Source of the DNA: Moniliella sp. 'wahieum'
Taxonomy: Eukaryota
Assembly (NCBI GenBank): GCA_003971905.1
Contig: RSEE01000085.1
Span: 1 to 64,000, forward strand
Reading direction: 5' to 3'
DNA length: 64,000 bases
Shown: in pieces, positions 1 through 64,000 of the stretch
Position numbering within the stretch: position 1 is the stretch's first letter
Layout of the letters: the number at the start of each line of letters is the position of its first letter
Program-made: the position numbers and the translations under genes
Notes under the pieces: model-generated
The model's input: only the letters and a program-made list of their open reading frames with translations
The model's database searches: none
What the model was told of the DNA's origin: nothing

Positions 1-767
1 CAAAGAAGGGGAGCACGGGAGCGAGATACAGACGATGGCAGCTGCACTCCATCGAGTTGATGAAGGATGGACAAAAGGTAGGCAAAACTGTTCGTTGAAA
101 CGCTTCATTGTCTTCCTTGCGCTTAGCCGACGCCCGATCCTCGTCGGCACGGAGCTCAGTGTAGCATCCAGGTGTCTCGCAGCGAAAGTCGTTGGTGTTG
201 GGGTCGAAAAGACGCGCAGCATCAAACGAGGTAAATTTGGCTCCGCATTGGGGACAAATGTACCCCCTGGTAGTTAGGGCGTCGACCGAGGCGGGTAACA
301 GCTTCGATCGATTTGTACATTTCTCCAATCCGCCACTTGATGGCGAGGAATGCAAAATGCGGATCAAACAGGTAGTAGTACCTCCGTTGCGGTCGCATCC
401 GGGCTGGTACGGATCCCTTTCGATCACGATGGTTGGATTGGGCGTGCCGGCAGGGACCTCGGAGCGGCCGTCCTCGGCAATAAGTTGGTCATCGAGCAAC
501 TTTTTGGCCACAACCTTGAGATCTTTTGGTTGTCACGCCCAACCGGCCCGCCAACAGGTCGACGGGGATCACGCGAAACCGCATGACCTGGTCCAGGACC
601 ATGACTGCAGCATCGTCATAAAACATGCGCGCAATGACCTGGAGCAGGTGCTGGATCTTGTCCACCTCTTCTGGCGTGGCGGGCGTACGTGCCGGCCCGG
701 TGGCGGTTGGGCCGCCCGATCCAGGGCCGCGGTGGGCTGCCAGGCCAGCAGCAGAAACGGCAGCCAT
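1..767 (-). CDS. TFA1: Transcription initiation factor TFIIE alpha subunit (3' end runs off window; frameshifted)
   Basis: N-terminal winged-helix segment LLQVIARMFYDDAAVMVLDQ; a downstream minus frame reads GYICPQCGAKFTSFDAARLFDPNTNDFRCETPGCYTEL, the TFIIE-alpha zinc ribbon. ATG at 767. Confidence 0.85.
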
Positions 768-1056
768 CGCAGCTGGGCGACCACACAAGGCAAGGCGATA
801 GAGAGTAGGCGACGGCCTCAACGGGTAGGTTGGTGGTGATGGTGGTGGTCGAGCCACGAGATCGCTCCGCATTGGATAGGATGCCTGGTTCCGCCGAAGC
901 GCACCAGAGGGCACGCCGCTGCCCAACTGAGTGGCCCCGTTCTCAGCGGCGGAAGTGGCTCGCTATTTAACCCATTCCGCCCCCGCCCCCCCGGATCTGC
1001 GGCCGACATCTGAGGCTGGCGGGGCAAGGCAAGGCCGAGCAGGCACCACCACCACC
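768..1056. promoter_or_regulatory. Short bidirectional promoter between TFA1 and TFB4
   Basis: Divergent ATGs ~290 bp apart; TATA-like TATTTAA at ~964-970. Confidence 0.55.
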
Positions 1057-2475
1057 ATGTCCACCAACGAGCTGCGGGCCGACGGAGGTGGCGGTGGCGG
1101 GGCTGCGTCTGCGCCGGTCCCCAGTGCTGCCGGCACGGGCTTGCGGCGCCATGTGCCCGACCTGCTTGTGGTGGTGATTGACTGCAGCCTGCTGGGCTGG
1201 TCCTCGGTCGCGCACACGCGCACAGCCACCGCCGCTTCCGTCGCGACCGCGTCCGGGGAGAGTGCGGCGGATGCGTTGGAGCAGGCGCTGGCGGACGTGC
1301 TTGTGTTCCTCAATGCGCATGTCGCCATGCAGAGCGACAATGCGGTGGCCGTGTATGGATCGGTGGGGTCCGAGGCGCGCTTGCTCTACTCGACGGCGGG
1401 GGGGCTGGGTGCCGGGGGCGGGCAGGGCGCCGATGAGGCCGGGGACAGCGACGAGGATCTGGACCAGGACCAGGACCGGTCGGGACAGGAGCGGCGGGGG
1501 GAACGAGCTCGTCCGGATGCCAACACCTTCCAAGACTTTACCACGCTCGACTCGCAAGTCTTTTTGGTGTCCGCCGTCTCATCCGTCACGCCGTCAAGGC
1601 GTTCGCATCGGCGCCTGCCGAGCCCGCTGACAACGCTACGTCGCAACATCGCCAAACGGGGCTGGTCCGTGCCCTGTCGCAGTCGCTCTGCCTGATCAAT
1701 CGCTTGGGCGCCGCCGATCCCACCTCCACCTCAGCGGGAAAAGTGGGCGCGGCGGCCACCTCCTCGGCTGGAACCGGCGCCAATGGGTCGGGGGCCTCAG
1801 GCCGGGCCGGCTTCCGACCCAAGTTGCTAATCCTATCCGTTACCGGCGATACGTCCGAACAGTATGTGGCCATGATGAACTGTGTTTTTGCCGCGCAAAA
1901 GACCGGGGTACCCATCTCGGTGCTCAAGCTACATGGGCCCGACTCGGTCTTTCTCCAACAAGCGTCCTACCTCACGGGGGGCATCTATCTTCGTGTTGAT
2001 CTGGCCCGCTCGGCGGAAGGTTTGGCGTGTCTTGCTCTTCCTTCGGGGTCGAAGAAGGAGGCTGAAGAAAAGGTGTCCAAGCGACGCAAAGTTGATCCCA
2101 CTACGCCTACAGGCACGGGTGGCTTAGTCCAAGTTCTCTTCTCTGCATTTTTGCCATTACCCGGTGGCAGCGCCGCCACCTCGTCCGCCTCTCTCGTCCG
2201 GCCTGGTGAGTCTGGCGGTGGCAGCTCGGGAGCGGGCGCGGCATTGCTTCGCACCCCGGCTCGGACGCTGTTGATTTCGCGCTGCGTGTTTTTGTCATCA
2301 CCAGACCGTGTCGGTGGGCTACGTTTGCTCGGTTTGCCTCAGCATCTTTTGTCACCCCAAAAAGCAATGCGACACGTGTCGCTCCGTCTTTCCTTCCGCT
2401 ACCATTGACCGACTGGCGCAACAACGACAGTTGTTCGTACAAGCAGGTCTGGCGGAGGACATGCCTGTCGATTGA
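1057..2475 (+). CDS. TFB4: TFIIH subunit Tfb4/p34 (frameshifted)
   Basis: vWA-like DLLVVVID...VLVFLNAH, QYVAMMNCVFAAQK, SVFLQQASYLTGGIY, and C-terminal C4 zinc region CFCHHQTVSVGYVCSVCLSIFCHPKKQCDTC; stop TGA 2473-2475. Confidence 0.92.
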
Positions 2476-3213
2476 TCCAGCCCCTGCCATCTTCTGTACA
2501 TTTCGTAATCCAATCATCCACATCCAGCCCGAATCCCCCCCCCCCCCCCCGTGCCCTTTCGCTGAGCACCACGACTACCCTCATCACGTAGTAGTGCTAA
2601 CCCAAAATTGTTCGCAGCTGGTATACAGCCATGGCAATGGGGTTCAGACGTGCAGGCCACAGGAAGTAGAGGGCATGGCGCAGGCCACGCGAAGTAGGAG
2701 GCATGGCGCAGACCAATGCAGCTACGCTTCCAGAGTCGCTCGAGGCGGACTAACCGTGGCAAGGGGAGTGTCCCTCACTCACTGGTGAGCAAGCAAGGAC
2801 TGCTACAGGGGGGGAGGGAGAAACGTCTGACTGAGGTAGAGGGCAGAGAGCTTACGTAGGGGTCGGGTCAAGGCAACCAACGAGGGTGAACGTTGAACTT
2901 GAACACATCAATAGAATCAAGCGGACGAAATACAGGTTACAAACACGTCCCTCCCTCTCTCCCACCAAAAAAACCCTCCCGTTGGTGCGGGAGAGGGTGT
3001 CGGGGAAGATCAAGTCCGAACGGAACAGGCCAGACAAATCTCGACGCGAGCAGGAAAGACGGAAAGACAGCAGCAGTACAGTGCGCGGGAAGAGGGAAGA
3101 AGAGGGAAGAGGGAAGAGGGCAAAAAACACAGCCAGAGTAGAATACAGTCCCCTCCACGCCTATAGGGACAGGCTTGCACACAAGGCCCGTCTCAACAAC
3201 CAACCGATGCGGG

Positions 3214-5104
3214 TCAAGCAAACCAGTGCTGCAGGTTGGCCACGCCCGCTTGCACCGCCGTGATCGCCGCGGCCCATTGGTCCGGGGGGATGAATCCGGA
3301 CGCAGCGGCAGCGGCCGTGGCCGCCGCCGTGGCGGCGACACCCAACCCGGCCACGCCGGCAGCCGAAGCGACCGGGTGTTGCCGCAGCAGCGCACGCACC
3401 CGCGCCGTGCCAGCCAGCCTACGTGGAGCGGGCACCACAGCCGTCTCGGACCCTGCCACGGGGTGCTGGGGCGCGGACTTGGCGGCTAAGCGGGCTGCGC
3501 TTCCTTCCTAACCCGCTGGGCCTCCTTTTGGGCCCGGGTCACGGCCCGCGGTTGCGGTTCCTCCTCTTGCTCCGACGGGTCTTGCGCCGGTTCCGCTGCC
3601 CGACGCTTGGCCCTGGACTTGGCCTTGGAGTTGGTCTTGGTCTTGCCCGTGCTCGTGCTCGTGGAGGCAGCATCGGCCTGGATGGCCATGGCCTCCTGGC
3701 GTGCCGCTTCCCGAGCTGCCTCGTGGTCGGTAACCAGCACATGCTCCTCGTCGTGCCCAGTGCCGCCAAGGTGAGTAGGACGGGAACGCTTGCCGCCTCG
3801 CGCGGTTCCTTGGTCTTCCTCTTCTGCTTCCGTCACAATCTCCTCTTGTTCTACCCGGTCGCCTCTGCCTCGAGCAACATGCGTTCCTGGGCCGCACGGG
3901 CCTTGAGCTCGCGTGCCTCGCGCTCCGTTTCAAGGTTGGTCCAGAGAAAGTTGCGTTCCTTGGAGCCGAGTTTGGCGCCGCTCGCCGCCGCGCATGGACG
4001 GCCATCCGAATCCAAAAAGTAGGGCTTACCATCAACGATGGCTGCGCGGGCGGTGACGAGGGCGAGGGTTGTAGCGCGCCAGACCATACTCCTCTGCCAA
4101 CTGCTGGGCATCACTCGAAGGCACCCAGACGCCTTGGAGCATCACTCCGCTCGAGCCGGGAGGGAGGACGTAGTGGACAGTGTTGTCGGGGCGCGGGTGC
4201 TCACACGCCCGCCATTGGCCGCGTGGCAGTCGTACGAGCCAAGGAGGTGGGCCATCTCGGACGCCTCTTCCTCCGGCGTGGCATAAGGAAAGGCAATCTT
4301 AAACATGGACGCTGCTGCGAGCGCATCCGTGTCGAAGCGTTTGAGCAAAAATCCATGCGTTGACCCATTGACCATTGGCAACTTGACACGGCCAATCACG
4401 ATCTCCTTCAATTCCACATCGCCATCGGGCGACGGAACCTCTCGTTGGATCACCTGCAGCTTGACCTGGACCGGTCCGGTGGCAGAAGGGGGTTGCGCTC
4501 ACTAGGAAGCGGAGGATACCGTGAAGGCTGAGCGACCTGCGCGTCGGAATGAGACGCAGGCGCGAGGTCAGCCTCAGCTTCCGGTTCCGGCTCCGGTTCC
4601 GGGTTGAGTTGAGGTTTGGGCTCTTGCTCCGCCTGCGATGCGGCGCCCAGCAAGGGAGAGGCAGGGGTGGGGGGTCGCGTCGCGATCCTCGGGGGGGGGA
4701 GAGCGATTGGCAGAAGCGCGAGTGCGAGTGCGCGTGGAGCGCGTGGAGCGCGTGGAACGCGTCGAGCGCGTCGAGCGCGGGGGTCTTGGGTTTGGTTCGG
4801 GTGCCGGGGCCGGTTAGCGGGGGCGATGCGGCTGCCGACGCGGAAGCACGCGTAGAGGCACGGGTAGGCCGTGGGGTGCGCGGCTTGGGCGTGCGCGGCT
4901 TGGGCGCGGAAGCACGGGACGCGTGGGACGCTTCGCTGGCGTTGTCGGAGAGGACGCTGACGCTGCGGGAGCGGGGGAGGGGGGAGGGAGGGGGGGGGGG
5001 GAAGGGGAAGGGGAAGGGGCAGGGGAGGGGGGGGCGGGGGGCGGAGAGGGAGGCGCGGGCGGGGTGGGTGGGGGTGGAGGTGGCAGGGCGTTTGGCGGCG
5101 GCAT
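3214..5104 (-). CDS. KilA-N/APSES-domain, C-terminally tail-anchored protein (Bqt4-like inner nuclear membrane protein)
   Basis: EIVIGRVKLP..HGFLLKRFDTDALAAASMFKIAFPYATPEEEASEM and LQGVWVPSSDAQQLAEEYGL are KilA-N motifs; coiled coil ETEREARELKARAAQERMLLE; hydrophobic tail ASAAGVAGLGVAATAAATAAAAASGF...HWFA* ending at 3214. Start codon uncertain. Confidence 0.7.
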
Positions 5105-5379
5105 GGCTGCGGGCGGTGGCGGTGACGGGCGCGAGGGTGGTGGGGAGCGGGCGGGAGGATGGGGCGGCGGCGACACGTGCAGTGGTGCAATTGGCAAGGG
5201 CGCAGGCGGGCGATGGGATAAGGCCTACCTAGCCTAACTAAGCCTAAGGGCTGCTGGTTGCTGGTCGCGACGCGCCTGCCGCCCCACACTCGCCCCGTGC
5301 GCGCGCAACCCTACTGCAATTACATAATGTGTGTCGCTCTGCCAGGGCAGGGGCAGTGTACTCATAACCCTAAGGCTGT

Positions 5380-8300
5380 TCATTCGCCCCCCTCTTTGGG
5401 GACAGCGGCCCAGAGGGCGTCGAGGCGTCGCAGCTCGGCCTGGACGGCGGCTGCGCGCTGGGCGTTGCGCCACGACAGGAGCGACGGCACGGGTGGTGCG
5501 TCAGCGCCCAGCGCACCCGCACACACCACCAGCCGCGCACGCGTCGCCTCCGCCTCCGGCCGCGCCACCCGCAGCCGCGCCGGCACCTCAGCCCCCGACG
5601 CCGTGTGCGCGCCGGCGGGTGCAGCAGCTGGCACGGCACCGACAGCTGCTCGGCCCAGACGCGCGCAGAGAAACAGACGCGCTGAGGAAGCGTCAAACGC
5701 GGTAAACAGCATCGGATGGTTCCAGATGCTGGGCGCTTCCGACGGATAAAGTGCGGGGTGGAGCTCGAGGTAGAGGTGGCGGTGGCGCTGGCAGTGGCGG
5801 TCGAGGCGGCGGGGTAAACGTGGGCGTGGAATTGGAATGGATTGGAATTGGAATTAGGCGTGGCCGTGGAGGTGGACGTGGACAGCGAGGTGGCAGCGGC
5901 GCTGCGTGGGCTGCCAGTGGTCGAGCGCCCGTGACGTCCGGCGCGCCGCATGGCCAGCGCGATCATCGCCACCAGTCCTGTGCTCATATCAATCGTCATC
6001 CTCCGCTCGGACGGCGTGGTAATCCCGGACCAATCCTCGGCTGGCCGGACGGCCGGCATGGCATCCAGCACATCGATCAGATGGAAGTGCCCAAGGTGGA
6101 ATGGAGCACGAGGTAGTAAAGCATCATCTGAATGTCCTCGTCCAGCAACGGAAACGCGCCGATGGACGCTTGCACCAGCTGGCCAAACGTGCTAAAGTGA
6201 CGACGAACAATGTCCACTGCCAACGCGGCCGCGGTGCGAACCATCGTTGCCGGCGCCGTGTCCGAGTGCACCAGCTCTTGCAACACCGACACTTGCCGCC
6301 ACAGGTAAATCTTGAGCGCATTGGCCCAATGCAAACTCTGCATCAAGTCGTCCCCGCCCGTCAGCGCCACCGCCTTGGCGCGCGCAAGCGAACCGAGGCC
6401 TCGGTCCGCTTCCCTTGCTCGTCCGTCGGCAGAAAGAAGGAAGCAGCAGCAGCACCAGTACCAGTACCAGTGTCAGTACCAGTCCCAGTACCAGTGCCAG
6501 TACCAGAACCAGTAGTCGCAGGAGGTGATCGGGATGAAACTGGGGATGGCGCGCGCCCAGTCCGGCCAACTCTTGGTTCAACTCTTGGACCAAGGAAGCG
6601 CTGCTGGACGTGGCGGACTGGACAAAGCCAATCTGGGGCGCATGGGTGTTAAAGTGCTGGAGGCCCTGGTGGCGCGCAGCGAGGTTGATGCACTGCTCGG
6701 CAAAGGCCATCGACATGAACGGTTGTTCGCGGTGCGACATGGCAAATCCCGAATCGAGAATCAACGTGAAGAAGGACATGGCTTCCAGCAAGCCAAGCAG
6801 GGTAGGTGTCAAGCTGGACGGCAGGCCTGCCTTGGTCTGTGGGGGGGGGAAGCGAGCAGGCGCGCGGGTGGGGGACCAAGGGTGCCTGCCCGCGCCCGTG
6901 CCCGCGCCCGGATCGGACGACAGGGCCAAACACACCTTGCGCGCGCGAACCACCAGTTGCTCCATCAGTTTCACTCCGCGGCCGCGGCAAAACGACAATC
7001 TTGTGCTGCTCGGTCGGACAGGTACTCGTCCTCTTCCGCCTCGTTGGCGGCCGGCGCAGTGGGAGGCTCCGAGCCGGCCTCCTTGGCACGGCTGGCCACA
7101 CTCGCATTAAAGGGGGAGGAATGGAGGAGAAGAGCATCAGGGCAAAGGCACACGGAAGAGGGGGCGGAAACGAGGGAGCCGAGTAGGTCCCTGGCCCGCT
7201 TCCAGGTGGCGCGCTGAGCAAGGAGGTGCAACGGAGCAAGGCCGGAGAAGGCATGGTGGCACTGGTCAAGTACTGTGTCCCAAACGCAGTCAACACTGCC
7301 TTGACCGCCTCGTTAATCTCGTTCTGCGTCCACAGTGCGGTGTCAGTACCTGGTCCACTCACTTCTCAACATGACAACAACAACAAGAAAAATGCACCAA
7401 CGTACCCATGTTCGCCACCGGGCCCGCTGGGCCCAAGTGCTCGAGATGTTGCGTCCTGTTTGAGCGGGATCGAGATCCGTCTCAAATGCTGCATCGAGCA
7501 AGGTAACAACAAAAACCAAGTTGGGAGTCGCGCCTGGGGTGGAACTGTCGGTGCCCTCAGCGTCAGCCAAGCCAATGCCCAGGCTGCTGCCTGAGCTCGT
7601 CCACTCTGCCCAACTAGCCCGGGCGTCCCTGAGAATCAAGGAGCCGACGTACGCTGTTGGGTGCCAAGCCATCGTCATGGGCGTCTCGTGTTGATGCGCT
7701 GGATCCGGTCGCTTCGGACCGAGGCGAGGAAGAAGCTTGGCTGGGACGCTGGGCCTGCGAGAAGCAACCGGCGCTGGATCTCGTCAACCGAAAACACTGG
7801 CGTGGCAGAGGAGAGTTCATGGGACAGCCAGAGAGTCATTGGGCCTTCCATGATGGACGAGTAGAGTGAAAGGGTACGGCTGATGAGAGTGGCAGACATA
7901 GTGCTCGGTTGATGGAAGCAATGGTGCGCGAGGTACCGGGGATGGAAGACAGAGCCTCGAGCTGTTCAAATAACGACACGGACGGCCGTCGCGCATCCCA
8001 TTCGTCCTGTTGAGAGAGCACGGGGTAGTCCCTTGCTCCTCCTCCCCTTCTTCCGCCTTGATCATCCTGCCTGCGGAGGGGTTCAGGGTCGAGCAGCACG
8101 CTCGGCATAGCCTCCGATGCGTACCCAGACCCCAACCCGCTGCCCGTCCCCGTCCATCCGCTGGCGGGGCACGGGGAAAGCCAGCAGCGCGCCGACGCTT
8201 GACAGACGTACCGGGTCCGGAATGGGGGCCGGACGAGGCGGTACCCATGCAACGGACAAGGACGAGGAGAGGGCGGCGAGGCGGGCTTGGGCGGTGGCAG

Positions 8301-8806
8301 AGAGCGCGCCATGGGGTCGAAAGTGGCCGTTGGCAGACTTGATGAGATGGACCTCATGGGTGGTGCACTCAATGCCACGTCGCCGACAGGTGGAACACTT
8401 GATCAATGGCTTGACTGTCACGCCAATGTCATTGTACGTCACATTGACCTGCAGGTCGCACCCTTTCTTACTCGCCCGGCACGCATCGCACGCTGAATTC
8501 TGCCTGCGGCCCGTGCGGCTCTTGAGCTTGCTCCCGCGCACCGCCTTGACTGCGCCGGGGGAACGGATGAGCGGGTCAGGCCCCAAGGGGATGGGTGAAC
8601 TGGTTAGGATCACTGGACGGGGGAGGGGGATGGCGGGCGCAGGAGAGAGAGAAAACTTGCGGCAGCCGTGTCGGTGGGATGCTGCTGCTGCTGCAAGGCG
8701 GGAGGAGCGTCCCAGGCTTGTGGCCAGGCGTGGAGGGCGGAAGCAGGGGGTCCGGCGGGACATGCATCTGGGAAGCAGGAAGGGGGAGGCGAACGAGCTG
8801 CTCCAT
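5380..8806 (-). CDS. Zn(II)2Cys6 transcription factor, AlcR-like (frameshifted, at least one intron ~7350-7405)
   Basis: RRQNSACDACRASKKGCD-x19-CSTCRRRGIECT at ~8365-8510, followed by helical fungal TF body segments (LLEAMSFFTLILDSGFAMS; LHWANALKIYLWRQV; MLYYLVLHSTLG). Ends approximate. Confidence 0.8.
6455..6513 (+). repeat. Imperfect (CCAGTA)n hexamer repeat inside the Zn2Cys6 gene
   Basis: ccagtaccagtaccagtgtcagtaccagtcccagtaccagtgccagtaccagaaccag. Confidence 0.8.
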
Positions 8807-10930
8807 TGTGGCTCGTGGGCGGTAGGGTGCTGGTGCGAGGAGGAGGAGGAGGAGGAGGGTGGCGGGTGCGACGGGACCGATGCCGTCAGCGCGAGGGCAG
8901 AGGGGAGGGTTCGGGGGCGGGGGGGGGGGGAGAGGTGTGGGTGTGGGGCCCGCGGGTGGGGCCGGATGACTAGCGGGATAGACAGTGGACGAGGTGCTGG
9001 TGTGAGGAAGAGGCGGGAACACGCATAGGGGTCGTTGTGGATCGGCGGCTGACATAGGGAAGAGGCGGTTGTGCGGGTGGTGAGGGGGAAGACGAAGATG
9101 GCGGCGGGGCGGATGCGGATGCGGGGGCGTGTGCGGGGACGTGTGTGGGATGGAGGGCAGAGGGAGCAAGAGGCGGTGCGGGGTGGGAGAGGGCAGCGAG
9201 GAGGTCGAAGGGGGCGGGGGCGGGGAAGGAGGCGGCGGCAGCGTTGGCAGGAGGGAAGGCGTCCAGCTGGTCGGCGGGCCAAGGAGGGATGGGCAGCGCA
9301 GCGTCGGACGTGGTGGGCAGCGGCGGCCACATGGCGGAGGAGGCACAGGCAAGCGTTGGGAGGGGGGAGTAGTAATGAGTAGGGGCGGAGGGAGTAGTGA
9401 GTAGGGCGGCGGGAGTAGTGGCTAGTGTGTGGAGAATAGTGCGTAGCAAGTGGTTGTGCCGAGTAGCGTGGACTGAGTCCTACAAGCGTACTGAGATGGA
9501 GCAGACGACGCCAGAAGCCGGTGGTGGCAACGGGCCAATGCTCCTCTTCGCTGCGTTCGCTTCAACATTCAATCGCTGCTGCAACTTTCAAACCCCCCGC
9601 GCAGAAATTTGAAACAGCATGCCTTGTCGTCCACCGCACAGCCCACACGCCATCACGCGCTCATCACCCGTCTGCGACGCATCTGTGACTAAGCCGTAGC
9701 TCCTCCCAATCCACGCCAGCTTGCGCAATCAAACGGTGGCAAACCAACGCTTCCTACGTTACGCTTCAATACCAAATCACGCTGCGCCATTATGGAACGG
9801 TGCCGAAAGTGGCGATGGTGGAACGCCATCTCCCGTGCTTTCCAGCGGAGGAAGGCTGTGGGGTGAAGCCCACACCTTCAATACACACGGACCGTAAAAG
9901 CATCACAAGGGTACGCAGACCAGGCCGTAAGCCCGGTGGTCCCCTAGTTCTATACGATGAGCTTTTTGCCGAGTTGAATTGCAACTCAAGGTGGCCGTTT
10001 TCGTCCGCACGATCATCCTCGTCCGCCATATCTTCTCCTGTGCAGGCCCATCCATGGACCCGGCGGTCCTGGTCGTCTCGCGCAGCGCGCTAGCAGATGC
10101 ATCAGGCCAGTCAGGTGTTGAGCATTACTATGTTGACATCATCTTCTGTTTGTTCCTCTTCTGGTCCGCCCCCTCGGCCCCATCCCCTCCACTGACCGAA
10201 GGTGCCGCCGGGTCGGATGGGGCTGGCTCGAGATTGGGCTCCAGCGCAGGACTAGATTAGACCACAGCCCGGTCGAAGCATAGTCCGATCCTCCCCTCCA
10301 GCCGTACCGCGGGGGTGATGGACAGCAAGATGAGGTTTGGTCCGCTCCGGTATGTCACGCACCACCTCTTCCTCCTCCTGGTCGCCTGTCTCGGAAGCTG
10401 CGACAAGTGCCAGCGTAGTAGGATTCGAGGTGTCGGCCGCGGTATCATTGAAGCGAATATGGATTCCCGTGTTGGTGCCTTAGAGCGGAAGAGGATAAAG
10501 GGTGATACTGCTGAGGTGCCGTCCGTCGGGAGGGGGTACATAACCAAGCAGACAGTTGTACCAGGTGGTTGACGGAAGGACCGGGTGCTATATGGTGTCC
10601 TCACAGTGGCTGGGTGTGACAGCTTTTTCCCATTGAAGCTTTGCAGTGTAACGTCAGTGGGTCAAGCGCATAAGGTGAGCATCGAGTCGCACGTGCCAGG
10701 AACTTAAGACCATAACGAGTGGCCCATCCGGAGTTTTGTATTGCATCCGGCATGGCGAACGAGTGCAGTGGATCGTCAAAAATATGAGGCTGGATGGGGC
10801 GTCACTTGGCTTGGTATGCAAGGGCATACACGTATTCATAAGCAGCGCCACCAACACCCACACGCTTGGATACGAGTACCCCTCTCATAGTTCGCCGACC
10901 AACCGTCTACTCGTCAGCGGGGTTACCAGG

Positions 10931-11976
10931 CATGACACCCAGGATCCGCCCAGGCTCTGAGGGGTCAAAGGGGCCTGCTGATGCCGCTCGCGGCAAGGGG
11001 CACACCTCCCCCAGGGTGCTTCAAGAGCGTCAGCGGCAGGCCGCTGTTACCACGACGCACGGACTCCGTCATCGTACCCGCCGGTGGAGGTGGACATGGA
11101 GCAAGACACGAACATGGACGAAGCGGGGGCAGGGTCGGACGACTAGGAAGTTGCAGTGCATGGACGTCTTCGCGCCGTGGCTTCCATTGACATCTCCGCA
11201 CTCGGCCAAACCACTGCGACCCAACGGGTGCTTGCTGCTGAACCATTCCGAGCAGAACACGAATGTTTTGCGGGACATGGCCGACCACATGATGCACACG
11301 AAGAACGATCTGACCAGCACCATGGCTAGTCTGTCAACGACGGTCTATGAGGTGCAGGCACAAACTCATGAAATTAGCCGCCCCCTCGCTGAAATCCAAG
11401 AATGTGTTCGCGCCCTCAACTTAGCCTTCCGTTCAAACCGGGCATGCCACCGGGTCTGGGCAAGATGTGTTCCGTGGCGGAACGCCTGCCAAGTTGGCGT
11501 GGACAATTGCTGAGCCCCGAAATGCACGTCTTTGCAGTCAGGTCTTCCCTCGTTCCCGACAATCAACAGAAGCTCGCCCAGCGGATGGCGGGACTTGTGG
11601 TGACGCAGGACACTATTACGGACGAGACTGAGGCTGGCCGTGTCCGGACCGGTATCTCGACCGACTCGGGCGACTGAAGCGCTCAGCACCGTTCAGTCTT
11701 ACATCCTACGTCTCATTGTCCAAGCGGGCTCGACCCGCTTTTCGTTTCCGAGGTAGCAAAGCGCGTTTCTCGCACGTTTTTGTCGTCAAAGAACAGGTCA
11801 TGAACCGGTTCAAGAGCTGGCGTCAGACCTTGGCTCGTGGCACCGTCAGAGGCGGATTGGGACGCCGCGGACGCAGAGTGGAACGAGATCCGGAACGACG
11901 CGGAGGCTATTGCGAGGCTGAAAACCAGATGGACGCTGAGATGTACGCGGAGGAGAACCTTCCTTCCGGGGACTAG
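10931..11976 (+). pseudogene. Fragmented coiled-coil ORF of unknown origin (possibly a transposon accessory ORF)
   Basis: Overlapping plus-strand frames with heptad-like stretches (NVLRDMADHMMHTKNDLTSTMASLSTTVYEVQAQTHEISRPLAEIQECVRAL; ADWDAADAEWNEIRNDAEAIARL); lies in the TE-rich island; no family recognised. Confidence 0.25.
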
Positions 11977-13449
11977 GAGGATGACTGAATTGCGCCTGCT
12001 CAGACTTCTACTCTTCATTTTCTTCACATACCTGTGAACAACCGCATTATAGATAATGTACCGCTGCAAACACCATCCCCGAAAATCGGTTAAGGGCGGG
12101 GCGCCTCCCTGGGTGCCGGAATTGGGATGGCACCAATATAACCCCCACCCTGAGTGAATGAATGGACGCTTCATTGTTGGTTATTGGTGGTAACATGTAA
12201 CAGGTATGATGCAAGACAAGCATCCCGTACTAGATACAGCTGCACTGGTGTTCATAGTGTTGTCTATCATGACTATCACAAGTGCACAACGCAAAACAGA
12301 ATGATACAAGTCAGAGACAGTATGGGACCACAGTGAGCTGACGGTGGCGGTGGGCAACACCGGCGTCACATATGCGAATGTGCACCACCGGTGGTTTTGC
12401 ACCTAAACTGCGCGCAGCTGTTGCGCTAACTATGCGCTTATTGCCTCTCGACTTCTACCACCGTCGCCACCACCTCTCTTGCTGGCCATACACGGCTACC
12501 GGCGAGATTGCGCCATGTGCGCGCTTGATCTCGATATGTCCACGTCCCCCGTGCTGTTATTCCTGTCGTACTGACTCATCTGTGCGAAGCCGCCGGAACC
12601 GAGTCGGCCAGCCTGATGGCATGGCCTTGCATGGAATCCGCCGCATTACTAGGATGTTGGTCACATGCCTCCCAACAGCAACGAGTTAAACATCCGTCAA
12701 CGGTGAGGACGCCTCGAGTGGACGGTCGACGATGACGGTTGGTCCCGCCGGGGCTCTATGGTCAGTGTACCTGTGTGCTTTGCCCTTGTCCACCCGTATA
12801 TACACTGACAAACGCATTTGATCTGGATGCCTGGAGAATGACAGGAGATGGCGCTCAAGTGCTGCAGCAAAACGACCCTGGAATATGTAATGCTTTTGAC
12901 CACAGATTGTGGCCCTGCCGAGAATGGTTGCATGACCCATTACCTCTCTCTGACCGTGATGATGCTTCGCCGTCGTCGCAACTTGGCCCTTGGATCTTTG
13001 CTCTTCGGTCCCTCGTCATCTCAGAGGTCCAAGGATGGGTTTTTCTCCCCGCAATTCAGCGAAAAGGCGAAGTCTCTTGCTGCCGCCGGCCTGAGGCTTT
13101 GCAACAATGATTATAGCCATTTGAATGCAAATCGATGCGATATGAATCCTCTCCCCCCTGTCGCCTGGTCCGTCTGCACCGCCCGCTTCGGGCACGGGCA
13201 TGTCCTGGATACGTCGACGGCCCACTGCAGAAGGAAAACGACCTCGGAACTGTATGAGAAGAACTAACATGAAGTAGAACCCCATATGGTACAAAATCTG
13301 ATTCATCGTCCCACGCCTGTCGTGTCGGTGGTAGTGCGTGGGGACCCTGCTCCAGCCATGTCCGGTTCCATTGACAGACACCCAAAGAAGGACGGGAAGG
13401 AATGGACACAGCAACTGTGGGCATCTTGATACCTGTTTTGCTGAAAGGT

Positions 13450-14400
13450 GGAAAGCCAGCAAAAAAAAACATCATGTGGTCACTGATGCAAGGGAGATCG
13501 GCACTGGCGGGTTCCGACTACAGTACGGGGCACACCGAGGGCTTGCAGGATACAAATCCCTGGGAGAGCCAAACGGGGACGGAGACTCACCACAGTTGGT
13601 ACTTCGGCGGGGAGGTGGATCGAACGCGGGAGCGGAGTATAAGGGGCAAGTTGGAGCCAAAAACTTTTGCGGCCCAAACGGAGGCGAGAGACGGGGCTTA
13701 AAATGTGTGGCACCAATTATATGAAAGACTGCGGATAGGTTCACTGGCTTGGTCAGTACAGGAACGATCTGTGGACTTTCACGTATGAGTACACCGGGAG
13801 AGCGATGCAGTTGTGGAGGTGGGCGACCCTACGGAGGTTTGGGCGGGACTGTGGGACCCTATAATAGGGTTGGGAGACGACTGCATTTTGGGGGGGGGTC
13901 GGGAAGGAAGACGAGCGAAGAGCATGGATTGGAGACACCTGGATTAACCAAGGTGGGTGTAAGCAAGGAGGTTGGAGCCTGGAAGGTGATGGATGTGATG
14001 AGCGAACGTTGGCTGGCGGGCCAGCGGAGTCCGTACTCTTCCCCAACTCCGGCATAACAGGCGAGCATTGGCCTGAGGGTCAACAACGCCTCTACTCCTT
14101 CCTGCTCCCTGCACTTAGGCTGGCGTTAACTTGCACCCCCGGTGAACGAAGGAAGACGGGGCGGGCGAGCAAGACCCTCCCTTTGGATAGCATGCCTAAC
14201 GGCCGAGAAGGAAGGTGGGGCGTGCAAAGTATCCAGCGCTAGCTGCCAGTTTGATCGGCGCAGGCATGGGCCCGATGTTGATAGTATTCCCAAAGACCGA
14301 ATAAGAAAAGAGGGTACCTCTCGATGACTGTACCGTGGGAACGAGATATGTGTGCATGGGGGGAAGCGTACACTCCTTCACCCCCTCTTCCGCTGTTAGG
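13450..14400 (+). mobile_element. Highly degenerate Ty3/Gypsy-like pol remnant (RNase H, possibly start of integrase)
   Basis: VVTDAREIGTGGFRLQ resembles Gypsy RNase H TDAS.xGxGxxLxQ; RERSIRGKLE resembles RExRYSQxKLE; many stops and frameshifts. Confidence 0.4.
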
Positions 14401-15423
14401 CGAGAGGGAAGCAGGTCCTTTATAAGCGTGAGGATTCGCCTGGTGAACAGGAACAGGTTATTGTCACGGCGAATACGAGCTAGCAACAAGTCCGGCTAAG
14501 CCTAAAGCCTACGCGCTCCCTTCGCCTTACTAACCCCGGCCCGAGGGTGTTCATGCGATCTGATCCGATCTCAGCTGAGGCCCGTGTGCTCTATCCTTCT
14601 TTGCGACGACGATTGTTTCCCGGTGCCCGTTTACTTTGCCCTTCTAGGTCGACCGTGCAGAAACCGACCGTCATGTTGTCCACTGGCCCCCGTTCTTCTT
14701 CTATTGTGTTGTTTCCTTATGATAGTCCCTGTCTCGAAGAAATAGTTCTGGTAGGTTTCCTCCACAGTCAAGTGGGGTCGCCTCCTACTGTCCTCGCCAA
14801 TTGATCAACCCAGTACAGGCAACTTCTCCCACCTTGGTTGCTCCTCCGCTCCTCGATCTCACCACCCTCCAGCTCCCGGATCCCGCCCTCACACCCTCTC
14901 AGACAACCACGTCGCATGTGTGCCCTCCTCATGCCACATCGAAACCAAATCCACTCGCCGGGTCGGCCTCCCCCCTTCCAGCCACGCCGCCTCCAATCCC
15001 ATCCCAGCTTCAGCTCTGGCAGCGTTTGTCTCCCGGCCGATGTCACTTCCCGTCCCTGAGCCCTAAAGGCTTCATGGCAGACACGTCACGGCCACCCAAG
15101 CCGGCACTACGCAGCCTTTCCACACCTGCCAGCGCCTATATGCTGTACGCCGATAAGTCGTTCATTGTCCCAAGCTCCGCTCGGACACATCAATCAGCCC
15201 AATAGTCGCGTAACTACCGTGAGTCGAGCTTAGGACATCTGATCGAAGGGATTGTACCCCCCCCCCCGGCCCCCCTGCCGGACCTCCTAGTAGCGGCGCC
15301 CGCCGACGATGGGGGAATGCAGTTGAACGGAAGTCAAATGAATGTTTAGGTCTGTGTAGCTCATTGACGAAGGTGCACTGTGGGGGGGAAACACCACTCT
15401 GGATGGAGGCAGCAAGCAGGACG

Positions 15424-15583
15424 TGTTAATGCGAGGACAAAGGCCTACGGAAAGAAGAAGACAGAGGGAGGTGATGGATCTATTCCAAGAGAGGAGCCCG
15501 TTAGGGGCAGAACATAGAGGAGAGTCGGATAGAACAGCGCGATGCGTGATGCGTGATCAGCTGCATGCATGATGGCGCTGACA
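15424..15583 (-). repeat. Copia 3' LTR
   Basis: tgttaatgcgagg...gatggcgctgaca; no mismatch seen by eye against 20615-20774; preceded on the minus strand by purine-rich GTGGTGGGGC (candidate PPT). Confidence 0.95.
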
Positions 15584-15649
15584 GCCCCACCACGACTCGA
15601 CGCTAGGATCCGACGAGATTGGAAGAGTGACAAATCAAGAGCCAGCTGG

Positions 15650-18600
15650 CTAGGAGGAATCTGAGCCGAAAATGGGCTTGATGCGGGAAGTCTCCTCAGC
15701 CCCACCAGGATCCGGCGTGAGCGTGAGGTAGCGACCTACACTGGAGCGTTGAACCGTATACGGTAGGAGCTTGGTAAAATCATTCGCGGGGTTCTCGGTT
15801 CCAAGAACCTTGTGCCACAAAATGCGCCCCGAATCGACATGCTCGCGGAACCAATGGTTGCGAATGTCCATATGACGAAGGCGTCCAATGAAACCAGGGC
15901 GAGAGATAATTGACAGGGCAACAGCCGAGTCGCTATAGAGATCCACCGGACAGTTGGAAGGTACTAGTTGAAGCTCGACCATGAGGTTACGAATGCGGAG
16001 AGCGTCGCGGGCGCCCTCACTAATAGCCATCATCTCAGCTTCAGCGGTCGACATTGCCGTAGTGGTCTGCTGGGCGCTGCGCCAGTGCACTAGGGCGCCA
16101 AAAACAAACACAGCGACCCCTGTTACCGACTTGCGTGTGACCTTGTCGCCGCCCCAATCGCTATCGGTAAATACGGCATAGGAGGTGCCGTTCGATTGAT
16201 CCTGAGACGCAGAGACCAATCCAATGTACCACGGAGGTAGCGCAGGACATGTTGTGCGGCGCTGCGGTGTGCAGCAGAGGGATCCTTGTTCCAACGACTG
16301 AGAAGATGTACGACAAATGACAGGTCGGGCCGGCAGGTCTGCGCGGCCCAGCTGAGGCTCTGCACAATCGACATATAGCGCTTATGCTCGGCGACAGTGG
16401 CAGGAGCTTCGTCTGGTGGACGTGGCGGGAGAGGTGTATCAGGATTGATAGGCAAACGAACAGGGTTGCACTCGAGCATGTCGGTGCGGGCGAGTAAAGC
16501 TAACAGAAATGCACGCTGGTCGCAGTCAAAACCATCAGGGCGAGTAACATAGTGCACACCCAGCATCTTACTGAGAGGACCCTTGTCGCCAATCTTGATG
16601 TTGAGACCGAGTTGTCCATGAATGCGTCAAAACAGCTTGGGACGGGGCCATGGCCATTCCGTCATCACAGTATATTGCGAGCATGATGGTCGTATTCGCT
16701 CGTTTGCGTATCCATACGTCCTGTTCTGTTACCGTCAAGCGGAAACCAATATCTCGTAGCTTGCTGGCGAGGTGGCGGTGCCACGCAGCGCCGGAGGCTG
16801 CAAGGCCATAGAGGGACTTCTTGAGTCGCCAAACGTTTGCTTTGTCGGTGAGAAAACGATCGGGAGGCTTAACGTATACCTCATAGGGAATGGGTGCATG
16901 GAGATATGCACTCTTGCAGTCAAAATAATATGCCTGGAGGCCTTGCGCTTTACCTCCCACGGCTACGGTGCGAAAAGACTGATGTGCTGCGCCACTCGAG
17001 AATGTGAGGGCCTTGGGCAACTCACTTGTATCCTCCTGGTTTCCTTGAACCACAATACGGGCTTTCCGTTTGAGGAACATATTCTCTGGGGTGACGCCAA
17101 CACTGTACGGTGCGGGCACCCAAGATCTTCGTTCCGGCCGGAGGGCGTGGCACTTCTTCAAAGGCATCCATGGATCTGAGCCCGTCAAGCTCAATGTGTT
17201 CGGCCTGGCGCCACTGGGGCCACTCAGAGGTGGCCATTGCTTCACGCTCGGTCCGAGGGGCAAGGGGCACACCGTCAGCAGTGGTGCCGACAGTCGGGGG
17301 AGGGATGCGGAAACGGCGTTGCCGGCGGGGAATGGCTTTCTTTTTCGGGCTTGGTGTAAGGGATGCGGTGGCAGGATCAGGGGAAGAAACAGTAATAGTA
17401 GGGGGGATTGGGTGGGACAAAGGGGGATGACGCGCGGTGCGCGCATGGCCCGTTGGGCTCCAATGGGGATCAAGCTCGGCTGGCGGCTCATCCGTCAAGG
17501 GAGGCGCATGCGCATCCTTGGGTTGATAGAAATCAGGGGGGCGACGCGCCCGAGCCGGATTGCGACGGGGGGCAGCTTCAGCCCCACCAGGCGTGGAAAC
17601 TTCAGCCCCACCAGGTGTATCCGGACGGTCGCGAAGCCCATCCGGTGGCGTACCCGGCAACGATTGGGCCTGGCGTATCGCCAGCCCGGGGTTTGTGGGA
17701 TCCCACATGACGTCGGTGCACCACGCCCTGTACGAGCTGTGGCCGTCTTCTGTGATAAACTCAAATTCGTATCCCTTGGAGCCGAGCGGATCGAATCCGA
17801 CTAGCATGCCAGGGCGGGCGCGCGGCGCGGCGCGGTGGCCGCGCTCGGGACCTAACAAAGTACACCAGCCGGCCGCACCCCAGGGTGCCCCAAAATAAGA
17901 GCTGCGTGGGAGGGGGCGGTCGTGATAGCGTTCAAATGGTGAGGGGGCGCCCAATGCGGCCGACACACTAACGTTGGCATACAAAGCTGCCGCGACAGCG
18001 GCGTCGGCCCAGTACTGAGACGGTGCGCGGGCGCCGGCGAGGAGGACGCGGGTACGCTCCTGTATAGTGCGAGCGGCGCGCTCGGCGTGGCCATTCTGCT
18101 GGGAGGTGTAGGGGGTGGTGGTGGTGTGCTGGATCGGTGCATGACCGGCAGCAGTGAGGAGGTGCGGGACACGGGAAAACTCAGTACCGCCATCGGTGTG
18201 GAGACGGAAAAGACTGGCGCCGTGGCGGGCGAGGGCGGCGCTCCTCGAGGAGAATTAAGTTGGCTAGTGCCATTGCAGCGTCGCTCTTGCGCACCAGCGG
18301 AATGGCCCAGAGATAGCCGTGTGCAGTCGTCGACTACGACAAGTAAATTGCGCTCACCCTTCAGCCCCGTCGGCCAATCTGTCACTAGATCGGCATGCAA
18401 GTGCGCCAGTGGGGCAGCTGCACGTGCCGTGTGGCTCTCAGGGAACGGGCGTCGGGTGCCCCGCCCCGCCGCGCACGCCTGACAAACGCAGGCCGCGTCG
18501 GCCTCGGCTGCATGGGCCTGGGTGGAAGTGATGCGTTGCGCAACTGGCCCCGTGGCCGTGAGGCGGGGAAGCTGGCGCCAACCAACATGACCATGGCGGG

Positions 18601-20430
18601 CATGAGCAGCCAGTATCCGGGTATAGTCGGCCACGGCGGCACGGGCGTGGGCTTGAATGGGGACGTTGGGGACGTCGCAGTGGTAATCAACCACATAGCC
18701 ATTAGCGATACGGTCGTAGCGAGCAACAATTGCGGGATCGCTATGGATAACAGCGCCTTGGCGGTGTGCAAGGAACTCTACTCGATGACCAGCGGCATTT
18801 GCCTGCGGTACAGAGAGTAAGTCATGGTCTAACTGGGGGACAAGCAAGCAGTACAAGTCAAGGATGCATTCAGTTTGGACTGTGGAAGCCGGGAGTCGAA
18901 CCCGCTTCACCCCACAGCCTGTCACCGCAAGCTTCCGGACGCCGGCCAACTCAACCCACCCAGTCGCAGGCTCGAGGAAAATGAAACCCTCGGGCGAGCG
19001 GACCATGCTCGGCGTCGCGCCGCTGTCAACTACCAGCTTGTGGAGCGCAGACGCAGTGGTGGGTGGTGGCAACCCCTGTGACAGGGCTGCCGCGAGTTCC
19101 TACTGGCGATCAGGAGGCAGGAAGAAACGGGGGCTAGGCCTTGCGCGTTCGCGGTAGGGCTAGTTGGCTGTGGGAATGCCGGAGCTGGTAAAACCAGAGG
19201 TGAGGGGTAGTACGTCGGCATATAGCCGGGCGAGTACATCGGTGGCGGAGGGGTTCCTCCTGCCTGGGCGTAGCGACTAACTGCTGTGGCCGAATGGGAA
19301 GTATTGGAGTTATTCGAGCTGCTCGACATCGGCATGTTCTTCAACTCCGGATGCAGTGACCAGCATTGGGCCTCTGCGTGTCTGCCATTGGGGTGAAGAC
19401 GGCAGGTACCATTGCGCTCTGCGCGCCCTCCTTTGCCCTTGTGCGAGGAAACAGCCTTGGTGACGAGCACTGTGTCCTCGATGTTCAAGAACTGCAGCGC
19501 TTGGCTCCGGGTCTTGCCCTGGAGCTGTTGCTCCTTCACGCGATTCGGCTCAGGGCAGCTATTGGCAAGAACGCTCCAGGCACGAACGCTGAGCGGGAGT
19601 CCAATCATTTCACCCATACCCACGATCCGCTCGATGCGGGCAAGGAACTTCCGCGCCGTCTCATGCGCCGCAGGCTTAAGTGTGTCCAGGCGGGAACTGA
19701 CATCACTCTCAAGTTTGACCTGGGTGGGACGATTGCGCTCGCACATCTTGCGGTACAGGCCTGAGGCCGAACCGCAGGCAACATGACTCTGCGTGGTCGA
19801 GTCACATTTGGTCAAAAGGACATGCTCGAGCCGCCTGTCGATCAGCTCTTCCTCAGGGAAGAGGGGCCGTTGACGACTAGGTTCAGGAACTGGTATGCCG
19901 AGAGCTGGTTGCGCGTATCATAGTCATAATCAAGCCAGTGCGTCGTTCCGAGTTCCCAGGAGGGTAAGCTGTTTCCTTTAGCCAGCGCCCTAATCATCTC
20001 CTCCTCCACAGAACGTGTCTGATGAGAAGGGATTTCCAGAGGTGGGAAAGTGTCAACACTGCTGGGGCTGTGGGCAGATGTTCGAACTGGGGGAAACCAA
20101 TTGGGAATCAGCGCCGCGGTACCTTGAATGCGGTACTTGCGGGCAAAGTAAGCAAATTCGTGCATGAATGCGAGGTCGTGAATCGCATCTTGTGCCTGTT
20201 CCGTAGACCACTCGGGGTGTAAATCTTGAAGATGCAACAGGAACATGAGCTCATGGTGGGTTAGGTTGGTTTTCGGGGAGTGATTTCCTTCGACAGAGGG
20301 GGGGGTGCCATCGTGGGCAATTTGGGCGTCTTCACCGTCCAGACGCTCGGGGGGGCGGGGGGGTGGCGTGGGGAACTGCAGGCTCCTCTTGGGTAGCCTC
20401 GACACGAGGAATGGAAACTGCGGCAGACAT
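15650..20430 (-). CDS. Copia gag-pol polyprotein (split by frameshifts)
   Basis: Gag knuckle CRLHPNGRHAEAQC; protease LVVDSGAT; pre-integrase HARHGH and CQAC; integrase HLHADL..VVVDDCTR; RT KARIVVQG, FDCKSAYLHA, LKKSLYGL, IYCDD; RNase H FTDSDWGGD..RKSVTG..STAEAE. Confidence 0.92.
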
Positions 20431-20614
20431 GCTTTCGGCGCGCGGGTTACGCTTCTTCTTGGAAAGGGGTGGAAAAGCAGTATCGGCTCCGGAACGGAGA
20501 CCAGGCATTCAGCCGTGTGGGGTGGGGGTAGGTGGGAAAAAAATTAAGTAGGGCTCAGGCGGGCAGACGAGAGAGGTGTAGTCTCCGCCTACTCAGAGGA
20601 TAGTGGGCTCAACC

Positions 20615-20774
20615 TGTTAATGCGAGGACAAAGGCCTACGGAAAGAAGAAGACAGAGGGAGGTGATGGATCTATTCCAAGAGAGGAGCCCGTTAGGGGCA
20701 GAACATAGAGGAGAGTCGGATAGAACAGCGCGATGCGTGATGCGTGATCAGCTGCATGCATGATGGCGCTGACA
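20615..20774 (-). repeat. Copia 5' LTR
   Basis: Identical copy of 15424-15583; followed on the minus strand by GGTTGAGCCC (candidate PBS). Confidence 0.95.
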
Positions 20775-21171
20775 GGACGGTCTTTCCTCGGCTGGGGCCC
20801 GCTGATTCTTGTTGGTAACTCAACCTCTTTCTCTTTCTTCTCCTATATAGGCGAGTTCCCTGGCGCTGGGTGTTGCACAGGGGATTCCAGTGGACGAGAC
20901 GGTGCCCAGTGTCTTTATGCACAACTGCCCCTGTTTGGGTTCCTAACGTGGCAGGATATGGAGATGGAGAGAAACGGCTGAGGATCATAATCATGAGGGG
21001 GAAAAGGTGGCGAGGTATATGTAGTTCGGAAAAGAAGAGAACATGTGCGAGCTGAGGCACACGGAGAAAAAAAGGGGAGCATCGACAAAGGGAAAAAACA
21101 GGGTCTAGAATAGATCAGGGTCCAGCCAACCTGGTGACCATGTGTGACTTTAAACATGTGACCAGGCGGGT

Positions 21172-23360
21172 GTGATCGATGAGATCATGAGATCTCGACA
21201 TGACGAGGTGGGCTCCCAGCCCTTTTTGCAATGTAAGAGTATTTACCACGGCACTGCCCCTGGACGCGAGCTCCTGTTGGCCTCCCGCCTTACCCCCCTG
21301 GAGAAGGCATCGGGAGGTATCCGCCCCATCGCCTGTGGGGAGCTGATCTACCGCCTGTGCGCCAAGGCCATCGCTCGAGCGATCAAACCCAACAGCTGGC
21401 TTCTCCCCACCCAGCTGGGAGTAGCATCGCAAAACGGGGTGGAGCCTATCGTGCGGATGGTCGAGCGCATGACAGCGCCAGGCGGGGGAGAACGATGCGG
21501 AAATGGGCGACTTCAGCCACGTCGCCATGCTCGACTTTACCAACGCGTTCAACACTGTGCGCCGTCCACACTCGCCAAGGCGCTCCATGCCTACGCCCCC
21601 CACCTCCTCACCTTGGGCCGGTGGATCTATGGTTCCCCACCCAGCTTTGGGTTGCGTCGGGCGGAAATGAGACCAGCGTCCTGTCGGCAGAGGGCGTGCG
21701 GCAGGGCGACCCCTCGCCCCCTTTTTCTTCTCCATCGCAGTGCGGCCCACGCTAGAGAAGTTGAGCATTGCTCTGCCGCCGGGGCACCTGGTGATGGCAT
21801 ACCTGGACGACATTACCATTTTCGGTCCAGAGCCAGGCATTACCGGCCAAGCTGCGGAGATTTTGGAAGACGACGCGTCAGGCCTCAAGCTCAACCTGCG
21901 CAAGTGCGTCGAGCGGGACCGGGACCAGATCCGGGAGGATGGTCTGCAGGTTCTGGGCACTTGTGTGGGAGGGGTAGACTGTCGTCGATCGTGGCTCCGG
22001 GCCCAACTGGCCAGTCTGAGGGAGAACATGCCTAAGTTTGATGGCATCACCCGCCAGGGACGCCTCTTACTATGGCGGCTCAGCACTCAGACCAAGCTGC
22101 GCCACCTGCTCCGCACCATGCAGATGGAAGGAGAGCTAGACGAAGTGCTGGCCGAGATCGATGCCTTCATCTGTACGGAGTTCAGACGGATCCGGGGCGA
22201 CGAGGATCCCCAAGGTGCCAAGGACGACCACTTCGACATGCTCATGAGCCTGCCTCTCCGGCTAGGAGGATGCGGCAGCCCGCTTTACTCGTATATCGCG
22301 CCCCACGCCCGTGCCGCGGCCAACGAGGTCAACGACTATCTTATTACCACTTATGTTGACCGTTCGGGACCGCAAACGGCAGAGGCCAACGCATTTACGA
22401 AGCAACGCCAGCGCTGCCGCGAGATGTGGGAGAAAAGTCGACAGGAGCTGCTCCAGAAGCTGGACGCTGCCGATGGTCGTCACGTGGTTGAGCACAGCAA
22501 CCCGCTGAGCCACAACTGGCTCTCCGCCATTCCGTCCGTCCCATACCTCAGGCTCTCCGACCAGCAGGTCCAGGTTGGTCTCCAGCTCCGCACGCTGTGC
22601 CGCACCACGCGCAGCATGTGCAAGTGCGGTGTCATGTCCTCGTGGAGCACATCATGTATTGCACTCGCTCCCAGGCCAAGTTTGGAGCGTTGCATGACGC
22701 AGTGCGGGAGCCCATTCTCCAGCTCCTACGCTCCATTCCCGACACCCATGTCCACAACGAACCAATGGTGGAGGACGAGGATGGCCGGAGACAGAGGACA
22801 CAGCGCACTGACTACCGCGTGATGGGACCCGGAGCACTGGGAGGATCAGGAATGGAGGTCGACCACACGCTGCGCGACACGGGATCAATGGCAGCGCAGA
22901 GCGCGTTCCGGAGCCTGGTGCACGCGAGCACCGCAACCCCCTTGGAACGCCGGGAGAAGGAGCTGCTTCGGATGCTTGAACAAGCAGAATGCGAGAAGAA
23001 CGCCAAGTACCAGGGACGCACTCAAGAGACGTTTTTCCCCTGGTTTTGACGACGCGAGGATACTACGGCACCAAGACGGCGAGCAAGTTGTTTGCGCATT
23101 GGAAGGAGTTGCTACTAAGTCTCAGTGGAAATGGTTCCTCGCTCGGATGTCAACCACGTTCCTCCGTGTCCATACGCGCTTCCTAGGGTACGGGACCGGA
23201 TGGCATGAGCCGGAGGGTCCTGATATCTGGCGATCCCCCTGGTTCCTTGACCCTGGTGGCGCCCCTAAGTAACCCCCGCAAGATGAACGGTTAGGTTTAG
23301 ACGTAGCGTTCCCCCTGTCCCAGCCTTCTTAAGTCTGCCAATGAAATGGAAGTTATACTA
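21172..23360 (+). mobile_element. 5'-truncated CRE-clade non-LTR retrotransposon (RT + CCHC + restriction-like endonuclease)
   Basis: RT: LASRLTPLEKASGGIRPIACGELIYRL, QLGV, LDFTNAFNTV, GVRQGDP, AYLDD, GLKLNLRKC, LGTCVG; then CKC..HIMYC, LHDAV and RLE-like RTDYRV..EVDHT..EKNAKY..FFPLVLTTRG. No APE domain. Ends approximate. Confidence 0.85.
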
Positions 23361-23969
23361 GGTCCCTCCCCCATGCATGATGTTTTGGAGGGAATCCTGT
23401 GAACGGCGGTCGAGTCAGTGGGTTGGAACTGCTATAGGGTGTGTCCGTCCAGTGGCGGGAACAAGGCAAGAGTACGGCCCTTTGAAGTTTCGAGCGGAGT
23501 TACACACGTATACTCTAGTGCGGTACTACTCTACTACCAACAAAGCACCGCCAGTATACACTTTTGCCCGATTGCGCGAATTCGGGTCTGTCGGAACAAC
23601 AGTAGGAGAAATGGGTTTGCCCGCGGCCCGTTGGCGGGTCTAGACTAGGAGGGTGGCAGTGGATACTGGATGGATGTGGACCAATTGAAGCGAGCCTCAT
23701 GAACACACTAGTACGTCGAGCCGCCGTATATATATTCCGCCTATATAGCGGGTGTGGGGCATGCCGTGTGGGGATGCAACTTTCAAAGTGTGCACGGGCC
23801 GCCGCCACTTTGGCTGCGGCGGTTATATGCGCGTTTGAGCTTTAGTTTGCCTACTCAGTACTGCGGATGCAGCACCCAGCTGACGTACTCCGCCCCAGCT
23901 GCCCCTCCCCGCATCGGCCTCTCCCTTTTCGCCGTCGCCGTCGCCAGCACCCTCGCCCGCACCCTCGCC

Positions 23970-26668
23970 ATGCCCCCGACGGCGCCGACGGCCCAGCAGC
24001 AGCGCATTCACGCGTGGCCAGCCCGCGTCTCTCCCCGCTCGCCGCCCGCTCGCCCCCGCCCGCCTGGCCCTGCGTCCCCGCCCCCGGCCACCCGCACCCC
24101 GCCACACCAGCAGCACGCCGCCATCAGCCCCCGCACCACAGCCCCCCCCATCCTGAGCGCGACTCTGAGTGTCCGCAGGGAGACGGTACGTGTGGCTTGT
24201 CTTGTCGATGTCACGTTGGGCCGGAGTATACTGACTCGAATCCCGTCGCCTTCCTCCAGGGCTTGCGCCGCAGACCATCTACTTTCCTCCCAGCCTCTAC
24301 CCGAAGATGTCCAGCCCAACTCCCCGTCCGTCTAACCGACTTCGCAACCGCCTTCCGCTCCTACCCATCCACCCTCAAGTCGGCGACTCGACCTCGGACG
24401 CCGAGGCGGATGCAGACGCTGGGGTTCCCACACCGAAGCCCCGGCCTCCCTCCACGTACACGACCATACCATACCTTCGGCGCCAGGCCCCCTTCCCATT
24501 CCCATGGAGCTGGACGAGGTCAAAGAGTTGGGACTCAGCCCCCTAATGCAATGGGAGGTTGCGCAAGAAACGCCGACTTCCCCCAAGACCCACGTGCCCA
24601 CCCTTCATCCGAGCGCACCCATCATCGCTACAGCTCTTCCGCCACCGCAAGTGGTGCCATATCGGTCCTGATCGCGGCCAGTAGCGAGCAGCGCGCACAA
24701 CAAAAGAAGGCGCAAGAAGCGGCCCGTGCTCAGGAGGAAGCCTTGCAGAATCCCGCCTCGGCTGCTACCTTGTTCAATCCCTCCCTCTCCTCCGGGGTGA
24801 AATCGAACGGTGATGGAGCCAATGCATCCATCTCGGCCGATTCATCCATTTCCCCTGTGAAGTCCTACCGGGTAATCAACGAGGCGGCTTCCACTTGCGC
24901 TCCATCTTTGGCACCACCGAATCTGAGTCCGGTTGTTGGCGTGTCTTCGGGGCACACTTGGATTCCGGGCCTGAGCGTCCAACCGGAGAGCCAATCCGTC
25001 ATTAACCCTTCATCCGCACCCAACCTCGCGACGAACCTGGCCCAACAGGCCCCTCCATTGTTTCCCCAAGGGTTCCTACCGCCTTTGAATTCCCATGGAC
25101 GTCTGGGCGCCATGGCGCATACTCACTCAAGGTCCCACTCTATGCCCTTCGCCACCTCGCACACCTTCTTACGTCACGCTCAAGCTGCCAGCTCGGCCTC
25201 GGGGGATTCGTCCAACAACTTGGCGTGGCTTTCTGGATGGGGGGGGATGCCAATGACCTCCCTCTATAACTGCGCACCACCACGCACCGTCCCTGATCCG
25301 TCAGTTCCAGCCCTCTACTACACCCCGTGGGATCCACCCGGCCAGCGGGGCAACCTGCTTTCTGTCAGTGATGCACATGGATCGGATGGGCACCCTAGGA
25401 TGCGAGCGATATCACCCGACCCAGACCAAGGCGAGGGATATACGCTCTTTTTCATGAATGTTGGAAACCTGCTCACGACGGCGGAAACAACCCGCAACGG
25501 TACCTCGCCCGTGTATTCATCCCCATTTACCGAGCGGTCCGCGGCGCGGGCCCGTCCTTCCATGCAGCTCCCGGGCCCCGCTTCTGTCCGTGGATTCCCT
25601 TTCGCCCCGTCACACAAACGTGCCCAGTCGTGCACTGGTCTCCCATTCGTTTCGACTGTCTCCACTTCCCAGGTTGCTGATTCGACCGAACGTCCTGTCC
25701 CGGCAGAACGGGTGGGTTCATCAGTATCTTCGTTCCCCAGTACCGCCGATACCATGGTATTCCCGCGACGGGAAGAGGCGGTGGACCGCCAAACGTTGCG
25801 TGAGAGCGATGTTGAAGCAGCTGCTGATGTCGCTGCGGGCGTCATGGCTAATACGCTTGCCTCTCCTACAATGGCACCTGAGGCGTTATGCACGTCATCC
25901 CCTACTCTCTCCCTTGCGGGGGGCAAGTCCTTGCCGAGCGATGCGAGCTACGATGAGCGGATCCCGAGCCCTGGTGGGGATGGCCCCGCAGCCAGTAGCC
26001 CTGCGGGCAAGGATATGGGACCGACGCGCACGCTTCTGGCTTCGCAGGGTAAGGGGCGGAATGGCAAACCACCTGCAGAGCGCGCACACGCATGTATCCA
26101 CTGCACCAAAAGCTTTACCCGTCGTTCGGACTTGGCACGGCACCTGCGCATCCACTCGAACGAGCGACCGTTTGTGTGCGACTATGCCGGTTGCAGCAAA
26201 TCGTTTATTCAGCGCTCGGCACTGACGGTGCACAAGCGCGTGCACACGGGGGAACGGCCGCATGGATGCGAGTTCGAAGGCTGCGGGAAAAGCTTTAGCG
26301 ATTCGTCTTCGTTGGCCCGGCACCGTCGTACTCACTCGGGCAACCGGCCGCACTGCTGCGCCTTCCCTGGCTGCAACAAACGCTTCACCCGCCGCACCAC
26401 ACTCAACCGCCACGTCAATCAGCACCGTGACTGGCCCAGCGAGATGGAGCCGAATTGTGAGGGGGCCTTGCCCTCCGACTGGCCTCCTGGCGATGAACCT
26501 GGGGCGGTACAAGAGCAACCTCGCGGGTCAAGCGAAGAAGGAGAAGCAAAAAGAAACGATGGAAACGACCTAGTAAAGGCGGAAGAGGGGCAGACGAATC
26601 CCTTGTTTCTTCCCTTTCATCTCATGCAAGCCGCCGTCGCCGTAGCCGCTCCCCGTCCCCCACCTTAA
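23970..26668 (+). CDS. C2H2 zinc-finger transcription factor, 4 tandem fingers; join(23970..24185,24260..26668)
   Basis: Fingers [50 protein letters not shown] with TGERP-type linkers; intron GTACGT...CTGAC...CAG joins exon 1 in frame; TATA-like tracts at ~23727-23748. Confidence 0.9.
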
Positions 26669-28040
26669 GTCAACACAGTCGCTCTCCCTCGGCCGCCAAA
26701 AAAGCCCGTCTGGCCTGGTACGAGAGCGGCACAGCCCCCCCGACTGGCCTAGATATGGTGCAGGGTATACAGGAGGGGCCTCTGCCTCCTGTCGCCGTTT
26801 CCTCCGGCTTTGAAGCAAGCACGACACCCTCGATCTCAGTGCACGACCGCGCCTGTCGGCTACGGGAGAAGCCCTAATGCTGACAGAAACCGCACACAAA
26901 CGTCCCAGTCTGACCCCGATGAGTCAACGGCGGAGGGGCGTAGTGGAAGCATGCGCTGTCCGCGTTGTCGATGGCCGTAGCCAACGACATTGAACGGCCA
27001 GACGAGGCGGAACACAAATGTACCCCTTCGATTCCGATTGACGACCTTCTCGTTACCGCGCAGCCCCAAGCTGCGGACGAGGCAACGAGCCTATGACTCC
27101 CCCTCCCTAAGCTCTTACTCTCATCTTGACGTCGTTTTGTGTGTTGTTTGTTCCTCCGCATGATGAACTGGTTCGGTTGGTTTTTCCCTTGGATATGTCC
27201 AACATCCCTCGTTTCTTTCGGCTGTGTGTCCCCCGCGGGTTTCGTTTTTGTGGTTTTCCAGTTCTTGGTCTTTGGTTTTTGGGTTTTGGTTGTTTTGGTT
27301 TATTGAGATTGGTTGGGCTTGTTCTCATTCAGGTGTCCCATCATCCTTTCTCTCTCCTTCCGTGGCTCATGGTTGAACGTATGGTCGTACGCACTTCCCT
27401 GGCTTTTTTTCGTTCGACTGTGGTATTGTATGATTGTATTTGTACCCCCCCCCCCCCCCACCCCCCGCGTCTCCAAGCATCCAACACTGGGTGGGGTATG
27501 TCCTATTACTCATCCACTTCATCCTGTTTTCCTCCTGTCACGCCCTCATGAAACCGCGCGGGAGACAAGAGCGTCAGGTGGGTACGATCAGGGCTGGAAG
27601 CCGAGACGAGAAAGTGGCGATGCTTTCCCTCGATCTTCTCCACCGCACTGATGTTGCCCTCACCCTTACCCGCTTTGGTCCCGTCCGCCATTTGTCTGTC
27701 TCGTATCCGATCGTCTCGCATCCTCCGCACCCATCGCTTCACTTGGCATCGCCTCGCCTCGCATTGCATCGCATCGCACCGCACCGTACCGCATCCCATC
27801 GTACATTCGCACCGTATCTGTCGTACCGCACCCGCTCCCTTTCGTATATACTAGAGTTAGGATGGGAGGTTGGATATTCAATCGTCTGGCTATAGGCACG
27901 CACGCCGCGACCAACATGCGATCCTAGCACGCTGCTGCGACTACTGTGTCCTTCCTGCCCCACGGCTGTGGCCGAACAAGACAGATCAGATAAGTGGTTA
28001 TGGTAGCGGGCACTGTACGAACGAGGGCAGCAGCGTGCAT

Positions 28041-31000
28041 CTACCGCTTCGACGCCTGCAGACGATTGAGAGGAGGGGCGGGCGGGGGAGGCAGGTCCGA
28101 CGCCCCGACGCCCGACGCCCCGACGCCCGACGCTGCGACGCTGCGACGTTCAGACACTGTTCCGACGGGCGCGGATGCCCGTCCTGGGCGCCGCGGTGGG
28201 CTGGGACGCGTCGACGGAGGGAGGGGCGGCGGTTGCTGGCGGTGGGCAACTTGTGTTGTTTGTTCCAGCGGGCGAGTGGGTTTGGGCGGCGGTATAGCCG
28301 GCCTTATGAATGGCGTCAAACGAGCCAAACTCGAGTGCCAAGTGTTCGACGGGCATGCGATGTAGAAGCATCCGGGGGCGCTTTTGGCTTCCTCGAGGGT
28401 GCGGACAGAGCTGACGTAGGCCAGGCGGGCTTGGATGTCCGGGATGGAGGGGATGAGGGCTACGCGACGGCTCAGGGCGCCCATGCCAGGTACCCAGGGC
28501 AGGACCCAGCGCGCGACCAGCAGCCACCAGCCCGATAACGTGTCCCCATAGTCGCGTGGCGACGTGTCGTCAATCGAGCCTACGTCCACGGCGAAGACGC
28601 GCGCAGCACCAGCGGCAAACATGGTGGATACGGCAAGTTCCATGTAGCCGCCGTCGACGAGCATGTCCCCTCGTCCACCAGCGGCGGCACGAGGCCAGCG
28701 AGGGTCATGGAGCGCGGATGAAGCGCCAGGCATAGCCCGTGGTGTGGATCTCCATCCGGCTCCAGGTAACGTTGGTCGTGTTGCAGAAAAAGGGGAGCCA
28801 CATGTCCTCAATGTGCGTGTCGCGGAACGCCTTGAACACGCCGCGGTTGAACTCGTGGCCGGTGGTGTAGGAGGCATAGGGGTAAGTCAAGTCCAGCACA
28901 AAGCGCCACAAGGACGCCACGACCGGCAAACTTCTTACCCGTCCGTAACTCGGCACCAAGCCAGCCTCCTTGGCATACAAGCCGCCGACAAACGAGCCAA
29001 TCGACGTGCCGCCAATCAAGTCGATCGGTACCCCGGCCTCCTCCAGCGCGCTGATCACGCCCAAATGCGCAATCCCGCGCGCCCCACCACCACCCAACAC
29101 CAACCACGCTTGCCACACAACCGACGTGCCAAGCGGGAAAAGTCCGACAAGTGCGGCGGCCGTGCATCGGGCGCGGTGCCATCCGACCGTTTTTCGCGGT
29201 ACGTTGCAACCGCGATCCGATCTGGCCGCGCAGGCGCTTGAGTGCGCGCACTGCCGCTGCCCGCTCGTCCACCCGGCCATGGCGGCCACCGCCGCGAGCG
29301 GCGGCAGCGGCGGCATGGTCGCGGCCGTCATCGTGCCAGCGCGGCGGGCGAGTTCGGCCCAGTTGAAGCTGGTGGACGTGGCGCGGGAGCCAGCAAGCAC
29401 GCCGGCACTGGGCACCTTTTTGATTCCGGGCATCTCGACGTGGTGGTGGGCGAAGCCAGGGCCGGGTGCGGAGCCAAGCGCGTGTCGAGCCTGGCGGGAC
29501 AGAGCGGTCGGGATGGAGCAAGACGAGCTCTTTACGTGCGGTCGTCTTGATGGCCAACAACAAGCGTTCGTATTCGCCTACGGTGGGGTCGTCGCCAAAG
29601 CCGACCAGGAGCACACAGTCGGCCTGGCGGATCGAGGTTTGTGCCCAGGGCGAGGAGACGGCCGTGTCAACGACATAGAGCACCATGCGGTGCTGGCTTC
29701 CTGGCAGCCAGCCACCCGGCCAACTTGAGTTTGCCCATTCGGTTGAAACGCGTTGCGGCCCAGCACGCCCAGCACGGCGGCCTGGTTGAGGTAGACGGCT
29801 CTTCGCCTGTCGTTGGCTCAAAGGCAGCTTGGAGCCGACGCGCAAACGCCGCAATCGGCACTTCCCGCGTCACGGGCACAATCGCGACCGTTTTGAGATT
29901 GGGTTGCTCCGCCACATTTCGGTCCGGGCCGGTTTCTTGGGCCCGGCCATGCTGACCATGCTGCTCTCGCCGCCGCTCAGGAGGGGCATGGAAGGTGGGA
30001 AGGCACGGCACTGGCGCCGTGGTGCACCATGGCGCTCGATACACGCGGGCATGATCTGGGCCAGCTGGGATGCTAACGAAGGTTCCAATGCGCTACGGCG
30101 CGGAACAAGCTGACGGGGATGCACGCCAATTCGGTATCGCGGATAGCATGCAAGGTATGGTGCGCGGGGATCCGGTCACCACCTCCAGCTCGCGACCGAG
30201 TCGCCCATGCCAAACTCGTTGGCAATGTGGACATGGGACGAGCCAGCTTGGTCAGCGGCAATGGCGCGAAGACGGCCATTGATAACGAGGTAAACTGTTC
30301 TGCGACGTCGCCTTGACGGTAGATGACTTGGCCGGCTTGACATGCTGCCAATCCAACGCCGCGTCAATCTGCAGCAGCGTGGGCGACAAGAGCGATAAGA
30401 GTCGACGCCAGACTGAGCAAGACGGTCGGACGACGGTCCATGAGCTTATCCGCGCATGCGCCGGCAACAACACAATAACAATCCGTCCGCGCCGTCACAT
30501 TCACATACGACGCGCACCCAGTAGCGTGGCCAGGTACCGGCAATGCCACGCGACCAATCGAATAAAGCGGTTTCGCACTCCGGCCTCTGCGCCTTGTCTT
30601 GCACCCAGGTGTGCGGCGCCGAGGCGACCTTGGCTGTTCGTTCGCGCGACGAAGCGCGGTCGGGGCTCGTGGTGCCTGTGCTGGCCGGGGCAAGAGGCGG
30701 GGTGGTGGTGCGCTGGGCGGCGAGGCCAGTCGGGGACGAGATGGTTACATCCAGCTGTCCATCAATCACATAGAACAGACCGCCTTCGCGCTCGCCCGAC
30801 GAAATCAGCGTGTCGCCCGCATGGAAAAACTTGATCTCCACATCATTCTCAAATGGCAACGGCAAGCTCGAGTGGGGGAATGGGAAGCCAGGTATGTCCT
30901 GGCTCGGACCGCTACTGCCCCGATACGCAGGGGAAATCCGCTCGCCCATCCCTTCCTCGCCCTTGGCACCGCGGGAAGCGGCCGTGACTTCGGCGAGCAT

Positions 31001-33366
31001 GGTCAAGGGCCCCCAGGCCGAGCCATACACCCCAGCATTGCGACTGGACAAGGTCGCATCCTGAGCCGCAAGCGAGGGAGAGTCGGCATACGGAGACGGG
31101 TTGGCCGTGTCGCCGCACCCGCACTCGCACCCGCACCCGCACCCATGCGCGTCGGCTGGGCGACCGGAGCAAGCAAGCCCAAGGAACTGGCGATGCATTG
31201 CATCACGGCTTCCTTCAGGTCAAAGTTAGCTTGTCCATCCGCTGCCCAGCCAATGCTTTCGGCCGTGTCTGTTGGAGCGGGCGAGGAGGCAGGAGGGGCA
31301 GCAGAGGAAGTTGAACTCAAGCTAGGAGACATGGAATGGGCGTGGGCATGGGTACGATACTCTGCTGGAGCGAGGGGAATGCAGTGGGCTGAACTTGGAG
31401 CGCAGGACCGGCCTGGGTGGAGGTGAAGAGGTCGCCTGGGTTGAGCGCTTGGCTAGAGCGTTGCTCGTGCGAGCTGTCGGGTCGACAGCAGCGTGGACGA
31501 TGGCGCGTCCAGCGGGGTGGTCAATGCCGAGGTGGAAAACATGGCGGCATTGGATCCTTGTAAATCCAAACTGGACAAGGTCATGCCCGAACGGGACTGG
31601 AGCGGCGAGTGGGCACGTCGGCCACGTAGGCGCGGCGAGCTGAGGGGAGACTTGATGCGTTCCGCCGCGCGCGCTCGTGGATCAACGCCGGGAACCACAC
31701 CTTGCGCAGCAGGAGCCACGGGCGGGACACCCGCATTGACCTGCACGAACCGTTGACGCAGCCGCTCCATCGCCTCCGATACGTAGAACGAAGGTGGAGG
31801 TGTGCTGGCGGTTTGGTTGAGTACAACCTCGGCGCGCATCACTTCCTTCGTCAGACCAAGGTAGGAATGAGCCGTGTGCATCGTGACGCGCGACAGACGA
31901 GTGAGGATGACTGGGCAAGGCAAGAATGGCAGCGAGGGTCAGCAGAAGCGAACAAAAGCAAACAGACAGAACGGGAGGCTACAATACCTACCCTGCAGAA
32001 TGTGGGCAGCTGAGTTGGGATACTTTTTGGTCAACCTCCGGAATGCCTCGGCTGGGATCACGGCCAAGGTGGTGTCCACGCGCGCCCTGGCCACGGTGTG
32101 CGTCAACTCGGTCAGCGATTCCTTTGGAGGGGGAGGCGCGAACGGGGAGCCGGCATAGGCCGTACCGCCGGGCCGGGCGCGGCCCCCCCGGTCCAGGGGT
32201 TAGCGCCCGAAGCAACTGAAGCGAGACGATAATTCGACGCAGGAATCTCCAGGGGGTCGCCCACCTGCTCGGGGTCTGGGCCGACGCCGCGCCCAAGCCT
32301 AGTGGACCCCAACGCGGTGGCAGAAAGCATGGGCGTAGCATCGGGAGAGACGCCGAGATCCATCGTCGACGCCATGGAGCCAGGTGCGGCAGTACGGAGA
32401 GGCAGTGTGGTGGCGCCGCAGGGTCGTGCGCCTTGGGTGTCTGGGGCACGGCAGAAGCACGAGGGCCCGGGGCGCCCTCGGTGAACAGCTTGAGGATGGT
32501 GAAGAGACTGCTAAGGGTGCCGCCATTTCCGACCTGGTGCAAGAGCTGGTAGCCCTCTAGCCCATCGTCCCCCTCGCTGTCCTCATTGAACGGGGGAGGC
32601 GGAGCGGGGTCAAAGCCCGAGCGAGCACCCGAGGGGGCATAGACACTCACCGAGCCATCGATCACAATGTAGAAGCAGCCATCATGGTCGAGCGAGAGAG
32701 AGTCACCGCAATGAGGCGGCGGGTTTGGAGGTGGCGGGCAAGGTCGTGGAAGACAGGGCGCTCGAGGTAGCCAAAGATGCGGATGGCTTGCAAGAACTCA
32801 TCGAGGTAGTCGTGCAGGGTGCCGCTGCCGCCGGCGGTGCTGCCGGCCGGGCCAAAGGCCGACGGCTCGCCGGAGCCGTAGAGGCCAAAGGGGCTCAAGG
32901 GGTCGCCGCCGGCGAGGTCGGGGTGCAAGCTGAAGCCGGCATCCGAGTCGAGTGGGGGCTCGCGCACTTTTCGTACACGCGCATCGAGGTGCGGAACCAG
33001 AAAAAGGCGCGGCCAGGCCGGCGAGGGTGAGGGAGGCGAGGAAGGGGAAGGAGAGCTGGAGGGTGAGGCTGTAGTGCAGGACGGCGTACACGGTGGCAGG
33101 CACGGTGAGGGTGGCGAAGCCGGCGAGGGAGCGGGCGATGCTGAGGAGGGCGACGGTGACCTCGAAGAGGCCGCTGAGGAGCAAGACGACGCTGCTGCCG
33201 TCGGCAGGCTGGGGGAGGAGAGGACGGCGCGCTGGAGCAGCTGGGAGGGCGGGCATTGGGGGTGGGCAGGGTGGTGGGGCGGGGCGAGGGCGGTGGTGGC
33301 GGTGGTGGCGAGGGCGGTGGAGGCGCTGGCCAGGGCGGCCGAGGCGAGGGGCGCGGGGGGTTGCAT
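28041..33366 (-). CDS. NTE1: Lysophospholipase NTE1 (N-terminal TM, cNMP-binding domains, patatin domain); frameshifted, with intron(s)
   Basis: [22 protein letters not shown] nucleophile elbow, [61 protein letters not shown]. Confidence 0.95.
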
Positions 33367-33451
33367 GGGCGTGGCTACGTGTGGGTGGGGCTGGTCTGTG
33401 CGCCATGGGGGGGTGGCGGCTGGGAGGTGGGCGTGGGTTAGTGTGCGCCTC

Positions 33452-33540
33452 CACGTGCGCCCCAGCTGTCGCCTGCACGTGACCCACGTGACCGCGCGAA
33501 AGCACACGTGACGCGTGGGCTGCGGGGCGTACATACGCGT
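33452..33540. promoter_or_regulatory. Cluster of E-boxes (4x CACGTG, three as CACGTGAC) and 2x ACGCGT in the NTE1/chitinase divergent promoter
   Basis: CACGTG at 33452, 33476, 33485, 33505; ACGCGT at 33511 and 33535; TATAAAA at 33718 before the chitinase ATG. Confidence 0.55.
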
Positions 33541-33754
33541 ACATGCCAACGCTCGGCACATACTGTACTTACTGGCTGCGCGGTCGATGCAAGTCCGACG
33601 GTGAAGATGCGCGCGACGCGGCAGAGCAGCGTCTAACGCCTAACCCGCCGCCCGCTGCGCCCAGCCTCCCATGTGCGCCGCAGCACCCTCCGACGGAGAG
33701 CCGGCGCTCGGCCATGGTATAAAAGCCCCGCCGCAGCAACCCCCGCCCCTCGGC

Positions 33755-34966
33755 ATGCGCTCGCTCTTCCTCCTCGCCTGCCTGGCCCTCGTCGCCGCCC
33801 TCGCCCCCGCCCTCGCCCCCGCCATCGGCGCCCCGCTGCCCCACGCGCCCAGGCCTCCCCCGCCCGCCCGCCAGCGCCGCCTCCACCCACCCAGCCCCCC
33901 TGGCCCCGGCCCAGGCAAACGCTCCCATCCGCGTCCTTCTCCCCGCCGCGTCGGGCTCAGCCGGCCTGGCCTGGCACCACGGTGGCTCCGGCGCCGGCTC
34001 GGGCTCGGGGCACGGCTCGCAGACCCCGCCGGTATTTGCCGTGTATGGGTTTGCGAATGAGACGCATGGCGCGGCCGAGGTGCCTCCGCCCGGCATCACC
34101 CTACCTCATCTCCTTTTGGACCACCTCGGCCCCACGGGCGCATTGCAAAATTGGACCAAGGCCAGCGCTGCGCAGCGGAGCAAGCTCAAGGCCGTGTATG
34201 CCCACGCGGGCGTCAAGCTCTTGGTCTCTGCCTTTGACTCGGACGACTACCCCACCCGGCAGGACCCGGTTCAGACGGGCATTCGGCTCGCCGAGTTTGT
34301 CAAACAGTATGATTCGACGGCGTCGACCTGGATTACGAGGTACGTTAGGCTCTGGTAGCGAGGTGGTGCGATGGGTGCGGTTGGTATATACAGTGCACAT
34401 GCAGATGGACACTAACCGGTACCCCCGCCCGCCCTACACCATCCGACGTTCAGGACTCGGCCTCGTTTGTCAACGGTACTGCCATCTCCTGGTTTCACGC
34501 TGCACAAGACGGTGCGCGAGCGGCTGCCTGTGGGCCAGTACCTGATTACCCACGCGCCTCAGGTGCCGTACTTTTCGGCTGCCTGTCCATGGAAGGCAGG
34601 CTGGGCCAAGGTGTACGAGCAGTACCCGATGTGGACTGTTCTTGACCAGATGTACAACCAGGGCACCACATGTACACCAATTGTTCTACGCTTCTCTTCC
34701 AGTCGGGCGGTACGTGCGCCACTCGTCGCTGTTTGAGATTCACCGCGATCAAAATATCCCACTGAGCAAGTTGGTCATGGGCAAGCCCGCCATGCCTGTT
34801 GACGCGACCAATGGCTACATCCCACCGGATGAGTTGGGGCCGATGCTTTGCCCTGGCGCGCCAGTATGACTGGAACGCGGGGCGCCGCATTTTGGCAGTA
34901 CCGGACTTGAAGCCCTCGTTTTTGGCGCGCGTCAAGTTATGGGCTGGGTGGGCTGGGTGGGTGTGA
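33755..34966 (+). CDS. Secreted GH18 chitinase (copy 1), intron ~34340-34453
   Basis: Signal peptide MRSLFLLACLALVAALAPALA; KLLVSAFDS; DGVDLDYE catalytic DxDxE just before a GT donor; LITHAPQVPYF, QMYNQG, KLVMGKPA..NGYI, WNAG..WQY. Confidence 0.88.
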
Positions 34967-35707
34967 TAAGTGCCATCGCATCTACCGCTTTTGCCTCGCT
35001 GTCTGTTATACCTGCTTTCTACTATGCCTGGCTGGACCGGGCCCGTCACGTTGTCTCGTTGCATCGTGGATCAAGAAACGGAGCAAGGAAATGTTCGATC
35101 GATACCTTTTGTTTCCCTGACTGTCAGTCGCCCCTCTCTGCGTTCTCTCTCTTGCTTCCATTATCACTCTTTCCCTGGCCCTGAGCCCCCATGAGCATCT
35201 GAACATGCGTTTTGATTGCCTTCTTGTACCCTTCACCGCCTCCTTGCGTTCAATTGTTTCGCTACATCCATCATCTTTTTTCTCACCATGGACCTCACTG
35301 GCCTCGCTCCCGATATGTAAGGCGGAACGCCCACCTGATTACTGGGTACGGGCCGCCGGGACATTCATTCAAGTAGAGCTCTGCCATATGTGTGTGCTTT
35401 TGTCTACAGAAACACTAACGGCAGGCAGGGATCAACCTGAGCTTAGATGCATTGTTGCGACGGATGGCAAGGAAGGAATGCGTGTCGGCCAACCAACGTC
35501 GACCCTGGTCCAGAGTGGCATCCGCCCTGGCCAGCTGAAACGGAAGAGTAGGTCCGCTTCGGGTGCTTGAGCACACCCCTGGGAGAGGAATGCATCGCTT
35601 GATGGTGCCATACCAGGGGGAGGGGAAGGACGGTGGAAGGGAAACAACAAAAACTGGTTGCTCCACCGCCTCCGGGGGGCTTTTGGTTGGCCACGAGCGG
35701 GTTGCAC

Positions 35708-36456
35708 TTAGACCATCTCGGCCTCCCCGCCGGCCTTCTCAATGGCCAGCAATGATCTTCTCGGCGTCTTTGGGTACGTTGTCCTTAAGGATTTGCGGGG
35801 CGCTCGACGAATTTTTTGGCCTCGACGAGGGACATGGACGAGTTGAGCGCCTTGACTCCTTGATCACCTTGGCCTTGGCACACCTTCTTTCAACCCCTTG
35901 AGCTGATGGCGAAAGATTGTTTTCCTTGGGCTTTCAGCTTCCTCTGTCCTCGGCCGGCGCGGCTGCCGCTCCAGCACCGGGCGCGGCCGCCGCGACGGGC
36001 ATCGCAATGTCCGTGATGTTCAACGTTCCTACCATCCATGCCAACACGACACGACACGCATGACAAACACAACACAACACAACACATTACGATACAGGGC
36101 AGGCGGTCCAGGTCAGTCCAGCCGTGTGCGTGACTGTCTCCCCGCGCGCGTATGCCCTCTCTTGTTCCCCACACGCACACGCACAAACACGCACACCCAA
36201 AAAGACACACAAAAGACGTACTTGAGGACGGTGACAAGCGACGACGCCTCGAGCAGGTCAGCTTCTCCACCTGGTCCACAATGCCACGAGCTTAGGGTGA
36301 CGACGGGGCGGCGCGGGGCTGGGCCGGCGCAGGCGCAGGCGCCTCGGTAGCGGCCGCAGCGAGATACAGTCAAGCTGCGCGCCTGCCACCTGGGCGACGC
36401 AGACGGGCACGCGCCACCGCACGCAGCGCAGCTCGCGGGACGACAGCAAGGACCAT
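35708..36456 (-). CDS. MNP1: Mitochondrial ribosomal protein bL12m (L7/L12), one intron ~36030-36220
   Basis: Arg/Ala-rich presequence MVLAVVPRAALRAVARARLRR; IVDQVEKLT(L)LEASSLVTVLK|ERLNITDIAMP; KAKVIKE..KALNSSMSLVEAKKFVE..PQILKDNVPKDAEKI..EKAGGEAEMV*. Not recovered intact by the ORF track because of indels. Confidence 0.85.
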
Positions 36457-36844
36457 AGCGGGTAGATGGAGGTCGGAGCGGGCCCGCGCCGCCGCCCCCC
36501 CACCGTTCTTCCTGGGAAGCCCAGCCGGAGCGCCTCATCAAATTCTTCGCTGACGTAACCCATTCCGACCCAATGCGACTGTCCCAGGGTGATCACATAT
36601 CACATCCAGTACATCACATGTCACATCGGATCGCATCCCAGAGGCTGCGGCCACCCGATCTCACCCGAACGGCCTGCCACATTGCACTGCCACTAGCACG
36701 GTTGCGCCCAGACGGCTCCGGACGCGCGGTCTCAGATCTCATGGCCAGTCCAACTCTACCAGCTACGTCTCGCGCCCGAAAAAGGGATGCTTTCTAAGGA
36801 AATGGATCGACGACGCGGGGACAAGCTGAAATGGCTGGATGGGC

Positions 36845-38659
36845 TTAGAGGCTCTCGACGACAACTGGGTCTCGAGCCAGGGCAGCAGGCCCTCGGCGCC
36901 GCCTTCGCGTCCAATCCCGCTCTCCTTGACGCCGCCAAACGGCACGGTGACCTGGGAGATGAGGCCCGTGTTGACGCCGACCATGCCGACGTCGAGGGCG
37001 CGGGCGACGCGCTTGCAGCGGCGAGCGTCGTTGGAGAAAAAGTAGGCGGCCAGGCCAACGTCGGTGGCATTGGCCCGCGCCAGCACCTCCTCCTCCGTCT
37101 TGAACTTGTACAGCGCGGCAAGGGGGCCAAACGTCTCCTCGGTCGTCATGGGGCACTGGTCAGTAACGTTGGCCAGGATGGTAGGTGCAAAGAACAGACC
37201 CTCGCCGCGTTCGCCACCAATCAGCACCTTGGCGCCTGCTGCCACGCTCTGCTTGACGTGCCGCTCCACCTTGTCCACGCCGGCTTGGGAGACGAGCGGG
37301 CCATGGGTCGTGCTCTTGTCCAGCCCTGAACCGACTTTGAACTGCGCCACGGCCTGGACCAGTTTCCGAGCAAACTCGTCGTACACCGCTTCGTGCACAA
37401 AGATCCGGTTCGCACACACACACGTCTGGCCCGAGCCACGGAACTTGCATGCAATCGCCCCGGCCACAGCCAGGTCAATGTCCGCATCCTCAAACAAATA
37501 AACGGCGCATTGCCACCCAACTCGACAGCTTCTTCAGTGTCGATGCGCCCTGCTGGACCAGCAACTTGCCCACGCCCGTCGAACCCGTAAACGAAATCTT
37601 CTTGACGGTAGGACTCGTGCACAGTTTCTGCCCACGGCAATTTCCTTCTCGCCTCCCTTGGCCACCGTGAGCACATTGATGGTGCCCTTGGGGAATCCAA
37701 CTTTTCCGCCAAGTACGCCAGCGCAAGGGCCGTGTACGGCGTCTCGGCCGGCGCCTTGATCACCGTTGTGCAGCCCACCGCCAGCGCAGGCGCGATCGAG
37801 GGGCAATCACTACGGCAGACGCAAGAGCAGTTAGCAAGGCACCGAGCAACGGGGTAAACCTCCAATCCAAACCAGAAGACAAAAAGTAATGGTAAGGGTA
37901 AGAGGAGAGGGGAAGAAAAAAAACGTACTGCCAGAGGGAAGTTCCATGGCTTGATAAGTGCCGCGACGCCAACGGGACGAGTGGTGACCGTTGTTGACTA
38001 CGCCGGCACAGCCGGGGTCGGGGTGGAGCCGGGCATGCGCAGCGCTTCAGCCGAGTAAAAGTCAATGTATCCTGCTCCGTAGGCCACTTCGCCAAACGCA
38101 TCGGGCCAAGCCTTGCCATTTTCCAGCACAATCAACCGGGCAATGTCCTCTCGGTGGGCCATCAGTCGTGCAGCTTGCGAAGCAGCTGCGACCGCGCCGT
38201 GGCGGGCAGCGCGGCCCAGGGCTTGAACGCGTCCGAGGCAGCTTGGATAGCCTGCTCGGCTTGGTCAACGCCCATGTTGGGCAGGGTGCCGAGCAGCGCA
38301 CCGGTGGCCTTGTTGTGCACTTCAAACGTCGTGCCGTCCGGGACGGAGCTGATCCACTGGCCGTTGATGTAGGCGGCCTGCTGGAACAGCTCGGGGGCCT
38401 GGAGCAGCGCAGGCACGTCTTGCTTGGTGCCGGGGGCGACTTGGAGCCGTGGGGCATGGCGATCTGAGGGAGCGACATGGCGCGCGAAGAGGTGTGGAGG
38501 CAGCGGGGCGAGGCGGGGGTGGGGCGGGGCAGCAGAGTGCAGACACGGGGAAGCGGACGGAGAGGCGGCGCGGAGGCGGAAGCGGAGCGCGGGCAGGGCG
38601 AGGGAGAGGGCGGAGGGGGAGGCGGGGGGGCGTGGTGGTGGTGGGACGCAGAAACGCAT
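36845..38659 (-). CDS. UGA2: Succinate-semialdehyde dehydrogenase (ALDH5), probable mitochondrial presequence
   Basis: AYINGQW, IKAPAETP, KISFTGSTGVGK, ELGGNAPFI, CKFRGSGQTCVCANRI, EETFGP, PFGGVKESGIGREG; intron ~37810-37927. Confidence 0.9.
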
Positions 38660-39252
38660 TGTGGTGGCGACAAGGGAAAACCCCAAGGGCCGGCCGAGGC
38701 AGCTTCTGGGCGAGGGCGTGCTGGTGCTTGCTGCTTATTGAGCCGTTGCAGACGCCGTGTACACGGGGACGGCACAGGGGCAGTGTGGTGGCCCTTGCAT
38801 CGGGGATGTGGTGGGTGCCCAAAGCGCGGCAGTGGAAAAATGAATGATTAAGCTTTAAGGACCGGTGACGATGACGTGTGACGCGTTGCAAGCAGCACGT
38901 CCTGGCACGGGGGCAGTGGTACACTGTGCCATGGCACATGTCAGCCATGCGCCAAGCACCCGTGCGAAGCAGAAAGACGACGCCGTGTGCGCTGGCCAGC
39001 GCCGGGTAAGCAGCCAGCCTATCTGTGTTTCTGTCTGTGCGCAGCGTCCCAACGCTTTGCGTGCGTTTCTAACTAGCCCTAGCCACTCTGCCCCTCACCC
39101 GGCCCGGACATAGCAACCGCCAGGCCGACAGCCAGCCAGCTGCTTGCTAGCAATACACGCTACATCCGCATCCTCCTCCTCCTCTCCTCCAGTGCTCGTC
39201 GTCAAACAGTATCCACCTTCATGGCTGCCTGCCCCCCGCGCCCCGCCTCGCA

Positions 39253-40803
39253 TTACGGCACCGCCGCCTCCAACGGCTGCATGGAGAATGGGTCGCGGAG
39301 AGAGTGGTGCTGCTGCTGGTACCACTGCGTATAGTCCGCTTTGAGCGTTTGAATGTCGGCGTGGACCGCGGCGACCTTGGTGGCGAGAGCCATGAAGCTC
39401 GTGTTCTGCGCCTGGATCGCGTTCTGGATCGCATCGGGCGTGTAGTGTCGCGGTGGTCGATCGAGATGAGCTGGCGTTGGATTTCTTCGAGCGTACTCTT
39501 GTACCGCGTCACGCGCCGCGAATGTCCTGCACAGCCCGGGCAAAGTAGCTGCTCGCGCCAGCCTGTCAGTCACCTGGTCCATCCGGCACCCCTGCACCGC
39601 GCCACAACAGCCAACGGTTAGAAATGGCAAGAGGACGTACTTGAGGGAAGGAGCGCAAGTGCGAGTTGCAAACCCTTGCTGCCAGTTGTGGCCAATCTCA
39701 ACATGGTGTTGCTGTCTTTGCGGTCCACCTCCACCGTGCTCCGCAGATCAGTAATCTCAATGTGGTCCGAGTCCACTAGTGCCAACAACGATTGAGGTCC
39801 TAGAAGCCAGTACCAAACCAGCATCAGCATCAGCGTCTGCCGTTCGAGAGAAGATATGAAAACAAAAGGGTTTTTCTACGCACCGACTGAACCGCCCAAA
39901 TGGCCTGGGAACCTTTGGAAATCTCCTCGGCCTTGTTAGACGCCTCGAGCTGCTTGCGGATTTGGACTTGCTGCTGGATGAATTGGCTAAAAGAGGCAAG
40001 GAGAAGGTGTCAGTGGGAACGCTGGCATACCAAAAAGAAAAGACACGCGACGTACTCGAGTTGTTCGACCATTTGTTTTTGCTGGTCTGGCAAGTCGTTG
40101 AAGCGCTCCTTCTGTTGAAATGGGAACTGGAGGAAAGGATTTGGGGCGCGGCAGACGACGTGGCGGTCATGGTGGACATTCCGAACGGCTGTGCTGTGGA
40201 TGCACCCAACCCGCCTGCTGCAGGTGCACCAAACGTAGAGCCAAAGCCAATGCCAGAAGGTTGCTGCTGCTGCTGGTTTTGGGTAGAGAAAAGCGAGGTG
40301 GCTGTACCCTGAGTCCCAGGAGCAGTCTGATTTTGTCCAAAGCTAAATAGGCCTCCCGCCGCGGGTTGTTGGTTCTGTTGTTGCTGATTTTGACCAAACA
40401 ACCCGGTGCCAGTGCTGGCGCCGGGGGCCGCACCCGGCTGGGCAGAGGTGGTGGTGCTACCAAAGGAAAAAGCAGGCTTAGCCGCAGTGGCTGGTTGACC
40501 AAAGAGGCCACCTCCAGCTGCAGGCGCAGGCGCGGGGGTGGTGCCAAACAGCCCACCTGACGTTGTTCCAGCAGGTTTGGCGCCAAAGAGCCCGCCGGTA
40601 GCAGGGGGCTGTTGCTGTTGCTGCTGCTGGGGCTGCTGCTGTTTGTGTTGTTGGGCTGGCTGGGCAGGCTGCTGGCCAAAGAGACCACCGGTGGCGGCGG
40701 GCTGCTGCTGCTGCTGGCCGAAGATGCTTCCGGTGGTACCGGATGCGGGGGTAGAGGAGAAGAGGGTTCCCGACGTGGGCGTCTGTCTGGCCGCGCCGAA
40801 CAT
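39253..40803 (-). CDS. NUP49: FG nucleoporin Nup49/Nup58-45 family, with introns
   Basis: GGLFG/FSFG repeats followed by RFNDLPDQQKQMVEQLE and C-terminal coiled coil RYKSTLEEIQRQL..IQAQNTSFMALATKVAAVHADIQTLKADY..RDPF. Confidence 0.82.
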
Positions 40804-41070
40804 GGTGGCGGTGGTGGAGTGGTGGTGCCAAGGCCGGGGGCGAGGCGGTCAAGCAGACGCGAGGAGAGCAGGCTCGAATTGTAGAAAGCAGCAGCGTGGT
40901 TCCGCTGGCATTCCGCTGTCGGGGCTGCAACATTGCAAAACTGCACTGCTGGGCCGGCTGGATCTCTCTCGTGGTGTTGTGTATATATTTTGCGGGGGCG
41001 CCCTACACCCACTCCCTCAGGCGGACTGCTGCCTCCACCAGAGCACCATTCGCCCGTGTGGATGCCCCAC

Positions 41071-42920
41071 ATGACGTCCCAGCCCATCCGCCTATCGGAC
41101 GCAGCCACATGGAAGACGCCGGACGAGGTGCCCCAGGCCTGCCCGCGGCAGCTGCTGACGCCATCCATCCCCTATCACCACTACTGGCCCGTCCCCACAC
41201 CCCTCCCTGCCATCCACCTCGCCCTCCTCCATTCATGCGCGCAGTCACCTTCCCTCGGCCCCGCATCGGATGGGGGCTACTCCTCTCTCTCCCACAGCCA
41301 CGCCAACATCCGCCAGCAGTGCGTCCCCCGCTGCACCGCCGCATTCATCCACCCTCTCCCGACCCAGCATCCAGCCATCTGGGTCTGTGCAACGCCACAA
41401 CACCCCACTCCCCACCTCTCACCTCGGTCTTCATGTAGGGTCAGAGCCGCACCATCTCTGTTCTCTCGCCTCCCAAGACACACTGCCTTTGCATTATCCC
41501 ATCCGGCCTGGCCCTGATGAGGTGGCAACGGAGGATAAACCTAGTGAAGGGTTACTCGAAGATATGCACACACTTCCTCAGGACAGTTCAACGCCTCCCG
41601 GTTCCCAGCGTCTCATTGCCTCTGCTCCCAGCACCGCTCGAGAAGAGCGCAGTTGGGAGACGTCCTCGCGAGATACGTTGGATGAGCCAAGCGAAGAAAT
41701 GCATCCCGTCAAGCGGGTACGGATCGTGGAGCCTAGCTCGTCCTTGCAAACGGTAAACGGTGGGGTGGCAGGGCACGTCAGTCCCGAAAGGGGAAGAGCG
41801 AACATACATCCGAAACCACATTCCCTTCCTCCGACTGCGGTACCGCCGCGGCCGGCTCAGGCAACCACGTGGGTTCTTACTGCACTAATGCACCCTCTAT
41901 CAAGTAGGGGAACCGGTTAAGAAGGCCGGCGGGCTTTCTTCTACTACCCGCTCATCTGTCCCATGCCACCTCACCGTCCCCCCTCCCGACCAAGTGGCCC
42001 TCACCTTGTTCCGCCCCTTCCGTCCCCCTAGCCGGGTCACATCATCCTCCGCCCCCACTATGGGCCGGACGAATGGTCCCCGCCCCCTTCCTGCTCCTCC
42101 CCCTCTGTTGCGGTAGCAGCAGCAACAGCCGCTGCGCCTCGTCTGGCCCGGTCCCACTCTACTCATACCACGCCCACGATGGCCCTTCATTCTTCTTCCT
42201 GTAGTTTTTCGTCCGTCAAGCGCGGTGTGCCGCGCACCGGGCGAAAGGGAAGCAACGAAACCAGCTCCAGCTCCAATCCCGCCTACGCACGCTTCGTTTG
42301 GCACTGCGATACCAAGAGTGGGTAATAGAGGTGTGGTTGCTTCTCACCTGCGTGGAACGTTGAACGTTGAACATGCTGACTCTCCTTGTTTCGTTGACCA
42401 TTTCATTTGGTGGCAGAGACGGCCTTGCGCGCCCGATCCATCCCCTGATATCCCAGTGGCGTCTTGTAGCGCAGGAAGCGGCCCAGGCACTTTTCACACC
42501 TGGTCCCTGTCCCGGTCGACAATCCCTTTGTGCCCTTGCCGCGCAGAGATGAGTGGGGGTGGGACAGGAGCGAGGTGGGTACGGAATGCACGGATGCGAC
42601 CGACGGGCAACCTACTACTTGCGCCCGTACTGAACCAGCCACTTGGACGGTGGGACGCATGCTGGATGCGATGGGCCGTGCGTATCTTCCTCAGCCGGTT
42701 TGAGTTGACTGCTGCTCTGTTTTGTGTGTGGGACACCGTTGACCGTTGCTCGATTGGCCCTTCCGCCCCGTGCTTTAATTCCAGTTCCCAAACATTTGCT
42801 TCACTGGCAAGAGGACAATGGAGGGTTCGACTGATTGTGCTCATTCTCCCCCGCGGCCGCCTCGCCCCTCCTGAAGCACCCGCCCTATACCTACCTACTA
42901 TACAGCTGTCGGCACCCTAA
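41071..42920 (+). CDS. Hypothetical low-complexity protein divergent from NUP49 (structure uncertain)
   Basis: Coding-like plus-strand frames (DEVATEDKPSEGLLED..HPVKRVRIVEP, a possible NLS); no domain recognised. Confidence 0.3.
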
Positions 42921-43084
42921 ACCCAGCATAAACCACCTCGAAATAGAATGTGCATTGACAAAAATGGTGTGGGGAGGGGTACTGGAAGAAGCAAGCAGAT
43001 GGAGATATGGGGTGCATGTAGACGGGGCACGGTCATGCGGGGGCAAACAGAGGAGACACTTGAAGTAGGCAAAGGGTTACAACA

Positions 43085-44102
43085 CTAGCTCCACCCGGCG
43101 GCGGTCTTGACGGTAGAGAGGACATTTTGGGTGTGCGGGTACTGCCAAAACGACACGCCGGCGTTCCAGTGCTGCTGGCGCGCGGTGGCCAGACACTGCC
43201 CAATGTGGTTGGGTCCATGTACCCGCTCGCGGCATCTGCCGACGTGGCTGGTTTGCCCACCACGAGGCGCTTGAGCGGCACGCCGTTGGTGTGGATCTCA
43301 ACAGGGACGATTGGCTGTAGGGGGCGCCGAGGCGGTGAGCAGGGTGGAGCAGTCTTCGTAGCTACCTTCTTGTTCGTAAAATTGGACGAGGTAGTGATCG
43401 ATGTTCTTGCCGACCTGTGCCTCCACATCTAGGTATCCCTTTCCCGAGCTGGCCCAGCTGGGCGAGAAGTACGGTGCCATAGGCGCATGGTTAGGACGTA
43501 GCCTTGTTTGCGCGGCAAGGCCGTTCGCAGTGCCTGGGTCAACTCGACGAGCCAGGGGGTAGCCTGGCCCGATTGGACCAGGTCCGACTCTTCAAATCAA
43601 TGTCCACCCCGTCCAGGTCGTTGGACAAGACAAAGTCCACTAGTTCTTGTGCGATCCCCGAGGCCGTGTACCCGTTCGCCATGGCCGATCCGTCGAACCA
43701 AACGCACTGATCATCAACTTGATTCCTGCAGCCTTGTACTGCGCCTTGACTTGCGCCCGTACCTCGGCCCCGATTGGTTCCACGCCGCCGCGGCCGAGAG
43801 CGGGCCCTGGGTGGTCCAAAAGGCAAGGTTGTAGTGCGTGAAGCCTTGAATGTCTTGCGGGGCGGGTACGCCGCCGCTGCCTTGGTTGGGCGTCCATCCG
43901 TAGGCCTAATCAAAGAGTGGTCCAGGGTCAGCTTACGCTTGCACCGGCACAGCAGAGTTCCGCGAGCAAGGGCAACGTACAACAAAGGCTGGCTTATGGG
44001 CTTTCCCAGCCTTCCGTTGCTCCAGGTAGTGGACCGGCGCCGCAGTCACGAGGCTGGCGAGAGCAATTGCGAGGAGAACAGGGTGGCGAGCACACGCGAC
44101 AT
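43085..44102 (-). CDS. GH18 chitinase (copy 2), probably secreted, paralog of 33755-34966
   Basis: KAQYKAAGIKLMISAFGSTD; DLDGVDID(F)EE after restoring one T; HAPMAPYFS; LVQFYEQ; KRLVVGKPA..SGYM; WNAGVSFWQY; stop TAG 43085-43087; probable intron near 43910-43980. Confidence 0.88.
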
Positions 44103-46719
44103 GTCGCAAACAAGAAGCGGCACAGATGGCGTGAGGAAGGGGAGGATAGAGGGGTAGAAAAGACGCCAGAGAGCCAGCTCAAGGCACAAGGATGTCTGTC
44201 CAGCAGAGAAATCCAGAGAGGGCGGGAGAAGGATATGCTTGGGCCAGCCAAGGAGGAAAGAGAGTCTAGGTATTAGGTTGTGGGCAGAGCCAGCTGCGCA
44301 CAAGGGGAAGGACAAGACGAGGTGGTAAGGGTGGCTGGGCTGAGGGAGGGACAACCCGCTGGCTTTAATATGACTGGAGAACGGCGAGCGGCGATAGAAA
44401 GCCAAAGTCACTCAATCGTGTCTAGTGACTAGTGACTGCATGACATGCGTATGGCAAGTATTGGGGAGCGAGACAACGGTGAGACCAAGTTGGGTGCTAG
44501 AATGGCCAGCCGGTGCCTAGAACGGCAGGTCGCCATCAATCGTATTAAACGACAGGCCCACTGCCTGCCCAACGTCCTCTCAAACCGTACAGTGGCGTGC
44601 ATGGTCTGGCTCTTGACGCAGAATCACTTGCCAATCACTGGTCACTCTATAGTCACTTTTTCTCACTGTCCCCAAGTACGGCGGATGGATTGACGCGCAA
44701 CCGCACCATGCCAATGATCACCACAACAGGTATACTAGCGCATGCCCACACTACCCCAAAGGAGGAGAGACGAACGACATGCTTGCAGCGCCAGTCGCGT
44801 ACTTCGAGAGTGAACTTCTTCCATCCTGCATCCCCTCTGACACAACAGCAGCCGATATGCACACTGGAGTAGGGTCGTGTGTGCGTCATAGGCAATGGAT
44901 CTGTGACATGTGACCGCCTTACTCAGACGCTCTCTCTTGATCACATTCATCGACAATCGCAGATCTTAGTTTTAGGTCTTACCGGTTACTCCGAAGGCAT
45001 TTGGACCAGAGGCCGTGTTGCCTTTTAGGGTGTGATCCTGAGAGATCCTTTTCCGCAACGCCAGGCACCACCGCCCACTCTCCCCTTCCGAAGGCGTTTC
45101 TGCCACTATGGGGATTGTGCCGATGAGAGACCCAAACACAACAGTCCCTACAAAAGTAGAATTCAACGTTCAACGTTGAGCAGCCACTACACCATCCGTG
45201 TTCTTGCCAACATTGCACCGCCGGTGTGGGCCCGAATATACGCTCTCAGTCTGCAGACCATGGATCGTTTGATATCCTCTGTGGATGCCCCAACATATCT
45301 GTGGTCCCCCAACCTGGTGACCATCATCGTTGCCTCTCCATCGAAACGGAGGACACAGCGAGAGTGGATGCAGTCGAGGATGGGGTCTATAGGCATGTCA
45401 CGCTCGATGGTTTACTCTCGCCAAGTGTCTGCTGTCGTCCGCATGCTCAGGGCATCCACTATCCAGCCGTCAACGCGTCAACACACTTGTGGTGTAGAAG
45501 CAATGTGTATCATGTCGCAGCGTGATGCATGATGAAAGGCAGTGGTATAGTAAACGTTAACGTTAACGTTACTTGCATGATACTTTGGCGCTGCGAGCTG
45601 GGGCGGCGTGTGTTGGATGTGACAGGTACGCGGTGCCGGTCCTGCCGTTACGCGTTACGCGTTACCTGTTACAAGCAATGGGGAAACAATGGATGTGTCC
45701 CAGTGTCGATAGGATGGCGCGGCTGCCGGCTGAGGTGCTGAAGTTGAGAGAACTGGCTGATGTTGGTTGGCCAAGATTCTATGTTCAACGTTCGCGTTCA
45801 CGTTCATCGATCATCGTTCAGCTTACTCAGCGTTCAAATGCAAAGCATTGGTGGCCCAGCGACTAGGACGCCGATGGCATGTTGGTGATTGTGTGACGGG
45901 TGTCACATGTGTGTCACACATCCGACGCAAGCAATCACAGCCACTGACCAGTGCCAAGCGGTCCCGTTCCGCCCCTATTCCGCTGCTCTGTCTGCGCGCC
46001 TGACGACTGCCTTGCCCTGATTAATGATTATCGATTAGCCCTGATTGCATCTCCACCACTTCGTCTGCCTTGCTCGCCTCCCACCTGCCCAACCGACTAT
46101 TCGCACCATGTCACACCTTGAGCTTCTGCATATGGACGGCATGACCAAAGGAGTGGCAGTGTGGCTTTTGGGAGTTTCGTTAATGTCGCATACGTCGAAC
46201 CACGAACCCACTCTGTCTGTAGCTGGGTGTCCATGGCAACGCCGGGACGGCGTGTGGAGCAGACCGTTCATATATTCAGGAGCCTTGCGGGCCATCGCGG
46301 GGCCGAGGTGGAGGCGGTGTGTGGCGACGACAGGGGCGCAGCATGGTCCTTCGCCTGGTGCTGGGCAGTGTGGGCGTGGGGGCAGTGGGGGGGAGGTGGG
46401 CAGGGCAGCCCCCGCAGACTGCCGCCGTGCCGGCGGGCGCGCTGGTGGGGGTCTCAGGGGCTTATATTTTGGCGGAAGACCGACGGTCCATGCATCCCAT
46501 GCGTTGCCCCCTGCAGGCGTCGCCTACTTCGCCTCGTCTATTTTGCCTCGCCGATCCTGCCTCGCTTGTACCATCCTCCGCCCGCCGCCTTCACGCCGCT
46601 CACGCCGCTCACGTCCCGCACGACTCCTCTGACGCCCTCCTCCGACCTCCGATCTCCTCCTCGTCTCCGCCCCACCATCCTCTCAGCCCCCCCGCTCCAC
46701 CTGCATTGCCCTGGGCACG

Positions 46720-49700
46720 ATGGGCTTCTTCAGCCGTCTCTGGCACCTCGGCACGGCAGCCCCTGCCCCCCCGCCTCTCCCCCGCCCCCCCTGCCACGAC
46801 CTCCTCTCACGCCCCCGACGACCATCGCACCACCACCTCTGCCTCCCGCACCGGCAGCTCCTCTCCCGTCTCGCGCGCCTACTCGGCCTCACCCCACTCC
46901 TTTATCGACGGCCTCAAGCGCGCCGCCCACCCCCACCATCACCACCACTCTTCTTCCCGTAAACCCGATGCCTCCTCCGCTTCCCACTCGGTAACAGCCA
47001 CGCCCGCCTCCGGCCCAGCTCCCGCGGGCGGGGGGAAGCGGACCCAACGGCACAGCGTGGCTACGGGCGGCCTGGCGCGTCTGGTACGCCGCCCCGCCCA
47101 GAACACCAAAGCCTCCTCCTCATCCTCCCCCATCATTGCTCCCACCCCAGCACAACCGTCGACCCATCGCGCCGCGCCGCCAGCCCAGCGATCGCGCCCA
47201 TGGGCCGCCTCCCGCCGTCCCCGAGCGGGCAAATCGAACCTCCGACAACAATCTCCCCCACCGGAGGTAGTCTCTACTCCTCCTCCGAAGGAGCTCGCAC
47301 CGACACGTCGTTCGTCAGTAGCGGCATCGATCTTAGCCGCTCTCCGCTTAGGTACGTTGACCCAACTGTGTGGTGCTATGTGTATGATGGAATTAGGAAC
47401 TGACCTTTGCGCCCACACAGTCTTGCCTGGCAATCTTTTGCTGCCGAAGGTTCTGAGCCCCGCCCTGGCTACCTCTCGTCCGGAACACCCTTTTCTACGC
47501 CCCCCGTTGCCTCGCAAGAAATCCTACGGGAGGTGGAACCAGAGATTCCTCCCCTCTCCTTGTCGGATGGAGCTCCGGAAGGATCGGATGGTGTCGAAGC
47601 GATTTCCTCTTCGTATGGCTCGCCGCCCATTTCACTTCGAGCCACGAGCCTGGGCGGGCAGGATGCCGGAACAGCAGGAAACGACAGTAGCCAGCCCCTG
47701 TCAGAGACTGCATTATCGCTGTCTGCCTCTACAAAGGTGCGGGAAGAAACGGCGCCAGTCTCGGCCAAGGCGAGTTCGCACCTCGCTCTTCCCGAACCGA
47801 ATGCACCTACTTCAAGTACTACCCCGGTCCTTCTTCGCCTCGAATGTCTCCTCGCCTCTCGCCCCGCCTTTCGCCCCGCCTGTCCCCTCGTATCTCGCCT
47901 CGCCTTCTCCCCCACTTGCCCGGCCACGGTCGGGTGTCCCAAGTCACAAACCGATTCCTTGCCGCTACCCACAATGCCAAACAACGGATGTTTTCACATG
48001 GCCCTGTCAGCCCCGAGACCACTCCTCTCTCCCAAGACGTGACGAATCAGACGGACACAAAGTCAGCCCCGGCACTTGTGCATCCCGAAGGTGACACGCT
48101 AGATCGACTTACGACCATCGACGAGGCTACCGACGGATCCGCTCTGCACAACGAAGTTTTGAGGGGCAAGGCGAAGAAGATCTTGCATTGGACGTTGCAT
48201 TTGCCCCTCAATCGACTCATACCAGCTACTTCGGCTCTGCTGGTGAGTCTAGTGCGGTATCCCCCTTGGCCCGGCATACAGAGGTCGGGCGTTCACCTGC
48301 CATGCAAGGCGTGCCTCAGCCCCAAGACAGTGATGGCGCACAGTGCCTAACGGAAGAAGCCGATGCTGTGGAGTTCACCGGACTGGATGCTTTCCATCCT
48401 CTGGACCAAACCGGTCCTGTCCCCCCGGTGGACGTGCCCCCTCTCCCTTCCACCTTGGAAGGAGAAGGTGAAGAAGACTTTTCCCTCGACCGGGCGTTTG
48501 CGCCCCAGTCGACCCACACCAGCTGGTCGGGGTCCTCCGTCGTCTCGCCCCCCATTGTTCCTTCGAACAGGAACCACTCAACCTGTCCACGCCTCGACCC
48601 GTCTCGCTGGCCACCGCTTCTCAACCCTTCGGGGACGAGACGGAAGGCATGGAGGCGGACGGTTTGGTATCCTTCCATCCAGCTGACCAGCAAGCCGACA
48701 TTCCCGTCGCAGCGTACTTCTTCCCTTCGCTTGACACATTTGGAAACGGGAGTTACAATGCGTCGTCGGCGGGGGAGGAGCGCGAAGGGGAGGAACAACC
48801 AGATGGACCCACCGCATCCGTCCAATCAGCGTCCAAGGTATCTGCTCGCACCGAGATAGCAGCGGCAGAGGCCGAGGCGCTGAACACGTTGTCCCCGGCT
48901 GACGAGGCGGTGACACCAATGGCGCATCCGGTGGCTGAGGCGCACGCCCCCGCGTTCGAAGGCGAGGGCCAGGAAGACTTTTCGCTGGACCAGGCGTTCG
49001 CCCCTCGCTCGACGCATACGAGTTGGACCAGCTCATCGCCCGTCGTACCACGCGCTACCACTCAGCCATTGGGCCCCGTCGGCCGCATGCCATCCCTTTC
49101 GTCCTTGTCTTCGGCCGTGCAGCCTCTAGGTGATGACAGTGATGATGTGAGCTACGGCGGCTTGGACGCGTTCCATCCGGTTGACCAGGATGCCACCACG
49201 CCGTTGGCCCACCCAGTGCAGGCCCCACCCGCATTCGAAGGGGAAGGCGAGGAAGACTTCTCCTTGGACCAATCGTTCGCGCCCGCTCGACCCATACCAG
49301 CTGGGCAGGCTCCTCCCCCGTCGTTGCTCGGGCGCCCATCCCCGAGGCGACGGTTGTGCGTTCCATGCCTTCCCAATCGTCACTGTCCTCGGCCGTTCAG
49401 CCGTTCGGGGGTGATTCGGACGATGTGAGCTACGGCGGCTTGGAAGCCTTCCACCCGGTTGACCAGGATGCAACTACGCCGTTGGCTCAACCGGTGAGGG
49501 CCCCACCCGCATTCGAAGGGAAGGCGAAGAGGACTTCTCCCTGGACCAGTCGTTCGCGCCTCGCTCGACCCAGACCTGGGCAGGATCCTCTCCCGTCGTT
49601 GCTCGAGCCCCAATTCCGACGGTAGCGGCTGTGCGTCCGATTGCGTCCACTTCGTCCCTCTCGTCCGCCGTTCAACCGTTCGGGGAAGAGGACGATGATG

Positions 49701-52700
49701 TGAGCTACGGCGGCTTGGACGCGTTCCACCCAGTCGACCAGGATGCCACGACCCCGATGGCCCAACCAGTGAAGGCGCCGCCCGCGTTCGAAGGGGAAGG
49801 CGAGGAGGATTTCTCCTTGGACCAATCGTTTGCGCCCGCTCGACGCACACCAGTTGGGCCGGATCCTCTCCTGTGGCTGCCAGGGCCCCATTTCGGGTAG
49901 CGGCTGTGCGCACCATGCTGTCCCAGTCGTCGCTGTCGTCCGCCGTTCAGCCGTTCGGGGATGATGCGGACGATGTGGGGCTACGGAGGCCTGGAAGCCT
50001 TCCACCCGGTTGACCAGGACGCTACGACCCCGATGGCCACCCAGTGCAGGCCCACCCGCATTCGAAGGGGAAGGCGAGGAGGACTTTTCTTTGGACCAAT
50101 CGTTTGCGCCCCGCTCGACGCACACCAGCTGGGCCGGGTCCTTGCCGATCGCCGCCAGGGCCCCCATTCCGACGGTAGCGGCTGTGCGCACCATGCTCTC
50201 CCAATCTTCGCTGTCGTCCGCCGTTCAGCCGTTCGGGGATGATTCGGACGAAGTGAGCTACGGTGGGTTGGACGCGTTCCACCCTGTCGACCAGGGTGCC
50301 ACGGCCCCGTTGGCTCAACCGGTGAAGGCCCCGCCCGCGTTCGAAGGGGAAGGCGAGGAAGACTTCTCCCTAGACCAGTCGTTCGCGCCCCGCTCGACCC
50401 ATACCAGCTGGGCTGGATCCTCTCCCGTCATCGCAAGGGCGCCCATTCCGAAGGTAGCGGCTGTGCGTCCGATTGCGTCCACTTCGTCCCTCTCGTCCGC
50501 CGTACAGCCTCTGGGTGATGACAGCGATGATGTGAGCTACGGCGTTTTGTTCGCCTTCCACCCGGTTGACCAGGATGCCACTACGCCACTGGCTCAACCT
50601 GTGAAGGCCCCACCCGCATTCGAAGGGGAAGGGGAAGATGACTTTTCGTTGGACCGGTCGTTCGCGCCTCGCTCGACGCACACCAGCTGGGCCGGGTCCT
50701 CTCCGATCGCCTCCAGGGCCCCAATTCCGAAGGTAATAGCGGCTGTGCGTCCGAGGCCTCCCACTCATCTCTGTCCCTCGGCCGTGCAGCCTCTGGGTGA
50801 TGAGAGGGATGATGTGGCCTACGGAGGCTTGGACGCGTTCCACCCAGTCGACCAGGACGCGACCACGCCGTTGGCCCAGCCCGTGAGGGTCCCGCCCCGC
50901 GTTCGAAGGGGAAGGCGAGGAAGACTTCTCCCTGGACCAATCGTTTGCTCCCCGCTCGACCCGCACCAGTTGGGTTGGATCCTCTCCTGTCGTCGCCAGG
51001 CCCCCTATTCCCGAGCAGACGGTTCTCCGTTCCATGCCTTCCCGCTCATCTCTTTCGTCGGCCGTGCAACCTCTGGGAGATGACAGTGATGATGTGAGCT
51101 ACGGTGGGTTGGATGCTTTCCACCCGGTCGACCAGGATGCCACTACGCCGCTGGCCCAGCCAGTGAAGGCGCCGCCCGCGTTCGAAGGGGAAGGGGAAGA
51201 GGACTTTTCTTTGGACCAATCGTTTGCGCCCCGCTCGACCCGCACCAGTTGGGCTGGATCCTCTCCCGTCGTCGCCAGGGCCCCCATTCCGACGGTAGCG
51301 GCTGTGCGCACCATGCTCTCCCAATCGTCGCTTTCGTCCGCCGTCCAGCCGTTGGGGGAAGAGGGGAATGATGATGTGAGCTACGGCGGCTTGGACGCCT
51401 TCCATCCTGTCGACCAGGGTGCCACGGCCCCATTGGCTCAACCGGTGAAGGCCCCGCCCGCGTTCGAAGGGGAAGGTGAGGAGGACATCTCCTTGGACCA
51501 GTCGTTTGCGCCCCGCTCGACCCATACCAGCTGGGTTGGATCCTCTCCTGTCGTCGCAAGAGCCCCTATTCCCGAGCAGAAGGTTCTCCGTTCCATGCCC
51601 TCCCGCTCGTCCCTCTCGTCCGCCGTACAGCCTCTGGGTGATGACAGCGATGATGTGAGCTACGGCGGTTTGGAAGCCTTCCACCCGGTTGACCAGGACG
51701 CTACGACCCCGATGGCGCAGCCAGTGCAGGCCCCACCCGCATTCGAAGGGGAAGGCGAGGAGGACTTTTCTTTGGACCAATCGTTTGCGCCCCGCTCGAC
51801 GCACACCAGTTGGGCTGGATCCTCTCCCGTCGTCGCCAGGGCCCCCATTCCGACGGTAGCGGCTGTGCGCACCATGCTCTCCCAATCGTCGCTTTCGTCC
51901 GCCGTCCAGCCGTTGGGGGAAGAGGGGAATGATGATGTGAGCTACGGCGGCTTGGACGCCTTCCATCCTGTCGACCAGGGTGCCACGGCCCCGTTGGCTC
52001 AACCGGTGAAGGCCCCGCCCGCGTTCGAAGGGGAAGGCGAGGAAGACTTCTCCCTAGACCAGTCGTTCGCGCCCCGCTCGACCCATACCAGCTGGGCTGG
52101 ATCCTCTCCCGTCATCGCAAGGGCGCCCATTCCGAAGGTAGCGGCTGTGCGTCCGATTGCGTCCACTTCGTCCCTCTCGTCCGCCGTACAGCCTCTGGGT
52201 GATGACAGCGATGATGTGAGCTACGGCGTTTTGTTCGCCTTCCACCCGGTTGACCAGGATGCCACTACGCCACTGGCTCAACCTGTGAAGGCCCCACCCG
52301 CATTCGAAGGGGAAGGGGAAGATGACTTTTCGTTGGACCGGTCGTTCGCGCCTCGCTCGACGCACACCAGCTGGGCCGGGTCCTCTCCGATCGCCTCCAG
52401 GGCCCCAATTCCGAAGGTAATAGCGGCTGTGCGTCCGAGGCCCTCCCACTCATCTCTGTCCTCGGCCGTGCAGCCTCTGGGTGATGAGAGGGATGATGTG
52501 GCCTACGGAGGCTTGGACGCGTTCCACCCAGTCGACCAGGACGCGACCACGCCGTTGGCCCAGCCCGTGAGGGTCCCGCCCGCGTTCGAAGGGGAAGGCG
52601 AGGAAGACTTCTCCCTGGACCAATCGTTTGCTCCCCGCTCGACCCGCACCAGTTGGGTTGGATCCTCTCCTGTCGCGCCAGGCCCCCTATTCCCGAGCAG

Positions 52701-53730
52701 ACGGTTCTCCGTTCCATGCCTTCCCGCTCATCTCTTTCGTCGGCCGTGCAACCTCTGGGAGATGACAGTGATGATGTGAGCTACGGTGGGTTGGATGCTT
52801 TCCACCCGGTCGACCAGGATGCCACTACGCCGCTGGCCCAGCCAGTGAAGGCGCCGCCCGCGTTCGAAGGGGAAGGGGAAGAGGACTTTTCTTTGGACCA
52901 ATCGTTTGCGCCCCGCTCGACCCGCACCAGTTGGGCTGGATCCTCTCCCGTCGTCGCCAGGGCCCCCATTCCGACGGTAGCGGCTGTGCGCACCATGCTC
53001 TCCCAATCGTCGCTTTCGTCCGCCGTCCAGCCGTTGGGGGAAGAGGGGAATGATGATGTGAGCTACGGCGGCTTGGACGCCTTCCATCCTGTCGACCAGG
53101 GTGCCACGGCCCCATTGGCTCAACCGGTGAAGGCCCCGCCCGCGTTCGAAGGGGAAGGCGAGGAAGATCTCCCTAGACCAGTCGTTCGCGCCCCGCTCGA
53201 CCCATACCAGCTGGGCAGGATCCTCTCCCATCGTTGCTCGGGCGCCCATCTTCGAGGCGACGGTTGTGCGTACCATGCCCTCCCGCTCGTCTCTCTCCTC
53301 AGCTGTGCAGCCGTTCGGGGAAGAGGGGAATGATGATGTGAGCTACGGCGGCTTGGACGCTTTCCACCCTGTCGACCAGGATGCTACGACCCCTCGACCC
53401 CATTCCCCTGTCGGTAAACCAGTGCTGCGTTCAAGCGCCCCTGCCCTCGAAGGCGAAGGCCAAGATGTTTTTGCATTGGACCGTATTTTTGCACCTCGCT
53501 CCACTCATACCAGCTACGCAGGCTCACCCGTCGCGCCTGAATTTGGTGCCCGGGACCGAGCCGGACCTCTCCGTCCCTCTGGTTGGGGGGCGACGCGCGC
53601 TGCTTCCCCCTCTTCCGATGATATCCATCACCCCCCTCCTCCCCCACTAGAGACCGGCCACGAAGCGGTTACCTTTGCGGGTCTTGACTCGCTCCATCCC
53701 ATGGATCAGGCCCAGGTTGCTGTCATATGA
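46720..53730 (+). CDS. Very large (~2300 aa if indels are repaired) uncharacterised protein: S/P/H-rich N-terminus plus a ~93-aa tandem-repeat array
   Basis: ATG 46720 (MGFFSRLW); consecutive plus-strand frames with the same repeat; 581-aa uninterrupted segment 51034-52779; stop TGA at 53730. Confidence 0.7.
48150..53720 (+). repeat. Coding tandem array, ~279-282 bp unit, ~19 copies of the FEGEGEEDFSLDQSFAPRSTHTSW core
   Basis: Core motif at ~48157, 48455, 48955, 49234, 49512, 49787, 50061, 50340, 50619, 50902, 51181, 51463, 51742, 52024, 52303, 52585, 52863, 53145, 53447; many differences between units fall at synonymous positions. Confidence 0.95.
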
Positions 53731-54426
53731 TGTCAGTCACACCTTCCTCCCCCATGCTATTCGTCTTTCGATGAGCTGTCTGATTCATGATTCACTACTC
53801 TCAACCGCAACTGGACAATTCTTTTTTCGTCCCCCCCCCCCCTTTTCTCTCTCTTCCCGTAAGCTCCACTTCTTCTCTCGGTGACCGAATGAAACCAAGA
53901 TGTGTTCCTCTTCCCACTTGGTAGACTGTCTGGTATAGTATCAAGACAGGACGACGGTGCATCACATTTTGACTGACCTTCCTGCGTCCTTGTCGAATAG
54001 TCGGTGCGCCAGTTTTGCTGGCTACGTCTTCAATTCCAAGCGGTTCCCATGCCGTGCCGCACCCAGGAAGGCCCTGGACGCAGCGGGGATACAAGCGGAT
54101 GCCAATCGATTACAAGCGATGAACCAGATAAAACAGACAACCGGGGGAGCGGAGGACAAGCGAGGTGACCTACTCCATCTCGTGTACCCTGTTAAGGCGC
54201 CAGGCACATGTTGTGGGGATGGAAATCAATTACTAGTAGTGATGGAGACAGAGCAACCAAACTGGGAAGGACTGATCAATACGACTGATCAAGGCGAGAA
54301 GACGACAGACGGAGTCAGGCACTCCCCCTCGGAGCTGATGCAGCACCGCTCTTTTCGCACTGTACCAGTACCACTCTCTGGCCTTCCTTCTACCCCACCT
54401 CGGTCCACGCCCACGCCATGGGATGA

Positions 54427-57400
54427 TCAGATCATCAACGGCCCGCCCGTCCCTTCGTCCATGTCGTCCTCGACAAAGTTGAGGCCGGCAAAGAGAGGCG
54501 AGTGCAGCACACCGTGCAGAGTGCTGGATGGAGGTCCCTGGGTAGTTGCCCCCCCCGGTAGAGCAAGCGACGGGGGCGCGGGGCGCGTGCTGGTGTCGGG
54601 AGCAGGGAGGGTAGAGGTAGAAGGAGAAGTGGAACCTGGCGCTGTTGGTACCAGTCCTGCATCGTCATTCTCAGCGTGCAGCAGGTCGGGGGCGGAGGAA
54701 GGGTGGTGTGGGGCGGAGAAGGCCAATTCCCGTTCGGCAAGTGGGGTGGGGGATACGGGGGCCGAGTGACCGAGGTAGACCGAGGGAACGCCTTGTGGGC
54801 GTGCCTCGGTGGGCGGGACAAGTGCACCAAGCGCTTGTTCGCGCAAGGCTTGTCGTTGCGCTTGGCGCGCGCGTTTTTCCCGCCGGGTCACCTTCCGTGA
54901 GCCCGAGTCGGATTGCAGATCGCTAGGCGGACCACGGGGAAAGAGCATGCCCATCCCAGGACCAGGCAGGGGTGAGAGGGTCACGTCGCCTGCTGCAGTG
55001 GCCGAATCAGCGGGGTTAGAGGACGCCAATCCAGTGGCTTGGTGCGCCGAGGCCATGGCCGAGGGAGACGGGGCCATGATGGTCAAGCCCAATGTGTCCA
55101 GCGCGTCGGCGCCATATCGTGTAGCCGCAGCCGAAGTCGGGCGCGGAAGCGACTGGTGTTGGCCATCACGAAAGGTGTTCATAGGCACCCGATTCCAGCG
55201 CGCAAAGGCCTGTTGGTTGAAACCCAATTGGCTCTGCGGCGTGCTCTGCGACTTGGACGTCGAGGGCGACTCACCCGCCAGGCGAGATAAGCTGGAGAGC
55301 GAAGGTGGAGCCAGCGAAGATGAACCCAAGGGCGTGGCGTTGGCTTTGCCAGACGTACCACTCACATCCCCTCGGGGCGGGGAGCTGCTGCCAGCCATAC
55401 GAAGTGCAGCAGCATCCAAAACATCGTCCAGATCCAGATCTACCATCTCCATACTCGCCTCACCTTCCTCTTCCCCAGCAGCCCCTCCCACAGCCTCGGG
55501 GAGGTAATGGAGCCGGGGCCAGTCATCTTGCCGCCGCGGGACGCACCCGAACGAGAACGAGACGGACCACCTGGGCCGGCGGGAGGATCGGCTGATAACC
55601 GTCTCATCCGTTTGGATGATTGGCGGGCGTGTCAAGCTGAAAAAAACAAAGGAGGTTAGTACCGGGCGACCAAGTGAGGCTCACAGGGGGCATGCCAAGA
55701 TAAACCGGGACGTACTTCGCGTGCTCTACTGCGCTTGGCAGAGGCTTGGGCGGCACGGATGCCAAGTCCCTTGTTGCGCACCGTGTATGACGGCAAACGG
55801 AGAAGGGGCTTCACGACGTCCGTCAATGACAGCACGGTGCTTGGCGTTGGAGGAGGTGGGGCGGAAACTGCCCATCATGGGGGGGCGGAGGGGCGTGGCG
55901 TGGATGGGCAAGGTGGTGGAACCAGTCATGGCATGGGCCAATGCGTCTGCCATCCACCCCGATTCACTCGGCTCCGTTTCCGCTTTGGGTGTGGGGCCAA
56001 CGCGAGTGGGGGATAGCAGGGGTGCTTGTGCTAGCTTCTGCAGTGGGAGGATCAGCTGCATCGGGAGCAGGAAGGTCGACGGGCACCAAGGATGTGTCCG
56101 CTTCGGTTTGGATCGGGGCCGGATCCACAGAGGCCAAGGCAGGCTCTGTCGTGGTCGCAGTGGCAGTGGCCGCGCTGGGAGCCAGGACGGAAGCGTCGAC
56201 AGGAGAGCCTGCTGGTTGCTTCGGGTCTGGTTCAACGAGCGGCTGCACCTGTGGGGGTGGAGCCAGCTCGAGGTCGAGGTCGATGTCAAGGTCATGAGTA
56301 GGTTTGGGCTCCAGTTCCGCTTCCGGTTCGAGTTTGTCCTGATGCTCGTGGGCCTGATCCTGCTCTTGATCTTGCTCTTGTTCTTGTTCTTGTGCTTGCT
56401 CTTGCTCTGCGGCCGCGAGGATTAGGGGGAAAGTGGTGGTGTTGTCTTCCCTTGTCCCTGAGGCCGCCGCGGGCACCAAGTCTGGTGGCAGGGAAAATGG
56501 GAACGCGCTGGATTGGGACGGCAGGGGTTTCACCCCGCGCGTTCGTCCACGGACACGGTCGAGGTCACGTTGGTTGCGGCGCAATTGGCGTCGACGTTCG
56601 CGGCGTTGTTGTTTGCGTCGTTGACGACCGAGATGGCCATGGGGCTCGACAGAGCCGACGAGCAAGCGGGAAAATTGCATATCTTCCTCGGCCATTTCGT
56701 CCGTCGTTTCGCCTTCCTCGTCGTTCATTTCCAGCTCGAGTTGCCGGGCCAAATCGAGGGTTTGGTGGTTGAGGTCGGGCCAGACAAGCGGTTGGGTACC
56801 GTTCGGGGGGGCGAGAGCAGAGGTGGAAGAGGATGCGGTCCCGCTCCGTGCGAGGCGGGGAGGGTGCTCGGTCAATGCCTCGAGTAACTTGGCCTCGTCG
56901 CCAGCAGACCAAGTGTTGTACTTGTCATCGCTGGTTGTGTCGTCCAAGGCGGTGCCCAGGACAGATGAGCGGCGGCGCTGGAGCAGCAGTTTTTGTCGTT
57001 CCTCTCGCAGTGCGTCTTGGGTTTGGGCAAAGTCTTCCGTGTTGACCCCAGGCACGTTGGGGTCGTCAACGGTACCATCGGGAGCCGGGAGGAAGGAGCG
57101 TTGGGCATGGTGCGCCAGTGTCGCCTCGTCGTCCGTGTCGAGATCGTTGCCATAAGTCAAGGCCAGCATACAATTCCTCGTCTGGACTCAGCTCTTCGTC
57201 CGAGCCGTCGTCCGACGAGCCATCCTCGCCAATGTACTCAAACTCTCCATCCGAGCCAAACACCGCCTCGCCATTGGACGCACGCGCATAGATCAAACGG
57301 CCATCCAGGTCCTCAATAATCAGCAGCGGCATCTCTGCTTGGCGCGCTGCTTCCTCGGCCAAGGCCAAGTCGGTGTTGACCACCGACCCAGCCTCGACTG

Positions 57401-58544
57401 GGCCCAGCTCGCTCCCAGCGCCATTCTTCTCCGCCAACTCCATCTCTCGCGATGCACGGCGGCAATATCGAGCAGTGCCGCCTCCAGCGCCGAAAGGTCC
57501 GATCCTCCCTTGATTCCGTGTCGGTAGTCAAAGCGTCCAGGTCAGATTCCCCCTCGGGGAGGGTCGTGCTGGGAAACGGGAAGGACAGGGGGTGGGCAGA
57601 GCAGTTTTATCCGCATCCGCATCCGCGTCTGCGTCCTCCTCGGCTGGGTCGGGTCCGAGCCCGAGTCGAAAAAGTCGGTAAAGGAGGGTTCCGAATCGGT
57701 ATGAAAGCCGGCTTGGGCCTCGAAAATCTCGTTGCCCAGCATACTGCCCGAGTTGGAGAGGACCAAGGCGCGTAATGTATCGGAGATAAGGTAGCGGAGG
57801 TGGTAGTAGGTCGGGGACGGGGACGGGGATGGCGCTGGTGATTGGGAGTCAAAGAGGAGAGGGTGGGCAATGGGATGTGAGTCTGCATTGCTCGGTTGGG
57901 CGGCAAAGAATGGTCCGAACCATCGTCGTCGTCGTCGTCATCGTCGTCAGAGGCGGAGGAGGAGCGAGCATGGGAGCCGGCTCTCCTCCCCCGAGGCGGG
58001 GTGGGGTGCAGGCCCAACCGGCTGGGCGAGTTACGTGCAGCGTCCTCGTCGTGGCTGCGTTGGCGCGGGATGGGAGGCGGGCGGCGGCGGCGGCGGTGGC
58101 GCAGGCGAGCCTCTTCGTCGGCGATGATGCGGGCCTCCTCCTCAGCCAAGAGGTCGTCTTCCGACTCGGGGGCGGCGACGGAAGAAGTGGGGGGTGGGAG
58201 GCAGAAGGACGGGGACGCTGCTTGCTAGCATCCTCGTCGTCGTCGCTGGAAGCATCGCCAATGTCATTGGCATCTGTTCCGGCAGGATCGTTGTCGGGGT
58301 CGGAGGCAACGAGAGCAAGCGCGTGGGCAAGCGCTTCGTCGTCCGTTTCGGCATCCAAGTCGATATCAAGGTCCGAATCCGAATCGGAATCGGGGGAGAC
58401 GGCAGCAGCGGCGGCGCGGCGAGGGCGCGGCCAGCGGGCAGCCGTCGCGCCCACACTCATCGGGGGCGCGGGCAGGGGGGGGCGGGGAGGAGGAGGGGGC
58501 GGGGGTGTGGATGGGCAGGTGCGGGCTCGGAGCTCGCAGGGCAT
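54427..58544 (-). CDS. Large acidic low-complexity protein, tentatively Ifh1/Crf1-like; intron ~55638-55714
   Basis: Conserved-looking islands IEDLDGRLIYARASNGEAVFGSDGEFEY, EEGETTDEMAEED, PPMMGSF..RAVIDG..PSPF, ARWNRVPMNTFR, LHSPLFAGL. The CDS is well supported; the family call is inference. Confidence 0.55.
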
Positions 58545-60537
58545 GGACTGGGGTGCCAGCCGCGGTGTGGGGGGGTGGGGGGGGTGGGGAAGCGGCGAGA
58601 GAGACGGCGAACGGCGGCGAGAAGGCTGATGCGATGGAGGCGCAAAAAAGGCCAGAGCGGTGGAGCCGGCCGGCGGGAAAGGCGTGGGGCGTGCTGGTGT
58701 GCTGGCTGCGGCCTGGCTGGCTGCCCAGCGCACTGGCTGAAAAAAATTGGCTGGATCGGTGCAACGCCTGGGCGGCTCAAGCGCAGCGGCTGGGCACGCG
58801 TTAACGTCACGCCGCGTCACGTGCGCAGCCCAGTCGCATAAATGACTGGCATGAATATTCAATCCCCCGCCGCCTAGTGCTGGGGGGCGTCGCGGTAGTT
58901 TTTTTTGTGTACGTGCCAAGTACGCGTGCGAATCTGCGAGTTACAGGATCGATACCAAGCAGCGGCAGCCACTGCCTGGCCAGGCCTTCCCTCGGATACC
59001 TGGCGATAACGCCCAGAGTCATCCTAGTCATCTGTGCCATCGATAAGCAATCATTGGCTGCGCGTCCATCGCCTGCTTTTTTTTACCACCAGTCGTAGTC
59101 TCGCCGCCTTGTCAGGCCACATGTCAAAGGAGTTGTGGGAGTTGTTGGCAATCTCTCCACGCCCCGCTCCCGCTATCCACCATTGCCCTGTCCTAATATG
59201 TGCTCGCCACGCACGCGGTTTTTATTATGTGGCTTTTCAATCCACACTCTCACTCATTTGTGTTCATCGCGGGCTTTTTATGATTGAGATCCAAGAAACC
59301 ATATATCCATGACCGATCCAGACACGTACTGTGTATCCAGGCCGAAAGAGTGCGAGCGAGACGCGAAGCGAGAGCTAGGTAAGAGGGAAAAAAACTAGCG
59401 GGACCGGGAAACGAGAAACAGAAACAGGAAACGGGAAACGGGAACGGGAAGGAAACAGACGAGCCGAGATGCGAGCAGAGGGCAGGTGTCCACTGCAGCG
59501 AAAAAAAGGGAAGAAAGGAAGCGAGAGAGAGAGTGGGCGAGAGAGAAAGGAGAGAAAAGAGAGGGAATTATAGAAGCAGGGGCAAACGAGTGTGCGGTCG
59601 CAACCGAGTACTCAGGACCAAGGGCTGAGGACGGAGAAGAAGACCGAGCGTTTGCCAAAAAAGAGAAGGAAAAAGAAGAAAAAGAAAAAAGATCGAGAGA
59701 CCAGAACCTCCGAACCGAATCCAAATGGGATGGTACATTGGTACATGGTACATGGCACCCTGAAAGACATAGCCAGACAACTGCAGTTCCAACAGGAAAG
59801 GGGAACCCAAAACCGGACCAAAACAGGACAAAAACAGAAACAAGAACAAAACGCAGGTGCGCAGAAGCGTGAAACTTAAACGTCGCAACAGGGTGGAGGC
59901 GGGCGCGAGCACGAGCAAGTCAAGTATAGAGGGGAGAAAGAGGGGGCGAGACGGAGCCGGGTCGGGGGGGGACAAAACCCGACGATCAGAGAGACGAGAC
60001 GACGAGACGAGACGAGGAAGGGAGGCAGGAGGCATACGGTTGAGGTTGAGATCAACGGAGGAACAGAGTATATGTGGCTGTGGGTGTGGGTTTGCTTGGG
60101 CTTGGGCTTGGGCTTGGCTTGGCTTGCCTGTGCGTGTAGAGTAGCAGGGGTGCCGGAGTAGCTGCCCATGCCCACCGAGGGGACAGGGACAGAGGGATGC
60201 AGATCAGATCCGAGCGGAGCCAGCATGTAAAAGGACTAAGCCAGAAGAAGAGAACAGTGCGGTGTGCGGTGTGCGGTGTGCGGTGTGTGGTGTGGAATCA
60301 AACAAAGCAGACAGGGCGGTATCGAGGTATCATCATGTGGCGGAATCCTTTAGCGTGCGAAAACAAGGGAAAAGAAACGAAATGCGAACCCACCCAACCG
60401 AGCCGAGCCGAGCCGACCGGCGAAATGATTGGGTCGTAAAATGACAAGGCGGGGGGGGGGGGAGAAGACAAAAAACGGCTTGGGGGAAAAGAGAAAGACC
60501 CGACCCAGACCCAGACCCAACCTGGGCGGAGAGGCGT

Positions 60538-63500
60538 CTAGGCACGCGGGTCGGCTACGGCCGCGTCGCGGGGGGCGGAGCGAGGTCTCCCGCTGGCACA
60601 ACGGGCGACTGGACGGACTAAAGGGGGCAAACGTAGAGGCCATGAGGACGAAAGGGGCGAGGAGGAGGACGCGCGCAGGGTAGCCTGCTGTTCCTTCGCT
60701 TTGTCCCACCCTGCCGCTGGCGGGGAGTCGATGTGGGACGAGGCACTACGGGGCAGGGCGACTGTGCCGGCGACGGGGCGCACGACCGCTGTCAGCAAGC
60801 GAAGAGGCAAGGCTGCTGGTGGTAGTGGTAGTGGTAGTGGTCGTGGTAGTGGTAGTGGTAGTGGTATGGTAGGGGGTGGGCGGGGGCGATGCCGAGGTGC
60901 GGTCGGGGTGCATGTCGAGGCGTGCGAGGAGACCGACCAAGGCAGGGGCGGACGTGGTCGTCGCTTACGGGAAGAGAGGAGGACCGTGGTCTCGCTAGCG
61001 GAAGGAGGCAGAGTAGGACGAGCTAGAGGAAACAGACGACGGATCATCCCGTTCTGCTCTGACGCAATGGTACGGCAAGTCGTAGTCCCGCTGCTGCTCC
61101 GTCGGCCCGGCTGCACAAACGGTAGGACGGAGACCATCGCCACCGTACGCGTGATCGTACTCGTACTCGTACGAGTACCCCCGTGTTGACACGGGGAGAG
61201 GAGGCAGACGGACTCGCGCGCGCTGTAGGTCCGCACTTGAGACTGCACTTGGGCACTCGTACCAGATAGGCATACTGCTCCAACTGCCGCGGATGAGCGC
61301 AGCACGGTCATCCGCATTCTCTTGAGCAGCAACAAGGACAGATGCAGCTGCCGTGTCGTCACGGACCGGAGCACGGTCCGGCGGTACGACCGCTCCTGTT
61401 CAGAAAACGAAGGCAGCACGTCCCACTCGCGTTGGGACCGCCCACCCACCACTTCCACCCAGGGTTGGGAGGTGGAGGTCGGGCGGGCATCTCCTTCGCT
61501 CGGGACCCAGGCGCGGCCAGCAGGGCAGAAGTCATCAGTGAGGAGGGGTTACGCTTGTACCCGAGACAGAGGACCGGTTCCTTTATTACGGTTGTGAAGC
61601 GGAGCGGGCCATCGTCTGACTCGAGCCTGGACCTATTCCACCCCCCGAGGGGGAAGGGACAACGAGGCGCAAGGTTCGGTGCGGGTAGAAGGGTACGGTT
61701 AAACTGGTCCTGGATGCGTCCAAGGCAGCGTGACCCTTCCAGTCGGGAGGGAAGCGGGACGGGAACTCGTTGGACCCGAGCGGCGCAGTGTTGTCCCGAT
61801 GGCCGGATTCGCCGCGGGCGGGAACAAGGCAAGTGGTACGTATCCGAGTAGCACCGATCGCGCGCGCCACTGGTCCGGGTGTCGGTCCAATATACTTCGC
61901 GGAAGTACTCGGATAACGCCATTGCGCCGCGAATCGCTTCACCCTGTCCCGAGTCCATTCCATGGAAGAACGAAGCGGGGGATGCGAACTCGGTGCTCCA
62001 TCCGCGGGAGGAAAGGACGCAGAGAGAGGACCCCTGTTGCGTAGACAAGGGTAGAGAGGAATGAGCTTAAGGTCGGATCATGCAGTGCCCGCTCGCAGAG
62101 CCCGGAATCCGACAAGATGTCCGTAGTGTGGATGCTGAAGCGGGGTCCAAGCCTGCTTCTGTCTGACCCTCTAACGGAGCCAAGGAAGAATCGGTGGTGG
62201 GACGGGTAGGACGCGTGTGGGCGTACCATCCCTCCCCTTCCTCGCTGCGCGGGACAAAGTGAGGGTGCCAAGAGCCATCAGCGGCACAAGTGGGGGAAGG
62301 ATGAAGGGGGTGCTGGGCTGTTGAGGAGAGAGCGAAGTGGCCAGACCGGGGAGGCCACCAGGAAGTTTCCCCATGTTCAACCCCGGGGGCTCTTGGCCCT
62401 GAGCAAATGCGATGCGATGCTGTAAGAGACGGGTTTGGGCTTGAGCTTGAGCTTGGGCATGGGCTTGAGCGAGCAGAACAGCTTGGGCGCCAGCGGCAGC
62501 CTTGTCGGATTGGGACCGGCCCCAGGAGAGACGGATGCGAGTGCCTTGGATGGGGAGCCGGCCATGCGGTCAATGGCCCGTTGGGCATCTTGTTTTCGGG
62601 AAAACGCGACAAAACACACCCTTTTCCGCGAGGAATTTTGACATAGGCAATCTCACCAAACGGCGCAAACAGTGTTCGCAGCACGTCCTCTCCCACAGCT
62701 GGACCAGACCGCCGACAAAGACCGTGGCATTGTTGGGGTCAAGCGCACTGGCCGTGTCGGCATGGGACACCAGCCGCTCAGGAACGGGCCGCTTAGGCTC
62801 CCGACCGAATAGGGTGTGCTTCAGACGAAGGTACGCCGGCAGTTGCCAGGGGGCAACTGGATTGGCCTGAAGCAGCATACTGGTATTCTCGTGCGGAGCA
62901 TACTGCTTGGGTGGCGAGTGGGGGCCGTGCAGGGGCGTGAAGGGGTGATGGTGCTTCTGGTGTGGCAGGGGAAAGGCGCAAGGGCCGGGCAGCGGTGGAG
63001 CCGTCGAGGGCTGGATGTAGACGCCCTGCATTTCGATCAGGGCCCGCTGGGCATCGTGGGGGTCGTAGAAGCGGACAAGCCCAAAGCCACGCGACTGTGG
63101 GTCAACGGGTCGGTCATGATCTGGGCAGACGAGAGCAGGAGCGAGGCGGCACGCGTCAGCAGCGCTCGGCGGACGCAGGGGCCCACGAAGTAGAGAACGG
63201 GGACGGGGGGGGGGGGGGGGCGTACCTTGGCGCTCTTGGTGGGAGTGGAAGGGAGCAGGGGCAATGCGAGGCGGCTGTCGGTGGGGAGGAGGTGGTGGGA
63301 GGCGAGGGCGAGGGGGTGGCGGGGGGGCCAGGGGGGCGGGTGGAGGAACTGGGCGACGAGGTCTTCTTCGCGGAGGGTGTGAGCCAAGTCGGCGACAAAG
63401 ACACTGTACTCGTTGTCGTAGGGGAAGCGGGTCGGGGGGCGGCAGCACGGCGGCGGCGGCGGTTGCGGCCGACACGGCGGGGATGCGTCGGGTGGCAGGG

Positions 63501-63653
63501 GGGGCGGGCGAGATGGGCGGGCGGCAGCGGCAGCCCATGCGGATGCGGAGGGTGAGGGTGAATGCGCGGGGCGGATGAGGGCGAGGGCAAGGACAGGGGC
63601 AGGGGGGCAGGGGGGGCGGTGGGGGTGGCCTCGGTGAGGCGGAAGGTTGCCAT
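60538..63653 (-). CDS. Nam8/Ngr1-family RRM RNA-binding protein with a long disordered C-terminus; intron ~63121-63225
   Basis: EYSVFVADL..TKSAK|IMTDP..SRGFG.VRF..DAQRALIEMQG..RLSPATP and DPNNATVFVGGL..LFAPFGEIAYVKIPRGKGC.FV.F..AQRAI..M; 3' end approximate. Confidence 0.8.
60817..60867 (+). repeat. (GGTAGT)n hexamer microsatellite within the RRM gene
   Basis: ggtggtagtggtagtggtagtggtcgtggtagtggtagtggtagtggta. Confidence 0.8.
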
Positions 63654-64000
63654 GGCAGGGGCCAGGGGGGGTGGTGGTGGAGGGGGAGGGAGGGAGGATG
63701 GATGGGAGGATGGATGGATGAAAGGACGTGGGCGGAGTGGCTGGTATATGCTCCGTACGCTCAGATCGGACGCATGCATCCATGCGTGTGTGCGTGTGGG
63801 TCTGGTGGCCAGCGCCCCAGCACCAGGCCGCACACGCCCGTCACAGTCAGCCGCTGTCTGTTCCTGGCCTCCCCGCCACTGTGCCTGCCTCTCCATGGCC
63901 AACCCTATCCGTCCCAGGCGCAGCCCACACACTGGCGCAGCCTCTCAGTGCTGGCCCAAGCCACGCTGCTGTCAGCGCTCTCTCACATACACCACCAATT

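What the first reader, a model, noticed from the sequence alone, without database searches (positions are those of the whole stretch)
46720..53730. Unrecognised giant protein made of ~19 acidic 93-aa repeats with two conserved aromatic motifs
Seen: each unit carries two conserved motifs, DDSDDVSYGGLDAFHPVDQ and FEGEGEEDFSLDQSFAPRSTHTSW, joined by more variable S/P/A linkers. The degenerate terminal units keep these cores (VEFTGLDAFHPLDQ, VTFAGLDSLHPMDQ, LEGEGQDVFALDRIFAPRSTHTSY), and many nucleotide changes are synonymous, which suggests selection at the protein level. There is no signal peptide, TM segment or Kex2 KR site, so it does not look like a secreted repetitive effector or a dikaritin-type RiPP precursor. 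Inference: an intracellular disordered multivalent scaffold or tether displaying many short linear motifs; acidic-flanked YGGL fits the Atg8-interacting [WFY]xx[LIV] pattern. I do not recognise the family.
Basis: partly seen in the sequence, partly recalled or inferred. Interest (0 to 1): 0.75.

Follow-up and report, generated by a model that had tools for sequence, protein, structure and literature searches.

The report
Acidic 93-residue repeat protein gene, fungal
A smut-related fungus carries a gene for a very long, acidic, floppy protein built from 19 copies of a 93-residue unit that has been kept by selection, but the gene looks broken only because the assembly is full of one-base errors, and what the protein binds is still unknown.

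Summary

It is not one ORF in this assembly. About 15 one- or two-base length changes and one intron split it into 15 in-frame pieces totalling 2276 residues.

I read the breaks as assembly errors:
- 9 of 12 array breaks sit in G/C runs.
- Three unit pairs are identical except for 4 one-base indels.
- A housekeeping aldehyde dehydrogenase in the same window needs 6 such breaks.

Selection on the protein is strong. Median dN/dS is 0.13 at mean dS 0.82, and only one of six frames is stop-free.

The units are predicted disordered (pLDDT 45-58), acidic (net -153) and free of dibasic sites.

No credible relative turned up in Pfam, PDB, 1.84 billion representative proteins, the ESM Atlas or metagenome contigs.

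"No signal peptide" is not secure: an upstream in-frame ATG at 46343 gives a hydrophobic N-terminus.

The Atg8 idea rests on a pattern match only. The gene is most likely a lineage-specific multivalent linear-motif scaffold. Expression was not tested.

The parts
46343..46345 (+). Candidate start codon B. It is in the same frame as exon 1, needs no frame break, and gives a hydrophobic N-terminus.
   Evidence: Kyte-Doolittle 11-residue mean 2.2 at residues 5-15 and 19-residue mean 1.57 at residues 26-44. The codon score in this frame is mildly positive (0.12-0.23) over 46350-46440. A 17-nt tandem repeat at 46362-46403 and a G-rich composition argue against coding.
46490..46492 (+). Candidate start codon C. 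It is in the same frame as exon 1, needs no frame break, and gives a non-hydrophobic N-terminus.
   Evidence: the pyrimidine-rich sense-strand composition typical of this gene's coding part begins at about 46495. The Kyte-Doolittle 19-residue maximum is 0.51.
46720..46722 (+). It is in another frame and needs a frame break in the C7/C8 runs near 46764-46790.
   Evidence: the frame of this ATG scores negative from 46740 on, while the exon-1 frame scores 0.23-0.42. It is preceded by an AT island at 46463-46470 and a 225-nt pyrimidine-rich tract.
46790..47352 (+). Exon 1 body: a basic (pI 12), Ser/Pro/Ala/Arg/His-rich low-complexity region.
   Evidence: 187 residues, no stop, and a positive codon score only in this frame. 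No Pfam match and no longer-length homologue.
47353..47420 (+). Predicted 68-nt spliceosomal intron with a GT-AG boundary, a fungal-type 5' site and a branch-point-like element 17 nt before the 3' AG.
   Evidence: sequence read directly. The best codon frame changes across it exactly as a 68-nt removal predicts. There is no transcript evidence.
47422..48146 (+). Exon 2, pre-repeat part: an acidic Ser-rich stretch, then five SPRL-type short repeats (TRF 47834-47906), with frame breaks near 47817 and 48150.
48155..48951 (+). Degenerate units U1 and U2. U2 carries an insert of about 73 residues. There is one frame break near 48567.
48952..53442 (+). Sixteen well-kept units, U3-U18, of 274-303 nt as assembled. 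They contain 11 indel events, near 49286, 49522, 49839, 49978, 50040, 50050, 50752, 50777, 50890, 52676 and 53169.
   Evidence: In the partition, u8 = u14 and u10 = u16 are identical, and u9 versus u15 shows 0 mismatches and 4 gap columns.
53443..53730 (+). Degenerate last unit U19 and the stop codon (53728-53730). G+C and codon score fall after it.

Best explanation
Window 46.3/46.7-53.73 kb holds a real protein-coding gene of a Ustilaginomycotina-like basidiomycete. It has two exons and one 68-nt intron.

The product has about 2,300 residues. A basic low-complexity head of roughly 450 residues is followed by 19 tandem units of about 93 residues. The array is acidic (about -7 per unit) and predicted disordered.

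The roughly 15 frame breaks are assembly (homopolymer indel) errors, not decay.

Mechanism (inferred, not shown): the islands act as short linear motifs. Nineteen copies give high-avidity, multivalent binding of one or two folded partner domains, so the protein acts as a scaffold, tether or clustering platform. The Ser/Thr-rich parts of the islands are likely phosphorylation sites that tune binding. The partner is unknown; Atg8-type and adaptor-ear-type pockets are untested leads.
For: Shown:
- The array has 19 units.
- Purifying selection acts in one frame only. Median dN/dS is 0.126, mean dS 0.82 and mean dN 0.10 over the 43 of 45 unit pairs with dS > 0.05.
- In the six-frame control on 8 units, the coding frame has 0 stops and pN/pS 0.21. 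The other five frames have 5-26 stops and pN/pS 0.33-2.46.
- Codon-usage score is positive only in the proposed frame of each segment.
- The breaks look like errors. 9 of 12 array events lie in G/C runs.
- Two M1-anchored unit pairs are identical and a third differs by 4 gap columns with 0 substitutions.
- The succinate-semialdehyde dehydrogenase gene at 36862-38443 (minus strand) needs 6 one-base-missing breaks plus 1 intron against an Exobasidium homologue.
- The Tfb4 domain is split between two frames at 1557/1620 with no visible intron.
- Disorder: AlphaFold2 on three units without an alignment gives pLDDT 45.2 and pTM 0.14. One unit with the 12-row alignment gives pLDDT 58.4 and pTM 0.10, with no helix of 4 or more residues and no strand of 3 or more.
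- Composition: S 13.7%, A 12.7%, P 11.8%, 1 Cys in 2276 residues, net charge -153.
- The conserved islands survive in the degenerate units U1, U2 and U19.

Inferred: multivalent motif display, phosphoregulation and the cytosolic location.
Against: - No transcript or protein evidence exists. No sequencing run was listed, so expression is untested.
- Error density is uneven. About 2.1 kb of the zinc-finger ORF (24540-26668) stays open in its best frame.
- Three of the 12 array breaks are not in homopolymer runs (48567, 52676, 53169).
- The start codon is unresolved. One candidate gives a hydrophobic N-terminus, which would place the array outside the cytosol.
- AlphaFold2 with only paralogous rows is a weak test of disorder.
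- No partner was identified. The published motif codes I tested do not fit: PAM2L [DE][DE]FxY 0 matches, DFGGF 0, FGxLV 0.
- The unit count could be distorted by assembly of near-identical blocks.
Confidence: 0.5

Rival explanations
1. Secreted or membrane-anchored surface protein. Translation starts at the upstream ATG (46343). The hydrophobic N-terminus acts as a signal peptide or anchor. The acidic disordered repeat array is displayed on the hyphal surface, alike in kind (not in sequence) to the repetitive secreted proteins of smut fungi such as Rsp3.
For: - The ATG at 46343 is in the same frame as exon 1, so no frame break is needed.
- Its N-terminus has a Kyte-Doolittle 11-residue mean of 2.2 and a second stretch with a 19-residue mean of 1.57.
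- The codon score in that frame is mildly positive at 46350-46440.
- Ser+Thr make up about 20% of residues.
Against: - All three frames are nearly stop-free at 46343-46719 (0, 0 and 1 stops), so openness carries no weight.
- That stretch is G-rich and holds a 17-nt tandem repeat. G-rich DNA translates into Gly/Val/Ala 'hydrophobic' peptides by chance.
- An AT island at 46463 and a switch to pyrimidine-rich sequence at 46495 look like a promoter/leader boundary.
- There is no Cys-rich region (1 Cys in 2276 residues). Rsp3 function needs its nine cysteines.
- There are no dibasic sites in the array.
- A pI-12 head is unusual for wall proteins (my own knowledge).
- The unit profile found no credible match among 1.84 billion representatives, so there is no sequence relation to any known protein.
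Confidence: 0.2
2. Folded or templated repeat. The units are not free linear motifs but fold together, or fold on a partner or by self-association, into a regular structure such as a fibre or solenoid. The conserved islands would then be structural cores.
For: - Conservation covers about 60 of 93 residues per unit, which is more than a typical short motif.
- Unit length is strictly kept at 279 or 282 nt.
- Aromatic and Gly/Pro residues are invariant.
Against: - AlphaFold2 gives pTM 0.10-0.14 and almost no secondary structure for one and for three units.
- Pro is 11.8% and net charge is about -7 per unit.
- No PDB sequence matches at E up to 1.
Confidence: 0.12
3. Recently dead gene. The array evolved as coding sequence, but the frame breaks are real mutations and the locus is now a pseudogene.
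For: - About 15 frame breaks occur in 7 kb.
- Three of the array breaks are not in homopolymer runs.
- Retrotransposon fragments lie in the same window.
- There is no expression evidence.
Against: - Conserved genes of the same window are broken at equal or higher density: aldehyde dehydrogenase has 6 breaks in about 1.5 kb, and Tfb4 is split between frames.
- Duplicated units show 4 indels and 0 substitutions over about 840 nt. Real decay would show more substitutions than indels.
- There is no stop codon inside any of the 15 in-frame pieces.
I did not recheck that note.
Confidence: 0.08
4. Non-coding minisatellite or transposon-derived satellite that only looks like a protein repeat.
For: It is a high-copy tandem array in G+C-rich DNA with long open frames on both strands.
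Against: - dN/dS is 0.13 at dS 0.82.
- There is a threefold excess of third-position changes.
- Only one stop-free frame exists among six.
- Unit lengths are multiples of three.
Confidence: 0.02

Closest known systems
Rsp3 (repetitive secreted protein 3) of Ustilago maydis (PMC5923269; passages read)
   Same: It comes from the smut lineage. [quoted passage not shown]
   Different: - Rsp3 is 869 residues long and has a predicted 23-residue signal peptide.
- It has a Gln/Pro-rich region and a Cys-rich region with nine functionally required cysteines.
- It has several short repeat types.
- Here there is 1 Cys in 2276 residues and one 93-residue unit type.
- The signal peptide is uncertain here, and there is no sequence similarity to any protein in the libraries searched.
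Kex2-processed repeat proteins (KEPs, e.g. Rep1, ustiloxin-type precursors; PMC7329392; abstract and methods passages read)
   Same: They are fungal proteins made of tandem repeats of up to 100 residues, and many are lineage-specific with no homologues.
   Different: KEPs are defined by an ER signal peptide plus repeats separated by KR/KK/RK/RR sites. The array here has 0 such sites, and its signal peptide is unproven.
Upa2, the multi-PAM2 scaffold of endosomal mRNA transport in Ustilago maydis, and the PAM2/PAM2L motif code (10.1101/455378, abstract from a search listing; PMC11572963, passages)
   Same: It is a very large (232 kDa) protein of a smut fungus that works through several short linear motifs in disordered regions, and acidic residues flank an aromatic core.
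   Different: - Upa2 has four PAM2 motifs, not 19 tandem units.
- No Pfam PAM2 match was found here at E up to 1.
- The published PAM2L search code [DE][DE]FxY matches 0 times.
Multivalent motif arrays of endocytic and nuclear-pore proteins (Eps15/Pan1-type DPF/NPF arrays, FG nucleoporins). These are recalled from my own knowledge; no call supports them.
   Same: They have many copies of a short aromatic motif in an otherwise disordered chain and act by avidity.
   Different: Their motifs are 2-5 residues long in irregular spacers. Here the conserved islands are about 30 residues long in strict 93-residue units. NPF, DP[FW] and FxDxF each match 0 times.

Membership tests
Any Pfam-A family | Match above the curated gathering score | tested here: not met
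   - Searches scanned 10 queries (9 distinct pieces; 53443-53727 was scanned in both) covering the head, U1-U2, six core units and U19.
- The best match was DUF3570 at 18.5 bits against a cut-off of 25.
- All other matches had E of 0.012 or worse and were below their cut-offs.
Kex2-processed repeat proteins (KEP) | At least 3 tandem repeats separated by KR/KK/RK/RR sites (definition from PMC7329392) | tested here: not met
   There are 0 KR, 0 KK, 0 RK and 0 RR in the 11 in-frame array pieces.
Kex2-processed repeat proteins (KEP) and Rsp3-type secreted repeat proteins | ER signal peptide | tested here: inconclusive
   There are three candidate starts. Only the ATG at 46343 gives a hydrophobic N-terminus, and coding potential upstream of 46720 is weak. 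No signal-peptide predictor and no transcript data were available.
Rsp3 | Cys-rich region needed for function (PMC5923269) | tested here: not met
   There is 1 Cys in 2276 residues.
PAM2 motif proteins (MLLE ligands) | PAM2 profile match | tested here: not met
   No PAM2 hit appeared in the Pfam scans at E up to 1.
PAM2L motif proteins (Rrm4 MLLE3 ligands) | [DE][DE]-F-x-Y code (PMC11572963) | tested here: not met
   0 matches in 1833 array residues and 0 in 443 head residues.
- There are 36 core matches in the array against 18.8 on average in shuffles.
- Units are copies of one another, so this is one observation, not 18.
Atg8-interacting (LIR/AIM) proteins | Binding to Atg8 | not testable with these tools
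   No Atg8 sequence of this organism is held (there is no genome), and sequences from memory are not accepted.
Gamma-ear / GAE-domain ligands | Published ligand motifs DFGGF (p56) and FGxLV (rabaptin-5) (PMC13581114) | tested here: not met
   There are 0 exact matches of either. A relaxed aromatic-Gly-x-hydrophobic pattern, recalled from memory, matches 14 times against 0.4 in shuffles, but the degenerate units U1 and U19 do not keep the glycine at the second place.

The most novel reading that the evidence does not exclude
This is a previously undescribed family: a roughly 250-kDa cytosolic scaffold. Its 19 units have each been kept by purifying selection long enough for synonymous sites to approach saturation. 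Each unit displays two new linear motifs that recruit many copies of a trafficking or autophagy module, for example an Atg8-type or adaptor-ear-type pocket. It would thus be a built-in high-valency clustering device peculiar to an unsampled branch of the smut-related fungi.
Probability: 0.3. Interest if true: 0.6.

Novelty: new variant of a known kind. Interest (0 to 1): 0.4.

Why it matters
If it is expressed, this is a clean natural example of a long tandem array whose units are old (dS about 0.8) yet individually constrained (dN/dS about 0.13). That is the opposite of the usual picture of young, homogenised, fast-evolving repeats. It argues that valency itself, or each unit's pair of motifs, is functional.

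It would offer two new candidate linear motifs, each with 19 natural variants, for partner discovery.

On the practical side, the case shows that this assembly carries roughly one indel per 250-500 nt in genes. Gene callers will therefore miss or truncate this and many other genes of the genome.

Tried and rejected
- **Sequencing runs:** none was listed for 45500-54500 and no RNA holder was listed. Neither polishing nor expression could therefore be tested, and read laying was not used.
- **Whole genome:** none is held, so paralogues and the organism's own Atg8 or adaptor genes could not be sought.
- **Homologue searches that found nothing usable:**
  - The near-length word-index search scored 8000 candidates; none reached E <= 1e-3.
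  - The longer-length search with the head region scored 7748 candidates and found none.
  - The ESM Atlas had no usable hit for four units. For the head it gave only scores of 0.80-0.85 to unnamed clusters.
  - The PDB profile search gave 0 at E <= 1.
  - The metagenome contig scan found 350 pattern matches, and 0 were confirmed.
  - Our own findings, searched by sequence, gave 0 windows.
- **Representative-library profile search:** it gave 8 proteins at E <= 1e-3, the best at 7.5e-10. On inspection all are other repeat proteins (HEAT-like, Ig-like, bacterial adhesin-like and similar) matched over short stretches summed across their own repeats. One of them, P0002, is built of units of about 52 residues and shares roughly nine residues with part of the second island, but it lacks the first motif and has a different unit length. 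I rejected all eight as relatives.
- **Literature search:** a full-text search for four motif strings found 0 papers.
- **Region-wise pN/pS:** I dropped that analysis. The island/linker contrast therefore rests on the conservation lines only.
- **NTE/patatin gene:** a Pfam scan meant as a third error control failed on my coordinates and was not repeated.
- **Complex prediction:** not used, because no partner sequence was available.
Full report
**What is there.** Tandem Repeats Finder reports a 279-nt period with 15.4 copies, 79% matches and score 4687 at 49086-53393. All lie between 48203 and 53692, spaced about 279 nt apart, and they fall in three different frames. There are none on the minus strand.

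A frame-aware tiling of one in-frame unit along the DNA maps 19 units:
- U1 (48155) and U2 (48452; 500 nt, with an insert of about 73 residues) are degenerate.
- U3-U18 (48952-53442) are well kept.
- U19 (53443-53727) is degenerate and is followed by the stop at 53728-53730.

An alignment of 12 in-frame units has 67% mean column identity. Variable Pro/Ala/Val linkers separate the islands. The observation of a repeat with two conserved motifs is therefore correct and far beyond chance.

**It is not one ORF as assembled.** The translation runs through all three + frames. Comparing each unit with its siblings locates 12 length changes in the array, near 48567, 49286, 49522, 49839, 49978, 50040, 50050, 50752, 50777, 50890, 52676 and 53169. 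A 68-nt GT-AG intron with fungal-type 5' site and branch point lies at 47353-47420, and the best codon frame changes across it as predicted. Between the breaks there are 15 in-frame pieces totalling 2276 residues, with no internal stop.

**Are the breaks real?** Three lines say they are mostly assembly errors.
- Nine of the 12 array events are one base more or fewer in a G or C run.
- The array contains a recent higher-order duplication of six units, about 1.67 kb apart. Within it, two unit pairs are identical, and the third pair differs by 4 gap columns with 0 substitutions over about 840 nt in all. Real mutation would give more substitutions than indels. Indel-dominated read error gives exactly this picture.
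- A conserved housekeeping gene in the same window is broken in the same way. This is a succinate-semialdehyde dehydrogenase at 36862-38443 on the minus strand. My frame-aware alignment to an Exobasidium homologue (P0010) needs 6 events of the 'one base missing' kind plus one 117-nt intron.

Two further observations agree. The Tfb4 domain at 1156-2003 is split between two frames with no visible intron at the junction.

Against this reading:
- About 2.1 kb of the zinc-finger ORF stays open in its best frame, so errors are not evenly spread.
- Three array events are not in homopolymer runs.
- No sequencing run could be listed, so this could not be settled with reads.

**It evolved as protein.** Among 10 in-frame units, variable columns by codon position are 29/22/70 of 95. 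Over the 43 of 45 pairs with dS > 0.05, median dN/dS is 0.126, with mean dS 0.82 and mean dN 0.10. In a six-frame control on 8 units, only the proposed frame has 0 stops and the lowest pN/pS (0.21). The other five frames have 5-26 stops and pN/pS from 0.33 to 2.46. Codon-usage scores are positive only in the proposed frame of each segment and fall after the stop codon. The units are therefore old and individually constrained. This rules out a non-coding satellite and makes a long-dead pseudogene unlikely.

**What the product looks like.**
- The array is acidic: pI 4.3 for six units, about -7 per unit, and net -153 for the whole model.
- It is rich in Ser, Ala and Pro, has 1 Cys in 2276 residues, and has no KR/KK/RK/RR site.
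- No 19-residue window downstream of 46720 exceeds a Kyte-Doolittle mean of 0.96.
- AlphaFold2 gives pLDDT 45.2 and pTM 0.14 for three units without an alignment.
- It gives pLDDT 58.4 and pTM 0.10 for one unit with the 12-row paralogue alignment, with only two three-residue helical turns, one in each island. This is consistent with disorder, though it is a weak test.
- The head is a basic (pI 12) low-complexity stretch. An acidic stretch follows, then five SPRL-type short repeats.

**The N-terminus is open.** Two upstream ATGs, at 46343 and 46490, are in the exon-1 frame and need no break.

The one at 46343 gives a hydrophobic N-terminus (11-residue mean 2.2, and a second stretch with a 19-residue mean of 1.57). 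The one at 46490 does not. The codon score upstream in that frame is only mildly positive, and all three frames are nearly open there.

That stretch is G-rich with a 17-nt tandem repeat. An AT island at 46463 and a sharp switch to pyrimidine-rich sequence at 46495 look like a promoter/leader boundary.

I favour a non-secreted product, but only at roughly 3 to 1. 'No signal peptide' is not established.

**Relatives.**
- No Pfam family reaches its cut-off.
- No PDB sequence matches at E <= 1.
- The word-index searches found no relative.
- The ESM Atlas gave nothing usable.
- The metagenome scan gave 350 pattern matches and 0 confirmed.
- The HMMER profile search of 1.84 billion representatives gave 8 proteins at E <= 1e-3. 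On reading them they are unrelated repeat proteins matched through short stretches.
- A full-text search for four motif strings found no paper.

The organism has no close relative in the protein collection. The dehydrogenase's best named hits are Exobasidium, Tilletiaria, Thecaphora, Sympodiomycopsis and Tilletia at 62-66% identity. Absence of recognisable homologues of a fast-evolving disordered protein is therefore not very surprising. No eukaryote genome collection was available for a DNA-level search.

**How it most likely works.**

*Shown:* a coding, constrained, acidic, probably disordered array with two conserved islands per unit.

*Inferred:* the islands are linear motifs, and 19 copies give avidity for one or two partner domains, making the protein a scaffold or tether. 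The Ser/Thr runs in the islands may be phosphorylated.

The core fits at that site in 18 of 19 units, but it occurs 36 times in the array against 18.8 in shuffles, and the units are not independent. Published codes for other smut or trafficking motifs do not fit: [DE][DE]FxY 0, DFGGF 0, FGxLV 0, and NPF, DP[FW] and FxDxF 0.

**Comparison with known kinds.** Among secreted repeat proteins of smuts, the closest in kind is Rsp3, which is acidic, unstructured and repeat-rich. Rsp3 has a signal peptide and an essential Cys-rich region. KEPs such as Rep1 need a signal peptide and dibasic sites between repeats, and these are absent here. Among intracellular proteins, the multi-motif scaffold Upa2 is similar in logic but not in motif or layout.

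**Verdict.** This is a real repeat-protein gene of unknown family. It is broken on paper by assembly errors, its location is unresolved and its partner is unknown. It is of moderate interest: a new variant of a known kind (a disordered multivalent repeat protein), notable for old, individually constrained units.

Noticed in passing
window 36862-38659, minus strand: A succinate-semialdehyde dehydrogenase gene (Pfam Aldedh, E 9e-73 for its C-terminal piece) is split over three frames. It needs 6 one-base-missing breaks plus one 117-nt intron against an Exobasidium homologue, and it shows an in-frame stop inside a conserved stretch. I read this as evidence of about one indel error per 250 nt in this assembly.
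   Followed up: yes
window 1156-2003, plus strand: The Tfb4 (TFIIH subunit) domain is split between two overlapping frames: profile positions 1-94 and 104-206. No recognisable intron lies in the 62 nt between them, and a T5 run sits at the junction.
   Followed up: partly
window 28708-29869, minus strand: The P-loop-like and patatin domains of a neuropathy-target-esterase family gene lie in two overlapping frames, which may be another frame break. My follow-up scan failed on bad coordinates.
   Followed up: no
window 23846-26668, plus strand: This is a 940-codon stop-free frame with C2H2 zinc fingers at residues 749-830. Its first 600 nt or so score better in another frame, so the long ORF probably hides a frame change or an intron near 24450-24540.
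   Followed up: partly
window 16571-22819: Retrotransposon fragments are present: RVT_2 at 16571-17494 (minus), the Pol beta-barrel domain at 17855-19099 (minus) and a weak RVT_1 at 21671-22819 (plus).
   Followed up: no
window 45550-46040: Short tandem copies of 7-base near-palindromes centred on T-any-A lie in the DNA upstream of the repeat gene, for example around 45553-45573, 45648-45668, 45783-45810 and 46022-46040. They are the same kind of pattern as noted earlier for this genome. None is seen between 46100 and 46720.
   Followed up: no
window 49111-53393: The array has a higher-order structure. A block of six units (offset about 1667-1674 nt) is duplicated at 90.7% identity overall, with a core of three units identical apart from indels. 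The unit count could therefore be affected by assembly of near-identical blocks.
   Followed up: partly
window 39760-40848, minus strand: This is an FG-repeat nucleoporin gene (Pfam Nucleoporin_FG, E 1.5e-13). It is an unrelated example of a multivalent aromatic-motif protein, 6 kb upstream.
   Followed up: no
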